Below, piece after piece: positions 1 to 64,000 of a DNA stretch of 64,000 nt. This DNA comes from Centroscyllium fabricii. Taxonomy: Eukaryota. Both the position numbers and the translations under genes were made by a program. The DNA lies in contig JBNRSN020000025.1 of the NCBI GenBank assembly GCA_051313645.2, positions 20,770,001 through 20,834,000 on the forward strand. The letters run 5' to 3'. Each line of letters opens with the position of its first letter. Positions within the stretch are counted from its first letter, which is position 1. Below the pieces are notes generated by a model. That model searched no databases. It saw only the letters and a program-made list of their open reading frames with translations, and was not told where the DNA came from.

Positions 1-624
1 TGCAGTGGCCATTTTGTGGGAGATCGGAGACAGACAGAGGGAGGTGAGGAGAGTTACAGAGGGAGGTGAGGGGAGATCGGAGACAGACACAGGGAGGCTG
101 GGAGAGTTACAGAGAGAGAGAGAGAGGCAGGTGAGGAGAGATACAGAGAGAGAGAGGGAGGTGAGGAGCGATACAGAGGGAGGTGAGGGGAGATCGGAGA
201 CAGACACAGGGAGGTTAGGAGAGTTACAGAGAGAGACAGAGGGAGGTGAGGGGAGATCAGAGACAGACACAGGGAGGCTAGGAGAGATACAGAGAGAGGG
301 AGAGGGAGGTGAGGAGAGATACAGAGAGAGACAAAGGGAGGTGAGGAGACATCATATACTGTTTCTCCTACCCCTTTAAGAGCTGACCGGTGCCAGCATT
401 GCTGGGAAGGCCAGGAGTGGCAGATGGAGTGCTGCGCCCGCGCTCGCCATTTAGCACCTGAATATTGGCCGTTTGCACCCGTGCAACGCTTGATTTAGCG
501 CTGCAATCTGCAAGGCCGGCGCTAAAGCGAATATCGGGGGCTCCAGCGCTAACTTACGCCTGGCGCTATGTTAGCGCTGTGCCGAGGTTAGCGCCCCAAA
601 ACGTGCGCTGACCAATTTTTCGGC
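1..624 (-). mobile_element. Partial GC-rich MITE (family C, PIF/Harbinger-like termini) with GA-rich internal tandem repeat; truncated by the window edge
   Basis: The reverse complement of 570-624 (GGCCGAAAAAATTGGTCAGCGCACGTTTTGGGGCGCTAAC) resembles the start of the element at 62266 (GGGCGTGAAATTGGTGAGCGCACGATTTGGGGCGCTAA). Positions 20-350 are a degenerate GGGAGGTGAGG/AGAGATACAGA repeat at the position where other copies carry internal repeats. Confidence 0.7.
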
Positions 625-699
625 CAATTAATTTACCTGGAAAGTTACTGGGCCATATAGACCATGAACATTCCAGGTTTGATGTCCAGTTTCTGCTGA

Positions 700-960
700 G
701 GTAGCTGATTGCGTCTTGGAGGGCGGGGGGGGAGCGAGATGGGGGGTCTTGTTGCGCTTGAATAAGGGAGGAGAAAATCAACCTGGGCTTATCCTCCTGC
801 TGCTCCGTGTCCCCTCCTGGAAGTGTGTATCTGTGGATGTTGGGCAAGGACGGAATCGATTTTGGTTGTGGTGCCCGTCACCCACAGTTGAATAGCCTGC
901 CAGCATTCAGTGCCAAAGCTCACGCTTGCATTGTGGCCACTCTGTTACCGAAGACCACTG
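700..960 (+). mobile_element. Old, diverged SINE-like repeat
   Basis: Resembles 31090-31239 plus 36551-36600 (…GGATCG…TTGG…TGATGGCCC…AATAGC…GCCA…CA). Family not firmly assigned. Confidence 0.4.
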
Positions 961-2499
961 GCACCTCCGCATCATATACCAGCATTAACATGCTCAAAAG
1001 AAGAGGGAGAAAATTGGCAAGTTCCAATCATTTTTTTTGTGATCCCTCTCATCTTTTTTGTAATCACAGAGATGGAGCATAAACAAGTTAGGCACCTGCT
1101 ATCAGTTATGGAAAACATGTTTGGTACATGAGCCCTTGCTTTACATCATTAGAGTATGGGTTGCAAGTTCATATTCTGTTGATCTATACTCAATAAATCA
1201 TACCAAATGCTGAAGGCATTTTGTGCTTTAATTGCCATGAAAATTGCATCAGTGCTGCTGAAAATAAATTATTCATAAACTGTAATCATTGTAGAGCCTT
1301 TCATCGGTAATAATTGGCCAGATAAATGCAATTTTTAAAATATAAAAACCACTGACCGTTAGCTGTTCGGGAATAAAATGGTTGATAAAGGCCTACTTAG
1401 GAAATTGCTTTGGTGTTGCCGTATTGAACTTTGCTAACTGCTGTGTGCTTAGCCTCTCAGCTTCTTTTGTACTCCGTTGGCTGAAGCTTTTACTAGTGAG
1501 ATAAGCAGTTTCTTTCAAGGGGGCACACCTTTGTTTTACCAGCATGCTAATTAATGTGCCCGAAGTTTAGTTATAGTGTTCCATTAGATCAACCTGGCTT
1601 TCATATAGAAGCACTATCCTGGTTTCTGCAGCAACAAAGCATTGTTGGCATGGATTAAGCTATGTGTCGGGTAAAAAAGCATATCGATTAATGTCTGAAG
1701 ACACTGTGGCAGCCATTTTACACCAGAGAGGGCAAAGTGGCCAAGCCCTATTCTGTAAACCAGTGCAGTTATTCAATGCAGAGCATTTGTGATGTAATAA
1801 TGTGCGTTAAAGCTCTTCGATAAAAGATCAAAGTTCCCAGTATTTTTGTTTCATTGAGCTGTCTGCATGCGTCATCATGGAAGATTACTGAAAGCACAAA
1901 ATTATGGTGTTCGCAGAGTACTTATGGACATTTCTTAACCATCTCAGATAATATGTTTTTAAAAAGAGGGAAGAGCAAAAAAAGACTGTTGACTGCAGTA
2001 TGTAGAACATAAGAAGCTGAAAGAATTCAGTAATTTATCAATTTTTCACTGACCCATGTGTGTCCTTTGTAATATACTCCTGTGTGTCATTTCCACACTT
2101 GTTAATTATTTTTAAGTACACAGTCCTAAACACACCTTCATATGAATCAAATCAAAAATCACTTATCGTTTAACCAACCTAATCCTTATGATAAATTCTT
2201 AGTATTCGGTGTTTGATGGAGTTTCCATGCAATCAGTGCCAATTTAAGACATTCTGGAACGAATTATTCTTAAAGCACAAGTTAAAGATGTTTTTATAAT
2301 TGTAGATATCTTGAGCTAAAAGTTGATTTTTTTTCAAAAAATACTCTTTTTTTCTGTTTATGAAATGTTTTTGGGGTTGTTAGTATTCAAGTGAGAACCT
2401 TTTCTGTACAATTTTTTTTTCAAAACACAAGGTTGTGTCAATTGTTAACATTCATATTATAAAATGCTCTGTAAATTTCCCCTGCCTGTTTTCATGTTT

Positions 2500-2830
2500 T
2501 TCTGGTAACGTAGGCGAACAGTCTGGAATTTCTATAATTGAGACTCATTCTCACGACATCCGTGCGAGCATCACGCAAATGAGATTTTTTTTGACCTATC
2601 ATTGTGCTGAGAGACACACCTGTCAACGGCCAAAGGCAAAGCAGATTGGTCTGAAGTAAAGAATGCACCTGCGCAGGGGAGGGGTGGGAGCAGGATGTAA
2701 GTAGAAACTCTCTCGACGTCCCCTGCCTCTTTGCTTCTTTACCTCATCCGAGCAGCATCACTTCGATTACCTCCGAGTTTCTGCATGTGAAGTTGGAGAG
2801 CAGACGGTAGCATTTGTTAAGTTTATTTTT
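2500..2830 (+). promoter_or_regulatory. Candidate promoter/enhancer in the transposon-free block
   Basis: Local CpG enrichment, ATTGG (reverse CCAAT) near 2645, CCTGCGCAGG palindrome and GGGGAGGGGTGGG (Sp/KLF-type) near 2668-2688, and a donor-like GAT|GTAAGT near 2697. Motif evidence only. Confidence 0.3.
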
Positions 2831-4410
2831 GAACAGTTTTTGAAATAGTGGCATCTTGGTTTCTTTTCATTAGCTTATTAGGTTGCAGAGAATTCATCGA
2901 CGAAGTTCTTCCCCGGTCAACAAGTGGAGCCATTAGACAACAAAGAAAATCGTCCGTGCTGCAACGTGAAAGCCATGACTTGCGAAAGTTTTCAGTTTTT
3001 GAAGCATTTGTGGAGTGAAAGGTTAAAGTGCTTGCAGGCACAGACTTGAGGCATTCTGTTTGTTTCACCGTCTTGCTGACCTTGATGTGCAGGTATATTG
3101 GCTAAAATAGGAGGACGGTTGTGAAGCAGAACTAAGAAAACTTACAGAATAAATGACATCTTATTCTTAGTTTGGTAAGAATATTGAGGAGCGTTGAGCT
3201 GGTAACTTTAGGGAAATAATGTAGGTAGTGTCAGTCTCCTGTCAGAGTCTGTTAGATGGGAAAGGCTGGCACATGAATTGAAACGTGCCTCTTCCAACCA
3301 GTTTAACCAGTTGGGGCAGGTATAGACAGCGCGGAGAAACCTGAGGATGGGGAGCTGAAAGCAAAACCTCGTTCATCTCGCCTTTGAAGTCAGCAGCTTC
3401 AGGAATGACCTTCTTTCTGAAGTTGCATACACTTAAAATGATCTCCAAAGGAGGTTCGGACAACTTTTTATCCATTCGTTTTTTTTTTAAGTTGAAAGAT
3501 AGAAAAGATAAGAAAAGCAAGGCTGAAGGTTGGGGCTAGAGTATTCAAAAATTGTTCCAGTGAAGATCTTTTATTAAATTGGAACTTCTGGTTAGTTTCC
3601 AAACATAACTTTAGGCGCACCATAGATATTTTTGGGAAGTAGTATTGAATATTTAGTAACTTGCCAATGGGTTGTAAACACATCTTCAAGTCTGTTCTGT
3701 TTTTGTTCTGTCCTATGGATTCTCTGGATGTGTCTTCATTGAGGCCCTTCACAAAGCTTGGCTTGTTGTTACTTGTTTAGTATGAGATATAGTTCTGAAG
3801 TCTCCACACAAAAGAGTACTGGCTTTCTGTTTGCCTTGGTAAGATTAGACTAGACACAGTATGGAGCTCAAAGGTGCAATTTCTTTGTTCAACTTCACAG
3901 TTGGGGAAAAGCATTTTAGTTTTCCCGATACAGACATTCTCTTGGTTTCTTTATCTAGTTATCCCGAAGAGCTGAACCAAGAGGTGTTTACTCAACGGGG
4001 CAGTGTGTGTTGTAAACATAGGACATATTGTCACAACTTTAATTCAAAATTCTGAATCCTTCGATTTATTAGATAGATGTGAGTAAGAAACATTTACCTC
4101 CACTTTACCCCAGCGAAGATTTTAATAATACTCCAGATAAGTGGAGGTGCTTGTAGAAATGATAATGTCTTGGCCTTTGACAGAAATAGTTTTAAAATTA
4201 TAAGAATGATTTGATATTTCATTTTAATGTGTCTAAACCTATTTTTCTGCAATGTTGATGGCTTAGCAATTTGAACTGTTGCTTCAGCTTATATGCTGCA
4301 ATTTATTTTCATTTGTTTTGGCATCTCCTACATTGACACAAAATTGCACTTTTGTTAAGCCATTTACATTTTTATTTTTCGTGTCTGCTATTTGTAAAAA
4401 TGAGGTTGTC

Positions 4411-4563
4411 GTACAATCTACTGATAATCAAAGTTGTTTTTTTAATGTTAAAAACTGAATTATCCTGTTATTTGAATTAAGCAGCACTAAGTGGGAATTT
4501 GGTGCTGAAAGTTCAATTATCAGATCGTTTGAATTAAGTGACTTTGAATTAAGAGTAGACTGA
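4411..4563. mobile_element. Degenerate Tc1/mariner (Tigger-like) MITE remnant
   Basis: TACAATCTACT…AGTAGACTGA ends with repeated TGAATTA(A/T) motifs. A similar end (GAATTAAGAGTTGACTGTA) lies near 13110. Confidence 0.35.
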
Positions 4564-7500
4564 CACAGTTCAAAAGGAGCAGCCTTTGAATGGTCGTAAA
4601 TCCTGAGCAGGTATGTTGCTGCTGAAGTTCAGTAGTGAAAAGGGTTTTGTTTAGGCACATAATTTTTAAAAAATGAATCCGTTGCAGACACTTAATCATG
4701 ATGCATTTACATGAGTGCTCGATGTGTTGTAAATCAATAAAATAACTTGGTGTATTCTGAAGAATGGGCCATTTTGTTCTAAAGTTAAATGAGTAAGTGC
4801 AGATCTAGTCTCGTGTTACGCTTATTGCGCACTAAATGTATAATTCATGTAAGAAACAGATTATCTGTAGTTTAGGAAGCTACAATTTGGTTGCCATTCC
4901 CTCCTCCCCAAAAGATTAGGGGTTTGCTGCCTGTCTGCACCTGCCCAGGATAAAACAGCATTATTATTATTTATCTAAACTGGAGTTAAACAATGTAAAG
5001 AAAACTAAAGTGGTAAAAAAGCTCGTGACTAAAGTAAGGCATAAAGTAGACGTGTTGGCGATCAGGTAGAAGAAGCCATTTTGTGTGTTTTTTTTTTTAC
5101 ATGTCAGTAATATATAGATATCAGTTTTTTTTAAACAAATTATTGACCAGTAATATAGCGCTTTAGATTTATAAGTTTTGCTTTATTTTTTTGCTTGTCA
5201 GAAAAAATGTTGCTAGGTAAATGAACACCATGTTCTTCCCATTAGATTCTATCACTAGTCATCTCCAGCACTGTGGGGTTTAATAATGGGACCAAATAGC
5301 GCGAGAGTTAAATTACATGTTAAATTTCAGCTGAAGAATGTAAGCACATTCGGTAGAAAAGGTTTGATTCGTGATAGCATTTACTGTTCAATTAAAAATC
5401 ACCCAGTCAGGTCATATACTGCATGATAGTAGATTTTTGTTTCTGCAGAAACATTTTCAGTAATTTTGTTTCGATTTTTGTGGATGCTCAAAGATTTTTG
5501 GACCTCTCTCTCGTGAAGCCTGGTAAATTCATTGTTTGCATAAAGCATGACTTGAATGGCTTCTTTAGTTTGCACATTAGGCATTGGTAGGCATGCAAAT
5601 GATTTTTCTGTAAGTTTTTGTTTTGTTTGTTTGATAATACAGGTACATGTAGAAGCAGCTCAAACTAGCAGTGCAATTTATTCAGCTGGGGCAAAAGAAA
5701 ACAGGCCTTTTTTTGTCCCCCTAGACTCCAGGTAACACACTGGAGATCGAGCATCGGATAAGGTGTAGTGTTTCATCTGCCTTGTCCATTACACAATCGC
5801 TAACCATTGATTAAGGTGCAGTCACAGTTAACTAACAGGTCGGTCTCTTCACATCAAAATTGCATTCCACAGTGAAGCTGGCGATCTTTACTCGTGGTGG
5901 TAGGATCGCTTAAAACCTAGAATTTAGCACTATCTAGACATTCTTGAATTCATTTGAACCTTGTCCAGGCGTTGGCTGAAAGGGGCGGGGAAAGTAAAGG
6001 TAATTCCAGTGGCTAATTGCTGGTATTAAACAGAGGAGGAGTTGGTCTATGCTTCTTGTTTTCTACATGTCTTATTCATTGTTTCCTTTCTTTCCAAGGC
6101 CTGCACATTGGTAATAATGCTGATGATTAACTAAATGAAGGCTGTAGCCAGGCAACCATTAGGTGGGTTTTATATTTCAAGGGTTCAAAATGACCAGAGA
6201 AGCCACATTATTCACGAGTCGGGGAAACTGAGATTTTCTCTTTGCACTCTTTGTATTGCCTTTCACGACGGTAAGATTACAGGTGTTTTTTCCTTCCCAC
6301 GCAAACTTTCTGCTTCTGGCTTTTGTAGTACCTTTTCTGCTTTTTTTCATGTCTGAAGAATTTCCTTTGGTATCGGTACACAAGACTGTTTCTTTTATGT
6401 TAAGCATTTGCATTTGATATACCAAAATTTAGTACATTCAAATTAATCTTTTGTGTAGAGAGCATTTTCTTAGGAGCAGTGAGTCATGTTTCTGAACTCG
6501 TTCAACTTTGAAAAGTTGTTTTTTATAGACAAGTTGGGTTTAAGTTTTTATACATTTTTCTTCTCTACTTGGGAAAATTAAAGGAAATAAGTGAACAGTA
6601 ACAGGGCAGTGGCTTCAGCTAACAAACTCTTGTAACAGTGATCTTCGTGTAATCCATATTTCTGTATCGTCACTGGTAAAGCTGCGAGCGTTGGTTGCTG
6701 AATGGTTGATAAGTATGTTAACATTTTCACACTGTTTAAAAATGGAACGAGGCTTGAGGTTTTTATTAGAGTGCTGCTAACAAAGCTGTTTTTGTTTTTC
6801 AGTCACTTTTTTCAGTCATTTTGGTTTAAAAAATCTTCTTTCTATATAAATTGATGAATCATGCTAGTGATTTTGTGTAGTTCAAGGGTTAACGCAGATG
6901 GGAGGTACCCTTTGCCCTTTTATAGAACTAGGATTACAATCAACCGCCAAGTACAGAAAGTTCCGGCATGAAATATTGCCCACCACAATTATGAGTTAGT
7001 CAAACTAAATAAGCATGGCTTCCAAAACTGAAGCTTTACTGGGGCTGTGCTTAAAACCTAGACAATCCGTTGTAAAATAGTTTGAAACATTGTTTTGCAT
7101 TGTAACTTTATTTTCAGCTAAAGTAATGAGGATCGTGTTAGTTGAAAAATTAACGCCGTAGCTCACACAACAAAATGTATCCTCTGCCCTCGAATTCTTC
7201 TATAACATGAACTTGGGCCATTTCTTGTATAAAATGTACAGTAAATATCTTGGAAGCAGCATTTATTTTTGATTGATGTGGTGGAGGAACGGCACTCTTA
7301 GCCTTCTTCAATAAACATTAGGAACATTGAGTTACAGTTAGTAGTTACACAGTAATGGAGGTGTCATTGAGCGACCTTCCCAAAGTAGAGGGTGCATACG
7401 AGGAGGTTATCAGATTAATTTCTTTATCTGTAAGAAAATTTAATTGTTAATTCGAACAGCATTTTTTGGGAGTACAAAAATGAAATAGTTTTCTTTAATG

Positions 7501-10500
7501 ATGAATAAAAAGTTGGCCTGTTGGGAGGAGAACTTTCTTTTCTACTTTCATTTGTGTTTTTTAATGGCAAATGAGAACTTGCCTCCTAGGAGAAGTTGTG
7601 TTCCCACCCCATCACTTTCATTTTCACTGAAACACTCGGCAGCTACTGTGCTGGTACATTATTTTAATTTGTTGGTCTGAGGCGCATCCTGGCTTTGGGA
7701 ATCAGTTAAAATGTCTCTTGTTCACCTTTTCAAAAGCTCAGACACATGAATGTTCAAAATGACCCAGTAATATAATTACTGTCATTTCCTCTTTTTTTTA
7801 GAACAGAGAATAAGTCGCCCTTGTTTCCAAAATTAATTGAGTTTATTTTTTGTGCAAAGCTGTGCAAGAAATAGGTACAGAAGGTACAAAGAGAATACAG
7901 TAATTTATGTTAATGTAACATTTAATGCGGAGACAACTTTGCTTTGAAGGCTTTGGATTACAGCCATGTCGGCTACTTACTGTACTTGCCCTTTTACTGA
8001 AGAAAACGTTGCCAAAATCTGGCCTTTAACCTTAAGCTTTTGTGATCACAAATGTTAGAGTAGTTGGTAGAGATTGGATAAATGAAGGATCAGGCTGTTT
8101 AAACTTAACCTAATTTATTAGTTCTGAGCACATTGATAGGGTGTAACAACTAACCATTTAATGTGTGTGTGTGTGTATTTTTATCTATTTTATATTAAAT
8201 TTTTAAACGGTTTTGTTGCAATTTTTATCAGTTGCAGAATGTATTGGCAGTTGTGACACGAATCAGGACTTTTTAATGAAAACTTAATTTCCACAATTCG
8301 AATGGAATATGATGTTTTCTTAAAGGAAAAAAATAAATGCAGTCTGTTTTCACAATTCAACACAAACTTAATTTTATAACTTTTTTTTAAACAGTAGTTC
8401 AGGTTACATTTCCCAAAAAAGCCTGCAGGGCACGTGTTCCAACTGTTGAGACAAGTTTTATTTAACAGAAACAATCGGATGAATTCAGTTCCAATTCACT
8501 TTTGTGTAGAATGCCCGACTTTTTACTGGTCGTGACATTTCAAGATGACGTGCCTGTGTTTCTGTATCTTTAGTTTAAGTTTAGCCGAGTGATAATCTGT
8601 TGAAGCCTGTGTGCTTCGCATTCATTGCTGGGCATCACAATTAAACAGAGGTAATTTTAGCCATTCGCCTATCAGTGCATTTTTATTAACATGAACACCG
8701 TCCATTAGAGTAACCGGATAAAAAATTGTTGAGACAAGTACGTGTCTTGGTATCGAATACAGTTACATGCCTTTTTTAATATAAAACTGAAAAGAGTTAC
8801 AGGTTAGTCAGAATCTGTTGAAGAACATATGTACATTCACAATGTAAATGGCATGTATGTAATTGCTTTTTTAATTATTTGGCTTGTATCACTTTTTCAA
8901 AGCTTATTTTTTAAAAGACAGGAGAAGTACTACATGAATTAATAGTTGCAGCTAAACTGAACCTTCACTTGTTTTTTTAGGAAAAATAGTACATTTTTGT
9001 AATCTCCATTGACTATTTTATTTATTTCCAGATCCTGGTTGTCATGGTTATGTTTCCTCTGAATTTGGAAATGTTTGCTCAAGTAATGAAACCTGGTTCA
9101 CAAATGAATGAAATTGGTCTATCAAAAAAAATTGCCTCTCCCAAAGAATTACAACAATTTTACAATTATTACTTTATTGGTAAATTATGACGAGTTGCTT
9201 TTGTCCAGTTAGCACATGCTGAGACAACAAATAGCAACTATTAACCAATAAAAGGGACAAAGAACTGCAAATCTGAAATAAAAACTGAAAATGCTGCAAA
9301 TACACAGCATGTCAGTCAGGATTTTTAAACAGAATAGACCTTTCCCCCGGGACTGAGAAATTAAAGATAACTGGCAATTCATAATGAAGTAGAATTAAAT
9401 GATTGTTTGCATAATATCTTCTACAAAAATCTTTTAACGTTTATTTTATGTTGAATGCATTACTGTTAGAAGTTGTACAAGTTGGAACCAGTAATGCTGC
9501 TGTTTCCTGTCTGGTTATGGTGTTGTAGATTGAAAGGTAGTCATTAGTATTGTAGTGTTCAGGACACTGGAGGCCATTTTGCTTTTTCTTACACAGCTGC
9601 AGTACAAAATGGTGGGATTAGCTCATGAACCTAGCAAGTATGAAAGTAATGTAGACAGCAGATGGAGTCATTTTGTAGTTAATTTGTCTTTACATTTCAA
9701 GTTTAAAAAGCTTGTGACAAGAATGGCTTTGTAGGTTTTCTGTGGGTGGTAATAGATAGTATTTTATTCCAGGTTTCGTGCTCACCTATTTGTGAATTGC
9801 TTTCATTTTGAACTGAAAACTGGTGATGTCACTTCTTTACATAATGCGTAATGTCTGCCTACATGATTCATATACAGCTTCATAGAAAATCAAATCTTGT
9901 GCTTTAAATTAGTTTTAGACCCACAGTTTTCACAATGTGGCCACAAGGCTGCAAGCCATCATAATAGATGATCCTTGCCTGATTAATAAGGCTACTAAAT
10001 AGAGGCCCTGATTTTTACTTAATTTGTGATGATAAGGGAGAAGGGAGGTATTGTAGTAATCTTTGGGGGATTGTATCGACTACCAGAACTGTATATTATC
10101 AATTTAAATTGGTAATGCTAGCTTTAAAAACTCCTTTTATATAACTTAGCTACTGGAAACAGGTTAATAATGAAATTCAGAATGATAACACTTTTAGGTT
10201 TTCAAATAGGCAGACTTGTTATAGATGCTATGAGTAGCATAGTGTGAGTACTTTTTTTCCATTTGTATAAATGTGTTTGAAAATGCATTGAACGGTGTGA
10301 AAACACAATATTTCAAAATAATTTTACCAATCTTGAATTTGTGTGATTTTATCTTGAGAAATTGTTGAACTCCACAGTGCAGGAGGGGCTGTAGGCATTA
10401 CAGTGGACACCTTTTAGTGGGATGTTCCCTAACTTGATTTGTGCCTTGGTGCAGACCATGTATTTGTGGTGAACATATTGGTGGCTGTTGCAAAAAATTC

Positions 10501-11415
10501 TCTTTAAATGGGTATTTCTACCAATCAGGTTCTCATTGATCAGCATGAACTGTATTGTGACAGAATGTGTGACTTATTCCCTAACGACTCATTCGCTAGT
10601 TTAATTTTACTGGGTGCAGAGGATAAGGAGCGCTCCATCTGCTTGCTTAAGGGGAGGTTAAATGACGAGTAAAATTACACCTGGCATTCCTAGAATTGAC
10701 TGGCAATGAAGGCTCTTCAATCAAAAGGTAAACTTTTGTGAAATAGCAGCTGCATGCAAAATTCAAACAATATCCCATATACAATGAATGTAGAAACAAT
10801 TTGCGAAAGGGAGCATAAAAGATACCTATGAGGAACAAGTCTATTTTCACAAAAGCTTGACTTAAATTATATTAAAGCTAATTTACTGGATGTGCTGTGT
10901 AATTGAAACGAGGTAATCGTGTTTTTTTTTATGTGCATATTTGGCAGCCTGGGATAGAGAATATAATTTATCGGTGGACTTTGGTAGAAATGGGAGATAG
11001 TCAGCACAGTGCATTTTTACTTACTGACAAGTTGCTACCGATTAACTCTGACAATGGCTGCTGGGAAAACGACTTTGAAAGACTTCTGGGGAGGTATTGT
11101 CATCTTACTGGGCAGCATTGGATGTAACTGGTATTCTAATACTGCCTGGTAATGATGATGATGGCTTTCTGATTTCATCGAAGAAGAATTCAATGCAAAC
11201 AGAAGAATGAAAATCTCTGGCTTACAGGCTTAAGCAGGATAGGATATTTACAGAGCAACCTGGGAGCTGTTATTTATGATGGGAGCCACGATCATTTATC
11301 CTTCTCATTCTTCTTGTGATAGTTTTTTTTGAGGGGGAGTAGAGCTGTAGTTTCCTTTCATGTCTTTCTGTCCCCTCTGTAATATGCATCCATTTTTAGC
11401 CGTGCTTTCTTGGTA

Positions 11416-11779
11416 CAGGTTGAGCACCGGTAATCTGGCACCCTCGGGACCAGGCCCATTGAAAATTCCGAACCACTGAAGGTTCGGGGGGAGCGCGCGG
11501 GTAGAACACTCCCCGGGGCCCGGAGCGCGCGGGTAGAACACTCCCCGGGGCCTGGAGCGCGCGGGTAGAACACTCCCCGGGAGGGAGCCCGGGGATAGAA
11601 CACTTACAAGACTTAAAAAAAGCAGCAACCCAAATGCCTTTGGCGCACGCCCACTCTTCGCGGGAAATGGTGGCGCCACCGAGCAGCTGCTCCGTAAACT
11701 GAAGACCGCCGGTTTCGATTTGTGCCGGACCACTGAAGGTGCCGGACCATTGGGTGCCGGATTACTGGTACTCAACCTG
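11416..11779 (+). mobile_element. Tc1/mariner-type MITE, family A (about 3 internal 32-bp units)
   Basis: TIRs CAGGTTGAGCACCGGTAATCTGGCACCC / GGGTGCCGGATTACTGGTACTCAACCTG, flanked by TA on both sides (11414-15, 11780-81). Homologous copies at 19473 and 39331. Confidence 0.9.
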
Positions 11780-12479
11780 TACCCCCATTAGCCAGAGTGG
11801 CACTATAAGCAATGGACCCGTTGACGGGAAGCACTTCCAAGCTAATAGGAGGAGAAAATGGTTGGAAATAGTTAGATACACAAGGTAGGGTATGCATTAG
11901 TGAGTTCACCCCCAAACATTGAGTGCATAACTGTGCCTTCTGCACATTCTGGTACTTGTTTCTAGTATGGTAGAACAGTACCAGAAAACTAGTTTTTCTG
12001 GGCCACCCAAACCAGACCGATTGGTAGATGAGTAGATGATGGTTTTATTTTGTCACATTACAATAGAAAGGGGAAATGGCTCACATTTTTTCCAGTTGTA
12101 TATAGTTTGTACATTCTCCAACATGATCATCACCTATCATCCTCCAGCATTTCCAATTTGTAAAGTTCATTTCTGAATGACACATCAATGATTTTTGTGA
12201 TGTTTCTGGTTTAGATTCGGATTACAGGGTATTGGCTCTTGATTTATAGCGGCAAAAAAAAGAAAGTGGAGTAGTTAGGAATGCTCAGCTCAGAAAGTGT
12301 AATCTGTAAGATGCATTTGAACAGAGACAATCGAAGGAGCTAAGAAAGAAAGCTAGTTTATATCGCAGAAAAAACCTAGGTGAAAGGCCAAAGCCACCAA
12401 GGCAGAAATAATTAGGCGATGATGAGATAAACCAAGAGGTAGTGGTTGGGTGAAACTACCTATGGAGAAAGAGCAGAAT

Positions 12480-12746
12480 GGCCCCGATTTTAACTCCAGG
12501 TGGATTCCCCGCTCAGGCCCGAGTTAAAATTACAGCCGGGTCTCAGTGATGTCATCGGGCCGCAACATGCATATGTAAAGAAGGACCCTGTTGGCTCCGG
12601 GCGCCCGTCCTTGCTGCCTGCTCAGGACAGCGGGTTAAAATTGCAGATGTTGCGATCATTGCGGCTTTCAGACTGCTAAGAGCCGGGGTGATTTTAACTG
12701 CCGACCCGACAGGTTTCTGGTGAGTGAGTCGGGTTCAAATTGTCCC
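12480..12746. mobile_element. GC-rich MITE (Harbinger-like termini)
   Basis: GGCCCCGATTTTAAC…GTTCAAATTGTCCC imperfect TIRs with internal GTTAAAAT/ATTTTAAC repeats. A GC-rich island in AT-rich DNA. Confidence 0.5.
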
Positions 12747-13787
12747 ACTGGCAGGAGCTGCAGTTGTGAACTCCTGGGAAAGAATGAATTACACTAAAAA
12801 TGGTGCCATGAGTCATGATTTCAACAGGATGGTTGATGTAAAATCATTACATTAGAACATGAGAAGGCAAAATCACTAGACAGGGATAACACTTTTTGCA
12901 TTCCATACAAAATGTAGTTGCCGTATACGACTTGATTTTGTTGCTCTCACATGCTCCTGATAACACAAAAGTTCTATTTTTGCCCTGAAATTTGAGTTAT
13001 TCAGTCATTTGAATTAAGGAACGCAAATAACACAGAAAAATAGGAATTTGGAGCTTGTTTTCACAAAAAAAATGGAGTTTGCAGATAATTAGAATTAAGA
13101 GTTGACTGTAGATAGATATAATGCCCAAATATTTCACCGACAATGACCTCTCTGTTAGCTACTTTATTGGAGTGCAGGTAAAGTCTTGGGATCTGGTTAT
13201 TGGAATTGACTTGTCTAGGTCAAAAATTTGGTGTTGTAAACTTGAAAAGTTGCAACTGGCTCCAAGAGCTTAAGAACACTGATGACCTATTTTGAGTGCT
13301 GGGGCAACGAATCCACTGATTACTGTGTGCGCACTAATCAACTGGGGTCATAAAGATTATAAGTGTTGCTACGGAGGGCGAACATTATGCAGGTTTGTAA
13401 TGCAGTTTTATTTTTTTTACAAAATATATTTTACCTCTGTATTGTGCTGCATAGGGAATGTAAAAGTTGCAATGCATTGAAACTTTCAAGGTGTTTGGAA
13501 AACAAAACCCCTCTAATCTGCTAAGGAACCATAAGTATTCTTTGACGCATGCTCACTAGTTTACCCTGCTAGTGTATTACTAAAGATTTGGCATCATTAG
13601 ATGGGCTAGTGAAGAGATTAACGCTTCAGCAACCTGTTTGTTGGCACAAATCTACTCAGCCACTTGACAACATTTCATTTTTGAAGTTCGAAACACCTGA
13701 TCTATAATCTATAACCGGTATTTCTGTTCTGGTCAAGAGGCCACCATCTGCAAAAAGTTTAAGTAAGTCAACCATCAGAAAGAGATT

Positions 13788-14011
13788 CGTACGACAGCAA
13801 AATACTGCAGATGCTGGAAATCTGAAATAACAACAGAAAATGCTGGAAAAACTCAGCAGGCCAGGCAACATCCGTGGAGAGAAATATAGAGTCGGCGTTT
13901 CGGGTTCGGACCCTTTGTCAAGTGACAAAGGGTCTGAACCCGAAACGTCAACTTTCTCTCCACGGATGTTGCCTGGCCTGCTGAGTTTTTCCAGCATTTT
14001 CTGTTGTTATT
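13788..14011. mobile_element. Palindromic Penelope-like (PLE) terminal-repeat insertion, family P2
   Basis: About 95-bp inverted arms centred on 13921-22; 13-bp direct repeat TCAGAAAGAGATT at 13775-87 and 14012-24; hammerhead-like TGACAAAGGGT…ACCCGAAACGTC motifs. Confidence 0.8.
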
Positions 14012-14621
14012 TCAGAAAGAGATTTACAGTTTGCTGTCTTGTCGAACAGTTAAGAGCAGTACATATACGTCCCCCCCCCCCCCACTTCCGTCTTTTCTCC
14101 AACTCCCAAAAGCTCTGGATTGTGACTTTTCAGGTGCCTGCCACCCTTTGACACCTCTGTAGCTAACTCAAGAGACCATTCTTCATGTCTGTGAATATAG
14201 GCAGGATGTTTGACTGTGGGGTACCTCACAGCTGTCCAACATCTGTACATCGTAGCATCAAGAGTTCAAAAGAGCTCTAATTTTTTACCCTCCATGGCCC
14301 AGAGACATTGAAGCCAGTTGTAGCACCCCTACCACTACACCGGGATGGGACCCAAGACCTTCTGAGTATGTGCAGCTCAGGACCACATTGACCCATTGGT
14401 AATGCTTAATTTTAATAAATCCCATCGCAATTTTACACTATGGGAATGCTCTGTGTTCAAATTGTAGATGTTGTTTTAAAATTGGGTAATCACCTATCTA
14501 CCTCCTTCAATTTGATATGAACAGTGGTTGGTTGTACAAAACATACATTTTGGTGAAAGCGCTTTTAAAAATGCAAAGAAAATGCATTTAACAAAGAAGC
14601 GCAATGTATATAGTTTGTAAG

Positions 14622-14711
14622 AAGTCACACAACACCAGGTTATAGTCCAACAGTTTTATTTGACATCACAAGCTTTCGGAGCGCAGCTCCTTCCTCAGGT
14701 GAAGTCATATG
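14622..14711 (-). mobile_element. Short PLE terminal-repeat insertion, family P1
   Basis: Matches one arm of the palindromes at 15778/21051/26829/30394. TSD TAGTTTGTAAG at 14611-21 and 14712-22. Confidence 0.8.
14666..14702 (-). ncRNA. Minimal type I hammerhead ribozyme motif
   Basis: Minus strand: UCAC CUGAGGA A GGAGC-ugc-GCUCC GAAA GC UU GUGA. Stem I UCAC/GUGA, full core, stem II, palindromic AGCU helix III. Confidence 0.75.
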
Positions 14712-14730
14712 TAGTTTGTAAGTTCTCTAT

Positions 14731-15200
14731 CAATTCAATTCAATTTCAATTCAATTTTTTCAATTCAATTTAAAAAACTTTATTGGCATGACAGGATACA
14801 TCCCTATGTTGCCAAAGTATAAAACATAACATACATAGTTAAAACGCATAGATACAGATACAGATATACAATGTATGGGCAGATATGCCCCTGTACATAT
14901 ATATATACACACAATACATCTGTAACCTTTTATCGGTTGCTACACGTTCTTGCAGTTGCAAACGGTATAATAATTAGTGTCAGTTTGTGTGTGCGTGCGT
15001 GCGTGTGTGCATGTTGGTCATGGTCCTATTCTGTCATCCTCCAGCATTTTGAATTTGGGTATCATAGTTTGGGTATGTATTTACTACTGGATTGAAAATT
15101 GCAATGCTTCCTTCCAATTACAGGAACTGAAACGCTTTCTTCTAGTTTGGGTCAGATACTGGTCCTCTGTGGGCATCTTACTAGACAGTGCTGGATTGCA
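14731..15200 (-). mobile_element. 3' end of a non-LTR retrotransposon with (ATTGA)n tail (RTE-X-like, tentative)
   Basis: (TTCAA)n at 14731-14770, then TTTATTGGCATG…TGTTGCCAAAG hairpin and polyA signal on the minus strand. Near-identical copy at 21930-22210. Left boundary clear, right boundary approximate. Confidence 0.6.
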
Positions 15201-15777
15201 CTGCTAGGTTCTAACACTGTCTGGTAACGATGTTTAAAGAGTGCGCCGCAATCAACAGCCACTGGATACAGTGTACGCACTGTTAGTGACAGATTCCTTG
15301 AACGCAAGCTTAACTTACTGACCTGCTGAAACACTGACTAGTTTGTGCCAGAAGTCACAGTGTGTACAGTAATTAAGCGGGGTGTAGATGAGAGGTTCAC
15401 AGAGACAAATGTGTCAGAATTTAAATGAAATGCTTTCAGCTACAGTTGTAAATTAACACACATACTATTGCATTTGCTTTTCTGCATGTATGTTTTACAA
15501 ATGGAGCCTTTTTAAAAAAAAAATGTTCCCTGTCACTTTTTTTTAGATTTCATTATATTGAAGCTGTATCAAAGGGGTCCGAATATGGAAAATGTAATGG
15601 TTTTCTAGTACTTCCTGTCAACTCAAATCTCTCTGGAAATGAATGTTCCCAGTTCCCTACAGTCTGTTGGTAGGCTCACTCTCAATGGTAGAATGCTGCA
15701 CCTTGGGATGTTGGGAGGGCAGTCCCATAGCTAAGGGAACTGGCCGAGTAGGTTCCTCCCATTACCTCCTATTAGTT

Positions 15778-15982
15778 TAATGCAAGAAGTCACACAACAC
15801 CAGGTTAGAGTCCAACAGCTTTATTTGAAATCACAAGCTTTCGGAGCGCTGCTCCTTCCTCAGGTGAAGTCAGCACTCCGAAAGCTTGTGATTTCAAATA
15901 AAGCTGTTGGACTATAACCTGGTGTTGTGTGACTTCTTACATTTGTCCACCCCAGTCCAACACCAGCATCTCCACATCATGG
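15778..15982. mobile_element. Palindromic PLE insertion, family P1, with intact minus-strand hammerhead (15831-15867)
   Basis: Inverted arms AAGAAGTCACACAACACCAGG…GCTTTCGGAG / CTCCGAAAGC…GTGACTTCTT. TSD CTCCTATTAGTT at 15766-77 and 15983-94. Confidence 0.85.
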
Positions 15983-17100
15983 CTCCTATTAGTTGATCAC
16001 GGAGAGAAATTGATGGCAGTTGTAAATTGGTCTACAGCCCAGACCATTGTTTTCATCAGCTGTAGGAGGGTAAGTGGTGGTAAGTCGTTCTCATGTGGGG
16101 GGAAGAAACATGTTTAATAGATTTTTTTTTAAAGGTTTAGAAAAATGTTCTGTATGTTCTACTTTGTCCCCTTTTCAAGTCTCATTTACCCTTTCTCCCT
16201 CTGGTTTAACATACTGTTTTCTGGCTCAGAGGGAACACAGTTGCCAGCCTTTCAGATCTTTGCCATTGTTGCTTCTGAAGCAGCCACAAGGAGTTGTGGA
16301 AGAGTGACGTTGGTTGACTAACACTTGAACTACCCCCCCTTTTTTTTTGTTACAATGATCATTGATTATTCTGCCTCCTCTTCACTTCATGCACCAACTC
16401 AAACTGGGAACTTGCTGTGTAGGAATTGCAGGCATGTATGAACATATATTAAATTCCCTACATGTGATGTCATTGGTATGCAGAATGCAGTTCTTCCTCT
16501 ATGGATCACAAAATGTGTGACTTCAATAGTTTAGCATTTTTAAGAGTTTGACCAAAAATCAAACATCAGTTTCTTGTAAGACCCTATTAGAGCACCGAAA
16601 TTAGTGAGCTACAGGTTCAATTCCTCTACTTTGCCGAAATGCTAAAAAAAAAATGGACGGCGAGTCTTCCCTGGGGCCTTGTTGCACATCAGTATCCAAC
16701 CCCAGTAACCAGCCCAAGACCTGAACAAATGGTGGCCTTGGAGCAGACTGTCCCTTCTAACGTCTGGGCCACGACAGGTATGTGACCCAGAAGAGATTAA
16801 TAAGAGCAACAGACCAGGGGAGGGAGGATGGGGGGCGAAGTGTACATATTCCTGCTACAATTGTGTATTTTAAATAATGATTTAAGATATTTGAAAGTAT
16901 TTAGTGATCATTCAAAGTACTAAAATAATTTTGACTTATTTGGAAGATAATCTCATGAAAGCACTATTGAAAACATTTTTTGGTAAAAACAGTTGTAGAA
17001 TTCCTGATCACTGTTTCCTGCATTAAATGACAAAATGAGACCCTGAATATGAAATGTGATAATATATGTTCAAATCCACAGTATGATTGTTTGTCAGTTG

Positions 17101-17504
17101 ATAGAAACATAGAAACTAGGAGCAGGAGTAGGCCATTCGGCCCTTCGAGCCTGCTCCGCCATTCAATGAGATCATGGCTGATCATCCAAACCCAGTACCC
17201 TGCCCCTGCCCTGTCCCCATATCCCTCAATCCCTATCGAGCCTGCAACGACACATATCCCACCCTATCCCCGTAACCCCACATATTCAATCCCCCCCTAA
17301 CACTAAGGGTCAATTTATCCTGGCCAATCAACCTAACCCGCACATCTTTGGACTGTGGGAGGAAACCGGAGCTCCCGGAGGAAACCCAGGTAGACACGGG
17401 GAGAATGTGCAAACTCCACACAGATAGTACCCGAGGCTGGATTTGAACCCGGGTCTCCAGTGCTGTGAGGCAGCAGTGCTAACCACTATGCCACCGTGCC
17501 GCCC
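17101..17504 (-). mobile_element. Full-length tRNA-derived V-SINE (HE1-like) with CR1-derived tail
   Basis: Minus strand has A box TGGCATAGTGG, B box GGTTCAAATCC, the V-domain (GTGTGGAGTTTGCACATTCTCCCCGTGTC…) and a (TTTCTATG)n tail. Confidence 0.9.
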
Positions 17505-18467
17505 TTAAGTTGGTTCATTCTTAGCTGAATCAGTTTGTTGTCCCAAGGTGAACAAAGCAGGCATTAGACAGGTGAAGGTGACTAATATTTGAAACGATTG
17601 CCCATAAAGTGCTACTTATTACCAGATAATGAAGAATTTAGTGCTATTACTTTCTTTTACAATAAATCTGCCACGAGAAGATTGGCGACCCAATTCATCA
17701 TTGGAACGTTCTAAATTTCCATTTAGCTGTGAACTTTGTACAGTGCAAAACCTGAAAGTGACTTTGCGTGCTGAGATCAGGCTACACACTGCAGGGTCAG
17801 TGAGTTTTCGCTCGCTATTTTTGAAAATGAAAGGCCAAATTGGAGAAGCTTGCGCTCTTTAATTCACCAGAGACACTGCGACTGGTGGACCTTAAATCCC
17901 ATAGTTGACATTTTCTTATCTTAATCCTTTATATACATAGGAATCGTGAAGAACACTAACGTTACCACCAGAGACTCCTGCCCTTGCTAAATTGTGCTGT
18001 TCTCTGTGGATGCCATCAATAATCTGCATAAAAGTGAAAGATTAACTATCCGCAACAGCTTGTATTTATATAGTGCTACTCACACAAACCAACGTCTCCG
18101 AGCACTTTACACAGAGCGGAGAGATCAATACAAAGCAGGAAGTGAAGAAATCTTGGGAGGGGAAGGGAAACTTAAGTCACGGTTCAGGGTGAGTCTTTAT
18201 GGAGACAGGTGGAGAAGTAGAAAGGCAAACTAGTTGTGGCAGAGAATTCGTAGGTGCAAGGACGACGTGACCATCGAGCAGAGGGAGTGGAAGCAAACAA
18301 TAGTCCAGAGTTGTGTTCCCCTACTATGTACACATTTTTAATTTTTCTCCAAAGTAGTGGCCTCTATCTCTCGTAATTAGCATTTCAAAACTGAGATTTT
18401 AAATTACAATTAAAATTTTGCGCCCATTCTATTACGTTGAATTCTTGAAATGGAGAAAATTGCAGCA

Positions 18468-18575
18468 CTCTGGGGAAAGGGCCGGGGAGTGGGACCAATT
18501 GGATCGCTCGTTCAAAGAGCTGGCACAGGCACGATGGGCTGAATGGCCTCCTTTTGTGATGCGACTCTTATGATT
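18468..18575 (+). mobile_element. CR1 LINE 3' end fragment
   Basis: …GAGCTGGCACAGGCACGATGGGCTGAATGGCCTCCTT… is a typical CR1 3' stem-loop region. Confidence 0.6.
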
Positions 18576-18585
18576 TCAAATACAA

Positions 18586-18992
18586 CGGCATGGTGGCACA
18601 GTGGTTAGCACTGTTGTGTCTCAGCACTGGAGACCCGGGTTCAAATCCAGCCTCGGGTACTCTCTGTGTGGAGTTTGCACATTCTCCCCGTGTCTGCGTG
18701 GGTTTACTCCGGGTGCTCCGGTTTCCTCCCACAGTCCAAAGATGTGCGGGTTAGGTTGATTGGCCAGGATAAATTGACCCTTAGTATTAGGGGGATTGAA
18801 TATGTGGGGTTACGGGGATAGGGTGGAATATGTGTCGGTGCAGGCTCGATAGGGATTGAGGGATGTGGGGCGAGGGCAGGGGTGGGGTGCTGGGTTTGGA
18901 TGATCAGCCATGATCTCGTTGAATGGCGGAGCAGGCTCGAAGGGCCGAATGGCCTACTCCTGCTCCTAGTTTCTATGTTTCTATGTTTCTAT
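18586..18992 (+). mobile_element. Full-length V-SINE (HE1-like)
   Basis: A box TGGCACAGTGG, B box GGTTCAAATCC, V-domain, CR1-type tail ending (TTTCTATG)n. Inverted relative to the copy at 17101. Confidence 0.9.
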
Positions 18993-19472
18993 TTTATAAA
19001 GAAAGAGGGCATGCAGTGGGGGAAATATCAAATTATTGAAGAGGTCGCAATCAGCCCCTCCGACTACAAGAGTCACACTTCTAAAAGCAGCATTTAAACT
19101 TTTTGATAAGTTCGAAGTTAACTGTTCACTACCAAACTCTGTCCTCTTGGTTTTAAATTCCCAGCTCTTCTCTTTATGGAATACAGTGTGAATTGTCTGA
19201 GGCCTGCTGCTGTGCCTCTGCATCGACTGCCTAAAGATGCAAGAGGTTCTCCTGCCCATCATCGTTCCTGCCTCTACTTCTCCCCTCATTATTGTTTTCT
19301 TATTAAAACAAAAAGAGAAGGCAAAACGTGTCTGATATACATCTATTTAATTTCATACATGATTATTTAGGTTGGGCAAAGCTTATATAATACCCCCTGT
19401 AGTAAATTGCATAATCTTTAGGCTGGATTAGCATTTTATCATCTGCACTTTAATGCAAGCCACTTAAAAATA

Positions 19473-20060
19473 CAGGTTGAGCACCGGTAATCCGGCGCCC
19501 GATGGTCCGGCACCTTTGGTGGTCCGGCACGAATCGAAACCGGCGGTCTTTGGTTTGCGGAGCAGCCGCTCGGCGGTGCCACCGTTTCCCGCAAAGGGTG
19601 GGCGAGCACCAAAGTCGTTGGGCGTTTGGGTTTCTGTTTTTTAAAGGCTTGTAAGCAATGTTCCCTCTAAGCTGTGCGCGTGTGCGCGCGCACACATGGT
19701 ATGCAACCAGCGCACAAAGTAAATTAAACCGCGCAAAAAATTGAGATATACGCCAAAATTATCTTAATAATTTCACGTTTACATGCGCTCAAGAATTCAG
19801 TGCGCACATATTTTTTGTCACTGGGACAAATTTGCTCAGCATAACATTTTTGCGCACATAGACCATTAAAAATTAGAGGGAACGTTGCTTGTAAGTGTTC
19901 TATCCCCGGGCTCCCTCCCGGGGAGTGTTCTACCCGCACGCTCTGGGCCCCGGGGAGTGTTCAACCCGTGCGCTCCCCCCGAACCTTCAATGGTTCGGAA
20001 TTTTCAGTGGTCCGGCACCAGCCTGGTCCTGAGGGTGCCTGATTACCGGCGCTCAACCTG
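19473..20060 (-). mobile_element. Tc1/mariner-type MITE family A, interrupted by a hAT MITE
   Basis: Same TIRs as 11416 in reverse orientation; TA on the left, CA on the right; about 2 internal 32-bp units. Confidence 0.88.
19656..19887. mobile_element. hAT-superfamily MITE nested in family A MITE
   Basis: TIRs CAATGTTCCCTCTAA / TTAGAGGGAACGTTG. Perfect 8-bp TSD CTTGTAAG at 19648-55 and 19888-95 (8-bp TSDs are typical of hAT). Confidence 0.9.
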
Positions 20061-21050
20061 CAGTCCTGTTGCTCTAATCTAATGGGTTAATCTTTAATGT
20101 GACAATACATCAGTTAATCAGTTGAATCCAATTCATTGGTATGTGTCATTCGCTGTTAAACTAAATGATTATATCCTGACCAGGACTCCTTGCCCATTTC
20201 AGCAATGTGCTCAGGTGATGAGAAAGTGTCCTCTGAGTACGGTAGATACTCAGATAAAAAGGAAACAAAAATGCAAATGCTCGAAATCTGAAGTAAAACA
20301 GAAAATGCTAGAAAAAATAAATAGGTTAATGTTTTAGGTGTACACATTTTGCCAGGCTGGAAACTGGAGCATAAGCAAGTCCCTTTGTAGTAACAGTTCA
20401 GAGGAAAGCAGACGACGCTTCCTTGTGGTAAATCTAGTGGACCTATTTGTTGGTTTTACCATCAGGAGACTCTACCCGACCCTCAGTTGGATTAGAAGAC
20501 CTATGTTGATAGAGTACTAAGCAAACCAATGACAAAAGACACAGGAGATTCAAGAAGCACGTGGAATCCCCATTTGTGGCATTAGTGTAAAGCTCCACTA
20601 ATAGCCCTGCATTGTCCAGTTTATCTGCCTTGCATAGAATTTTATTCCAGGTGGGATTTATTGTGGTTAACGTCACAGTGGAAACCAATAGTAATCGAGG
20701 CTATATCAGGTGTCACAGGCTGGACTGCTTCATCCTTTCCCAGAATGCCTGCGCTTATCTGTGTTTGGTTTACTGGGTGTAGGTATTGCGTGAGTAGTGC
20801 CTAATCCTTTGTTTAATATTAACTGAGCATGCAAACAAAGCACGCAGGACTCTTGCCAGTCCTTGCTGGCAAAGAGTGCTCGTCTGGCATGCAGCGTAAT
20901 GCTGATATCGAACTCAAAAAAAAATGGAAAAAGCAGAACCTGGCCTCAGCCGCTCAGCTAGGTTTCCTAATAAAATGAAATCTGCAATCCATTGGGCTGA
21001 GCTGTTAAAATGTCTTTGATTTTTTTTTTTACCTGCGCACACCTAGCAGA

Positions 21051-21256
21051 CATGATGTGGAGGTGCCGGTGTTGGACTGGGGTGGACAAATGCAAGAAGT
21101 CACACAACACCAGGTTATAGTCCAACAGTTTTATTTGAAATCACAAGCTTTCGGAGCGCTGCTCCTTCGTCAGGAAGGAGCAGCGCTCCGAAAGCTTGTG
21201 ATTTCAAATAAAACTGTTGGACTATAACCTGGTGTTGTGTGACTTCTTGCATTTGT
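21051..21256. mobile_element. Palindromic PLE insertion, family P1
   Basis: About 83-bp perfect inverted arms around CGTCAG. TSD ACACCTAGCAGA at 21039-50 and 21257-68. Minus-strand core CUGACGA…GAAAGCUU. Confidence 0.85.
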
Positions 21257-21929
21257 ACACCTAGCAGAGGGATGTAACTCTTTGGCTATGGAATCCACTT
21301 TCTGTTGCTGGTACACTTTCTTATCACTTCAATATGCCATTAATTCATTAATTGTTCTGCACTAATTGTAATAGCCAGTAACAAAATAGTGGATGAAAAG
21401 CCTTTCTTAAAAATGAAACCAAATATAATTGTATTTAAAGTACAGCAAACAGACTTGGTTTCCTGTTTAGAATTTAAATTTGTTTTGCAGTAATTATTAC
21501 CAACAATCGTAGATGAGCAATTATTGTACAATAGATGTAATTGTTACTTTGTCTAATGTTAATATACAGATATTTCTATTACAATGCTTGTAGGAGAATT
21601 CTAATGCCAATAGAAGCATGCAAACAAAGCTGATAGGCCATGGGATATCCTGCACTAAAGTCCCTTTCAAGGTGGTATTTATTTACAAAGGCCTTGTGTG
21701 CCAGTTGCTCACCCACCCCAGTGACTACAGATGTCATGTGCTACGGGTAGACCCAATTATGGGGAAGGAGAAAAACCAATCTTAAAAATAAATTAAAAGG
21801 AAATTTTACCCTCACCAAAAAGGTTCCCTGAATGAATGATGAAAGTTCATCCATTACAACAGCGAGCACACTTCATAAAGTATGGAATTGGCTGTAAAGG
21901 CTTTGGCATCCTGAGGTGAAAGGTACTAT

Positions 21930-22211
21930 TTTCAATTTTCAATTTAAAAAACTTTATTGGCATGACAGGATACATCCCTATGTTGCCAAAGTATAAAACA
22001 TAACATACATAGTTAAAATGCATAGATACAGATACAGGTATACAATGTATGGGCAGATATGCCCCTGTACATATGTATATATATATATATATATACACAC
22101 AATACATCTGTAACCTTTTATCGGTTGCTACACGTTCTTGCAGTTACAAACAGTATAATAATTAGTGTTGATTAGTCTCTGTTTGTGTGTGCGTGCATGC
22201 ATGTTGGTCAT
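21930..22211 (-). mobile_element. 3' UTR fragment of the (ATTGA)n-tailed LINE (second copy)
   Basis: Nearly identical to 14760-15020, including the (TA)n microsatellite. Confidence 0.7.
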
Positions 22212-24069
22212 TCACTGTCTCTCAGGTTGTGGCATGCTGTTACGTATTGTGCACCAAGCTGTGCCTTAAAGTGCAACTTTAATACGTACTATATAAATGC
22301 AAGCCTTATTCTGCCGCCCTCCCCCCTCCCCCCCCAACAATCTTTTGTAATATTTACTGACACTATAGTTTTAAAGAGTGGTTTGCAATGAGCTTGTCCA
22401 ATGAAGCTGTGAAATAAACCTGGATAATATTGTTCACACACAAAATGGGAATTGGTTTAAGGTGAATCTCTTATTTTGCCTACTCATTGTATCCATGCAT
22501 GTAGCCAAAAAGCTGGAGCTGTGCTGGTACAGTACAGTTTATTAGTATGTGTGTTTTATTAACTACAGAAGAACAGTTGGGTATTGGTTCAAATGGAGTT
22601 TCTGCCAGTTCCTTGGCTAGTTGAATAAAAAATGCTCTCACAGTGCACTGATGGTAATCTCTCACTGAATTATTATGTATAGTACAGAATGATTGCAACT
22701 TTTAACAAACCTCCAAATGAGAGGGTGTTGTGGAGAAAATGTTTAGAAAGTGCAGTATGGGTTTTGTTTATTTTGTGCCTTTTGTTTCCTCAAAAATAAC
22801 CTCTGAGAATATAACCTCATTTTATAGCGGTCACAATTCCAGTATAAATCAGCAGGCAAAGGTTACTGATTGCCCAAGCTGACTGCATGTTGATTGACGT
22901 CTTACCAGGCATGGTTAGATATAGCTACTTCAGTCTAATACTGTCTGGTAATGCCGTTGATCTCATGTCATAAGTTCTTCACCTTTTGGGAGGAGTTCCA
23001 GCCAAACCTAGCTATCAGTGCCATTTTTGTAGGTGAGGCCAGTCCAGGGGTTGAGCTGTGGGCTGTGCACTGCTGTTTGGGCGTGTCTCTGAAGCCCATT
23101 CAAGTGCATCAGTTCAAAGTGCAACTTTAATACGTCTGGCCTGTTAATGTCTAACAACATTATTCAGCAGAAAAAGGGCATGCATGGAGAAGAACCTGTA
23201 CTACTGCTTTTTCAGAACTTGTGCCAAACTGCCTTTTAAAAGAACGAAGGCTATTGATTAACATTTACCCACCTGCACCAAAGATGCACATCAAAGGGAT
23301 AGTTTCTAGTCTCACGCTGTTGAAATTCTCTTCTACACGTTTAGATGATGCAATAGACATATCCTGTTCACCTCCCAGAGTTTAATCTGATGGACTATTT
23401 TCCATTGTTTATTTTTCCCCAAATGTAACTCAGTTTTTATCATAAAGCACATTTTCTGGACAAAGGGTTAAAGTGTTCGTAAACACTCAAAGTCTGAGAA
23501 TTGCATGCAAACTTAAAACTGTTTTCTGTTGAGCATGTGTTACAGCCATTTCTTTACCCTTCCAGAAGTTTCAAACCAGTGCAGATTTTAGTCGTACCTG
23601 TAGTTGGTTTCTCCCTGGCCCTGTGTTTGTGAAGATTTCATTTACGGTTAGCAACTATAGTGGAACAATAAAGCTTCAGTTTATTGAATTATTCAAAGGT
23701 ATGTTCAGAAATGAGCTGTGCATTCTGTTTGTATTTGGAAATTTTTTAAGCTGTCTTTATGCATTTTATTTAGTAAAGTTTCATAAAACACAGGTTGCTG
23801 TAGCCCAAAGTAACTATAATAGCTTTATAAATTATTCTTAGAGCTTTATACATTAAAATATAGCTGCTATACAATTATGCAGAATTGACTATATGAAGTC
23901 TTAAATAGGGTTGCCATCTTTTGCCACGTCTAAATCTGGACAGGGGTGGGGCTTGGGAGAGTGGATTTAAGATTATCCCGTGCATGGGCTCTGCCTGAGC
24001 ATTGGCCTTCAGATCGCGAAGTGCGGGGTCACTATGCATGGATAGTAAAACTGCATCGTGGAAGTTGTA

Positions 24070-25040
24070 GGGGGGGATTTCCCCGAGGGTGCGGGAACCT
24101 GGCGGGGATTAGTCGGGTCAGGTTTCCGTCCCGCTCGCCCAAGGGCCTGGAAACCCGACTCAATTTTCCATTAATTGCTTAATTGAATCCCCGCATGCGG
24201 GGAGCCCCTTGTAATTGCCTTAGTCGAGTCGACAATCAAGGCGCTGGAGCGGGGTGCGAGGCGCTTGACAGACAGTTCCAGGGACTGTCTGGTGACCGTT
24301 CCCATGGAAACGCTCCATTGTGACATCACAATGGAGTGCAACCAATCAGAAAGGCCAAGTGTTTTGACTGACAGGCGGACGGGCGGGCTGCAAATCTTTG
24401 ACAGCTAGGGAGCGTCTCTGAATGGATCTGTCAAGGTAAGATTTTTAACTGGTTTCTCCACAGCTGGTCTTCACCCAAGGGAGTCACTTACACCTTCAGG
24501 GTATTGAAGGCCTGGAAAGCATTCTGCTCTAGGTCATAGAATCATAGAATCCCTACAGTGCAGATAGAGGCCATTTCGGCCCATCAAGCCTGCACCGACA
24601 CATATCCCACCCTATCCCCGTAACCCCACATATTTAATCCCCCTAACACTAAGGGTCAATTTATCCTGGCCAATCAACCTAACCTGCACATCTTTGGTCC
24701 TTCAATACCTTGAAGGAGAAAGTGACCAAGGCCACTGTGCTCCCGCTGGGTTTCACCAGCAGGGTTTTAAGATGGCGGGGTTTGGGTGGGAAGGGCTGGA
24801 AAATAGGTGAGAGCCCTTAAACTGGCATTATCCAGACCAATTAAGGGCCCTCAATTACTTAAACGAGCATCCCCACCGGCGGCGGGTGGGAAAGTTTCGG
24901 GACGGCGGGACACGCCGCCTGAAACTGACAAGCCGGTGCTGATCTGGCCCGGGGGGGGGGTGGCGGGACCACCCGGCTCCGCGATGCTAGGCCCCGCCCT
25001 GCCGGAAAGCCGCCCTCACGGACCGAGGAAAATCCCCCCC
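24070..25040. mobile_element. GC-rich non-autonomous DNA transposon (GGGGGGATTT…AAATCCCCCC termini), interrupted by a SINE
   Basis: Terminal inverted repeats GGGGGGATTTCCCCG / GAGGAAAATCCCCCC with CpG-rich arms. Confidence 0.55.
24536..24695 (-). mobile_element. 5'-truncated V-SINE with the alternative short tail
   Basis: Body matches the other SINEs (CACATATCCCACCCTATCCCCGTAACCCC…), but the tail is ATAGAATCCCTACAGTGCAGATAGAGGCCATTTCGGCCC. GGTC is duplicated at 24532-35 and 24696-99. Confidence 0.8.
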
Positions 25041-25224
25041 CCCCCCCCCCCCCCGCCCCGTAGGTTTCCTTCTCAGAGATGTGCCACAGCAGTGATTAGC
25101 TCACCTTGATTTCCACGTTCACACTTGCAGGTTGCTTCTGTCACATGCATTGACTGGGCAGCTTGCAGTTGATGAAAAGATGCTCTTAAGATAAGCATGG
25201 TCCTGAAAGAAGAAGAAGAAGAAG

Positions 25225-26195
25225 AACAACAACTACTTGTATTTATATAGCGCCATTAAAATCTCCCATGGCACTTCACAGGAGTATTATAAGGCAAAAA
25301 GTTGACAGAGATACATGAGGGGAAACATAGAAGATAGGAGCAGGAGTCGGCCATTCGGCCCTTCGAGCCCGCTCCGCCATTCAACGAGATCATGGCCGAT
25401 CATCCAAACCCAGTACCCTGTCCCTGCCTTGTCCCCATATCCCTTAATCCCTTTAGCCTGAAGAAATATATCCAGTTCCCTCTTGAATATATTCAATGAA
25501 CCGGCCTCCACCGCCCTCTGTGGCAAAGAATTCCACAGGTTCACCACTCTCTGTGTGTAGAATTTCCTCCTCATCTCAGTCCCAAATGGCTTACCCCTTA
25601 TCCTTAGGGCAGATGACCAAACGCTTGGTCAAAGAAGTCGGTTTTAAGGAGCGTCTTAAAGGAGGAGAGAGAGAGAAGTTTAGGGAGGGAATTTCATAGC
25701 TCAGGGCCCAGGCAGCGGAAGGCACGGCCACCAATGGTTGAGCGATTTACAATCAGGGATGCTCAAGAGGGCAGAATTAGAGGAGCGTAGATATCTCGCG
25801 GGCCGGGGGGGGGGGGGAGGGGGTTGTGGGTCTTCAGGAGATTACAGATATAGGGAGGGGCGAGGCCATGGAGGGATTTGAAAACAAGGATGAGAATTTT
25901 GAAATCGAGGCGCTGCTTAACCGGGAGCCAATATAGGTCAGCGAGCACAGGGGTGAGGGTGAACGGGACTTGGTGCGAGTTAGGACACGGGCAGCCGAGT
26001 TTTGGATGACCTCAAGTTTATGTAGGGTGGAATATGGTAGGCCAGCCAGGAGAGCGTTGGAATAGTCAAGTCGAGAGGTAACAAAGGCCTGGGAGGGTTT
26101 GAGCAGCAGATGAGCTGAGGCAGGGGTAGAGACGGGCGATGTTACAGAGGTGGAAATAGGTGGTCTTTGTGATGCCGCAGATATGTGGTCGGAAG
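25225..26195 (-). mobile_element. L2 LINE 3' fragment, interrupted by a CR1 3' end (25321-25600)
   Basis: Minus-strand peptides [32 protein letters not shown] and [10 protein letters not shown] are characteristic of the L2 ORF2 C-terminus; (AAC)n-type tail. Confidence 0.85.
25321..25600 (-). mobile_element. CR1 3' fragment closely related to the intact element
   Basis: MRRKFYTQRVVNLWNSLPQRAVEAGSLNIFKRELDIFLQAKGIKGYG matches the C-terminus of ORF2 at 49486. Confidence 0.9.
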
Positions 26196-26569
26196 CTCAT
26201 GAAAATGAAACCACATGTATTAAAAACAGGGTTTTTTGTTGTTGCCTGGACCATATATTTTTTAATTGGACATTAAAACTCAATCTGGCCAAAAACCAGA
26301 CCGGTCGCAACCCTGACCTTAAATGTCTCATCTCTTTCGGCCGATAGCGTGATTGAGCTAAAAAGATAGTGGGTGAAACTGTAGTGATTGGATGGAGCAG
26401 TGAAACAGATTGTGCTTACTGCAAACCAGCAGTTACAAACTCTGCCGTTTATATTCCAAGCAATTTCCCAGCGTCATCTAAATTGCCTTGCTGCGTGTGA
26501 CCTTTTCTTCAGCAAGTGGGTCTCTAACTATGGAGAAATGGGGAGAGAGCACAGACATTCACCTCTTGG

Positions 26570-27045
26570 AAAGAACAAATGAACTTGCAATTATATGGCT
26601 CCTTTGATGTCCTCAGGGCATCCAGAGCTCTTCGCAGCCAGTGAATTGTTTGTGAAGTGCAGTCACTGTTGTTTTGTAGGTAAACGAGGCAGCTAATTTG
26701 TGCAGGGCAAGAGTCCCACATATGGCAGTGAGATAGATAACCAGATAAGTTGTTTTTAGAAATGTTGATTGAGGGATAAATGGTAGCCAGGACACCAGGA
26801 AAATTCCATGGCTGCCCTTGAAATAATGATGTGGAGGTGCCGGTGTTGGACTGGGGTGGACAAATGTAAGAAGTCACACAACACCAGATTATAGTCCAAC
26901 AGTTTTATTTTAAATCACAAGCTTTCGGAGCGTCTGCCCCTTCATCAGGGGCAAAAGCTCCGAAAGCTTGTGATTTAAAATAAAACGGTTGGACTATAAT
27001 CTGGTGTTGTGTGACTTCTTGAAATAATGCCATGGGATCTGACAG
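26570..27045 (-). mobile_element. Deu-domain SINE (SacSINE1/AmnSINE1-like) fragment, interrupted by a PLE palindrome
   Basis: Homologous to 58593-58895 (GATGTTGATTGAGGGA…CCAGGACACC…GCCATGGGATC) with an L2-type tail. Confidence 0.65.
26829..27017. mobile_element. Palindromic PLE insertion, family P1
   Basis: Inverted arms; TSD CTTGAAATAATG at 26817-28 and 27018-29. Minus-strand core CUGAUGA A GGGGC…GCUCC GAAAGCUU. Confidence 0.85.
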
Positions 27046-28009
27046 TCTGACAATCTTCATGAGTTTACAGTGACGGTGGAAAGCACCAGCGAGTTATTTG
27101 TCATTGTTTAACAATGTTCTCAGGATTGCTGAATTAACAAAAATCTGCCCAATAAAGTCTCTTTTTTGTTGTTGTTGAGATCATTCATAATTAATATGTG
27201 CAGCATTACACACTTAGTACTCAAATAGAAGCATTTGTGCCATAGTTCAGGTTGAACCTGGAGTTAGCGAGCTTTATAAACGGGAATATTTTGCGGTATC
27301 AGAGCAGCAGTGACAGAACTGAATGATGCACAATCTGCACCTTGCTGGCTTACTGTAGTTGGAGTTCAGCCATTTTCCACAAAATGTGCGCACGCCACAG
27401 CTTGAAAAACAAACCTGTTTGGGCATTTAACCCTGTTGCGTGATTAATAGATGCTTCAGCAGTGTTAAAGAATCAAAATTTCAGATACATTGTGACTGAC
27501 TGCTATTTTCTTTCACTATCACAAACTACATGACAATCTTGGGCTTTAAAGCCGTGCGTTTCTACAGTTTTGTTAACTGGTCATTAATTACAACTGAGAA
27601 TGGGCATCTGATCACACTCAAAGTCTAGTCCAAGATTTTACCGCTATATGTGGGATAGGGAATTGTGAGTGGCAGGCTGGCACCTGTATGTCCCATTGTG
27701 CTTTGTTGGTGAGACTCCGGAGTGTTCCCATAAATCCCCTTATGCTGAGTCCTTCATTTTCATCCCGATTTTCACAAGGAAGCGATGTGGAAATTGGAGG
27801 GCAAGTCATCCCTGACCACTCTTGCACACCTTCTAATAGTTAAGTTAAAAGAGGCCTGGGAGAGGGTCATCCACTAATCCCTTTGGTTGAGGAAATGGGA
27901 GACCTAAAGGGGAAATGGAAAAGAAGGCCATGCAGCTGAAATTTGATACGGTGCAAATGTGTTCTCGGTACCACTTTAAAATAAATAGGGTTAGAAGGAA
28001 CAAAAAACA

Positions 28010-29075
28010 GGGGGCTAAATTCGGCAGCACATGATTTCTGGCGCTAAAATTAGCGCCGAGGCGGCCGATATTAGCATTAGCGCCGTCGTTGCAGATTTTG
28101 CCGCTAATTCACGCCTTGCACAGCTTCCAGGCGGCCAATATCTTGCCGCTGTTTGCCGTTCCCGGGCACAGCGCTCCCTCACTAACTGCTTGCTTCCCCA
28201 TGACCTCTGCAGCCGATTAGGTCTTAAAGGGGAAGGAGAGCAGCATCTTTTCCTCCTCGCACTCTGATCAGCTGCCGATTGCGGGCCTCCCCCCCCCCCC
28301 TCCTCGCACTCTGATCAGCAGCCGATCTCCCACCCCCCCCCCCCCCCTCGCACTCTGATCAGCAGCCGATCTCCCTCCCCCCCCCCCTCCTCGCACTCTG
28401 ATCGGCTGCCAATCGCGGGCCACCCTCCCCCCTCTCCTCGCACTCTGATCAGCAGCCGATCTCCCACCCCCCCCCCTCGCACTCTGATCGGCTGCCAATC
28501 GCGGGCGGGCCACCCTCCCCCCCCCTCCTCGCACTCTGATCAGCAGCCGATCTCCCTCCCCCTCTCCTCGCACTCTGATCAGCTGCCGATCTCCCACCCC
28601 CCCTCCTCGCACTCTGATCAGCTGCCGATCTCCCTCCCCCACTCCTCGCACTCTGATCAGCTGCCGATCGCGGGCCTCCCTCCCCGCACTCTGATCAATT
28701 GGCCGATCGGGACGCCTCCCCCTTCCTTTAGCAACTGGCCGATCTCGGGCCGAAGAGGGAGGGTGGCCCTTTTAGCAGCGCTGCAGCGGCCACTCAAACC
28801 CGCTGCAGCGCTTGCAAAAGCTGCCGCTGATAGCGCGGGGGGCGGTGAAAAGGTGGTAAACCCAATGTCGGGCGCAGCCCGCCGGGCTGGCATTGCACAC
28901 GCATTGTCACGACGATTGGTGATCGCCAAGCGGCGCTGTGCTAACGTTTAGCGCCGGCGCTAAGCACAAGGCCAATTTAGCTCCCGGCGCTAATTTTGGT
29001 GCTAATTCGGCGCTGGCCCATTAGCGCACATTTTCAGCGCTGATGGGCTGGTGCTAAGCCGTCAATTTCGTGCCC
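28010..29075 (+). mobile_element. PIF/Harbinger-type MITE family C with expanded internal repeat
   Basis: GGGGGCTAAATT…AATTTCGTGCCC TIRs with ACA/ATA flanks and subterminal TAGCGC repeats. About 11 copies of CCTCGCACTCTGATC(A/G)GC… at 28250-28700. Homolog at 46393. Confidence 0.85.
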
Positions 29076-29872
29076 ATAGTTTTTAAACTAAAACAAATTA
29101 CATTTAGAAGAATGGACATCAGCTAGTTTTGAAATTATTACTGAAAAGCCAACTAAAAGACAACTAATGAAAGGTGCTCATGGTCTCAATCCTTGTTATA
29201 AAGATGGCAGCATCTGAACAGTTATATAAAGACACCACACTTCAGAAATACTCAATACTTTATAAAATACCTGCCCAAAATATACAGTCCCTTGCATATA
29301 AGAGAGGTTATCGTTAATTCATTGCTAAGATTACCTATTGGGTTAAAGAGAATTATATGGGTCACAAATTAGTTTTGGAACAGGTTAAATGCCTGCTTTT
29401 GTATATTTTCTATCATTTTTGTACTTTCATGCTCTTGGTAGCACAATGTAACTCCGTTAACAATGTCTGTAACAAATGCAGTAGAGAAATATGTAAATTC
29501 AATCTATGGAACAGTGTCTACAAATAAAGAATACCTCTAATTAAATTGTAATGTGTATTGTGTCTTTCCTGCTGCTGTGTTTACAAATCTATTTTGCTGG
29601 AAAAACTTAAGGTGCAGAATTTAGCTTCAAATGGGTCAGAATGGAGTATGTTGAGGTTTTTATCTATTCAATATAATTCATTGCACAGCAGGACACAAAA
29701 ACTTCAAGAAGAGTCTTGCTATAAGTTCGCCTCTTCAGATAAATACTTTATCCAGTTTATTTCTATTACTTTGTTTGTTTAAAGAGTGCTGATATATATA
29801 ATCAGGAACCAAGTGGTTTGCAGGTTATGAGGGGAGACGAATTGACAACGGCAGCTGAGGTATCCTAGGTTG

Positions 29873-30258
29873 TTCAACAACAACTTCTATTTATATAGCG
29901 CCTTTAACGTAGTAAAAATGTCCCAAGGTGCTTCACAAGCGTGTTCGAAGACAAAAATTTGACACCGAGCCACATAACACAAAATTAGGGCAGGTGACCA
30001 AAAGCTTGGTCAAAGAGGTAGGTTTTAAGGAGCATCATGAGGCTGAAGGAGATTACAGAGGTAGGGAGGGGGGGAGGCCATGGAGGGATTTGAAAATAAG
30101 GAGGAGAATTTTGAAATCAAGGCGTTGCTTAGCCAGGAGCCAATGTAGGTCAGCGAGCACAGGGGTGATGGGTGAACGGGATGTTTGTGCGAGTTAGGGC
30201 ACGGGCAGCCGAGTTTTGGATGACCTCAAGTTTATGCAGGGTAGAAAATGGGAGGCCG
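29873..30258 (-). mobile_element. L2 LINE 3' fragment (internally deleted)
   Basis: Homologous to 25225-26050; (AAC)n tail. Confidence 0.8.
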
Positions 30259-30482
30259 TGTGTACAATCCATAACTCGGGCTAGTGTATCCTCAAAGGCA
30301 TTCTCTCCCACCCAATCATCATAAAGATCAATTTAAATATAATAGGAACTTAAATATATAAATATAATTTATCAACTGTACAGCTTTAAACCATAATGTG
30401 GAGGTGCCGGTGTTGGACTGGGGTGGACAAATGCAAGAAGTCACACAACACCAGATTATAGTTCAACAGTTTTATTTTAAAT

Positions 30483-30517
30483 CACAAGCTTTCGGAGCGC
30501 TGCTCCTTCCTCAGGTG
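30483..30517 (-). ncRNA. Minimal type I hammerhead ribozyme motif
   Basis: Minus strand: CAC CUGAGGA A GGAGC-agc-GCUCC GAAA GC UU GUG. Confidence 0.75.
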
Positions 30518-30521
30518 GGTC

Positions 30522-30556
30522 CACCTGAGGAAGGAGCAGTGCTCCGAAAGCTTGTG
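30522..30556 (+). ncRNA. Minimal type I hammerhead ribozyme motif
   Basis: CAC CUGAGGA A GGAGC-agu-GCUCC GAAA GC UU GUG. Predicted cleavage 3' of 30553. Confidence 0.75.
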
Positions 30557-30685
30557 ATTTAAAATAAAACCGTTGGACTATAATCTGGTGTGTGACTTCT
30601 AGCTTTAAACCAGACAGACCAAAAAGTCCCAGGGTTGATTCTGATCTGTGCCAAATAGTTGTTACATATGATTGCATATTATTAC

Positions 30686-30812
30686 ATAGGACTGCAGCGG
30701 TTCAAGAAGGTGGCTCACCACCATCTTCTCAAGGGCAATTAGGGATGGGCACTAAATGCAGGCCTAGCCAGCCAGCGACACCCACATCCCATCAACGAAT
30801 AAAAAAAAAAAA
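30686..30812 (+). mobile_element. Non-LTR retrotransposon 3' end with poly(A)
   Basis: GGACTGCAGCGGTTCAAGAAGG…CACATCCCATCAACGAAT followed by a poly(A) run; a minus-strand CR1 3' end follows at about 30813-30985. Confidence 0.65.
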
Positions 30813-31239
30813 AGTACGGCACAGAAATGGGCCATTGGGCCCAACCAGTCCATGCCGGCGTTATGCCCCATTCTGGCCCCTCCCATCTTTCCTCATCTAA
30901 AACTCTTATCCGCAAAACCCTCGATTCCTTTCTCCCTCAGATGCTTATCTAGCCTCTCCTTAAATGCATTTATACTATTTGCTTAACTGTAACTTTATTC
31001 CCCTGTGCATTAGCTATCATGCCCAATTTAAGAATTTACTGTAACTTTATTTGCCGTGTATTCGTCATCACGTCCACTTGTGTCAGCTGGAGCTTCAGTT
31101 AGGGTGGGAGAGATCAGCTGGTATTCCTGTTCTTGGTTGTGAACCACTGAGTCCCACCTGGCAATGTGAGGACATCTGATGAGAGCAGGATCGAGCTTGA
31201 CTTTGATGGCCCCAGAAACAATTAGCTCGCCAACACCGT

Positions 31240-34200
31240 GGGGTAGATCTTGACTTTATGCGAAATTGTAAAACGGGCGATTGTGAATCGGCATCTCTCC
31301 CGATTTTCTGTGGCATTGGCTTCCATGGAAGTAAAAATCAGGAGAGATGTAAAATAGGCTGCTGACTATCGCCCACTTCACACTATCGCCCACTTCACAC
31401 TATCGCCCACTTCACACTATCGCCCACTTCACACTATCGCCCACTTCACACTATCGCCCACTTCACACTATCGCCCACTTCACACTATCGTCCACTTCAC
31501 ACTATCGCCCACTTCACACTATTGCCCACTTCACACTATCGCCCACTTCACACTATCGCCCACTTCACACTATCGCCCACTTCACACTATCGTCCACTTC
31601 ACACTATTGTCCACTTCACATTATCGCCCACTTTACACTATGGCACACTTCACACTATCGTCCACTTCACACTATCGCCCACTTCACACTATCGCTCACT
31701 TCACACTATCGCCCACTTCACACTATCGCCCACTTCACACTATCGCCCACTTCACAGTATCGTCCACTTCACACTATCGCCCACTTCACACTATCGCCCA
31801 CTTCACACTATCGCCCACTTCACACTATCGCCCACTTCACATTATCGTCCACTTCACACTATCGCCCACTTCACACTGTCGCCCACTTCACACTGTCGCC
31901 CACTTCACACTATCGTCCACTTCACACTATCGCCCACTTCACACTGTCGCTCACTTCACACTATCGCCCACTTCACACTATCGCCCACTTCACACTATCG
32001 CCCACTTCACACTATCGCCCACTTCACACTATCGCCCACTTCACATTATCGCCCACTTCACACTATCGCCCACTTCACACTATCGCCCACTTCACACTAT
32101 CGCCCACTTCACACTATCGCCCACTTCACACTATCGCCCACTTCACACTATCGCCCACTTCACACTATCGCCCGCTTCACACTGTCGCCCGCTTCACACT
32201 GTCGCCCACTTCACACTGTCGCCCACTTCACACTATCGCCCACTTCACACTATCGCCCACTTCACACTATCGCCCACTTCACACTATCGCCCACTTCACA
32301 CTATCGCCCACTTCACATTATCGCCCACTTCACATTATCGCCCACTTCACACTATCGCCCACTTCACACTATCGCCCACTTCACACTGTCGCCCACTTCA
32401 CACTGTCGCCCACTTCACACTGTCGCCCACTTCACACTGTCGCCCACTTCACACTGTCGCCCACTTCACACTATCGCCCACTTCACACTATCGCCCACTT
32501 CACACTATCGCCCACTTCACACTATCGCCCACTTCACATTATCGCCCACTTCACAATATCGCCCACTTCACAATATCGCCCACTTCACACTATCGCCCAC
32601 TTCACACTATCGCCCACTTCACACTATCGCCCACTTCACACTATCACCCACTTCACATTATCGCCCACTTCACACTATCGCCCACTTCACACTATCGCCC
32701 ACTTCACACTATCGCCCACTTCACACTATCGCCCACTTCACACTATCGCCCACTTCACACTATCGTCCACTTCACACTATTGTCCACTTCACATTATCGC
32801 CCACTTTACACTATGGCACACTTCACACTATCGTCCACTTCACACTATCGCCCACTTCACACTATCGCTCACTTCACACTATCGCTCACTTCACACTATC
32901 GCCCACTTCACACTATCGCCCACTTCACACTATCGCCCACTTCACAGTATCGTCCACTTCACACTATCGCCCACTTCACACTATCGCCCACTTCACACTA
33001 TCGCCCACTTCACACTATCGCCCACTTCACATTATCGTCCACTTCACACTATCGCCCACTTCACACTGTCGCCCGCTTCACACTGTCGCCCACTTCACAC
33101 TATCACCCACTTCACACTATCGTCCACTTCACACTATCGCCCACTTCACACTGTCGCTCACTTCACACTATCGCCCACTTCACACTATCGCCCACTTCAC
33201 ACTATCGCCCACTTCACACTATCGCCCACTTCACATTATCGCCCACTTCACACTATCGCCCACTTCACACTATCGCCCACTTCACACTATCGCCCACTTC
33301 ACACTATCGCCCACTTCACACTATCGCCCACTTCACACTATCGCCCACTTCACACTATCGCCCACTTCACACTATCGCCCACGTCACACTATCGCCCACT
33401 TCACACTATCGTCCACTTCACACTATCGTCCACTTCACACTATCGCCCACTTCACACTATCGCCCACTTCACACTATCGCCCACTTCACACTATCGCCCA
33501 CTTCACACTATCACCCACTTCACACCGTCGCCCACTTCACACCGTCGCCCACTTCACACCGTCGCCCACTTCACACCTTCGCCCACTTCACACCATCGCC
33601 CACTTCACACCATCGCCCACTTCACACCATCGCCCACTTCACACTATCGCCCACTTCACACTATCGCCCACTTCACACTATCACCCACTTCACACTATCG
33701 CCCACTTCACATTATCGCCCACTTCACACTATCACCCACTTCACACTATCGCCCACTTCACATTATCGCCCACTTCACATTATCGCCCACTTCACACTAT
33801 CGCCCACTTCACACTATCGCCCACTTCACACTATCACCCACTTCACACTATCGCCCACTTCACACTATCGCCCACTTCACACTATCGCCCACTTCACACT
33901 ATCGCCCGCTTCACACTATCGCCCGCTTCACACTATCGCCCGCTTCACACTATCGCGCACTTCACACTATCGCCCACTTCACACGGTCGCCCACTTCACA
34001 CTATCGCCCGCTTCACACTATCGCCCGCTTCACACTATCGCCCGCTTCACACTATCGCCCGCTTCACACTATCGCGCACTTCACACTATCGCCCACTTCA
34101 CACGGTCGCCCACTTCACACTGTCGCCCACTTCACACTATCACCCACTTCACACTATCGCCCACTTCACACTATCGCCCACTTCACACTATCATCCACTT

Positions 34201-36550
34201 CACACTATCACCCACTTCACAGTATCGCCCACTTCACACTATCGCCCACTTCACACTATCGCCCACTTCACACTGTCGCCCACTTCACACTATCGCCCAC
34301 TTCACACTATCGCCCACTTCACACTATCGCCCACTTCACACTATCACCCACTTCACACTATCACCCACTTCACATTATCGCCCACTTCACACTATCGCCC
34401 ACTTCACACTATCGCCCACTTCACACTATCGCCCACTTCACACTATCGCCCACTTCACACTATCGCCCACTTCACACTATCGCCCACTTCACACTATCGC
34501 CCACTTCACACTATCGCCCACTTCACACTATTGTCCACTTCACATTATCGCCCACTTTACACTATGGCACACTTCACACTATCGTCCACTTCACACTATC
34601 GCCCACTTCACACTATCGCTCACTTCACACTATCGCCCACTTCACACTATCGCCCACTTCACACTATCGCCCACTTCACACTATCGCCCACTTCACAGTA
34701 TCGTCCACTTCACACTATCGCCCACTTCACACTATCGCCCACTTCACACTATCGCCCACTTCACACTATCGTCCACTTCACACTGTCGCCCACTTCACAC
34801 TGTCGCCCACTTCACACTGTCGCCCAGTTCACACTATCACCCACTTCACACTATCGCCCACTTCACACTATCGCCCACTTCACACTATCGCCCACTTCAC
34901 ACTATCGCCCACTTCACACTATCGCCCACTTCACACTATCGCCCACTTCACACTATCGCCCACTTCACACTATCGCCCACTTCACACTATCGCCCACTTC
35001 ACACTATCGCCCACTTCACACTATCGCCCACTTCACACTATCGCCCACTTCACACTATCGCCCACTTCACACTATCGCCCACTTCACACTGTCGTCCACT
35101 TCACACTGTCGCCCACTTCACACTGTCGCCCACTTCACACTGTCGCCCACTTCACACCGTCGCCCACTTCACACCGTCGCCCACTTCACACCGTCGCCCA
35201 CTTCACACCGTCGCCCACTTCACACCTTCGCCCACTTCACACCATCGCCCACTTCACACCATCGCCCACTTCACACCATCGCCCACTTCACACTATCGCC
35301 CACTTCACACTATCGCCCACTTCACATTATCGCCCACTTCACACTATCGCCCACTTCACACTATCGCCCACTTCACACTATCACCCACTTCACACTATCG
35401 CCCACTTCACACTATCGCCCACTTCACACTATCGCCCACTTCACATTATCGCCCACTTCACACTATCGCCCACTTCACACTATCGCCCACTTCACACTAT
35501 CACCCACTTCACACTATCGCCCACTTCACACTATCGCCCACTTCACACTATCGCCCACTTCACACTATCGCCCACTTCACACTATCGCCCGCTTCACACT
35601 ATCGCGCACTTCACACTATCGCCCACTTCACACGGTCGCCCACTTCACACTGTCGCCCACTTCACACTATCGCCCACTTCACACTATCGCCCACTTCACA
35701 CTATCGCCCACTTCACACTATCGTCCACTTCACACTATCGCCCACTTCACATTATCGCCCACTTCACACTATCGCCCACTTCACACTATCGCCCACTTCA
35801 CACTGTCGCCCACTTCACACTATCGCCCACTTCACACTATCGCCCACTTCACACTATCGCCCACTTCACATTATCGCCCACTTCACAATATCGCCCACTT
35901 CACACTATCGCCCACTTCACACTATCGCCCACTTCACACTATCGCCCACTTCACACTATCACCCACTTCACACTATCACCCACTTCACACTATCGCCCAC
36001 TTCACACTATCGCCCACTTCACACTATCGCCCACTTCACACTATCGCCCACTTCACACTATCGCCCACTTCACACTATCGCCCACTTCACACTGTCGCCC
36101 ACTTCACACTATCGCCCACTTCACACTATCGCCCACTTCACACTATCGCCCACTTCACACTATCGCCCACTTCACACTATCGCCCACTTCACACTGTCGC
36201 CCACTTCACACTGTCGCCCACTTCACACTGTCGCCCACTTCACACTGTCGCCCACTTCACACTATCGCCCACTTCACACTGTCGCCCACTTCACACTGTC
36301 GCCCACTTCACACTGTCGGCCACTTCACACTGTCGCCCACTTCACACTGTCGCCCAGTTCACACTATCGCCCACTTCACACTATCGCCCACTTCACACTA
36401 TCGCCCACTTCACACTATCGCCCACTTCACACTATCGCCCACTTCACACTGTCGCCCACTTCACACTGTCGCCCACTTCACACTGTCGGCCACTTCACAC
36501 TGTCGCCCACTTCACACTATCGCCCACTTCACACTGGCAAGATCTATCCC
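31240..36550. mobile_element. Small MITE hosting a 5.2-kb minisatellite
   Basis: TIRs GGGGTAGATCTTG (31240-52) / CAAGATCTATCCC (36538-50), 12/13 match. Internal palindrome ATCTCTCCCGATTTT / AAAATCAGGAGAGAT. The flanks rejoin into one old SINE-like repeat. Confidence 0.75.
31365..36535. repeat. 17-bp minisatellite (ACTATCGCCCACTTCAC)n, about 304 copies
   Basis: Directly visible: 5171 bp / 17. Substitution variants only, with register preserved. Confidence 0.99.
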
Positions 36551-36747
36551 AGTGTCTCAGCGCACACAGGATAAATGGCCATTTGGGGATGGCTGCTACT
36601 GTCCATGGACTTACACCGCAACAAGAGGGAGGAGGGGAGAAAAGAGAACAAAATTGGAAAAAGACAAGAATTTGAGTCCTAGAAATGAGCGGCCGAAAAA
36701 CGGGCGTTGCTGGTGCTGCCGGGAATGAGCCCTGTGCCTGAATTAAG

Positions 36748-37140
36748 CCCAGTTAAGCAATGTCTCAATTTTAAAATTCTCATCCTTGTTTTCAAATCCA
36801 AACATGGCCTCACCCCTCCCTATCTCTATCTAATCTCCTACAACCCTCCAAGATCTCTGCGCGCCTCCAATTCTGGCCTCTTGTGTATCCCCGATTTTAA
36901 TCACTCCACCATTGGTGTCCGTGCTTCAGCTGCCGAGGCCCTAATCTCTGGAATTCCCACCTCTCCGCCTCGCTACCTCTCTTTCCTCCTTTAAGACGCT
37001 CCTTAAAACCTACCTCTTACATTTGCCCTCGTATCTCCTGTGTTGGTGTCAAATTTTGTTTTTTCGCGCTGCTGTGAAGTGCCTTGAGAGGTTTTATTAT
37101 GTTAAAAGCGCTGTATAAAAACAAGCTGCTGTTATTGTTG
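36748..37140 (+). mobile_element. L2 LINE 3' fragment (nested in a GC-rich MITE spanning about 36678-37850)
   Basis: [26 protein letters not shown] peptide and (TTG)n tail. Flanking CCTAGAAAT…AATTCTAGG inverted ends. Confidence 0.75.
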
Positions 37141-37716
37141 AATGCATATGCTCACGACGCATGGGACATTGCACCTGCGGCCTCATTATCATCGAGCCAG
37201 CGAGCTGCGGACATTAAGCGGCTTCCCAGGCAGCTCACCGGCGAAGAGGCCTTGAAGATCAGGCTGGTGCGTGGCCGGCAGTGGCCCTCAGGTACGTCCT
37301 TTAAAGGGGACTGGGAGAGCGGGGGGGGTCACCGAGATAGCGGCATCAGTGGCTGGGATCGGGAAGGACGGTGGCGGCTGTGATCAGGTGAGATTGCCCC
37401 GACGTTGCGATGGGAGGAGCCCGCGTGGTTTTAATGTGGGACTGGGAGGAGCACTCGGGCAATTATAATTGAAAATCTTACCTTTTTGGTGGCCGCCTGC
37501 AGTGGTTACTTTAAGGACTGCCTGTTGGGCCGCTTGTAAAGCACGTTTTCCTGAATGTAGCTGGCTGCCTTGCGGTAACCCAATAATACAGAGCACACCA
37601 CAAACAGAAATTTGGTCCTTTGCATAAACAAATAAGGAGCTTAACATCTGTTTCAGGCGTGGTCCTTTTTTTTGCCTGTACTGCTATGGAGGGTGAAGCA
37701 CTGCTGGCTAGTAATG

Positions 37717-37747
37717 TTTTCAAGTAGCTACCGGCACCTCCACATCA
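37717..37747 (+). mobile_element. 31-bp micro-insertion containing the P1 terminal sequence
   Basis: ACCGGCACCTCCACATCA (end of the P1 elements) between TGGCTAGTAATG duplicates at 37705-16 and 37748-59. Confidence 0.75.
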
Positions 37748-38049
37748 TGGCTAGTAATGAACGTGTGCTTCCTACCCACCGTGCTGGAGGCTTAGAAGAG
37801 GCCATTTAGCGCCTGTAAAGCGGGCTCTGCGTGATCGAAATTCTAGGCCGCAATCTTTTTTTAAAATAGCACAGAAAAAAGACAAAAGTATGTTTAAAGT
37901 TGATCTCATATTTAGTTCTATGGAGACTAGAGGGCACGGTGAGTTAGCATAATGCCCTTTCACCTGTGACCCCCAATGGAAAGGTAAGTCAGATTGTTGA
38001 GGCCAAAGTCTGTTTTCTCTGCCAGAAATGAAGGTCCTCTACCCTAGTT

Positions 38050-38300
38050 CATAGAAACATAGAAACTAGGAGCAGGAGTAGGCCATTCGGCCCTTCGAGC
38101 CTGCTCCGCCATTCAATGAGATCATGGCTGATCATCCAAACCCAGCACCCTGTCCCTGCCTTCTCCCCATATCCCTCGATCTCTATTGAGCCTGCACCGA
38201 CACATATCCCACTCTATCCCCATAACCCCACATATTTAATCCCCCTAACACTAAGGGTCAATTTATCATGGCCAATCAACCTAACCCGCACATCTTTGGA
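38050..38300 (-). mobile_element. 5'-truncated V-SINE
   Basis: Near-identical to 17101-17352. Confidence 0.9.
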
Positions 38301-39330
38301 TTGGTGTCAGTCCCAGGCATAAAAGTGCTCAGAGTTTGGTAACAAATTAGCATTAAATTGTCAGTTTGAGTCCAAGAAGCCATAAAGGTGGGTAGTGTGG
38401 GATATAGGCAGGATGCGAATTACCAGTACAGTAGGAATATGCTTCCAGGTTAGCATTGTTGGGACAGATTAAAGGGAGTTTTATTTTGCTTCTAATTGGA
38501 CTCTGCTTGACCAGGTAGTTCTTGATTCTAAAACTGAGTGTGGTATTGCAATTTGTTACTGTATGAGCACAAAAACTCACCAAAAGATATAATTTTAAAA
38601 AATGAAAACTATTATTGGTGAGGTTTTAACTTTAAAGGATGAAACCTTGTTTGTATGCCTTGGTTTTACACAATAAAATGGTTTTGGAAAATATTGGATT
38701 GATGCCGCTAATATGACCTGCACCAATACCCTGGGAAAGAAAGTACAATTCAAGAAATCCTGAATCATTCAAATTTGATATTGAATTAATAAATGTACTT
38801 TAATAGCACAAGCATTCAATTTGAGATGTGTCAATCGCACATCATAATTGTCTGGATTAGTCACTGGATGGTTTTAGATAAAGTGAACTGATTAAACATA
38901 CTCAGTGACCACCTGAATCTAGTCCAATTTTTTCACTTCCCATCTTAGAGGCCAACTCACGTTGGTGTATCGTTCCATAGGTGCTGACCTTTCACCTGAT
39001 CGATGACCTTTCTTCGTGTCTAATACATTGACTATTGGTAACTACTCGGCCAAGTCTAATGTTACCCTAACCCGACTTCACCGTGAGCTTTTCAACAGGT
39101 AGCGATCGGGAATGAGAACCCTGGTTGATTTTCTCCCCTTTCCTTGGCAGAGAGTTTGCTTGTAGTGGCCCAAGCATCTCCTTGGCTGAGATTAGCAAGA
39201 TCAGCACAGACTGGAGATTGGACCTGAGACCCTCCTGGTCTGGGTGACTCAGTATCAGACTGGGCACTGCATTAACTTTAACCCTTGAGCAATCTTAAAC
39301 AAATCGAAGAAAAGACTTTCACTTTCAACA

Positions 39331-40261
39331 CAGGTTGAATACTTACAAGCCTTACAATCCAGCACCCTCGGGACCAGGCCGGTGCCGGACCACTGAAAAT
39401 TACGAACCACTGAAGGTTCGGGTAGAACGTGTGGGTAGAACACTCCACGGGGCCCGGAGCGCGCGGGTAGAACACTCCACGGGGCCCGGAGCGCGCGGGT
39501 AGAACACTCCACGGGGCCCGGAGCGCGCGGGTAGAACACTCCACGGGGCCCGGAGCGCGCGGGTAGAATACTCCCCGAGGCCCAGAGCGCGCGGGTAGAA
39601 TACTCCATGGGGCCCAGAGCACGCGGGTAGAATACTCCCCGGGGCCCAGAGCGCGCGGGTAGAACACTCCCCGGGGCCCGGAGCGCGCGGGTAGAACACT
39701 CCCCGAGGCCCAGAGCGTGCGGGTAGAATACTCCCCGAGGCCCAGAGCGCGCGGGTAGAATACTCCATGGGGCCCAGAGCACGCGGGTAGAACACTCCCC
39801 AGGGCCCGGAGCATGCGGGTAGAACACTCCCCGGGGCCCAGAGCGTGCGGGTAGAACACTCCCCGGGGCCCGGAGCGTGCGGGTAGAACACTCCCCGGGG
39901 CCCGGAGCGCATGGGTAGAACACTCCCCGGGGCCCGGAGCGTGCGGGTAGAACACTCCCCGGGGCCCGGAGCGTGCGGGTAGAACACTCCCCGGGGCCCG
40001 GAGCGTGCGGGTCGAACACTCCCCGTGGCCCGGAGCGCATGGGTAAAACACTCCCCAGGAGGGAGCCCGGGGATAGAACACTTACAAGCCTTAAAAAAAC
40101 AAACCCAAATGCCCGACGCCTTCAACGCTCGCCCACCCTTCGCAGGAAACGGTGGCGCCGCCGAGCGGCTGCTCCGCAAACCGAAGAGCACCAGTTTCGA
40201 TTCGTGCCGGACCACTGAAGGTGCCGGACCATTGGGTGCCGGATTACCGGTGCTCAACCTG
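39331..40261 (+). mobile_element. Tc1/mariner-type MITE family A with about 20 copies of a 32-bp internal unit
   Basis: Same arms as 11416. Unit GGGTAGAACACTCCCCGGGGCCCGGAGCGCGC is tandem from 39433 to about 40060. TA at 40262-63. Confidence 0.9.
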
Positions 40262-41126
40262 TAGTTACTTCCGATTTTGTTTGTTGGATTTCTACATTTT
40301 TAAAAAGCATTTTAAATTGCTCAATTTAAATTTTATACCCACATTTCACTCAAGAATTGGTACTTTATTTTCTTTGCAGGGGAAAAATAATTCAATTTTT
40401 TAGAAGCAAGTTATTTTTTTAACTTTTTCCCCCTTCTGTTATTTCAGACTCTAAGAAAGACTTGCATTTCTATAGCGCCTTTCACAAGCACTGGATGTCC
40501 CAGAGCACGTTGCGGCCAGTGAAGTGCTTTTTGAAGTGTAGTCACGGATGTGACTCTGTGGACAGGTGACCTACACCGAGGCCCCTGCCTATACTGCTCT
40601 GTCAATGGCACCAGGGGTGTAGGGGAACTAACTGTCTGACATTCCCATCAGTTTTCCCTTTGTCCTGTGGGAAATGTTCACGAGGAAATGTTCACTGGAA
40701 ACTCCCCCAATAATACAGTTGGGATCAGGAACTAACTATGTGAAGGAATCATTGTTCTCCACTTGCAGCATGACACCAATGAATTACTTTACATTGTTGC
40801 CAATCTTGTAGATTTTTAACTAACTTTAATTCTGGTTGAGAAACAGGATGGCATTTTTACTTCTGACACTGCCTCATCCTGTTACCTAGGCCTTTCTTTT
40901 AACCGTCATCTGAATTTTACAGCACAGCGTGTCAGGAAATGTCAAGACTATTACAAAATAGCATCATATAATCTTACAGTTTGCCCTATTTTAAAATAAA
41001 TTCAGACTTCTTTTCAAGGTTTTTCTTTTTAACAATTTGGAAAAATGATGCCGAACAAGGATGAAGTTTACCTTAAAGCTTTGCCAGGTCCTTAATCAAA
41101 AATGGATCACAGAGATTTACAGTACA

Positions 41127-41830
41127 GGGAACATACGAACATACGGATTAGGAGCAGGAGTCGGCCACTCGGCCCCTCGAGCCTGCTCCGCCGTTCAATA
41201 AGATCATGGCTGATCCGATTACTCCACATTCCCACCTACCCCCGATAACCTTTCACCCCCTTACTTATCAAGAATCTATCTAGCTCTGCCTTAAAAATAT
41301 TCAAAGACTCTGCTTCCACCGCCCTCAAAGACTCACGACCCTCTGTGAGATAATATTTCTCCGCATCTCTGTCTTAAATGGGCGACCCCTTATTTTTAAA
41401 CAGTGACCCCTAGTTCTAGATTCCCCCACAAGGGGAAACATCCTCTCCACATCCACCCCGTCCAGAACCCTCAGGATCTTGTATGTTTCAATCAAGTCAC
41501 CTCTTACTCGTCTAAACTCCAGCGGATACAAGCCCAGCCTGTCTAACCTCTCCTCATAAGACAACCCACCCATTCCGGGTATTAGTCTAATAAACCTTCT
41601 CTGAACTGCTTCCAACGCATTTACATCCTTCCTTAAATAAGGAGACCAACACTCTACACAGCACTCCAGATGTTGTCTCACCAATGCCCTGTATAACTGA
41701 AGCATAACCTCCCTACTTTTGTATTCAAATCCCCTCACAATAAACAATAACATTCAATTAGCTTTCCTCATTACTTGCTGTACCTGCATACTAACCTTTT
41801 GTGATTCATGCACTAGGACACCCAGACCCC
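41127..41830 (-). mobile_element. CR1 LINE 3' fragment
   Basis: Minus-strand ORF FEYKSREVMLQLYRALVRQHLECCVECWSPYLRKDVNALEAVQRRF… and CR1 3' UTR. A degenerate CR1 end follows to about 42160. Confidence 0.9.
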
Positions 41831-42365
41831 TCAGGGAGAGGCCATTCAGCCCATTGTGTCTGCTGGCTCATTGCTAGTGTGATCCCACTGCCACGCTCTC
41901 TCTCTTTCCTTCAAATATTTATCCAGATTTTCTTTAAAAGTAGAGGCCTCTGCCTGGACCACCCTGTGCAGGGCAGTCCATGTTCCAACCCTCTGAATAA
42001 GACATTTCTCCTAACCCCCCCCCCCCTTACTCCTTTTGTGACTAATATAAATTCATGACTCCTTGTGACTGTCTCCCCAACTCGAGGGAAATAATTGTTC
42101 CACATTCATTCCATCAAAACCCATCATAATTTAAAAACCTTTTATATCTGCTCCTGTCCTTCACTTCTTGCAGAGGCAGAAAATGGGTCAAATGACTTCA
42201 ACCTGAATGGTGTAACAAATAAGGCTCTTAATGCACACTTCACATAATCTGTGCTTTGAACTAGCCTGTACATGTGAGAGGCGCTCCGATACAGAAAGCG
42301 TGCTCTGTTTCTCAAAGCAAAATGCCTGCTAGATGTACTCGTTAATCTTTTGCATGAATCCTTTT

Positions 42366-42578
42366 TGTTACGTATAGACTTACTCACGGACCCGGACACA
42401 GGGTAACAATAAGAAGGGTGTTTATTCATGGGAGACCAGGAGGAAACTGAATACAGTGTAGTGCGGCACTATTTATACTGGGTGGCCTGAGGAGGTATTA
42501 CCGTGTTCCTCCGCCATACAGCAAATAGTGCAGCTCCATCAATACAGCAAATAGTGCAGCTCCATCACATACACTGCA
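42366..42578 (-). mobile_element. Solo LTR
   Basis: TG…CA ends with 5-bp TSD CTTTT (42361-65, 42579-83). On the minus strand TATAAATA (42477-70) precedes AATAAA (42426-21). Internal duplication of ATACAGCAAATAGTGCAGCTCCATCA. Confidence 0.65.
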
Positions 42579-43078
42579 CTTTTGCCTATCGTTCTTGTTT
42601 GGTCATATTTTCTTCTTCAACTTAAAAAAATATCCACATATCCACACTATCAGTTGTATGAAAAATAACTTATTTCGACAAACTATAATATATAAAGTCA
42701 CATTAGCTTGAATGCATATAACCACAAAATGTTTCCACTATGTTCTGTAAATAAACTTCTCGAATAAATGTGCCTGTGTTAATTACTGGCAATCCATTGT
42801 GGGTTGTCACTAGAAACTTGCAGCGGTTGCTTCATTCTTGTTAATCCATGAATCATTGCATGCCAGCCACATTGAGTGTCCTGGCCGCTAGAACCCGCCC
42901 TAAAACCTGCTGCTGGCAAATGAACAAATAGATTCAAGGCATTATTATACTGGCTGTGAGGATTGCACCTGTCTCTGGAGAATCATCTCTCTACATCAGT
43001 CTCCCCTTTTAACCATTTCTGCTGGTTGCTGGCCTCTATTACTGTCGCCCTCCACTGTGTAATGCAGCAAGCTAATCA

Positions 43079-43566
43079 GCAACAATTTACATTTATTTAG
43101 CAATTTAGTAAAACGCCCCTAAAGGGCTTCACAGGAGTTTAATAAGACACAAAGTTGAGACCGAGCCTAAGAAGGGGACATTAGGGCATGTGACCAAACG
43201 CTTGGTCAAAGAGGCAGGTTTTAAGTGTCTTGAAGGAGGATGGAGAGGCATAGAGATTTCGGGAGGCAATACCAGCGCTTAGGACCTGGACAGCTGAAGG
43301 CACGGCCGCCAGTGCTGAGGCGAAGGAAGTGGTGAGAAGTGGTGAATGGACAAGAGACCTGAATTGGAGGATCACAGAGGGTTGTATATCTGGAGGAGGT
43401 TACAGAGATAGTGAGGGTTGCGGCCACGGAGGAATTTGAACCCATGGACGAGATTTTTTTAAATCGAGGCATTTCGGACCGGGTGACGATGCAGGGCAGG
43501 GTGCTGGGTGAACGGCATTTTGGTGCGAGTTAGGATATGGGCAGCAGAGTTTTGAATGAGCTTACA
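43079..43566 (-). mobile_element. Diverged L2 3' fragment
   Basis: KLIQNSAAHILTRTK and FKTLKTCLFDQAF peptides; homologous to the 25225 copy. Confidence 0.75.
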
Positions 43567-44005
43567 TTTAATCACTATCCAATGCAAATTTGAGGAAAAA
43601 AAGCACCCGGCATTTTCAGAAACCAGTAACCTTAATACAACAGCAGATACATATTCAAATAGTGTCTGACTGGTCATTTACATTATGGACTACAGATGAT
43701 GGTGAGAACCTCAAGTCTGTTGTTAGGTGCACTCCTGTAATGTAAAGTGCATTAAAACTGTTCCCACTAATTTCATAGAATTCTGTTGGTTTACAGTTGC
43801 TTTTATTGCATTGTTTACATAGTATTTACAGCAAAGAAACAGGTCATTCGGCCCAACAGGTCCATGACGGTGCTTATCCTCCACACGAGCCTCTTACCCA
43901 CCCCTCTTCATCTAACTCCGTCAATATATCCTTCTATTCCTATCTTGTCCACATGCTTATCCAGCTTCCCCTACCACATTTATTTTTTGTATTTGATTAC
44001 ATATA

Positions 44006-44679
44006 CAGGTTGCGCACCATTAATCCGCCACGGGCGGGACCAGGCCCGTGCCGGGAAACTGAAAAATCCGGGAGAACGAAGTTGGACACTGCGCATGCGC
44101 ACCATTCAAAATGGCCACGCGCATGCGCACAACATTGGGATTGGCTGGCGCGCGCATGCGCAGATCAACCAATAATGGCCGCCGCGAAGTTTTTTGAGGG
44201 GCTCAGGCTTGTGTGGCGTTCCGTTTGCCTTTTAGGGCTGTCGGGCAGCAGTGAAAGGCCGGTCTTGCAGGGGGGCGGGGAAGGAGGGTTGTGCGGGCGC
44301 GGGTCGGGCCCAGTAGGTCCGCCTTCCCTCTCCATCGCCTTTCGGGTTGCTGCTGCCGCCGAGCCGGACTCAGGCTGACAGCTGTTGCCTAGTGACTGAC
44401 CGCCTCAGTCACGGGGCTCAGTTGTCTAGAAAATAACCGGCGGCCGTATTGAATTATCTGCGCATGCGCTGGTCGTCCGGCGATGCATGCGCAGATCATT
44501 CAAAACACCCGGCAGCCGTTTTGAATGATCTGCGCATGCGCTCGGCGCATGCGCAGATCATTCGCCGAAGCCGCGATGGTGGCTGCCATCTTGCGCATGC
44601 GCAGTGCAGTCGGGGCAATTTGTGCCGGCAGACTGAAGCTGCCGGCTTTTCGGGACATGGATTTTCAGTGCACAACCTG
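44006..44679 (+). mobile_element. Tc1/mariner-type MITE family B (GCGCATGCGC-rich)
   Basis: TIRs CAGGTTGCGCAC / GTGCACAACCTG with TA flanks (44004-05, 44680-81). Confidence 0.88.
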
Positions 44680-44911
44680 TATATATTTTCTCTCTCTTTT
44701 CAATCCACACTTTCATTTGGGCTTTTTTCTTTACTCTGCTGAAGCTGTTCACACCTATTCGGAGCCATCCTGTGTCCCTTGAATTTCTCCGAATATCTCT
44801 TACCTTCCCCCACCTTCCAGCCTGTCACTGATCTTTCCTTTGTTCTTTCAGCCCCGCCCCCCATCCTTTCCCCAGCTGTAAAATCTATCTCCCCCCCCTC
44901 CCGGCTTCTCC

Positions 44912-44948
44912 AGTTTTGAAAAAAGGTCATCGACCTGAAACGTTAACT
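44912..44948 (+). ncRNA. Minimal hammerhead motif with U3-A8 core variant (PLE family P2)
   Basis: AGUU UUGAAAA A AGGUC-auc-GACCU GAAA CG UU AACU. Stem I AGUU/AACU, 5-bp stem II, palindromic ACGU helix III. Confidence 0.6.
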
Positions 44949-45116
44949 CTGCTCCTCTCTCCACCGATGCTGCCTGGGCCTGCTGAGTTTCTCCAGCGTT
45001 TTCTGTTGTTATTCCCCTTAAATGAATCTATGTTAGTCGCCTCAACCACTCCCTGTGGTAGCAGTTTCCACATTCTAACCACTCTCTGGGTAAAGAAGTT
45101 TCTCCTGAATTCGCTA

Positions 45117-45634
45117 CAGGTTGTGCACCGAACATCTGTGTCCCGAATAGCCAGCAGCTTCAGTCTGCCAGCACAAATTGCCCCGACTGCACTGCGCATG
45201 CGCAAGATGGCTGCCGCCATTGTGGCTTCGGCGAATGATCGGCGCATGCGCCGATCATTCAAAACAGCTGCGGGTGTTTTGAATGATCTGCGCATGCGTC
45301 GCCGGACGGTTAGCGCATGCGCAGATAATTCAATACGGCCGCCGGTTATTTTCCCGACAGCTGAGACCCGTGACTGAGGCGGACAGTCACTAGGCAACAG
45401 CTGTCAGCCTGAGTCCAGCTTGGCGGCAGCAGCAACCCGAAAGGCGATGGAGAGGGAACGCGGACCCGTGCCCGATCTGCGCATGCGAGCGCCAGCCAAT
45501 CCCAATGTTGTGCGCATGCGCGTGGCCATTTTGAATGGTGCGCATGCGCAGTGTGCAACCTCGTTCTCCCGGTTTTTTCTGTTTCCCGGCACGGGCCTGG
45601 TCCCGCCCGTGGCGGATTAATGGTGCACAACCTG
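45117..45634 (-). mobile_element. MITE family B, inverted copy
   Basis: Reverse complement of 44006-44679 with an internal deletion; TA flanks at 45115-16 and 45635-36. Confidence 0.88.
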
Positions 45635-46149
45635 TATTGGATTTATTAGTGATTATCTTCTATTGATGGCCCCTAGTTCTGGTCACCCTTGCAAGTGGAA
45701 ATCTCTTCTACGTCCAGCCTATCAAACCCTTTCAGAATCTTAAAGATATCTGTCAAATCACCCATCAGTCTTCTCTTCTAGAGAAAAGAGCCTCACTCTG
45801 TTCAACCTTTCCTGATAGCTATAACCTTTCAGTCCTGGTATCATTCTAGTAAATCTTGTTTGTACTTCCTCCAGTGCTTCCATGTTCTTTTTATAATATG
45901 GAGACCCAAACTGTTCACAGTACTCCAGGTACGGTCTAACCAAGGTTCAATATATTTTAATTTGGACTCCAGGGATTCTCTGGCCCTGGTGTTTGTGCAG
46001 TGAAATCTGTTTTCCTCAGCCCAGCGACAGCATTGTAAATCAGATCCACTAGTCCGCCAGAAGGCAGATCATTGATTTAACAACATAAATGCTGAGCCCA
46101 AGGCTCTTGGCTCGCAGGCTTTTGACATCTGAATTAGACGAAGAAAATG

Positions 46150-46385
46150 AGAACATAAGAAAGAGGAGCAGGAGTAGGACATTTGACCCCTCGAGCCTGC
46201 GCCGCCATTCAATAAGATCATGGCTGATCTCTGACCTCAACTGCACTTTCCTGCACTAGCCCTCGATTCCCTCAGTGTCCAAAAATCTATCGATCTCAGC
46301 CTGGAATATGCTCGATGACTGAGCATCCACAGCCCTCTGGGGTAGAGAATTCCAACGATTCCCTACCCTCTGAGTGAAGGAATTG
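46150..46385 (-). mobile_element. CR1 3' fragment
   Basis: GAACATAAGAAAGAGGAGCAGGAGTAGG… tail and GGTAGAGAATTCCAACGATT region. Confidence 0.85.
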
Positions 46386-46392
46386 GGTCATA

Positions 46393-47162
46393 GGGGGCTA
46401 AATTCGTCAGCACACAATTTCTGGCGTTAAAATGGGCGCAACGCTAAAATTAGCGCAGAGGCGGGCGATATTGGCGTTGGCGCCGTTGTTGCAGATTTTG
46501 CCGCTAATTCACATCTTGCACGGTTTCCAGGCGGCCAATATCTTGCCGCTAATTGCCATTCCCGGGCGCAGCGCTCCCTCACTAACTGCTTGCTTCCCCA
46601 TGACCTCTGCAGCCGATTAGGTCTTAAAGGGGAAGCAGAGCAGCATCTTTTCCTCCCCGCTCTCTGATCAGCTGCTGATCGCCCGACCCCCCTCCTCGCA
46701 CTCTGATCAGCTGCCGATCTCCCTCCCCCTCCTCGCACTCTGATGAGCTGCTGATCGCGGACCTCCCTCCCCGCACTCTGATCAATTGGCCGATCGGGAC
46801 GCCTCCACCTTCCCTTAGCAACTGGCCGATCTCGGGCCGAAGAGGGAGGGTGGCCCTTTTAGCAGCGCTGCAGCGGCCACTCAAACCCGCTGCAGCGCTT
46901 GCAAAAGCTGGCGCTGATAGCGCGGGGGGCGGTGGAAAGGCGCTAAACCCAATATCGGGCGCAGCCCGCCGGGCGGGCATTGTACACGCATTGTCACGAC
47001 GATTGGTGATCGCCAAGTGGCGCTGCGCTAACGTTTAGCGCCGGCGCCAAGCACAAGGCCAATTTAGCGGCCGGCGCTAATTTTGAGACCGATTCGGCGC
47101 CGGCCCATTAGCGCCCATTTGCAGCGCTAATGGGCCGGCGCTAAGCCGACAATTTCGCGCCC
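46393..47162 (+). mobile_element. PIF/Harbinger-type MITE family C
   Basis: TIRs GGGGGCTAAATT / AATTTCGCGCCC with 3-bp TSD ATA (46390-92, 47163-65). About 4 internal repeat units. Confidence 0.88.
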
Positions 47163-47452
47163 ATAGTCTCATGATAAAGCGTCAGCCATTTAGGACTGAG
47201 ATAATATAGAAGCAGTTTATTTCTACCAGGAAGTGGGTTGATGAAGTACAAGTCCATTCATCGCCCCGCAGTGTTCTCTTCGAGAGAAAAGTGCCCCACC
47301 CGGTTCAATCTTTTCCTGATAGCTATAACCTTTCAGTTCTGGTATCATTCTAGTAAATCTTTTTTGCACTTCCTCCAGTGCTTCCATGTTCTTTTTATAA
47401 ATCAGATTCAAACTGAGCCTACAGAGATGAAGCAATAGTGTGCAAACCCACC

Positions 47453-47615
47453 GGGGTAGAAATTGGTCTTGCGCAGTTGTGCAAAGCGGTCGGCATCGCA
47501 TTGGCCACCTATTATACATTGACTTCAATAGAACTGAATATCAGGTGAGTGTACGACAGGTGGCCAGTGTGATAGCGCTTGTTTTACACGACCACCCACG
47601 ACTGATTTCTACCCC
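47453..47615. mobile_element. Small palindromic MITE related to the host of the 17-bp array
   Basis: GGGGTAGAAATTGGTC…ACTGATTTCTACCCC termini. Confidence 0.6.
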
Positions 47616-47774
47616 GTTGTCCCACTCTGTCCCCCCAGATATTGGTGCTTTGAAATAAAGCTAAGAGAAAGGATGGTTTGGAGAAAGTTTCCTCCTCCCT
47701 TCTCCCGTAACAGCATTTCTTAGTCCCTGAGTTATGAGTTGAAATGCATTATTTTTCTCGTGTTGCGTGGCTGC

Positions 47775-48092
47775 AGTTAGATCAGCCCTCAATCCTCTAT
47801 AGTCAAGGGAATGCAGGCCAGGTCTATGCAACCTGTCCTCGTAATTTAACCCGCTAAATCCCGGGATCATTCTGGTAATTCTGCGCTGCATCCCCTCCTT
47901 GGCCAATATATCCTCCCTGAGGTGTGGAGCACAGAGCTCCAGATGGGGTTTGACCAAGGCTCTATATATGAAGCATAACCTCTTCCCCTTTGTAATCCAG
48001 CTCCCTTGAAATAAAGGCCGACATTCCATTTGCCTTTTTTGATGATTTCTTTTTGTACCTGTCTAGTAGCTTTAAATGATTTGTGTACTCGG
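47775..48092 (-). mobile_element. Diverged CR1 RT fragment
   Basis: IYRALVKPHLELCAPHLREDILAKEGMQRRITRMIPG peptide. Confidence 0.8.
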
Positions 48093-48129
48093 ATTCAAGA
48101 GGAATAATTGGACCAGGGTGCACAGATAT

Positions 48130-48415
48130 TTTTCTTTACTATGCTAAAGCTGTTCACACCTATTCTGAGCCATCCTGTGTTTCTTCAATTTCTCCGCATA
48201 TCTCTGATCTCCCCCACCTTCTAGCCTGTCGCTGTTCTTTCAGCACCTCCCCCCCACCCCCCCTTTCCCCAGCCCCCACAAGCTTTAAAATCTATCTCCC
48301 CTCCTGGCTTCTCCAGTTTTGAAAAAAGGGCATCGACCTGAAACGTCAACTCTGCTCCTCTCTCCACCGATGCTGCCTGGCCTGCTGAGTTTATCCAGCG
48401 TTTTCTGTTGTTATT
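48130..48415 (+). mobile_element. PLE terminal-repeat insertion, family P2
   Basis: Homologous to 44720-45011. TSD TGCACAGATAT at 48119-29 and 48416-26. Hammerhead-like motif at 48315-48351 (UUGAAAA core). Confidence 0.8.
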
Positions 48416-48584
48416 TGCACAGATATAATTTTGTCTTCATTTTAAAGTCATACATTTTTTCCTTATTTTTATATTTCCATTATAAATTCCTTTGTCAATT
48501 TGCTTAATATATAATGGATACTGTCTATGTATCTCTCTAATCGTAGCCAGAGAATTACCTGCAACGACTTCTCTTCTTGTTACC

Positions 48585-48943
48585 TCTGGACGGTGTCCCC
48601 CAAGGATCTATCATTGGCCCCCCTCCTATTTTTCATCTAGATACTGTCCCTTGGCGACATCATCCAAAAACACAGCCTCAGTTTCCACATGTACGCTGCC
48701 GACCCCCAGCTCTACCTCACCGCCACTTCCCTCGATCCCGCCACGGTCTCTAAATGGCCAGGCTGCTTGTCCGACATCTGGATGAGCAGGAATTTTCTCC
48801 AATAAAGTATTGGAAAGACCGAAGCCATTGTTTTCGGTCCCTGTCACAAACTCCGTTCCCTAGCCACTGACTCCATCCCTCTCCCTAACATCTGTCTGAG
48901 GCTGAACCACACTGTTCGCAACCTTGGTGTCATATTTGACCCT
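48585..48943 (+). mobile_element. L2 RT fragment
   Basis: GGTGTCCCCCAAGGATCT (GVPQGS), TTCCACATGTACGCTGCCGACCCCCAGCTCTAC (FHMYAADPQLY) and CGCAACCTTGGTGTCATATTTGAC (RNLGVIFD). Confidence 0.85.
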
Positions 48944-49485
48944 GAACATAAGAACATAAGAAATAGGAGCAGGAGTAGGCCATTCGGCCCTTCGAGCCTG
49001 CTGCGCCATTCAATGAGATCATGGCTGATCATCCAAACCCAGCACCCTGTCCCTGCCTTGTCCCCATATCCCTCGATCCCTATCGAGCCTGCACGGGGAA
49101 ATGCGAGGTGATGCACTTCGGTAGGGCAAATAGGAAGAGGGAATATAGGGTCAACGGCAGGGTCCTGAGCGAAGCAGAGGAGCAAAGGGATCTGGGAGTA
49201 TATGTACACAGATCATTGAAGGCTGCCACCCAGGTGGACAAGGCAGTAAAAAAGGCCTATGGTGTATTGGCCTTCATCAACAGGGGAATAGAGTTTAAGA
49301 ACCGGGAGGTCATGCTACAGCTGTACAGGTCACTGGTGAGACCACACTTGGAGTACTGTGTGCAGTTCTGGGCACCGTACTACAGGAGGGATCATAGAAT
49401 CATAGAAGATAGGAGCAGGAGTAGGCCATTCAGCCCTTCGAGCCTGCTCCGCCATTCAATGAGATCATGGCTGATCTTTAGCAAG

Positions 49486-52365
49486 CTAGTACCCCGTCCC
49501 CGCCTTTTCTCCATAACCTTTAATCCCTTTAGCTTGAAGAAATATATCCAGTTCCCTCTTGAATATGTTTAATGAACTGGCCTCCACCGCCCTCTGTGGC
49601 AGGGAATTCCACAGGCCCACCACTCTCTGAGTGAAGAAATTCTTCCTCATGTCTGTCCTAAATGGTTTACCCCTTATCCTTAGACTGTGGCCCCTGGTTC
49701 TGGACTCCCCCGCCATTGGAAACATTCTCTCTGAATCTAACCTGTCCAGACCTTTCAGAATTTTATACGTCTCAATGAGATCGCCTCTCAATCTTCTAAA
49801 CTCCAATGAGTACAAGCCCAGACTAGACAATCTCTCCTCGTAGGTCATTCCTGCCATTCCAGGAATCAGCCTGGTGAAACGCCGCTGCACTCCTTCCATG
49901 GCAAGAACATCCTTCCTCAGGCGAGGCGACCAGAACTGTACACAGTACTCGAGGTGTGGTCTCACCAGTGCCTTGTACAGCTGCAGTAAGGTATCCTTAT
50001 TCCGATACTCGAACCCTCTTGATATGAAGGCCAACATACCATTTGCCTTCCTAACCGCCTGCTGCACCTGCGTGCTCGCTTTCAGCGACTGGTGCACAAG
50101 AACACCCAGGTCTCTCTGCACCTCCCCATCTCCCAATCTATTGCCATTTAAGTAGTAATCTGCCCTCCTGTTTTTGCCCCCAAAGTGGATAACCTCACAT
50201 TTATCCACATTATAGTGCATCTGCCATCTATCTGCCCAGTCCCCCAACTTATCCAAATCGCCCTGTAACTTCCTGACACCCTCTTCAGAGCCTGCCCCCC
50301 CTCCTAGTTTGGTGTCGTCCGCGAATTTGGAGATATTACATTCAATTCCCTGATCCAGATCATTAATATATATTGTAAACAGCTGAGGTCCCAGGACAGA
50401 CCCCTGCGGTACTCCACTAGTCACCGGCTGCCACCCAGAAAACGAGCCGTTAATTCCAACTCTCTGTTTTCTGTCTGCCAACCAGTTCTCTATCCACATC
50501 AAAACTTTGCCCCCAATCCCATGAGCCTTAATTTTACATGCTAATCTTTTATGTGGAACCTTATCGAAAGCTTTCTGGAAGTCAAGGTACACCACATCTA
50601 CTGGCTCTCCCCCATCTATTTTCCGAGTTACTTCCTCAAAGAATTCCAATAGATTAGTTAAACATGATTTACCTTTTGTAAACCCATGTTGACTCTGTCC
50701 GATCTCATCCCTACTTGTCAAATGCTCTGAGATTACATCCTTGATGATGGACTCGAGCATTTTGCCCACTACTGATGTAAGGCTTACTGGTCTATAATTC
50801 CCTGCTTTCTCTCTGCCCCCCTTTTTAAATAGTGGGGTAACATTAGCCACCCTCCAATCCGTGGGTACTGATCCAGAGTCTATTGAGTTCTGGAAAATGA
50901 TCCTTAATGCACCCTCTATTTCCGGGGCTACCTCTTTAAGTACCCTAGGATGTAGATTATCAGGCCCTGGGGATTTGTCGGCCTTCAATCCCTTCAACTT
51001 CCCCAAAACCATCTCCCTAGAGATACTGATATCTGTCAGCTCCTCCCTTGCATTGGACCCTATGTTCGCTGCTATCCCTGGGAGGTTGCTTGTGTCCTCC
51101 TTTGTGAAGACAGTACCAAAATATGAATTTAGTTGGTCTGCCATTTCTTTATTCCCCATTATATATTCCCCTGAATCGGACTGCAAGGGACCGACTTGGG
51201 ATTTTACCAATCTTTTCCTCTTGATGTACCTATAAAAGCTTTTGCAGTCAGTTTTTATGTTTGCCGCAAGCTTACATTCATAATCTATCTTCCCCCTCCT
51301 GATTAATCCCTTTGTCTTCCTTTGCTGTATCCTGAACTGCTCCCAATCTTCCGGCCTAGTACTTTTTTTGGCCAATTGATATGCCCATTTTTTGGATTTA
51401 ATGTTGTCCCTTATTTCCCTTGTTATCCACGGTTGAGTCACCTTTCTAGGTTTATTCTTATGCCAAACCGGTATGAACGAGTTCTGTATTTCTTCCATCC
51501 TATACTTGAATGCTTGCCATTGTCTATCCACATTCAATCCCCCCAGGAACACTGCCCAATCTATCTTGCTTAATTCCCTTCTCATACCTTCATAATTCCC
51601 TTTATTTAAATTCAGGACCTTAGTCTCTGAGTTGATCTTTTCACTTTCCATCTCAACTGAGAATTCGATCATATTATGATCGCTCCGACCCAAGGGGCCT
51701 CGTACAACGAGATTGTTAATTAGTCCCTTCTCATTGCACAATACCCAGTCTAAGATGGCCTGATCCCGAGTTGGTTCCTCGACATATTGGTCCAGATACC
51801 CATCCCGTAGACATTCTAGGAATTCCTCCTCCTCAGTATTTTTACTAACTTGGCTAGTCCAATCAATATGTAGATTAAAGTCGCCCATGACGACAGCTGT
51901 GCCCTTATCGCAAGCTTCTCTAATTTCCCTTTTTATGCCATCCCCCACCTCCATATTACTATTTGGAGGCCTGTATATAACTCCCACTAATGTTTTCCGC
52001 CCTTTACTATTTCTTAGTTCTACCCATATAGATTCCGTATCATCTGAGTTAATATCCTTCCTTTCAATTGCATTTATCCCCTCTTTCACCAGCAATGCCA
52101 CCCCACCTCCCTTTCTTTTGTGCCGATCCTTTCTGAATGTTGTATACCCCGGGATGTTGAGTTCCCAGCCTTGCACCCCCTGCAGCCATGTTTCCGTAAT
52201 TCCAATCAACTCATATTTGCTTACCTCTATTTCCACAGCTAGTTCATCCACCTTGTTCCTAATGCTTCTTGCATTAAGATACAAAGCCTTTAGGCTTGTT
52301 TTGATCACACTATTATGAATTTGTTTGGCCCTTTGTGTTTCTCTCCCTTGCTTATTGTTTCTCAC
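49486..52365 (-). CDS. CR1 ORF2: APE endonuclease + reverse transcriptase (frame open upstream to about 52460; no initiating AUG)
   Basis: APE motifs YLNARS, ITETW, YRPP, MGDFN, LDWVL, SDH; RT motifs YLDFQKAFDKV, GVPQGSVLGP, FADDTK. 959 codons without a stop. The annotated start is GTG. Confidence 0.95.
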   Translation of the reverse strand: MRNNKQGRETQRAKQIHNSVIKTSLKALYLNARSIRNKVDELAVEIEVSKYELIGITETWLQGVQGWELNIPGYTTFRKDRHKRKGGGVALLVKEGINAIERKDINSDDTESIWVELRNSKGRKTLVGVIYRPPNSNMEVGDGIKREIREACDKGTAVVMGDFNLHIDWTSQVSKNTEEEEFLECLRDGYLDQYVEEPTRDQAILDWVLCNEKGLINNLVVRGPLGRSDHNMIEFSVEMESEKINSETKVLNLNKGNYEGMRRELSKIDWAVFLGGLNVDRQWQAFKYRMEEIQNSFIPVWHKNKPRKVTQPWITREIRDNIKSKKWAYQLAKKSTRPEDWEQFRIQQRKTKGLIRRGKIDYECKLAANIKTDCKSFYRYIKRKRLVKSQVGPLQSDSGEYIMGNKEMADQLNSYFGTVFTKEDTSNLPGIAANIGSNAREELTDISISREMVLGKLKGLKADKSPGPDNLHPRVLKEVAPEIEGALRIIFQNSIDSGSVPTDWRVANVTPLFKKGGREKAGNYRPVSLTSVVGKMLESIIKDVISEHLTSRDEIGQSQHGFTKGKSCLTNLLEFFEEVTRKIDGGEPVDVVYLDFQKAFDKVPHKRLACKIKAHGIGGKVLMWIENWLADRKQRVGINGSFSGWQPVTSGVPQGSVLGPQLFTIYINDLDQGIECNISKFADDTKLGGGAGSEEGVRKLQGDLDKLGDWADRWQMHYNVDKCEVIHFGGKNRRADYYLNGNRLGDGEVQRDLGVLVHQSLKASTQVQQAVRKANGMLAFISRGFEYRNKDTLLQLYKALVRPHLEYCVQFWSPRLRKDVLAMEGVQRRFTRLIPGMAGMTYEERLSSLGLYSLEFRRLRGDLIETYKILKGLDRLDSERMFPMAGESRTRGHSLRIRGKPFRTDMRKNFFTQRVVGLWNSLPQRAVEASSLNIFKRELDIFLQAKGIKGYGEKAGTGY

Positions 52366-52436
52366 CTTCCTACCATTTGTTTCTGGCTTCCTATGACCTC
52401 CCTCTTTTCCACTACCTATCCCAACCCCCTGCCAAG

Positions 52437-53387
52437 TTAGTTTAAACCCTCCCCAACCATGCTAGCAAACCTCCCCGCCAGGATATTGGTCCCCCTCCGG
52501 TTAAGGTGGAGACCGTCGTCCCTATACCAGTCCCACCTTTCCCAGAAACAGGGCCAGTTATCCAGGAAACTAAAGCCCTCCCTCCTGCACCAACTCTTGA
52601 GCCACGTATTAAGCTGCTCTATCCTTCTATTCCTATACTCACTAAATCGTGGCACAGGGAGTAATCCAGAGATTACAACCTTTGAGGTCCTGCACTTTAA
52701 TTTTCTGCCTAGCTCCCTGAATTCTTGTTGCAGGACCTCATCCCTCTTTTTACCTATGTCGTTGATTCCTATGTGTACAACGACCTCTGGCTGGTTTCCC
52801 TCCCTTTTCAGGATGTCCTGCAGCCGTTCTGTGACATCCTTGACCCTGGCACCAGGGAGGCAACAGACCATCCTGGAGTCACGTCTACGGCCACAGAAAC
52901 GCCTATCTGCTCTCCTTACGATAGAGTCCCCTACCACTATTGCTCTCTCATGCCTTTTCCCCCCCAGCTGAACAGCAGAAGCAACCCCAGTGCCCGGAGT
53001 TTGGCCACTGCTGCTTTCCCCTGGTAGGTCCCCCCCCCCAACAGTATCCAAAGCGGTATACTTGTTCGTGAGGGGGATGACCACAGAGGTTTCCTGCTCT
53101 ACCTGCCTGGCCCTACTGTTCTTTCTGATGGTCACCCATTCCCCTTCTGCCTGCACACCCTTAGCCTGCGGTGTGACCAGCTCACTGTATGAGTAATCCA
53201 CGCTCCCCTCAGCTTCGTGAATGCTCCCTAACCCATCCACCCTCAGTTCCAGTGCCGCAATGCGGTCAGTCAGTAACTGAAGGTGGACGCATTTCCCGCA
53301 CACATGGTCACCAGGGGCTCCAATGGTGTCCCTGGCTTCCCATATGTGGCAGGAGGAGCAAAGCACGGCACCATGCTGCACTGACAT
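52437..53387 (-). CDS. CR1 ORF1: C4 zinc finger, leucine zipper and SGNH/GDSL esterase domain
   Basis: CSSC…CGKC, heptad LLTDRIAALELRVDGL, SGNH blocks VVGDS, PGA, HIGIND, DGLHLN. 316 aa with an ATG start. Confidence 0.92.
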   Translation of the reverse strand: MSVQHGAVLCSSCHIWEARDTIGAPGDHVCGKCVHLQLLTDRIAALELRVDGLGSIHEAEGSVDYSYSELVTPQAKGVQAEGEWVTIRKNSRARQVEQETSVVIPLTNKYTALDTVGGGDLPGESSSGQTPGTGVASAVQLGGKRHERAIVVGDSIVRRADRRFCGRRRDSRMVCCLPGARVKDVTERLQDILKREGNQPEVVVHIGINDIGKKRDEVLQQEFRELGRKLKCRTSKVVISGLLPVPRFSEYRNRRIEQLNTWLKSWCRREGFSFLDNWPCFWERWDWYRDDGLHLNRRGTNILAGRFASMVGEGLN

Positions 53388-53812
53388 GACTTACCCCACT
53401 AATTACTTTTACAAAAAATTAACACCCCAAAAAAACAAGATATATACTAGGGTGCTAGTCTATCAGAAGTCCCCGTTATACCACAGAGACCTCAGAAAAA
53501 TAAATAAATAAAAATAAATAAATCACTTACCCTGCTTGCCTTTATAGCCGCCGCCTCCTGTTGTCTCCTCCTAGTACCGTCCCGCTGCCTGCTCCTGAAA
53601 AGAAAGACCCGCGAAAAACTCCTGCCCTGGTCCTGCTGCTGCCACCGACTGCTACCTCTGTCCAGGAGCCCCTTCCACTCACGTTCAGTCTCTGAAAATA
53701 ATCAATAAATCACCTACCTTTTTTTCAAAATTCTCTCAACCCCTAAAGGTTAGAGGAGGTGGAAGGGTGGGAGACACTAGTGTAGTGTCTCGGGTTTAGC
53801 AACTGCTCCACC

Positions 53813-53846
53813 TATATACGGGTTCCAATTGATTTGCCCCGCCCCC
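53813..53846 (-). promoter_or_regulatory. Candidate internal pol II promoter of the CR1 (GC box, CCAAT, TATA)
   Basis: Sense-strand order GGGGGCGGGGC (53846-36), ATTGG (53829-25), TATATA (53818-13). Confidence 0.45.
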
Positions 53847-53882
53847 TGGCTTTGAAAAAAGCCCGCGCTGCCGCTGTGTGAA

Positions 53883-54117
53883 GCCCGCTGCTCTCGCTCC
53901 AAGTCCCGCTCCCGGGTCTGGTCTCTGCCGCCGCCGCTGCTCCTTTTGGAGCCCGCTGCTCTCGCTCCAAGTCCCGCTCCCGGGTCTGGTCTCTGCCGCC
54001 GCCGCTGCTCCTTTTGGAGCCCGCTGCTCTCGCTCCAAGTCCCGCTCCCGGGTCTGGTCTCTGCCGCTGCCGCTGCTCCTTTTGGAGCCCGCTGCTCTCG
54101 CTCCAAGTCCCGCTCCC
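53883..54117 (-). repeat. 68-bp CpG-rich tandem monomers (about 3.5 copies) at the CR1 5' end
   Basis: Units start at 53883, 53951, 54019 and 54087 and are nearly identical. Confidence 0.95.
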
Positions 54118-55168
54118 GGGATGTGGAGGCGTTGGAGAGGGTGCAGAAGAGATTCACCAGGATGCTGCCGGGAATGGGGGGAAAGTCGTACGAGGAGAGG
54201 TTGAGGGAGCTGGGACTCTTCTCCCTGGAACGGAGAAGGAAGATGGGGGACTTAATAGAGATGTTTAAAATGATGAAGGGGATCGATAGAGTAAACGTGC
54301 AGAGACTGTTTCCCCGGGTGGGAAGAACGACAACAAGAGGGCACGAGCACAAGATTCAAGGAGGAAGATTCAGAAGGGATGGCAGGGGCAAGTTCTTTAC
54401 ACAGAGAGTGGTCGGGGAATGGAATAGGCTACCATCTGAAATAGTGGATGTGGACAGTCTGGGTGCTTTTAAAAGGATGATAGATAGGTACATGGAGGGG
54501 AAGGAAGAGTAGGGGGGACCGGAAAAATCAGAGACGGACTAAGCGCGGCACTACACTGAGGGCCCAAGGGCCTGTACAGTGCTGTATGTTCTGTGTTCTA
54601 TATCCCACCCTATCCCCGTAACCCCACACATTCAATCCCCCTGACACTAAGGGTCAATTTATCATGGCCAATCAACCTAACCCGCACATCTTTGGACTGT
54701 GGGAGGAAACCGGAGCACCCGGAGGAAACCCGCGCAGACACGGGGAGAATGTGCAAACTCCACACAGATAGTCACCCGAGGCTGGATTTGAACCCGGGTC
54801 TCTAGTGCTGTGAGGCAACAGTGCTAACCACTATGCCACCGTGCCGCCCTGAAGTGAACACAGGTAAGATTATTAATTGTATCATATGCACAAGAAATTG
54901 TTTCTGGTGTTGTCCAAGATTAGTTGATGACTAGTAAGGATTTTATTTAATACAAGTTAGCGACAAAGTTGGGAGAGAGCCTTCAGAAACTCTCTCCACA
55001 GAGTCACCTAGTGGCCAGAGCCTGCAACTACACCGTGACACTTTAATGGGAAATGTTGACAGAAAAGCGACTAAACATCACACTAGGAAGTACGGTCTGT
55101 GAACAAGGGAGTGTGTGTCTTTTGCAAGATTATATATGAATTCCCTGTTTGCTTCTGAAAACTATAAT

Positions 55169-55915
55169 GGGCCGGATTTTCCGATGGCCCCCGAGGCCAA
55201 ACGCGTGAGTACGGAGCGGGTACTCACACGTACGGCCCTCGGAAGTGTTGGTTCTGTGCGTGCAACAAGCATGCGCACAGAACCAGTACTTCCGATGCCG
55301 GCTCTGGGAGGGGTGGGGTCAAGAGCCAGAGCGCTTTGGCCTGCGCACCAGGAGGTCCACAGTGCACTTCCGATTTTTTGTGAAGTTTTTTATCGGGGTA
55401 AGTATCGGAAAAGATACGGCTGAAAATATCAACCATAACTACCCAATTTTAGCAGGTAAGATTCTATTTTATTCAATGTATGTATTTCTTTCACAGGTTA
55501 TTTATTTTAAAATAATTTAGTTAAAAACCTAAAATATTTTTTCAAATTTTTTATTTTTTGTTTAAAATAGGTAATTTATGGTAGTGATAGTAATGTTAAA
55601 AAATGTGGTGCTTATTTATTTTATTGTTTAGTGTGTTTTTGGGGCTCTTGCATTTTATAACTTTGACAGATCTTTCTGTCAAATTAATAAATGGAGGGTC
55701 CTTGTTGGTGATTAGTTCCCCACGGACCACATGGTCCCGCACGGAGCTCCCCCACTAACTACGACGCTGAGTTGCCTCAGCGCGGCGCGTGGGGCCTGGA
55801 GCAGGCCAGAGAATCGGGATTTCAAATCCCAGAAGAGGACAACGGCAGGTGCGCTCCGTAAGTGTAGGTTTGAAGCTTGCACCCGCGGCAAAGCTCCGAT
55901 GCTAATTTGTGGGCC
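55169..55915. mobile_element. Diverged non-autonomous DNA transposon (Harbinger-like)
   Basis: GC-rich arms (GGGCCGGATTTT…AATTTGTGGGCC) around an AT-rich core. Confidence 0.45.
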
Positions 55916-57391
55916 ATTATTGTTCTAGAATATTAATTTTTACCTTCATATAATGGTATAAAAAACATAAAACTGGAAATCTAAAACAGACACTAAGTGC
56001 AGTGTCGATGATTGTTTGGTGTCTATTTGTCTACAGAAGGATTTGCTTTAAATAACAATCACAATTTACACTTGGCACTTCCCTTTTGAAAAAAAAAGCC
56101 CAAATCATAGTTGAGGTATTTTTATTCCACGTTTTTAGGTCAGTTTCATTGTAAAGTTAATCATTCTGCCTTAAAATATCAACATTGTCATGCCTGACCA
56201 TCGGTAAATGCAACAGACAATAGGAGGAAGTAATTCAGAGCTGGAACAATGCACCTCGCCACAGATCGGTAAAAGACTCACAAAAAGAGATCCTGCAGTT
56301 TTGAACTGTTCTAGTTTCTATTAAGTCACTCGGAAGTGAAGTTTTATTCACTTCTAGTGAGATAATATCATCACACCAGCCCCATGGAAACGTTTCAGAA
56401 GCTGGATTTACTGCCTTAACTTATGGGAAGTAACCAAAAATGAAATTTGTTTCAGGTTGCAATTAGTTACAAGTTAGCCTTAATTCTACTGTATTTATTT
56501 CTTCCCCCTCATCTTCTTTCTCCCCCCCCCACGAGGACGGGAAAGGTTGCTGCTTCCGACAGCATCATTCAGGCAGTGGACTGGACTGTAGTGCAGTTGC
56601 AAAGCAAGTCTCTCCTGCCAGTGCCACTACCTTGTCCTGCCTCGACATCTCCATACTATTTTTACAAAATTATCATGTAATAATTATATAACAATATTAT
56701 TTATTGCCCTTCAAATTCATTTTCAGTTTTAAATAAAAAGGTGTCTGTGATTCGAATGTCAAGGTCTACACAATGTGAGTACGTGGATATTTCTGTAAAA
56801 CTGGTTTGTGCTGTTTGGGCTGTTGCAAATCCACCTTGAGCATTTCAAAGCCTTCAGTCACCCCTGCACCCACATCATAAATTACAGAAATGATGTGGGT
56901 GTCACTGTTCCAGGAACTAGTTCCGCCTGTATATTTAAAACTGGGCCTGGAGTGAAACTTGGAATTTGTAAATTCTACTTCAAATCAGAACCACGCCCAG
57001 GTTAAAGCAAGATTACCCGGTGAAAACGTTCTATTAGTTCAACTATTTTGACACAACTTTTGAATTTTATACCCAATTAAAAAAAAAAACTTTTGCAATC
57101 TTACGGTGTCGTTTTAATTACTTCTGTTCTGACCAGTCAGAAATGGACCTGAATTTTCATTCATTTTTAGAGGTGCCCTTAAAGATCCAAGCACCGAAAA
57201 TCATGGGCTGGCGGGAAGCGGAAACGTGACATACACAGTTTTCCTGGGGAGGAAACATCGGAACAGGAGTAGGCCATTCAGCTCCTTGAGCCTGTTCCGC
57301 CAGTCAATGGCAGGGGAGGGAAGGGAAGAGGCGGGTGGGGGGTGGGGGTGTGGTGGTGCTGGAGCCCGGAGCCCGGTTCCACCAGAGCTGC

Positions 57392-57600
57392 TGTGGTAAA
57401 TCACTGTATATATATGTTTGTATCTGTATGCATTGTGTGTGTGACCTCCACTGTTTGTACAGAGTCTTTCATGTATAGCTTGTCCGGGCATGCCCGTGCT
57501 GACCCCGCCTGTGGCTCCTCCTCCCCGGACCCAGGTATAAAGGCGACTGTCTCCCTCCCCCAATCATTCTGGGATCGGTCGACTAGCTGGGGCATGCTCC
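57392..57600 (+). mobile_element. Truncated LTR (Gypsy-like), within a larger diverged MITE (about 57145-58581)
   Basis: Starts TGTGGTAAATC, GC box CCCCGCC, TATA GGTATAAAGG. No TSD identified. Confidence 0.4.
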
Positions 57601-57620
57601 GACGTGGGGCCCCTTACGGT

Positions 57621-57900
57621 TAGAAACATAGAAGATAGGAGCAGGAGTAGGCCATTCGGTCCTTCGAGCCTGCTCCGCCATTCAATGAGATCATGGCTGA
57701 TCATCCAAACCCAGTACCCCGCGCCCCTGCCCTCTCCCTATATCCCTATCGAGCCTGCACCAACACATATTCCACCCTATCCCCGTAACCCCACATATTC
57801 AACCCCCCTAACACTAAGGGTCAATTTATCCTGGCCAATCAACCTAACTCGCACATCTTTGGACTGTGGGAGGAAACCGGAGCACCCGGAGGAAACCCAC
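57621..57900 (-). mobile_element. 5'-truncated V-SINE
   Basis: Homologous to the 17101 copy. Confidence 0.88.
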
Positions 57901-58592
57901 GTTGTCCGGCCGGCGGGTGCGTAAGTTTGGGGGCCATACCGTGCTGCCTGCAGGTGCTGGGTGGGCGTACCGTGGTGCTGGTGCCTCGAGGGGTATGATG
58001 TACCGTGGCGCTGGTGCCCCGAGGGTGGCGGTGGGGGGGTGGGGTGCGGGCTGGTGGGTCTTTTCATATTCACACTTCTTGTGCCAGCATCCCATCTCAG
58101 GGGGACGTGATTGGTGTGATGACATTTCCTGCCAAAATTCCTGCAATTTCCACCATTCTTGCAACCGGCCTAAAGTGCACATTACACATCTGTACTGACT
58201 GAGGAAAAGTGGGAGTAGGAGTGGGCCCAACAATATGGTTTTCCAGTGCACTTGGCCACAAAGCAATCACTTTGCTGTTAAGAAAGCGGGTTACAGGAGA
58301 AGGGGAAGTTCTTCAAATAAAATGATATCTTTGGCCACAATGGGTTACCTGCCCCCCCCAGCCCCCCACTATAGAATCAGAAGAGTGTGCTGCACTGATA
58401 TTCCCAGCACCTGCAGGGAAAGCCCCTGGGGAGTGCTGTTAATGGCGCGGGGCATCTGCGCCTGCTTCCTTTATGTAGATGAGCCAGTTCCAGGAATTTG
58501 GCATGGGGTCAGTCGCTGCTCCATGCCGGCAGCCAGAGGTCTCAACCTGTCACAGAGTGGGGCAAAAGGAATTTCAGCCCCCAGTATTTTAA

Positions 58593-58895
58593 GAAAGATA
58601 GACTTGCATTTATATAGCGCCTTTCATGATCTCAGGATGCCCCAAAGCGCTTTACAGACAATGAAGTACTTTTGAAGCATTGTGAAACGCGGCAGCCGAT
58701 TTGCGCACAGCAAGCTCCCACAAGCAGTGTGAAAATGACCAGGTAATCTGTTTTTGTGATGTTGATTGAGGGACAAATATTGGCCCAGGACACCGGGGAG
58801 AACTCCCCTGCTCTTCTTCAAAATAGTGGCCGTGGGATCTTTTACATCCACCCGAGAGAGCAGACGGGGCCTCGGTTTAACGTCTCATCCGAAAG
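58593..58895 (-). mobile_element. Deu-domain SINE (SacSINE1-like) fragment
   Basis: L2-type tail (GACTTGCATTTATATAGCGCCTTT) plus the GGGATCTTTTACATCCACCCGAGAGAGCAGACGGGGCCTCGGTTTAACGTCTCATCCGAAAG core. Shorter remnants at 40453 and 21846. Confidence 0.7.
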
Positions 58896-59210
58896 AGTGG
58901 GAAAACCCTAGTGTAGGTTAGTATGTTAAACACTAGCTTGCATTGCCAGCATTTCCTTGTCAGTTGGCTGCACCGTAGAGTAGCATAGTGGGATCAGATG
59001 CTGAAGGGGCGTCTCCTGCATTTATACTACAAGATATCAGAGAACCACCTACAATAGATAAACAATCGCACCATGTTTAGTTGCATTCACAACTTTTCCA
59101 GCTTCGAACCTACCCTGATTTTAGGAAAGATCCCAATGGGACAGCAATTTGCAGCCAATGTAGCCTGAGTTCTGACTCCATCAACCACTCAGGCAGAACC
59201 CAGCAGTGTG

Positions 59211-59546
59211 AAACATAGAAATATAGAAGATAGGAGCAGGAGTAGGCCATTCGGCCCTTCGAGCCTGCTCCGCCATTCAATGAGATCATGGCTGATCATC
59301 CAAACCCAGCACCCCGTCCCTGCCTTGTCCCCATATCCTTCGATCCCAATCGAGCCTGCACCAACACATATCCCACCTTATCCCCGTAACCCCACATATT
59401 CAATCCCCCTAACACTAAGGGTCAATATATCCTGGCCAATCAAACTAACCCGCACATCTTTGGACTGTGGGAGGAAACCCACGCAGACACGGGGAAAATG
59501 TGCAAACTCCACACAGATAGTACCCGAGACTAGATTTGAACCCGGG
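59211..59546 (-). mobile_element. V-SINE truncated just upstream of the B box
   Basis: Homologous to the 17101 copy, ending at TTTGAACCCGGG. Confidence 0.88.
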
Positions 59547-59648
59547 TTAAAACAACACGAGAAACACTGCAGAAAATGCTGTGAACAGGCAGACAGTATC
59601 TGCAGAGAGAAGAAGGTCGAGTAAAAGTTCTACTTGATCATTGACCTG

Positions 59649-59748
59649 GTGTAGAGGGAGCTTTCCTCTGTATCTAACCCGTGCTGTATCTGCCCTGGGA
59701 TTGTTTGATGGGGACAGTGTAGAGGGAGCTTTACTCTGTATCTGACCC
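59649..59748. repeat. About 1.5 copies of a ~68-bp tandem unit (GTGTAGAGGGAGCTTT…CTCTGTATCT)
   Basis: Direct repeat at 59649 and 59717; diverged relative near 38460. Confidence 0.6.
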
Positions 59749-60005
59749 TCATTGTTCTCTTCAGTCTTATGTTGAACTTCATATCCAACTTCTGGTACAT
59801 CACAAGGACCACCTTTTTCTACGTGGAGAACATTACCCTCCCCGCTTTCCTGCCCCCAATGAACTCCGCCCTCCCCTCCCACACTGAACTCACGATGTTG
59901 AAACCTTTATCCATATCTTGAGGATTGATTTTCTCTTCATCAAATGTTCTCTTTGCCATCCTCCATACTGCACTTATTAAAAACTTCTGCAAATCCAGAA
60001 CTCCG

Positions 60006-60884
60006 GGGGGCAAAATTCGTGAGCACATGAATTGGGGCGCTAAAATTGGCGCTGCGCAAAAATGAGCGCCGGAGCGCCCTGATGCAATAAACAAGTCTGA
60101 TACATCAATAACTTTAAAGTAAAGTTTTAATCCACTATATTGTCACTATTTACAAAGGTGGGTTTTACCATGCTTCCAGATGAAGCATCCACCCCATACT
60201 GAGCCGTTCCAGTATTTATACTATCTGAGCACAGGAAGTGACATGTACAGAGTTCACCATTCAACCTTCCCCCAGAAGTTTGTTCAATATCACCACACGC
60301 CTGATATTCACTTCTGTGCCGGCCTTGCAGATTGCGGCGCTAAATCTAGCATTCCGCGAGTGCAAGCGCCCAATTTCGTGGGCGCAGCGCTCCTTCAGCA
60401 ACTCCTTGCTTTCCCATGAACTCTGGAGCCGGACAGGTCTTAAAGGAGGTAGGGGAAGCAGTGCATGGTGTGTCGGCACCCCTCCCTCAGCATCTGGCCA
60501 ATCTCGGGCTGACCCCCCTCCTGCAGCAACTGGCCGATCTCTGGCCGAAGAGGCTACCGAGGAAAGGGAGGGTCGTCCTTTTAGCAGCGCTGCAGCGGCC
60601 ACTCAGACCCTCAGCAGCGCTTGCCAAAGCTGGCGCTGGCAGCGCTGCGCCGGGGGGGACTGGCGCAAAGGCGAATTTCGGGCGCAGCCCGGCGGGCGGG
60701 CGTTGCACCCGGATATGCACGATGATTGCCGATCACAAATTAGCGCGCGCTAACAGTTAGTGCCGGTGCTAATCACTGGGCTAATTTAGCACCCGCCACT
60801 AAAATGTCTGCGCCCGGCGCTAAAACCTGTAGCGCCCATTTGTCGGCGCTAAACCGACGGCACTAAGGCGCCAATTTTGCGCCC
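60006..60884 (+). mobile_element. PIF/Harbinger-type MITE family C (subfamily 2) with an AT-rich insert
   Basis: GGGGGCAAAATT / AATTTTGCGCCC TIRs; homologous to 62266-63218. Confidence 0.8.
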
Positions 60885-60977
60885 ATGCACACCCATTTCC
60901 TCAATCTTGGTTAAGCCTCACTGGATCCCTGTGTCCCAGTGAAATGATTTCAAGTTCCTCTTACTGGTCTTCAAACT

Positions 60978-62260
60978 GTAGGGTGTGGCCTGCCATGGGT
61001 CAGCTTTTGCCTCTGACTACCTGAGTGGTTCGAATCGCTCCCACGCCCCTGAGGTTCTAGACACTGGACTTTGGTACAGGTTTTGCGATACAAAATTGGA
61101 GTAGACAACAGGTTTGGTGGAAGAAAACTGCTTTTATTGAGAGTCACTCAACAAAACTATAACAGTGAGAAGTTACTTTGTACATTACAGGAATAAACTA
61201 TGCAGATGTTCAAAAGGTACATAAATTGGGAATGGGGAACACACGGCACAACGATGGAAAAAAATCACATTCAATTTACTCCCCTATTAACCTGGTCCCA
61301 CCCCAACTACCTAACAAGATTCCACTGTAGAAACCAGGGATTCATGCTCACCAAGCAAGGCTTTGTTACTGCAGGTTGCGATTTTGGGGATTGTTTCTTC
61401 TTGTCTTTTGGGGCCTGCCGCCCTCACGTGGTATCCCTCTCTCAGAATCTGCACGATGAATGCTGTTGGGCGAGTACTCACTGCTGCTCTGCTTAGCACT
61501 TGGAGGGAATAGTGTCTTTACCGAGTCCTTTAAATTGCATATAGGAACTTAGGGTTTCGTTCTCCTGGTCGTGTTGGTTGCCGACTTCACTTTCCCTCCT
61601 GGCCAGAATCTTAGTTTTCTCCTTGGTGCCTTCTGTCGCCTTGTGTTCCGACTCTCCTGCCTTTTGCTACATTTTGCTCTCACAATTATACAAATCCTGC
61701 ACCCCTTATCTACCCGCCAAATCAAAGCCAGGCCTTTGTCCACATTTTGGCGGGCTCGCAGAACCGATTATGACCATCCACCTTAACGAGTTTTGGGGTG
61801 GTGGTCTCCTTCCTTAATGGCCCTCCTGTTTTTGGGTGCATTGTCTTAGAAGATGTTAACTGCCCGGTAACGGGTTTTGAATTGTTCTTGAAGTTTGGAA
61901 TGTTTGTTTCTGCAAAGTTCGAGTTACTGGTTTTCTGCCTTGACGGCCAAGTTAACTGCAGGTGCTTATTTATGCACAAGTTTCAATTGTCTCCAAGTCT
62001 GCAACAAAGTCACCTCCCAAGCTCGATTGGCTTTGGAGTGTATTGAATTTTCACAGTCTGTCTGGAATTTAAGAGCGGTTTCCCTGCCTCCAGGTATGTC
62101 GAATTCGCGTCCTTTTACCTTGGCCATGGCCAGCTTGGCCTCTGTTTAAACTGCAGCCATATTTCAAAAAACCCTTTTTTACTTTAGGGTCCTTTTATTA
62201 ATAACTGCGGGAGACTTGGGAATTTTGCGAATCCTACAAAACCCCTCCAGCATGTTAGAA
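60978..62260 (-). mobile_element. Possible decayed LTR-type element inserted in an L2 fragment
   Basis: L2 sequence (60893-60977) stops at TGTAGGG. The minus strand has AATAAA (about 61138) about 160 bp before a CA end. L2-like sequence resumes near 63905. No recognisable protein domain. Confidence 0.3.
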
Positions 62261-62265
62261 AGATA

Positions 62266-63218
62266 GGGCGTGAAATTGGTGAGCGCACGATTTGGGGCGC
62301 TAAAATTAGCACCGGGCGCAAATTAGCACCGGAGCGGCCGATATTGGTTTTTGTGCCGGCCTTGCAGATTTTAGTGATAAATCTAGCATTGCACGGGTGC
62401 AAATGCCCAATTTCATGGCGCTAATTGCCGATCACGGGCGCAGCGCTCCTTCAGCAACTCCTTGCCTTCCCATGAACTCTGGAGCCGGACAGGTCTTAAA
62501 GGGGGTTGGGGGAGCATTGCATGATGTGTTGGCACCCCTCCCTCATCATCTCCCCGATCTCTGCCAACGCCCCTCATCTCCCCGATCTCGCCCGACCCCC
62601 CTCATCATTTCCCCAATCTCACCCGACCTCCCTCATCATCTCCCCGATCTCTGCCAACGCCCCTCATCATCTCCCCGATCTCGCCCGACCCCCTCATCAT
62701 CTCCCCGATCTCGCCCAACCCCCCTCATCATCTGCCCGATCTCGCCCGACCCCCCTCATCATCTGCCCGATCTCGCCCAACCCCCCTCAGCATCTGCCCG
62801 ATCTCGGGCCGCCCAACCCCCTCAGCAAATGGCCGATCTCGGGCTGACCCCCCTCCCGCAGCAACAGGCCAATCTCGGGCCGAAGAGGCTACTGAGGAAA
62901 GGGAGGGTCGCCCTTTTAGCTGCGCTGCAGCGGCCACTCAGACCCTCAGCAGCGCTTGCCAAAGCTGGCGCTGGCAGCATTGTGCCGGGGGGACTGGCAC
63001 AAAGGCAAATTTCGGGCATAGTCCGGCGGGCGAGCGCTGCACCCGAATATGCACGACGATTGCCGATCGCAAATTAGTGCGCGCTAACATTTAGCACCGG
63101 CGTTGGTTGGGTGGTGAATTTAGCGCCCGGTGCTAAATTTTTTGCGCTCAGCACAAAACCCTCCTGCGCCTATTTTTTGGCGCTAAACAGATGGCGCTAA
63201 GGCGCCAATTTCACGCCC
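62266..63218 (+). mobile_element. PIF/Harbinger-type MITE family C with expanded ~29-bp internal repeat
   Basis: Perfect 14-bp TIR GGGCGTGAAATTGG / CCAATTTCACGCCC and 3-bp TSD ATA (62263-65, 63219-21). About 10 CCCTCATCATCTCCCCGATCTCGCCCGACC units at 62540-62845. Confidence 0.9.
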
Positions 63219-63221
63219 ATA

Positions 63222-63797
63222 GAAGCATAGAAGATAGGAGCAGGAGTCGGCCATTTGGCCCCTTGAGCCTGCTCCGCCATTCAATGTGATCATGGCTGAT
63301 CATCCAAATTCAATACCATGTCCCTGCCTTCTCCCCATACCCCTTGATCCCTTTAGCCTTAAGAAATATATCTAACTCCTTCTTGAATATATTTAATGAA
63401 TTGGCCTCAACTGCCTTCTGTGGTAGAGAATTCCACAGGTTCACCACTCTCTGGGTGAAGAACTTCCTCCTCATCTCAGTCCTAAATGGTTTATCCCTTA
63501 TCCTTAGGCTGTGACCCCTGGTTCTGGACTCCCCCACCATCGGGAACATCCTTCCTGCATCTAGTCTGTCCAGTCCTGTTAGAATTTTATAAGTTTCAAT
63601 GAGATCCCTTCTCATTCTTCTAAACTCCAGCGAGTATAAGCCCAATCGACCCAATCTCTCCTCATACATCATTCCTGCCATCCCAGGTATCAGTCTGCTG
63701 AATCTTCGCTGAACTCCTTCCATGACAAAAACATCCTTCCTTGGATAAGGTGACCAAAACTGCACACAATACTCAAGGTGTGGTCTCACCAAGGCCC
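63222..63797 (-). mobile_element. CR1 3' fragment closely related to the intact element
   Basis: ALVRPHLEYCVQFWSPYPRKDVFVMEGVQRRFSRLIPGMAG…KGIKGYGEKAGTWY. Confidence 0.92.
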
Positions 63798-64000
63798 ATG
63801 TTCCACTCATGCCCATGGTGGACAAGTCTACCACCCTTTCTAGACAATCCTCTCCAGCCATAGACCCTAGTATGAATTGTCTGCTCCTCTGATTGGATCG
63901 TTATTTGCTCCCCGCTCTCCTCAAGCTACCATCCGAAGCTAAGTTTTTATGTCACTATGTCCCTGCCCTCTGGAATTTCTTCCAAAACCACTTTGCTTTT

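Follow-up and report, generated by a model that had tools for sequence, protein, structure and literature searches.

We found a short repeat arm at five places in the window, the 64,000-nt stretch of Centroscyllium fabricii DNA analysed here, and the five copies, none of which has an ORF, very probably arose by independent retrotransposition of the terminal repeat (pLTR) with its hammerhead from an endonuclease-bearing (EN+) Penelope-like element (PLE). The best explanation of the whole, to which we give a probability of roughly 0.55, is that these pLTR insertions were made by two-ended priming and that their ribozyme was locked afterwards; for two-ended priming as the mechanism, we put the odds at about even. 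Inverted pLTRs with tails are already published, and what is new here is an empty site, a catalogue of junctions and ends, and an argument drawn from one asymmetric copy, E16.

BLAST within the window gave nine arms, which make up one solo arm (E14) and four palindromes (E16, E21, E27 and E30; Table 1). The initial annotation had placed sisters of E30 at 15778, 21051 and 26829 and a single arm at 14622; all exist, each with its own TSD. The TSDs of E14, E16, E21, E27 and E30 are 11, 12, 12, 12 and 12 nt long (5/5 copies) and differ in sequence. By chance, an 11-mer was shared in 14 of 5000 random window pairs; this background replaced an earlier value of 306/3000, which was set aside because tandem arrays inflate it. 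The tail is confined to one arm in 4/4 palindromes, and the solo arm is without it. Downstream of the predicted cut, tail-less arms of the window copies end after 48-59 nt and tailed arms after about 90-96 nt, and an overlap of 3-6 nt with the TSD is seen at several ends (E14, E27 and probably E30). The position of the centre differs among all four palindromes, which bears out the earlier claim of a different fold-back point in each copy (alignment).

Table 1. Positions of the repeat copies, ribozymes and microRNA hairpins of the window
Feature	Position	Strand	Basis or remark
Second, unrelated hammerhead-centred palindrome family	13775-14024		13-nt direct repeat at ends, partly overlapping arm
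Decayed single arms related to second family	44916-45013; 48325-48416		
Solo tail-less arm E14; 11-nt TSD 14611-14621 / 14712-14722	14611..14722	-	alignment and TSD search
Sister palindrome E16; 12-nt TSD 15766-15777 / 15983-15994	15766..15994		alignment and TSD search
Sister palindrome E21; 12-nt TSD 21039-21050 / 21257-21268; tailed arm on -	21039..21268		alignment and TSD search
Sister palindrome E27; 12-nt TSD 26817-26828 / 27018-27029; tailed arm on -	26817..27029		alignment and TSD search
Left TSD of E30, 12 nt	30382..30393		single copy at organism B empty site
Penelope-type tail, ~35-45 nt, AC-rich in sense, one E30 arm only	30394..30430	-	arm alignment; contig loose ends 30392/30396, 30429
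E30 long (tailed) arm	30394..30521	-	BLAST and alignment
Complete minimal type I hammerhead; predicted cut between 30486 and 30485	30483..30517	-	descriptor
E30 short (tail-less) arm	30522..30600	+	BLAST and alignment
Complete minimal type I hammerhead; predicted cut 3' of 30553	30522..30556	+	descriptor
Right TSD of E30, 12 nt	30601..30612		direct repeat of 30382-30393
mir-8/141/200-family hairpin	11096..11162	+	Rfam RF00241, 71.1 bits
mir-8/141/200-family hairpin between E14 and E16	15169..15237	+	67.7 bits
mir-8/141/200-family hairpin downstream of E21	22893..22961	+	63.2 bits

E30 had been described as one long hairpin over 30382-30612, and that interval does fold with an energy of -149.9 kcal/mol (z -20.3; 0/200 shuffles equal). 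Its anatomy can be refined to a paired stem at ~30433-30606, a tail without a partner from 30394 to ~30430, and the 12-nt TSDs; the insert proper is 30394-30600 (207 nt). The arms lie head-to-head and both start with a minimal type I hammerhead, and the two back-to-back complete hammerheads proposed for this centre were recovered by descriptor at the very positions given for them.

We searched both strands of the window with a relaxed min-hammerhead descriptor (3-bp stem I), using 60 shuffled windows as control, and found four matches (+30525, -30514, -15863 and -14698; shuffled mean 0.03, maximum 1). Complete ribozymes are thus present in E30 on both strands and in E16 and E14 on the minus strand, and that of E30 is the sole complete plus-strand hammerhead of the window. 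The Rfam search that the initial annotation had proposed was run, and the hammerhead models gave no match in the window at E<=1, nor in two short stretches at E<=10. Since the motif is without a helix III loop, this miss is not counted against the ribozyme, and the call is based on the descriptor of PMC4209133. As microRNA precursors, hairpins of the E30 family were rejected: their Rfam scores are below gathering (MIR5048, 57.9 vs 160; mir-1597, 48.8-57.6 vs 93; MIR7807, 55 vs 90) and are generic long-hairpin matches.

Descriptor and alignment gave no complete plus-strand ribozyme in the four sisters. That the sisters keep the core holds for the minus strand, on which E14 and E16 are complete and E21 and E27 have the CUGANGA/GAAA core, but stem I of E21 and E27 is broken by the junction. 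E16 carries the whole hammerhead on its tail-less arm (-), and its tailed arm (+) begins only at the stem II loop. The arms of E21 show no difference across 64 compared columns, and a variant stem II is common to both arms of E27. The core lies on the minus strand in all four asymmetric copies (1 in 8, two-sided) and one quarter of the window holds all five copies (p about 0.016); both observations are post hoc and weak.

We aligned contigs of four sequencing runs on 30258-30700 at 85% likeness. In a related species (organism B, run X5), a 348-nt contig (contig 25) joins 30258-30380 directly to 30600-30691, with 123 and 92 letters aligned and 12 differences; it skips 219 nt, which is the insertion plus one TSD. 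The arm family is also present in organism B (4,423 contigs aligned). Hence, E30 is younger than the species split, as the site is empty in organism B though the family is present there. Independent insertion of each copy, also claimed earlier, is upheld by the distinct TSDs, by this empty orthologous site and by the many centre junctions among contigs.

Contigs on the element numbered 42,855 (X1) and 38,551 (X3) in organism A, counts that mark a high-copy family and are not copy numbers. Among 24 of the 648 loose-end entries of X1, ends were found at 30392 (178 contigs) and 30396 (402), which is the tail end, at 30429 (126), which is the tail-less end, and at 30517 (244) and 30522 (91), just upstream of stem I; these 24 include no pile at the cut site. 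Past the tail, the loose ends vary in sequence (agreement 0.35-0.39). Centre joints gave 113 entries, and 14 of the best 15 are skips through the centre region; 10/14 reach upstream of the cut site and 4/14 fit a ribozyme-cleaved template. Most joint sides are 18-28 nt at 85% likeness, which makes single entries insecure, and the contigs are too short to link a centre junction to a tailed or tail-less end. The same 15 of 113 entries hold no empty-site joint within organism A, the unique flank being poorly covered in X1 and X3. In the window, 5/5 copies extend upstream of the cut site.

We assign the copies to PLEs because their anatomy matches in the min-hammerhead, the head-to-head inversion, the one-sided tail and the TSD. 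Specifically, the features of EN+ PLEs found here are a minimal type I hammerhead, a one-sided tail of 30-40 nt, a head-to-head 5'-truncated copy, and a TSD of variable sequence that is absent as a duplication at the empty site. Partial direct tandems forming pLTRs were absent from the window. Pfam, applied to 26 of the 45 window ORFs of >=120 aa, gave no PLE domain and returned a LINE ORF1/ORF2 pair only; most of the other 19 belong to tandem arrays or share sequence with ORFs that were scanned. A protein search with one 30-codon open frame through the tail (1 of 3 frames) had no match. Scans for the repeat motif gave 0 matches in metagenome_contigs and 0 in viral_contigs, and the single match in genome_contigs (a prokaryote) was discarded as a chance 20-mer inside a bacterial gene, without further similarity. 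The search for a parent PLE that had been suggested at the outset thus led to no further locus of the repeat in the metagenome, viral and prokaryote collections. Hence, the origin from Penelope terminal repeats first put forward stands by anatomy, but no RT or GIY-YIG ORF is joined to the repeat in the 26/45 ORFs, the one frame and the public collections searched. A MITE or other DNA transposon was rejected, as the tail is unpaired at one end, a solo arm exists and the TSDs differ in sequence.

For the origin of the palindromes, we propose the following. The PLE protein would nick the target strands with a stagger of 11-12 nt, and both nicks would prime RT internally, the template being a single uncleaved RNA of the pLTR or a pair of RNAs from the same source locus. 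One nick would prime at the outer start site (the tail end) and the other at an inner site, about 40 nt closer to the RNA 5' end. The cDNAs would each be only 50-130 nt long and would reach the RNA 5' end, which would precede the hammerhead by a few bases, or its vicinity; they would be joined there via 0-4 nt microhomologies from the self-complementary stems of the ribozyme. The outcome would be a head-to-head palindrome with the tail on a single side, and priming by one nick alone would give a solo arm. Under this proposal, the clustering of junctions at the ribozyme reflects its location at the template 5' end and not cleavage by it. We infer the PLE enzyme, the priming at two ends, the position of the RNA 5' end and the lack of cleavage; since most arms run past the cut site, the RNA that was copied would have been uncleaved.

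The steps have precedents. A Poseidon PLE protein cuts and extends both target strands (PMC11167929; Frangieh et al. 2024), and in the same report RT begins in vitro at two internal sites bounding the tail, the protein is a predicted dimer and the template is uncleaved. In Drosophila Penelope, a 75-nt intron begins 46 nt downstream of the transcription start (PMC2377424), and the 3' end of this intron adjoins the ribozyme (PMC4209133), so the ribozyme lies near the RNA 5' end. As to the 5' ends of the copies, E14 and E16 share the same base (positions 14705 and 15871), and a G lies just before the 5' end in E14, E16 and E30 (14705, 15871 and 30521), where the plurality of longer contigs has C. 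Speculatively, this G may stem from an RNA cap that was copied at a start resembling an initiator, or be fortuitous; it concerns 2-3 copies, each otherwise explicable. GACTTC, repeated at both ends of E14, was dropped as a mark of a tandem unit, since the plurality sequence upstream in contigs differs.

The two arms of a copy resemble each other. Arms within copies differ by 8 in total, versus a mean of 14 for pairings (5/105 pairings are as good), and 30470 T>C, at about 7% of family depth, is on both E16 arms. The arms of each copy could hence share a template or source; alternatively, conversion may have made them alike once they were inserted. Arm-shared variants, along with the head-to-head orientation, are also accounted for by fold-back, in which a single tail-primed cDNA snaps back, or switches template to itself, and endonuclease resolution at the inner site leaves the tail-less arm. 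Fold-back is consistent with E21, E27 and E30 and with the short microhomologies at the centres; published palindromic inverted junctions are interpreted as self-priming in PMC3846280, and the tail is attributed to EN-mediated resolution in PMC8557442. We consider it rather unlikely here. In E21 and E27 the tailed arm reaches further 5', but in E16 the tail-less arm does so (alignment), and fold-back of a single tail-primed cDNA cannot give that asymmetry without a later one-sided deletion. An inner-site-primed cDNA, for its part, cannot supply the tail, because there is no tail in it to copy. Moreover, solo E14 ends at the same inner site as the short arms, with its own TSD and a TSD-overlapping microhomology, which points to a priming site, and both sites are RT starts in vitro (PMC11167929). 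The case against fold-back is nonetheless carried by the single copy E16 and is thin, as the loss of ~19 nt from one side of its centre after insertion would account for it as well. What had been read as inversion of the cDNA near the ribozyme therefore stands for the junctions at the ribozyme and for the independence of the insertions, but plain fold-back is doubtful given the asymmetry of E16.

A non-autonomous hairpin family is improbable. One or more palindromic masters would be transcribed and retrotransposed whole, and later cruciform deletions would alter the centres; the uniform size (200-215 nt), the very high copy number suggested by the X1 contigs and the recurrence of some junctions at depths of 100-400, versus a flank depth of about 10, agree with this. 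A solo arm flanked by a TSD does not, nor do four centres in four copies and the 113 joint entries; the tail side and the 5'-longer side vary, and a long perfect hairpin would presumably be a poor RT template. Least probable is a non-LTR retrozyme, in which RNAs of unit length, or circles, would arise by ribozyme cleavage and then undergo reverse transcription and insertion: the min-hammerhead type is the same, and retrozymes, which descend from the pLTRs of PLEs, are present in a chondrichthyan (bioRxiv 10.64898/2026.07.22.740005), but the window has no head-to-tail tandem of the unit, the geometry is head-to-head, and the unit ends are off the cut site, which 5/5 copies and 10/14 of the skips among the best 15 of 113 joints pass beyond.

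In the two-ended reading the ribozyme is locked after insertion, and we compared its fold with that of the hairpin. The hairpin is more stable than the ribozyme fold by 38.1, 50.8, 42.5, 62.4 and 57.9 kcal/mol (four palindromes), and the G10.1-C11.1 pair has a probability of 1e-11 to 1e-18 in the palindromes; the solo hammerhead of E14 is free to fold (0.8 kcal/mol from the MFE). Because the antisense arm is transcribed first in the head-to-head geometry and pairs with the ribozyme, the latter would be sequestered. In a two-copy cofold, imposing helix III on the dimer costs 5-7 kcal/mol relative to the free MFE, a value that is no measure of activity. By these models, the palindrome ribozymes are probably locked in dsRNA and functionally dead or silent, and those of the window probably do not cut host RNA. 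The initial annotation had pictured self-cleavage sites scattered through any transcript crossing the region; this is not supported, as the window has one complete plus-strand ribozyme only and the hairpin wins by 38-62 kcal/mol. The dsRNA hairpins that it pictured alongside are plausible. Activity of such motifs is low elsewhere: min-hammerheads had no activity as monomers and low activity as dimers (PMC4209133), 1/9 Xenopus dimers cleaved (bioRxiv 10.64898/2026.07.22.740005) and an Anolis hammerhead required protein (PMC11167929). Dimer cleavage of hammerheads is reported by Lunse et al., as cited in PMC6765202.

Three mir-8/141/200-family hairpins exceed the Rfam gathering score (Table 1). 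Hence, the window is vertebrate. They spread across about 12 kb, with E14, E16, E21 and the second-family palindrome among them; the core-bearing arms of the four asymmetric copies are on the strand opposite to the miRNAs, and E30 with its plus-strand ribozyme lies 7.5 kb past the last miRNA hairpin. In human, miR-200-family hairpins form one transcript (PMC5122366). If the cluster here is also one transcript, E16 and E21 would plausibly insert 68- and 88-bp hairpins between its second and third miRNA, and these could be ADAR or Drosha substrates. Insertions of the E30 type would matter little for the biology of the locus, their ribozymes being probably silent.

The second palindrome family has a ~33-nt tail on its left arm only. 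Core position 8 is A on both of its arms and position 3 is also U on the left arm; a U3-A8 variant core is described in PMC4209133. In both decayed arms related to this family, the sequence continues 5' of the ribozyme with a pyrimidine tract that terminates in CAG, much as if a 3' splice site adjoined the hammerhead, a layout that resembles the intron and hammerhead of Drosophila Penelope; a search for a TSD of the arm at 48325 found none. An element of ~1.6 kb at about 44003-45637 has long inverted repeats nested in one another (164, 196 and 140 nt per arm, at 91-96%), and its ends resemble CAG...CTG termini flanked by TA; we take it to be similar to a non-autonomous DNA transposon of pogo/Tigger type. 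A young LINE at 48800-53400 (-), presumably CR1/L2-like, has a 317-aa ORF with a GDSL-esterase domain and a 991-aa ORF with APE endonuclease and RT. A 5.2-kb satellite (31365-36535) consists of 304 copies of a 17-nt unit with 95% matches and is open in three frames.

Tentatively, and at somewhat less than even odds, the shark mini-palindromes may be the in vivo footprint of two-ended Penelope insertion, primed on the 5' pLTR, with the cDNAs joined at the ribozyme. If so, the origin of the inverted repeats and tails of PLEs would be decidable from one assembly, by counting which arm is 5'-longer. Short, abundant and datable copies with empty sites in relatives would make a natural experiment on two-ended priming versus fold-back, its material being young copies in the thousands and two or more families of such build. 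The origin of the tandem and inverted structures and of the tails is called undefined in the text of PMC8557442, and a literature search, with Repbase and most subscription papers outside it, found nothing on such mini-palindromes or on twin priming in PLEs.

Among known systems, the copies are closest in build to insertions of EN+ PLEs. PMC3846280 (Arkhipova et al. 2013) describes pLTRs inverted head-to-head around a palindromic junction, with TSDs of 8-10 bp and a tail of 31 bp on one of the pLTRs. An inverted 5'-truncated copy with a tail of 30-40 bp at one end is reported in PMC8557442 (Craig et al. 2021) and PMC8969392. The shark copies share with these insertions (PMC3846280, PMC8557442 and PMC2377424, Schostak et al. 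2008) the head-to-head repeat, the palindromic junction, the 30-40 nt tail, the TSD (8-10 bp in Adineta versus 11-12 nt here) and one inverted repeat shorter than the other. Unlike the insertions as those texts present them, they have only about 90-130 nt of repeat per side, no ORF and no direct tandem, and their junctions are confined to the ribozyme.

In the metazoan PLE min-hammerheads of PMC4209133 (Cervera and de la Pena 2014), stem II is preceded by an additional base and helix III is palindromic. The ribozymes here resemble them in the CUGANGA core, the extra base between positions 9 and 10.1, the G10.1-C11.1 pair, the helix III without a loop and the short helix I. Most min-hammerhead copies in that report lie outside full elements, some as opposite-strand pairs 100-700 bp apart; in contrast, the pair of predicted ribozymes in E30 is back to back, 4 nt apart, with a 5-bp stem II and the triplet CUU. 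Non-LTR retrozymes (bioRxiv 10.64898/2026.07.22.740005) are likewise short, non-coding and pLTR-related with a type I hammerhead, but are described as head-to-tail tandems of at least two ribozyme units, whereas the shark copies are head-to-head or solo.

The Poseidon element PAc of Anolis (PMC11167929) has, like the shark repeat, two classes of 3' end that bound the tail downstream of the hammerhead, and its template is uncleaved, as is proposed for the shark repeat. RT of PAc starts 111-118 nt into the ORF, with the cut at +26, compared with shark ends 48-59 and about 90-96 nt past the cut. The start codon of the PAc ORF lies within the ribozyme; of the shark copies, 4/5 lack this AUG, and its frame stops after 10 codons. 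PAc belongs to Poseidon, and the parent clade of the shark repeat would be Poseidon or Neptune.

Follow-up and report, generated by a model that had tools for sequence, protein, structure and literature searches.

A conserved U_UUA_AAC heptamer at the ORF1/ORF2 junction of CR1 retrotransposons and a predicted −1 frameshift joining the two reading frames

The window, i.e. the whole stretch of DNA analyzed, comprises 64,000 nt of the Centroscyllium fabricii genome (assembly GCA_051313645.2, contig JBNRSN020000025.1, positions 20,770,001–20,834,000); the junction considered here belongs to a young, intact CR1 LINE on its minus strand. The element begins with a 68-nt unit repeated 3.5 times in tandem (53882–54120, this and the following features on the minus strand) and continues with the remainder of the 5′ UTR (53388–53881), which contains three candidate splice-donor words (near 53719, 53531 and 53395). 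ORF1 (52437–53387, ATG at 53387) encodes 316 amino acids with a zinc-finger-like N-terminal Cys cluster, the cysteines of which are near-invariant in the ORF1 alignment A1, and an SGNH/GDSL esterase domain (Pfam PF13472, E 1e-15); the profile of A1 matches the ORF1 esterase of ZfL2-1 (4C1B, E 5e-43). ORF2, as it would be read after a −1 slip (49486–52440), carries an APE endonuclease and a reverse transcriptase (Pfam PF03372, PF14529, PF00078), and the 3′ UTR (49393–49485) holds a terminal hairpin and TTCTATG-type tail repeats. A candidate target-site duplication of 5 bp is present at 49388–49392, with its second copy at 54118–54122; the element is surrounded by an older CR1 fragment on the opposite strand (plus-strand ORF2 matches: 49099–49392, aa 747–844; 54120–54494, aa 844–968). 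CR1 LINEs end in a hairpin and short tail repeats without poly(A). The combination of an APE-RT ORF2, a Cys cluster-esterase ORF1 and a 3′ hairpin with tail repeats, the tail having been looked at alongside those of amniote CR1, identifies the window element as CR1, and the ORF1 matches and published CR1 rows agree with this.

ORF1 ends GAG GGT TTA AAC TAA: as claimed in an earlier note on this DNA, the slippery heptamer U_UUA_AAC (52440–52446), encoding Leu-Asn as the final two ORF1 codons, lies in X_XXY_YYZ phase, and the UAA stop (52437–52439) directly adjoins it. The −1 frame is the ORF2 frame and runs without a stop from 52461 to 49486 (991 codons between stops); an upstream start of ORF2 is ruled out because a TAG (52462–52464), five codons before the TTT of the heptamer, closes this frame. 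A linker of 53 codons without AUG (52282–52440, −1 frame) leads up to the endonuclease motif YLNARS, and the first in-frame ATG (51954, residue 170 of the −1 frame) follows YLNARS, TETW and YRPP and falls inside the endonuclease, in agreement with the previous reading; a GTG in the ORF2 frame at 52365 is not conserved among the family representatives. The heptamer thus stands in zero-frame phase before an open −1 ORF lacking a usable start of its own (the ATGs of amniote-type families, see below, are the exception), and the predicted ORF1-ORF2 fusion is 1,301 aa long. A second in-phase heptamer, G_GGU_UUA (52443–52449), which overlaps the first and had been missed before, is kept in some families only, 7 of 31 representatives having GGT ahead of TTA. 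The word TTTAAAC by itself is common (23 occurrences in the window, both strands); the chance of any XXX-AAA/UUU-notG heptamer in the one position immediately ahead of the stop is p ~0.002.

Genome copies were anchored on the DGLHL motif, and 169 loci of this genome were examined, 32 of them from the window element's own family. Where the ORF1 stop was at its normal place, TTTAAAC was present at the ORF1 end in 111 of 127 loci; it was lacking in 16 of the 127 and in 5 of 17 metagenome loci, and 42 of the 169 loci lacked a stop where one was expected. Copies without the heptamer or the expected stop mostly look decayed; three copies of this genome have G_TTA_AAC. Of the 95 loci in which the endonuclease is reached without a stop, 91 have it in the −1 frame, over linkers of 39–64 codons, and 41 have no Met ahead of it; across the compared families the −1 phase is held over linkers of 31–64 codons. 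Of 94 ORF1 proteins ending 20–30 aa after the motif (shark, ray, teleost, frog, turtle, lizard and bird), 90 end in Leu-Asn. Since 111 of 127 genome copies carry the heptamer and 90 of 94 proteins end in these two residues, its presence is not a matter of chance. The same junction is seen in at least 18 published CR1 consensus rows. The comparison of vertebrate ORF1/ORF2 junctions proposed in the earlier note finds both TTTAAAC and the −1 phase conserved.

Codon use was compared in 31 family representatives (mean nucleotide identity 56%), which were hand-picked after the junctions had been seen and are akin to one another, so that the counts overstate independence: Leu is encoded by TTA in 29 of 29, Asn by AAC in 31 of 31, and the preceding base is U in 29 of 31, in codons for various residues (TTA 12%, AAC 44% and third-base T 24% in the background). 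Elsewhere in the same ORF1 tail, invariant Leu and Gly residues are encoded by varying codons, and the stop codon is UAA in 15, UAG in 15 and UGA in 1 of the representatives. The residue before Leu-Asn has 11 identities, yet Lys, Gln, Glu, Met and Trp, whose codons cannot end in U, occur there in 3 of 81 cases versus 137 of 729. Judged from this codon use, the conservation of the heptamer acts at synonymous positions, i.e. at the RNA level. Locus L094 (PHD-like Cys cluster and esterase) ends G_GGA_AAC UAG, with a G5 run at the same place; G_GGA_AAC is listed among the most shifty heptamers in the relevant section of PMC5009743.

The G-rich run begins 6 nt past the heptamer, at 52433, as described previously, and corresponds to a conserved G tract, GG-N2-GGGGG-N2-GGG (52420–52433, minus strand), the G5 run of which starts 11 nt past the heptamer; it is a candidate stimulator. 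Its Gly codons are GGG in 26 of 28 and 20 of 20 cases (background 38%), and the G4Hunter mean is 1.55 at +1 to +20 and at most 0.80 outside the tract. The G-quadruplex proposed as possible in the earlier note is not established: the tract is conserved at the RNA level, but a two-tier pattern occurs in only 17 of 27 family representatives (background: 11% of 719 windows), four spaced GG runs being missing in 10 of 27, and three tiers are possible in 2 of 27. RNAfold puts a G-quadruplex at the tract in the window element's family. A conserved stem-loop downstream of the heptamer was not found over 27 families (mean z 0.04, pseudoknots lying outside the model), and the Rfam scan of the junction gave 0 matches at E 5. 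No conserved long-range pairing was found: pairing between the slip site and sequence ~585 nt downstream was strong (z −5.2) in the window family only (next best of 19: −2.3), and pairing between the G tract and the 3′ tail was not supported, with z +0.4 to −1.3 in the 9 of 28 elements having the tail at the expected distance, with 21–131 of about 1,050–1,120 windows pairing equally well or better; amniote-type junctions displayed a weak pairing trend with the amniote tail motif (mean z −1.6). According to the 2016 review PMC5009743, in the section concerned, no natural G-quadruplex frameshift stimulator was known, and against this background the tract qualifies as a candidate stimulator of a new type.

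New here is a lineage fused at the heptamer site: in a sister lineage of this genome a one-base insertion joins ORF1 and ORF2. Fused copies number 862 + 192 = 1,054 versus 2,845 unfused sisters; in other families 26 such insertions occur, sporadically, against 21,739. The main fused form reads RALN-LISGG, which is exactly the predicted −1 junction peptide, and the fused locus L354 forms a single frame without a stop over 1,317 codons. Compared between the two fused subfamilies, ORF2 has a pN/pS of 0.15 (18 synonymous against 10 non-synonymous; p 9e-7); the value is 0.25 for shared and 0.56 for private variants. By these ratios, the fused lineage evolved under purifying selection and likely kept jumping. 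Its linker contains four in-frame Met codons ahead of the endonuclease. Here frame 0 encodes the long product, and ribosomes slipping by −1 on the retained XXXYYYZ would terminate two residues later; the fused copies were picked by a pattern containing the heptamer letters, so that the retention of XXXYYYZ is not independent of this choice. The lineage demonstrates that the fusion works, not that slipping is its source in unfused elements, for which it offers a ready natural control. In distant esterase-type relatives, the endonuclease lies in frame behind a UGA stop, the frame being open from the stop onward, in 9 of 12 loci, and the stop context is UGA-C in 11 of 12. An AUGA stop-start was ruled out there, as their endonuclease is in frame 0; the UGA-C arrangement suggests that these elements share a design in which recoding brings about the fusion.

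Taken together, it is probable, on the strength of these comparisons, that a fraction of ribosomes slips by −1 on the conserved U_UUA_AAC of the CR1 junction and produces an ORF1-ORF2 fusion. The claim of a −1 frameshift, as put forward in the earlier note, is strengthened by the synonymous fixation of the heptamer, the −1 phase, the swap to G_GGA_AAC and the fused lineage; its G-quadruplex stimulator is not established. In the proposed mechanism, tRNA-Leu and tRNA-Asn would re-pair from UUA AAC to UUU AAA, yielding ...EGLN-LTWQG..., and the resulting protein of ~1,300 aa would unite zinc finger, esterase, endonuclease and reverse transcriptase; non-slipping ribosomes would terminate at once and release ORF1p, and the slip fraction would set the ratio of ORF1p to ORF2p, as in gag-pol. 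The G tract, 7–20 nt downstream, would meet the mRNA entry channel and is the likely stimulator (the least certain step); with no conserved stem-loop found, it may form a weak G-quadruplex or bind a protein.

A free ORF2p could instead arise by termination-reinitiation, the ribosome stopping at the UAA and resuming at an AUG or non-AUG codon close by in the −1 frame, with heptamer and G tract serving to hold or position it. In L1, ORF2 translation is AUG-independent and free ORF2p is made by reinitiation. The part of PMC3894237 dealing with SART1 describes a UAAUG coupling and regards the initiation of ORF2 as an open question, and 7 of 11 amniote-type representatives do have an in-frame ATG 3–9 nt past the stop; reinitiation may be a second route in these families. 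In contrast, 0 of 18 representatives from this genome have an ATG within 10 nt of the ORF1 stop; the window family, one of them, lacks a SART1-type AUG that would overlap or adjoin this stop in frame with ORF2, and 9 of 18 have no in-frame ATG, CTG, GTG, TTG or ACG between −30 and +45. As reinitiation would also leave the canonical X_XXY_YYZ, the swap to G_GGA_AAC and the success of a fused lineage without a stop unexplained, it is considered unlikely as the general route.

Far less probable is that ORF2 is translated from a spliced RNA (donor in the 5′ UTR, acceptor near the junction) or results from transcriptional slippage at T/A runs. The three donor-like words of the 5′ UTR, together with CTAAC and a following CAG at the junction of the window element's family, would suit splicing, but this CAG lies only ~9 nt from CTAAC, has no pyrimidine tract and varies between families (AAG, AGT or GGG elsewhere), and splicing would still give the window family no start codon; among the matches listed from four contig sets (one perhaps RNA), none had a 5′ UTR-ORF2 joint, although contigs cannot prove absence. 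For slippage, three T and three A are far below the 9-nt bacterial runs cited in the relevant part of PMC5009743. The idea that the junction owes its conservation solely to a need for Leu-Asn at the esterase end, with a plain Gly-rich protein linker and inherited codons, is judged the least probable of these readings: TTA AAC is fixed while the codons of other invariant residues vary, the Gly codons of the tract are biased to GGG well beyond background, and L094 has Gly for Leu and keeps the XXXYYYZ pattern. It is favored by the fused lineage, which reverted Lys to Asn at the heptamer position; because the A-type fused form gave way to one restoring Asn, part of the Leu-Asn conservation may indeed act on the protein.

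A wider proposal is advanced tentatively, being somewhat more doubtful than not: esterase-type CR1 elements across animals would make a Gag-Pol-like fusion by recoding, with a −1 shift on a heptamer that has been fixed from early jawed vertebrates onward, stop readthrough in the distant relatives, the G tract as a natural non-pseudoknot stimulator in the form of a G-quadruplex or of a protein-bound site, and one lineage in which a single inserted base reversed the switch and made fusion the default. In most vertebrate species, according to PMC13343379, the dominant retrotransposons belong to the CR1 group, and ORF2 translation in two-ORF LINEs, called an open question in a passage of PMC3894237, becomes testable with a 100-nt cassette owing to the fixed heptamer. 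If the frameshift is real, CR1 would carry a zinc finger and a lipid-related esterase on the N-terminus of its transposition enzyme, annotated ORF2 proteins beginning at an internal Met would be truncated, and the gag-pol strategy of LTR elements would be common to LINEs. ORF1 and ORF2 of turtle CR1 were reportedly found in 1997 to overlap shortly, so that an earlier suggestion of CR1 frameshifting is possible. No report of it was found in the literature covered, which did not include the Repbase/Dfam notes, Kapitonov and Jurka 2003 or the 1997 papers on CR1 of chicken and turtle; the word "frameshift" has 0 matches in the main texts of PMC13343379, PMC4316615 and PMC3905857. A search of the protein collection for fused ORF1-ORF2 proteins gave 5 matches, none with an RT domain, and the viral and prokaryotic collections gave weak esterase matches only.

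The canonical vertebrate CR1 (PMC13343379; PMC4316615; ZfL2-1 esterase, PMC3905857) has the esterase ORF1, APE-RT ORF2, 3′ hairpin and tail repeats in common with the window element; these papers, in the parts concerned, treat the two ORFs as separate, whereas a fusion is predicted here. The retroviral gag-pol and coronavirus 1a/1b systems (IBV: U_UUA_AAC, among the most shifty heptamers in mammalian ribosomes according to the relevant section of PMC5009743) share the heptamer and the order of a structural protein followed by a polymerase in the −1 frame, and a similarly low-level fusion is predicted for CR1; unlike them, the host is a non-LTR retrotransposon, the stop follows the heptamer directly, and a G tract takes its place downstream where no conserved stem-loop was found (pseudoknots being outside the model). 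To the dnaX tau/gamma polarity reversal treated in PMC5009743, the fused lineage, which reverses the unfused state, is a formal parallel only. SART1, with the UAAUG coupling described in PMC3894237, and L1 face the same problem of low-level ORF2 expression from a bicistronic LINE RNA; they make free ORF2p by reinitiation, whereas the window CR1 family has no available AUG and a fusion is predicted. For TRE5-A of Dictyostelium, also a non-LTR element, two papers mention at most that ORFs overlap and say nothing of frameshifting. Frameshifting has been invoked, in the section of PMC5009743 concerned, for the non-LTR element HeT-A of Drosophila; there the shift lies inside the gag gene of an element without RT, whereas that of CR1 is predicted to lie between ORF1 and ORF2.

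The CR1 LINE of the window (4.7 kb, about 54120-49393, minus strand) was inserted inside an older CR1 fragment on the opposite strand and encodes an ORF1 of 316 aa (53387-52437, minus strand) with a Cys cluster and an SGNH esterase, followed by an ORF2 with APE and RT domains. The coordinates of the earlier note were all borne out on re-reading of the sequence: ORF1 ends with U_UUA_AAC (52446-52440, minus strand) followed by UAA, and the -1 frame is closed upstream by TAG at 52464-52462 and then runs through 53 AUG-free codons up to the endonuclease motif YLNARS, with its first ATG at 51954; the predicted ORF1-ORF2 fusion would comprise 1,301 aa. The heptamer word is common in the window (23 occurrences); the probability of a canonical heptamer occurring by chance at that fixed place is about 0.002. 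The family is young, as judged by a match of ~100% over 601 bases in the best 40 of 1,239 candidate copies, and its 30 fetched loci all have the same junction, which therefore is not an assembly error. The best named ORF1 homologues among the matches listed came from sharks and rays; one homologue (P0007, 62% identity) is labeled Pseudomonas aeruginosa and is probably vertebrate DNA within that record. The 5' UTR contains three splice-donor-like words (within 53395-53719, minus strand), two of them inside a 22-nt direct repeat. Other repeats of the window are a satellite with strong strand skew (31365-36535; a 17-nt unit present 304 times with 95% matches) and two minisatellite families, each in two places (32-nt unit, 11489-11604 and 39433-40056; 37-39-nt unit, 28252-28709 and 46652-46795).

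The heptamer and -1 phase that the earlier note had read from a single copy recur throughout the genome of origin (G000). Copies were gathered with patterns that lie in the esterase motif, some 70 nt before the junction and blind to it, together with 30 loci from a search that included the junction in the query; 169 of 170 loci could be anchored, and a stop stood at codon 26-29 of the anchored stretch in 127, of which 111 ended in TTTAAAC and three in GTTAAAC. In 95 loci the endonuclease was reached without a stop, and 91 of these have it in the -1 frame, behind linkers of family-specific length (39, 41, 48, 53, 56, 62, 63 or 64 codons), and one junction pattern was present in at least 21,739 copies. 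One family (represented by L260, L264, L268 and L274, among others) has an unstable run of G immediately ahead of TTA AAC, and some of its copies read G_TTA_AAC.

The junction is likewise conserved across vertebrates, as the earlier note had proposed to check. Among 120 listed of 141 ORF1 homologues found, ORF1 ended 20-30 residues past the motif in 94, with a terminal LN in 90 of these; the preceding residue had 11 identities, yet residues without U-ending codons were avoided (3/81 versus 137/729; Fisher p 2e-4, the tails not being independent). From 80 metagenome loci, the 20 vertebrate-like or LN-type ones reaching the ORF1 end were used; 17 had the stop, 12 of them with TTTAAAC. The word had 44 matches in the supplement of PMC13343379. 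Judged by eye, at least 18 of these lay at an apparent ORF1 end; as the word itself was what the search selected, they speak for breadth and nothing more. The rows concerned include AllMis, CroPor, PogVit, AquCat, LatCha, AmiCal, AldAff, CalMil, HypSab, PriPec, ScyCan and SquAca. These codes we take to denote crocodilians, lizard, frog, coelacanth, bony fish, chimaera, rays and sharks.

Conservation extends to the RNA level. In 31 representatives (18 from G000, 13 from metagenomes), picked by hand after viewing and excluding decayed copies such as L077, L084, L087, L107 and L109, the Leu codon was TTA in 29/29 (background 12%), the Asn codon AAC in 31/31 (44%), and the base before these two codons U in 29/31 (24%); other invariant Leu and Gly positions of the same ORF1 tail used four to six codons. 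A distant ORF1 with PHD-like and esterase domains (L094:545-1521) ends in G_GGA_AAC UAG with a G5 run in register; its contig stops short of ORF2. The CR1 junction is real and deeply conserved as a candidate recoding site, and -1 frameshifting likely operates there.

A sub-lineage of one G000 family (L193-L217, L281-L330, L351-L378) carries an extra single base at the slip site. Exact counts were 862 copies for the T form, 192 for the A form and 2,845 for the unfused form, i.e. a fused single-ORF lineage of at least 1,054 copies, as compared with 26 comparable insertions versus 21,739 copies in other families. The T-form junction, RALN-LISGG, is identical to the peptide expected from a -1 slip. 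Among 40 full-length fetches, median divergence from the subfamily majority was 3.1% (unfused, n 12), 1.5% (A, n 8) and 0.9% (T, n 20), and the tree placed T inside A and A inside unfused, with two exceptions: L376 has probably acquired its insertion independently, and L362, at 14% divergence, is probably a chimera. Past the junction, 4/20 T copies but 0/8 A copies stay open for 993-1,002 codons; L354 is open over 1,317 codons in one frame. Comparison of A with T gave 18 synonymous against 10 non-synonymous changes in ORF2 (pN/pS 0.15, p 9e-7) and 8 against 11 in ORF1 (pN/pS 0.40, p 0.05); within T, pN/pS of ORF2 variants was 0.25 for shared versus 0.56 for private ones (p 0.005). The ORF2 values indicate that the endonuclease-RT remained under selection in elements without the ORF1 stop; purifying selection acts on the fused lineage, which is younger than the unfused sister copies. 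The fusion protein would thus appear capable of driving transposition, with the caveats that the linker of this lineage has four Met codons ahead of the endonuclease and that tolerance of fusion is no proof of slippage in unfused elements.

Alternatively, ORF2 may be translated by reinitiation behind the ORF1 stop, in amniote-type families or everywhere: an in-frame ATG lies 3-9 nt past the stop in 7 of 11 amniote-type representatives. The stretch before the endonuclease is Met-free in 41 of the 95 loci reaching it without a stop. A different route is suggested by 12 distant loci of esterase type, several of them near relatives of one another. Nine (L098, L103, L111, L122, L126, L127, L134, L137, L140) have the endonuclease in frame 0, open from the UGA stop of ORF1 (one was broken, two gave no match). 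UGA-C, a leaky stop context, is present in 11/12; these candidate junctions suggest stop readthrough and hence, again, an ORF1-ORF2 fusion.

As for a stimulator of the proposed -1 slip, the G tract behind the heptamer (GG at +7, G5 at +11, G3 at +18) is the G4Hunter maximum across the 600 nt examined (1.55 versus at most 0.80 outside), and its Gly codons are GGG in 26/28 and 20/20 cases (background 38%). The two-tier G-quadruplex of the earlier note is possible in the window family; it is not general, four spaced GG runs being absent in 10 of 27 family representatives. No conserved downstream stem-loop was found in the 27 representatives, pairing of G tract or slip site with downstream sequence or the 3' tail was not conserved across families, and pairing of the window G tract with the element's own tail was not above control. 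This tract (52420-52436) resembles the G-rich arm of amniote CR1 3' UTRs; a 16-nt inverted repeat (52431-52446 and 51839-51854), strong in the window family only, pairs the slip site with an endonuclease stretch.

Viral -1 frameshifting on U_UUA_AAC is textbook knowledge. No report of CR1 frameshifting was found in the literature covered, which excludes the original CR1 papers. In the passages seen, the word 'frameshift' is absent from PMC13343379, PMC4316615 and PMC3905857 and refers to broken copies or alignment in PMC4255032 and PMC9004415. Reinitiation, IRES and 2A are the routes of ORF2 translation given in PMC3894237, and HeT-A is the sole non-LTR element named in the frameshifting passage of PMC5009743, according to which natural G-quadruplex stimulators were not known as of 2016. 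The same review describes a PCBP-bound tract in arterivirus frameshifting (PMC5009743), and by analogy a protein-bound G tract would be an equal candidate for the stimulator in CR1.
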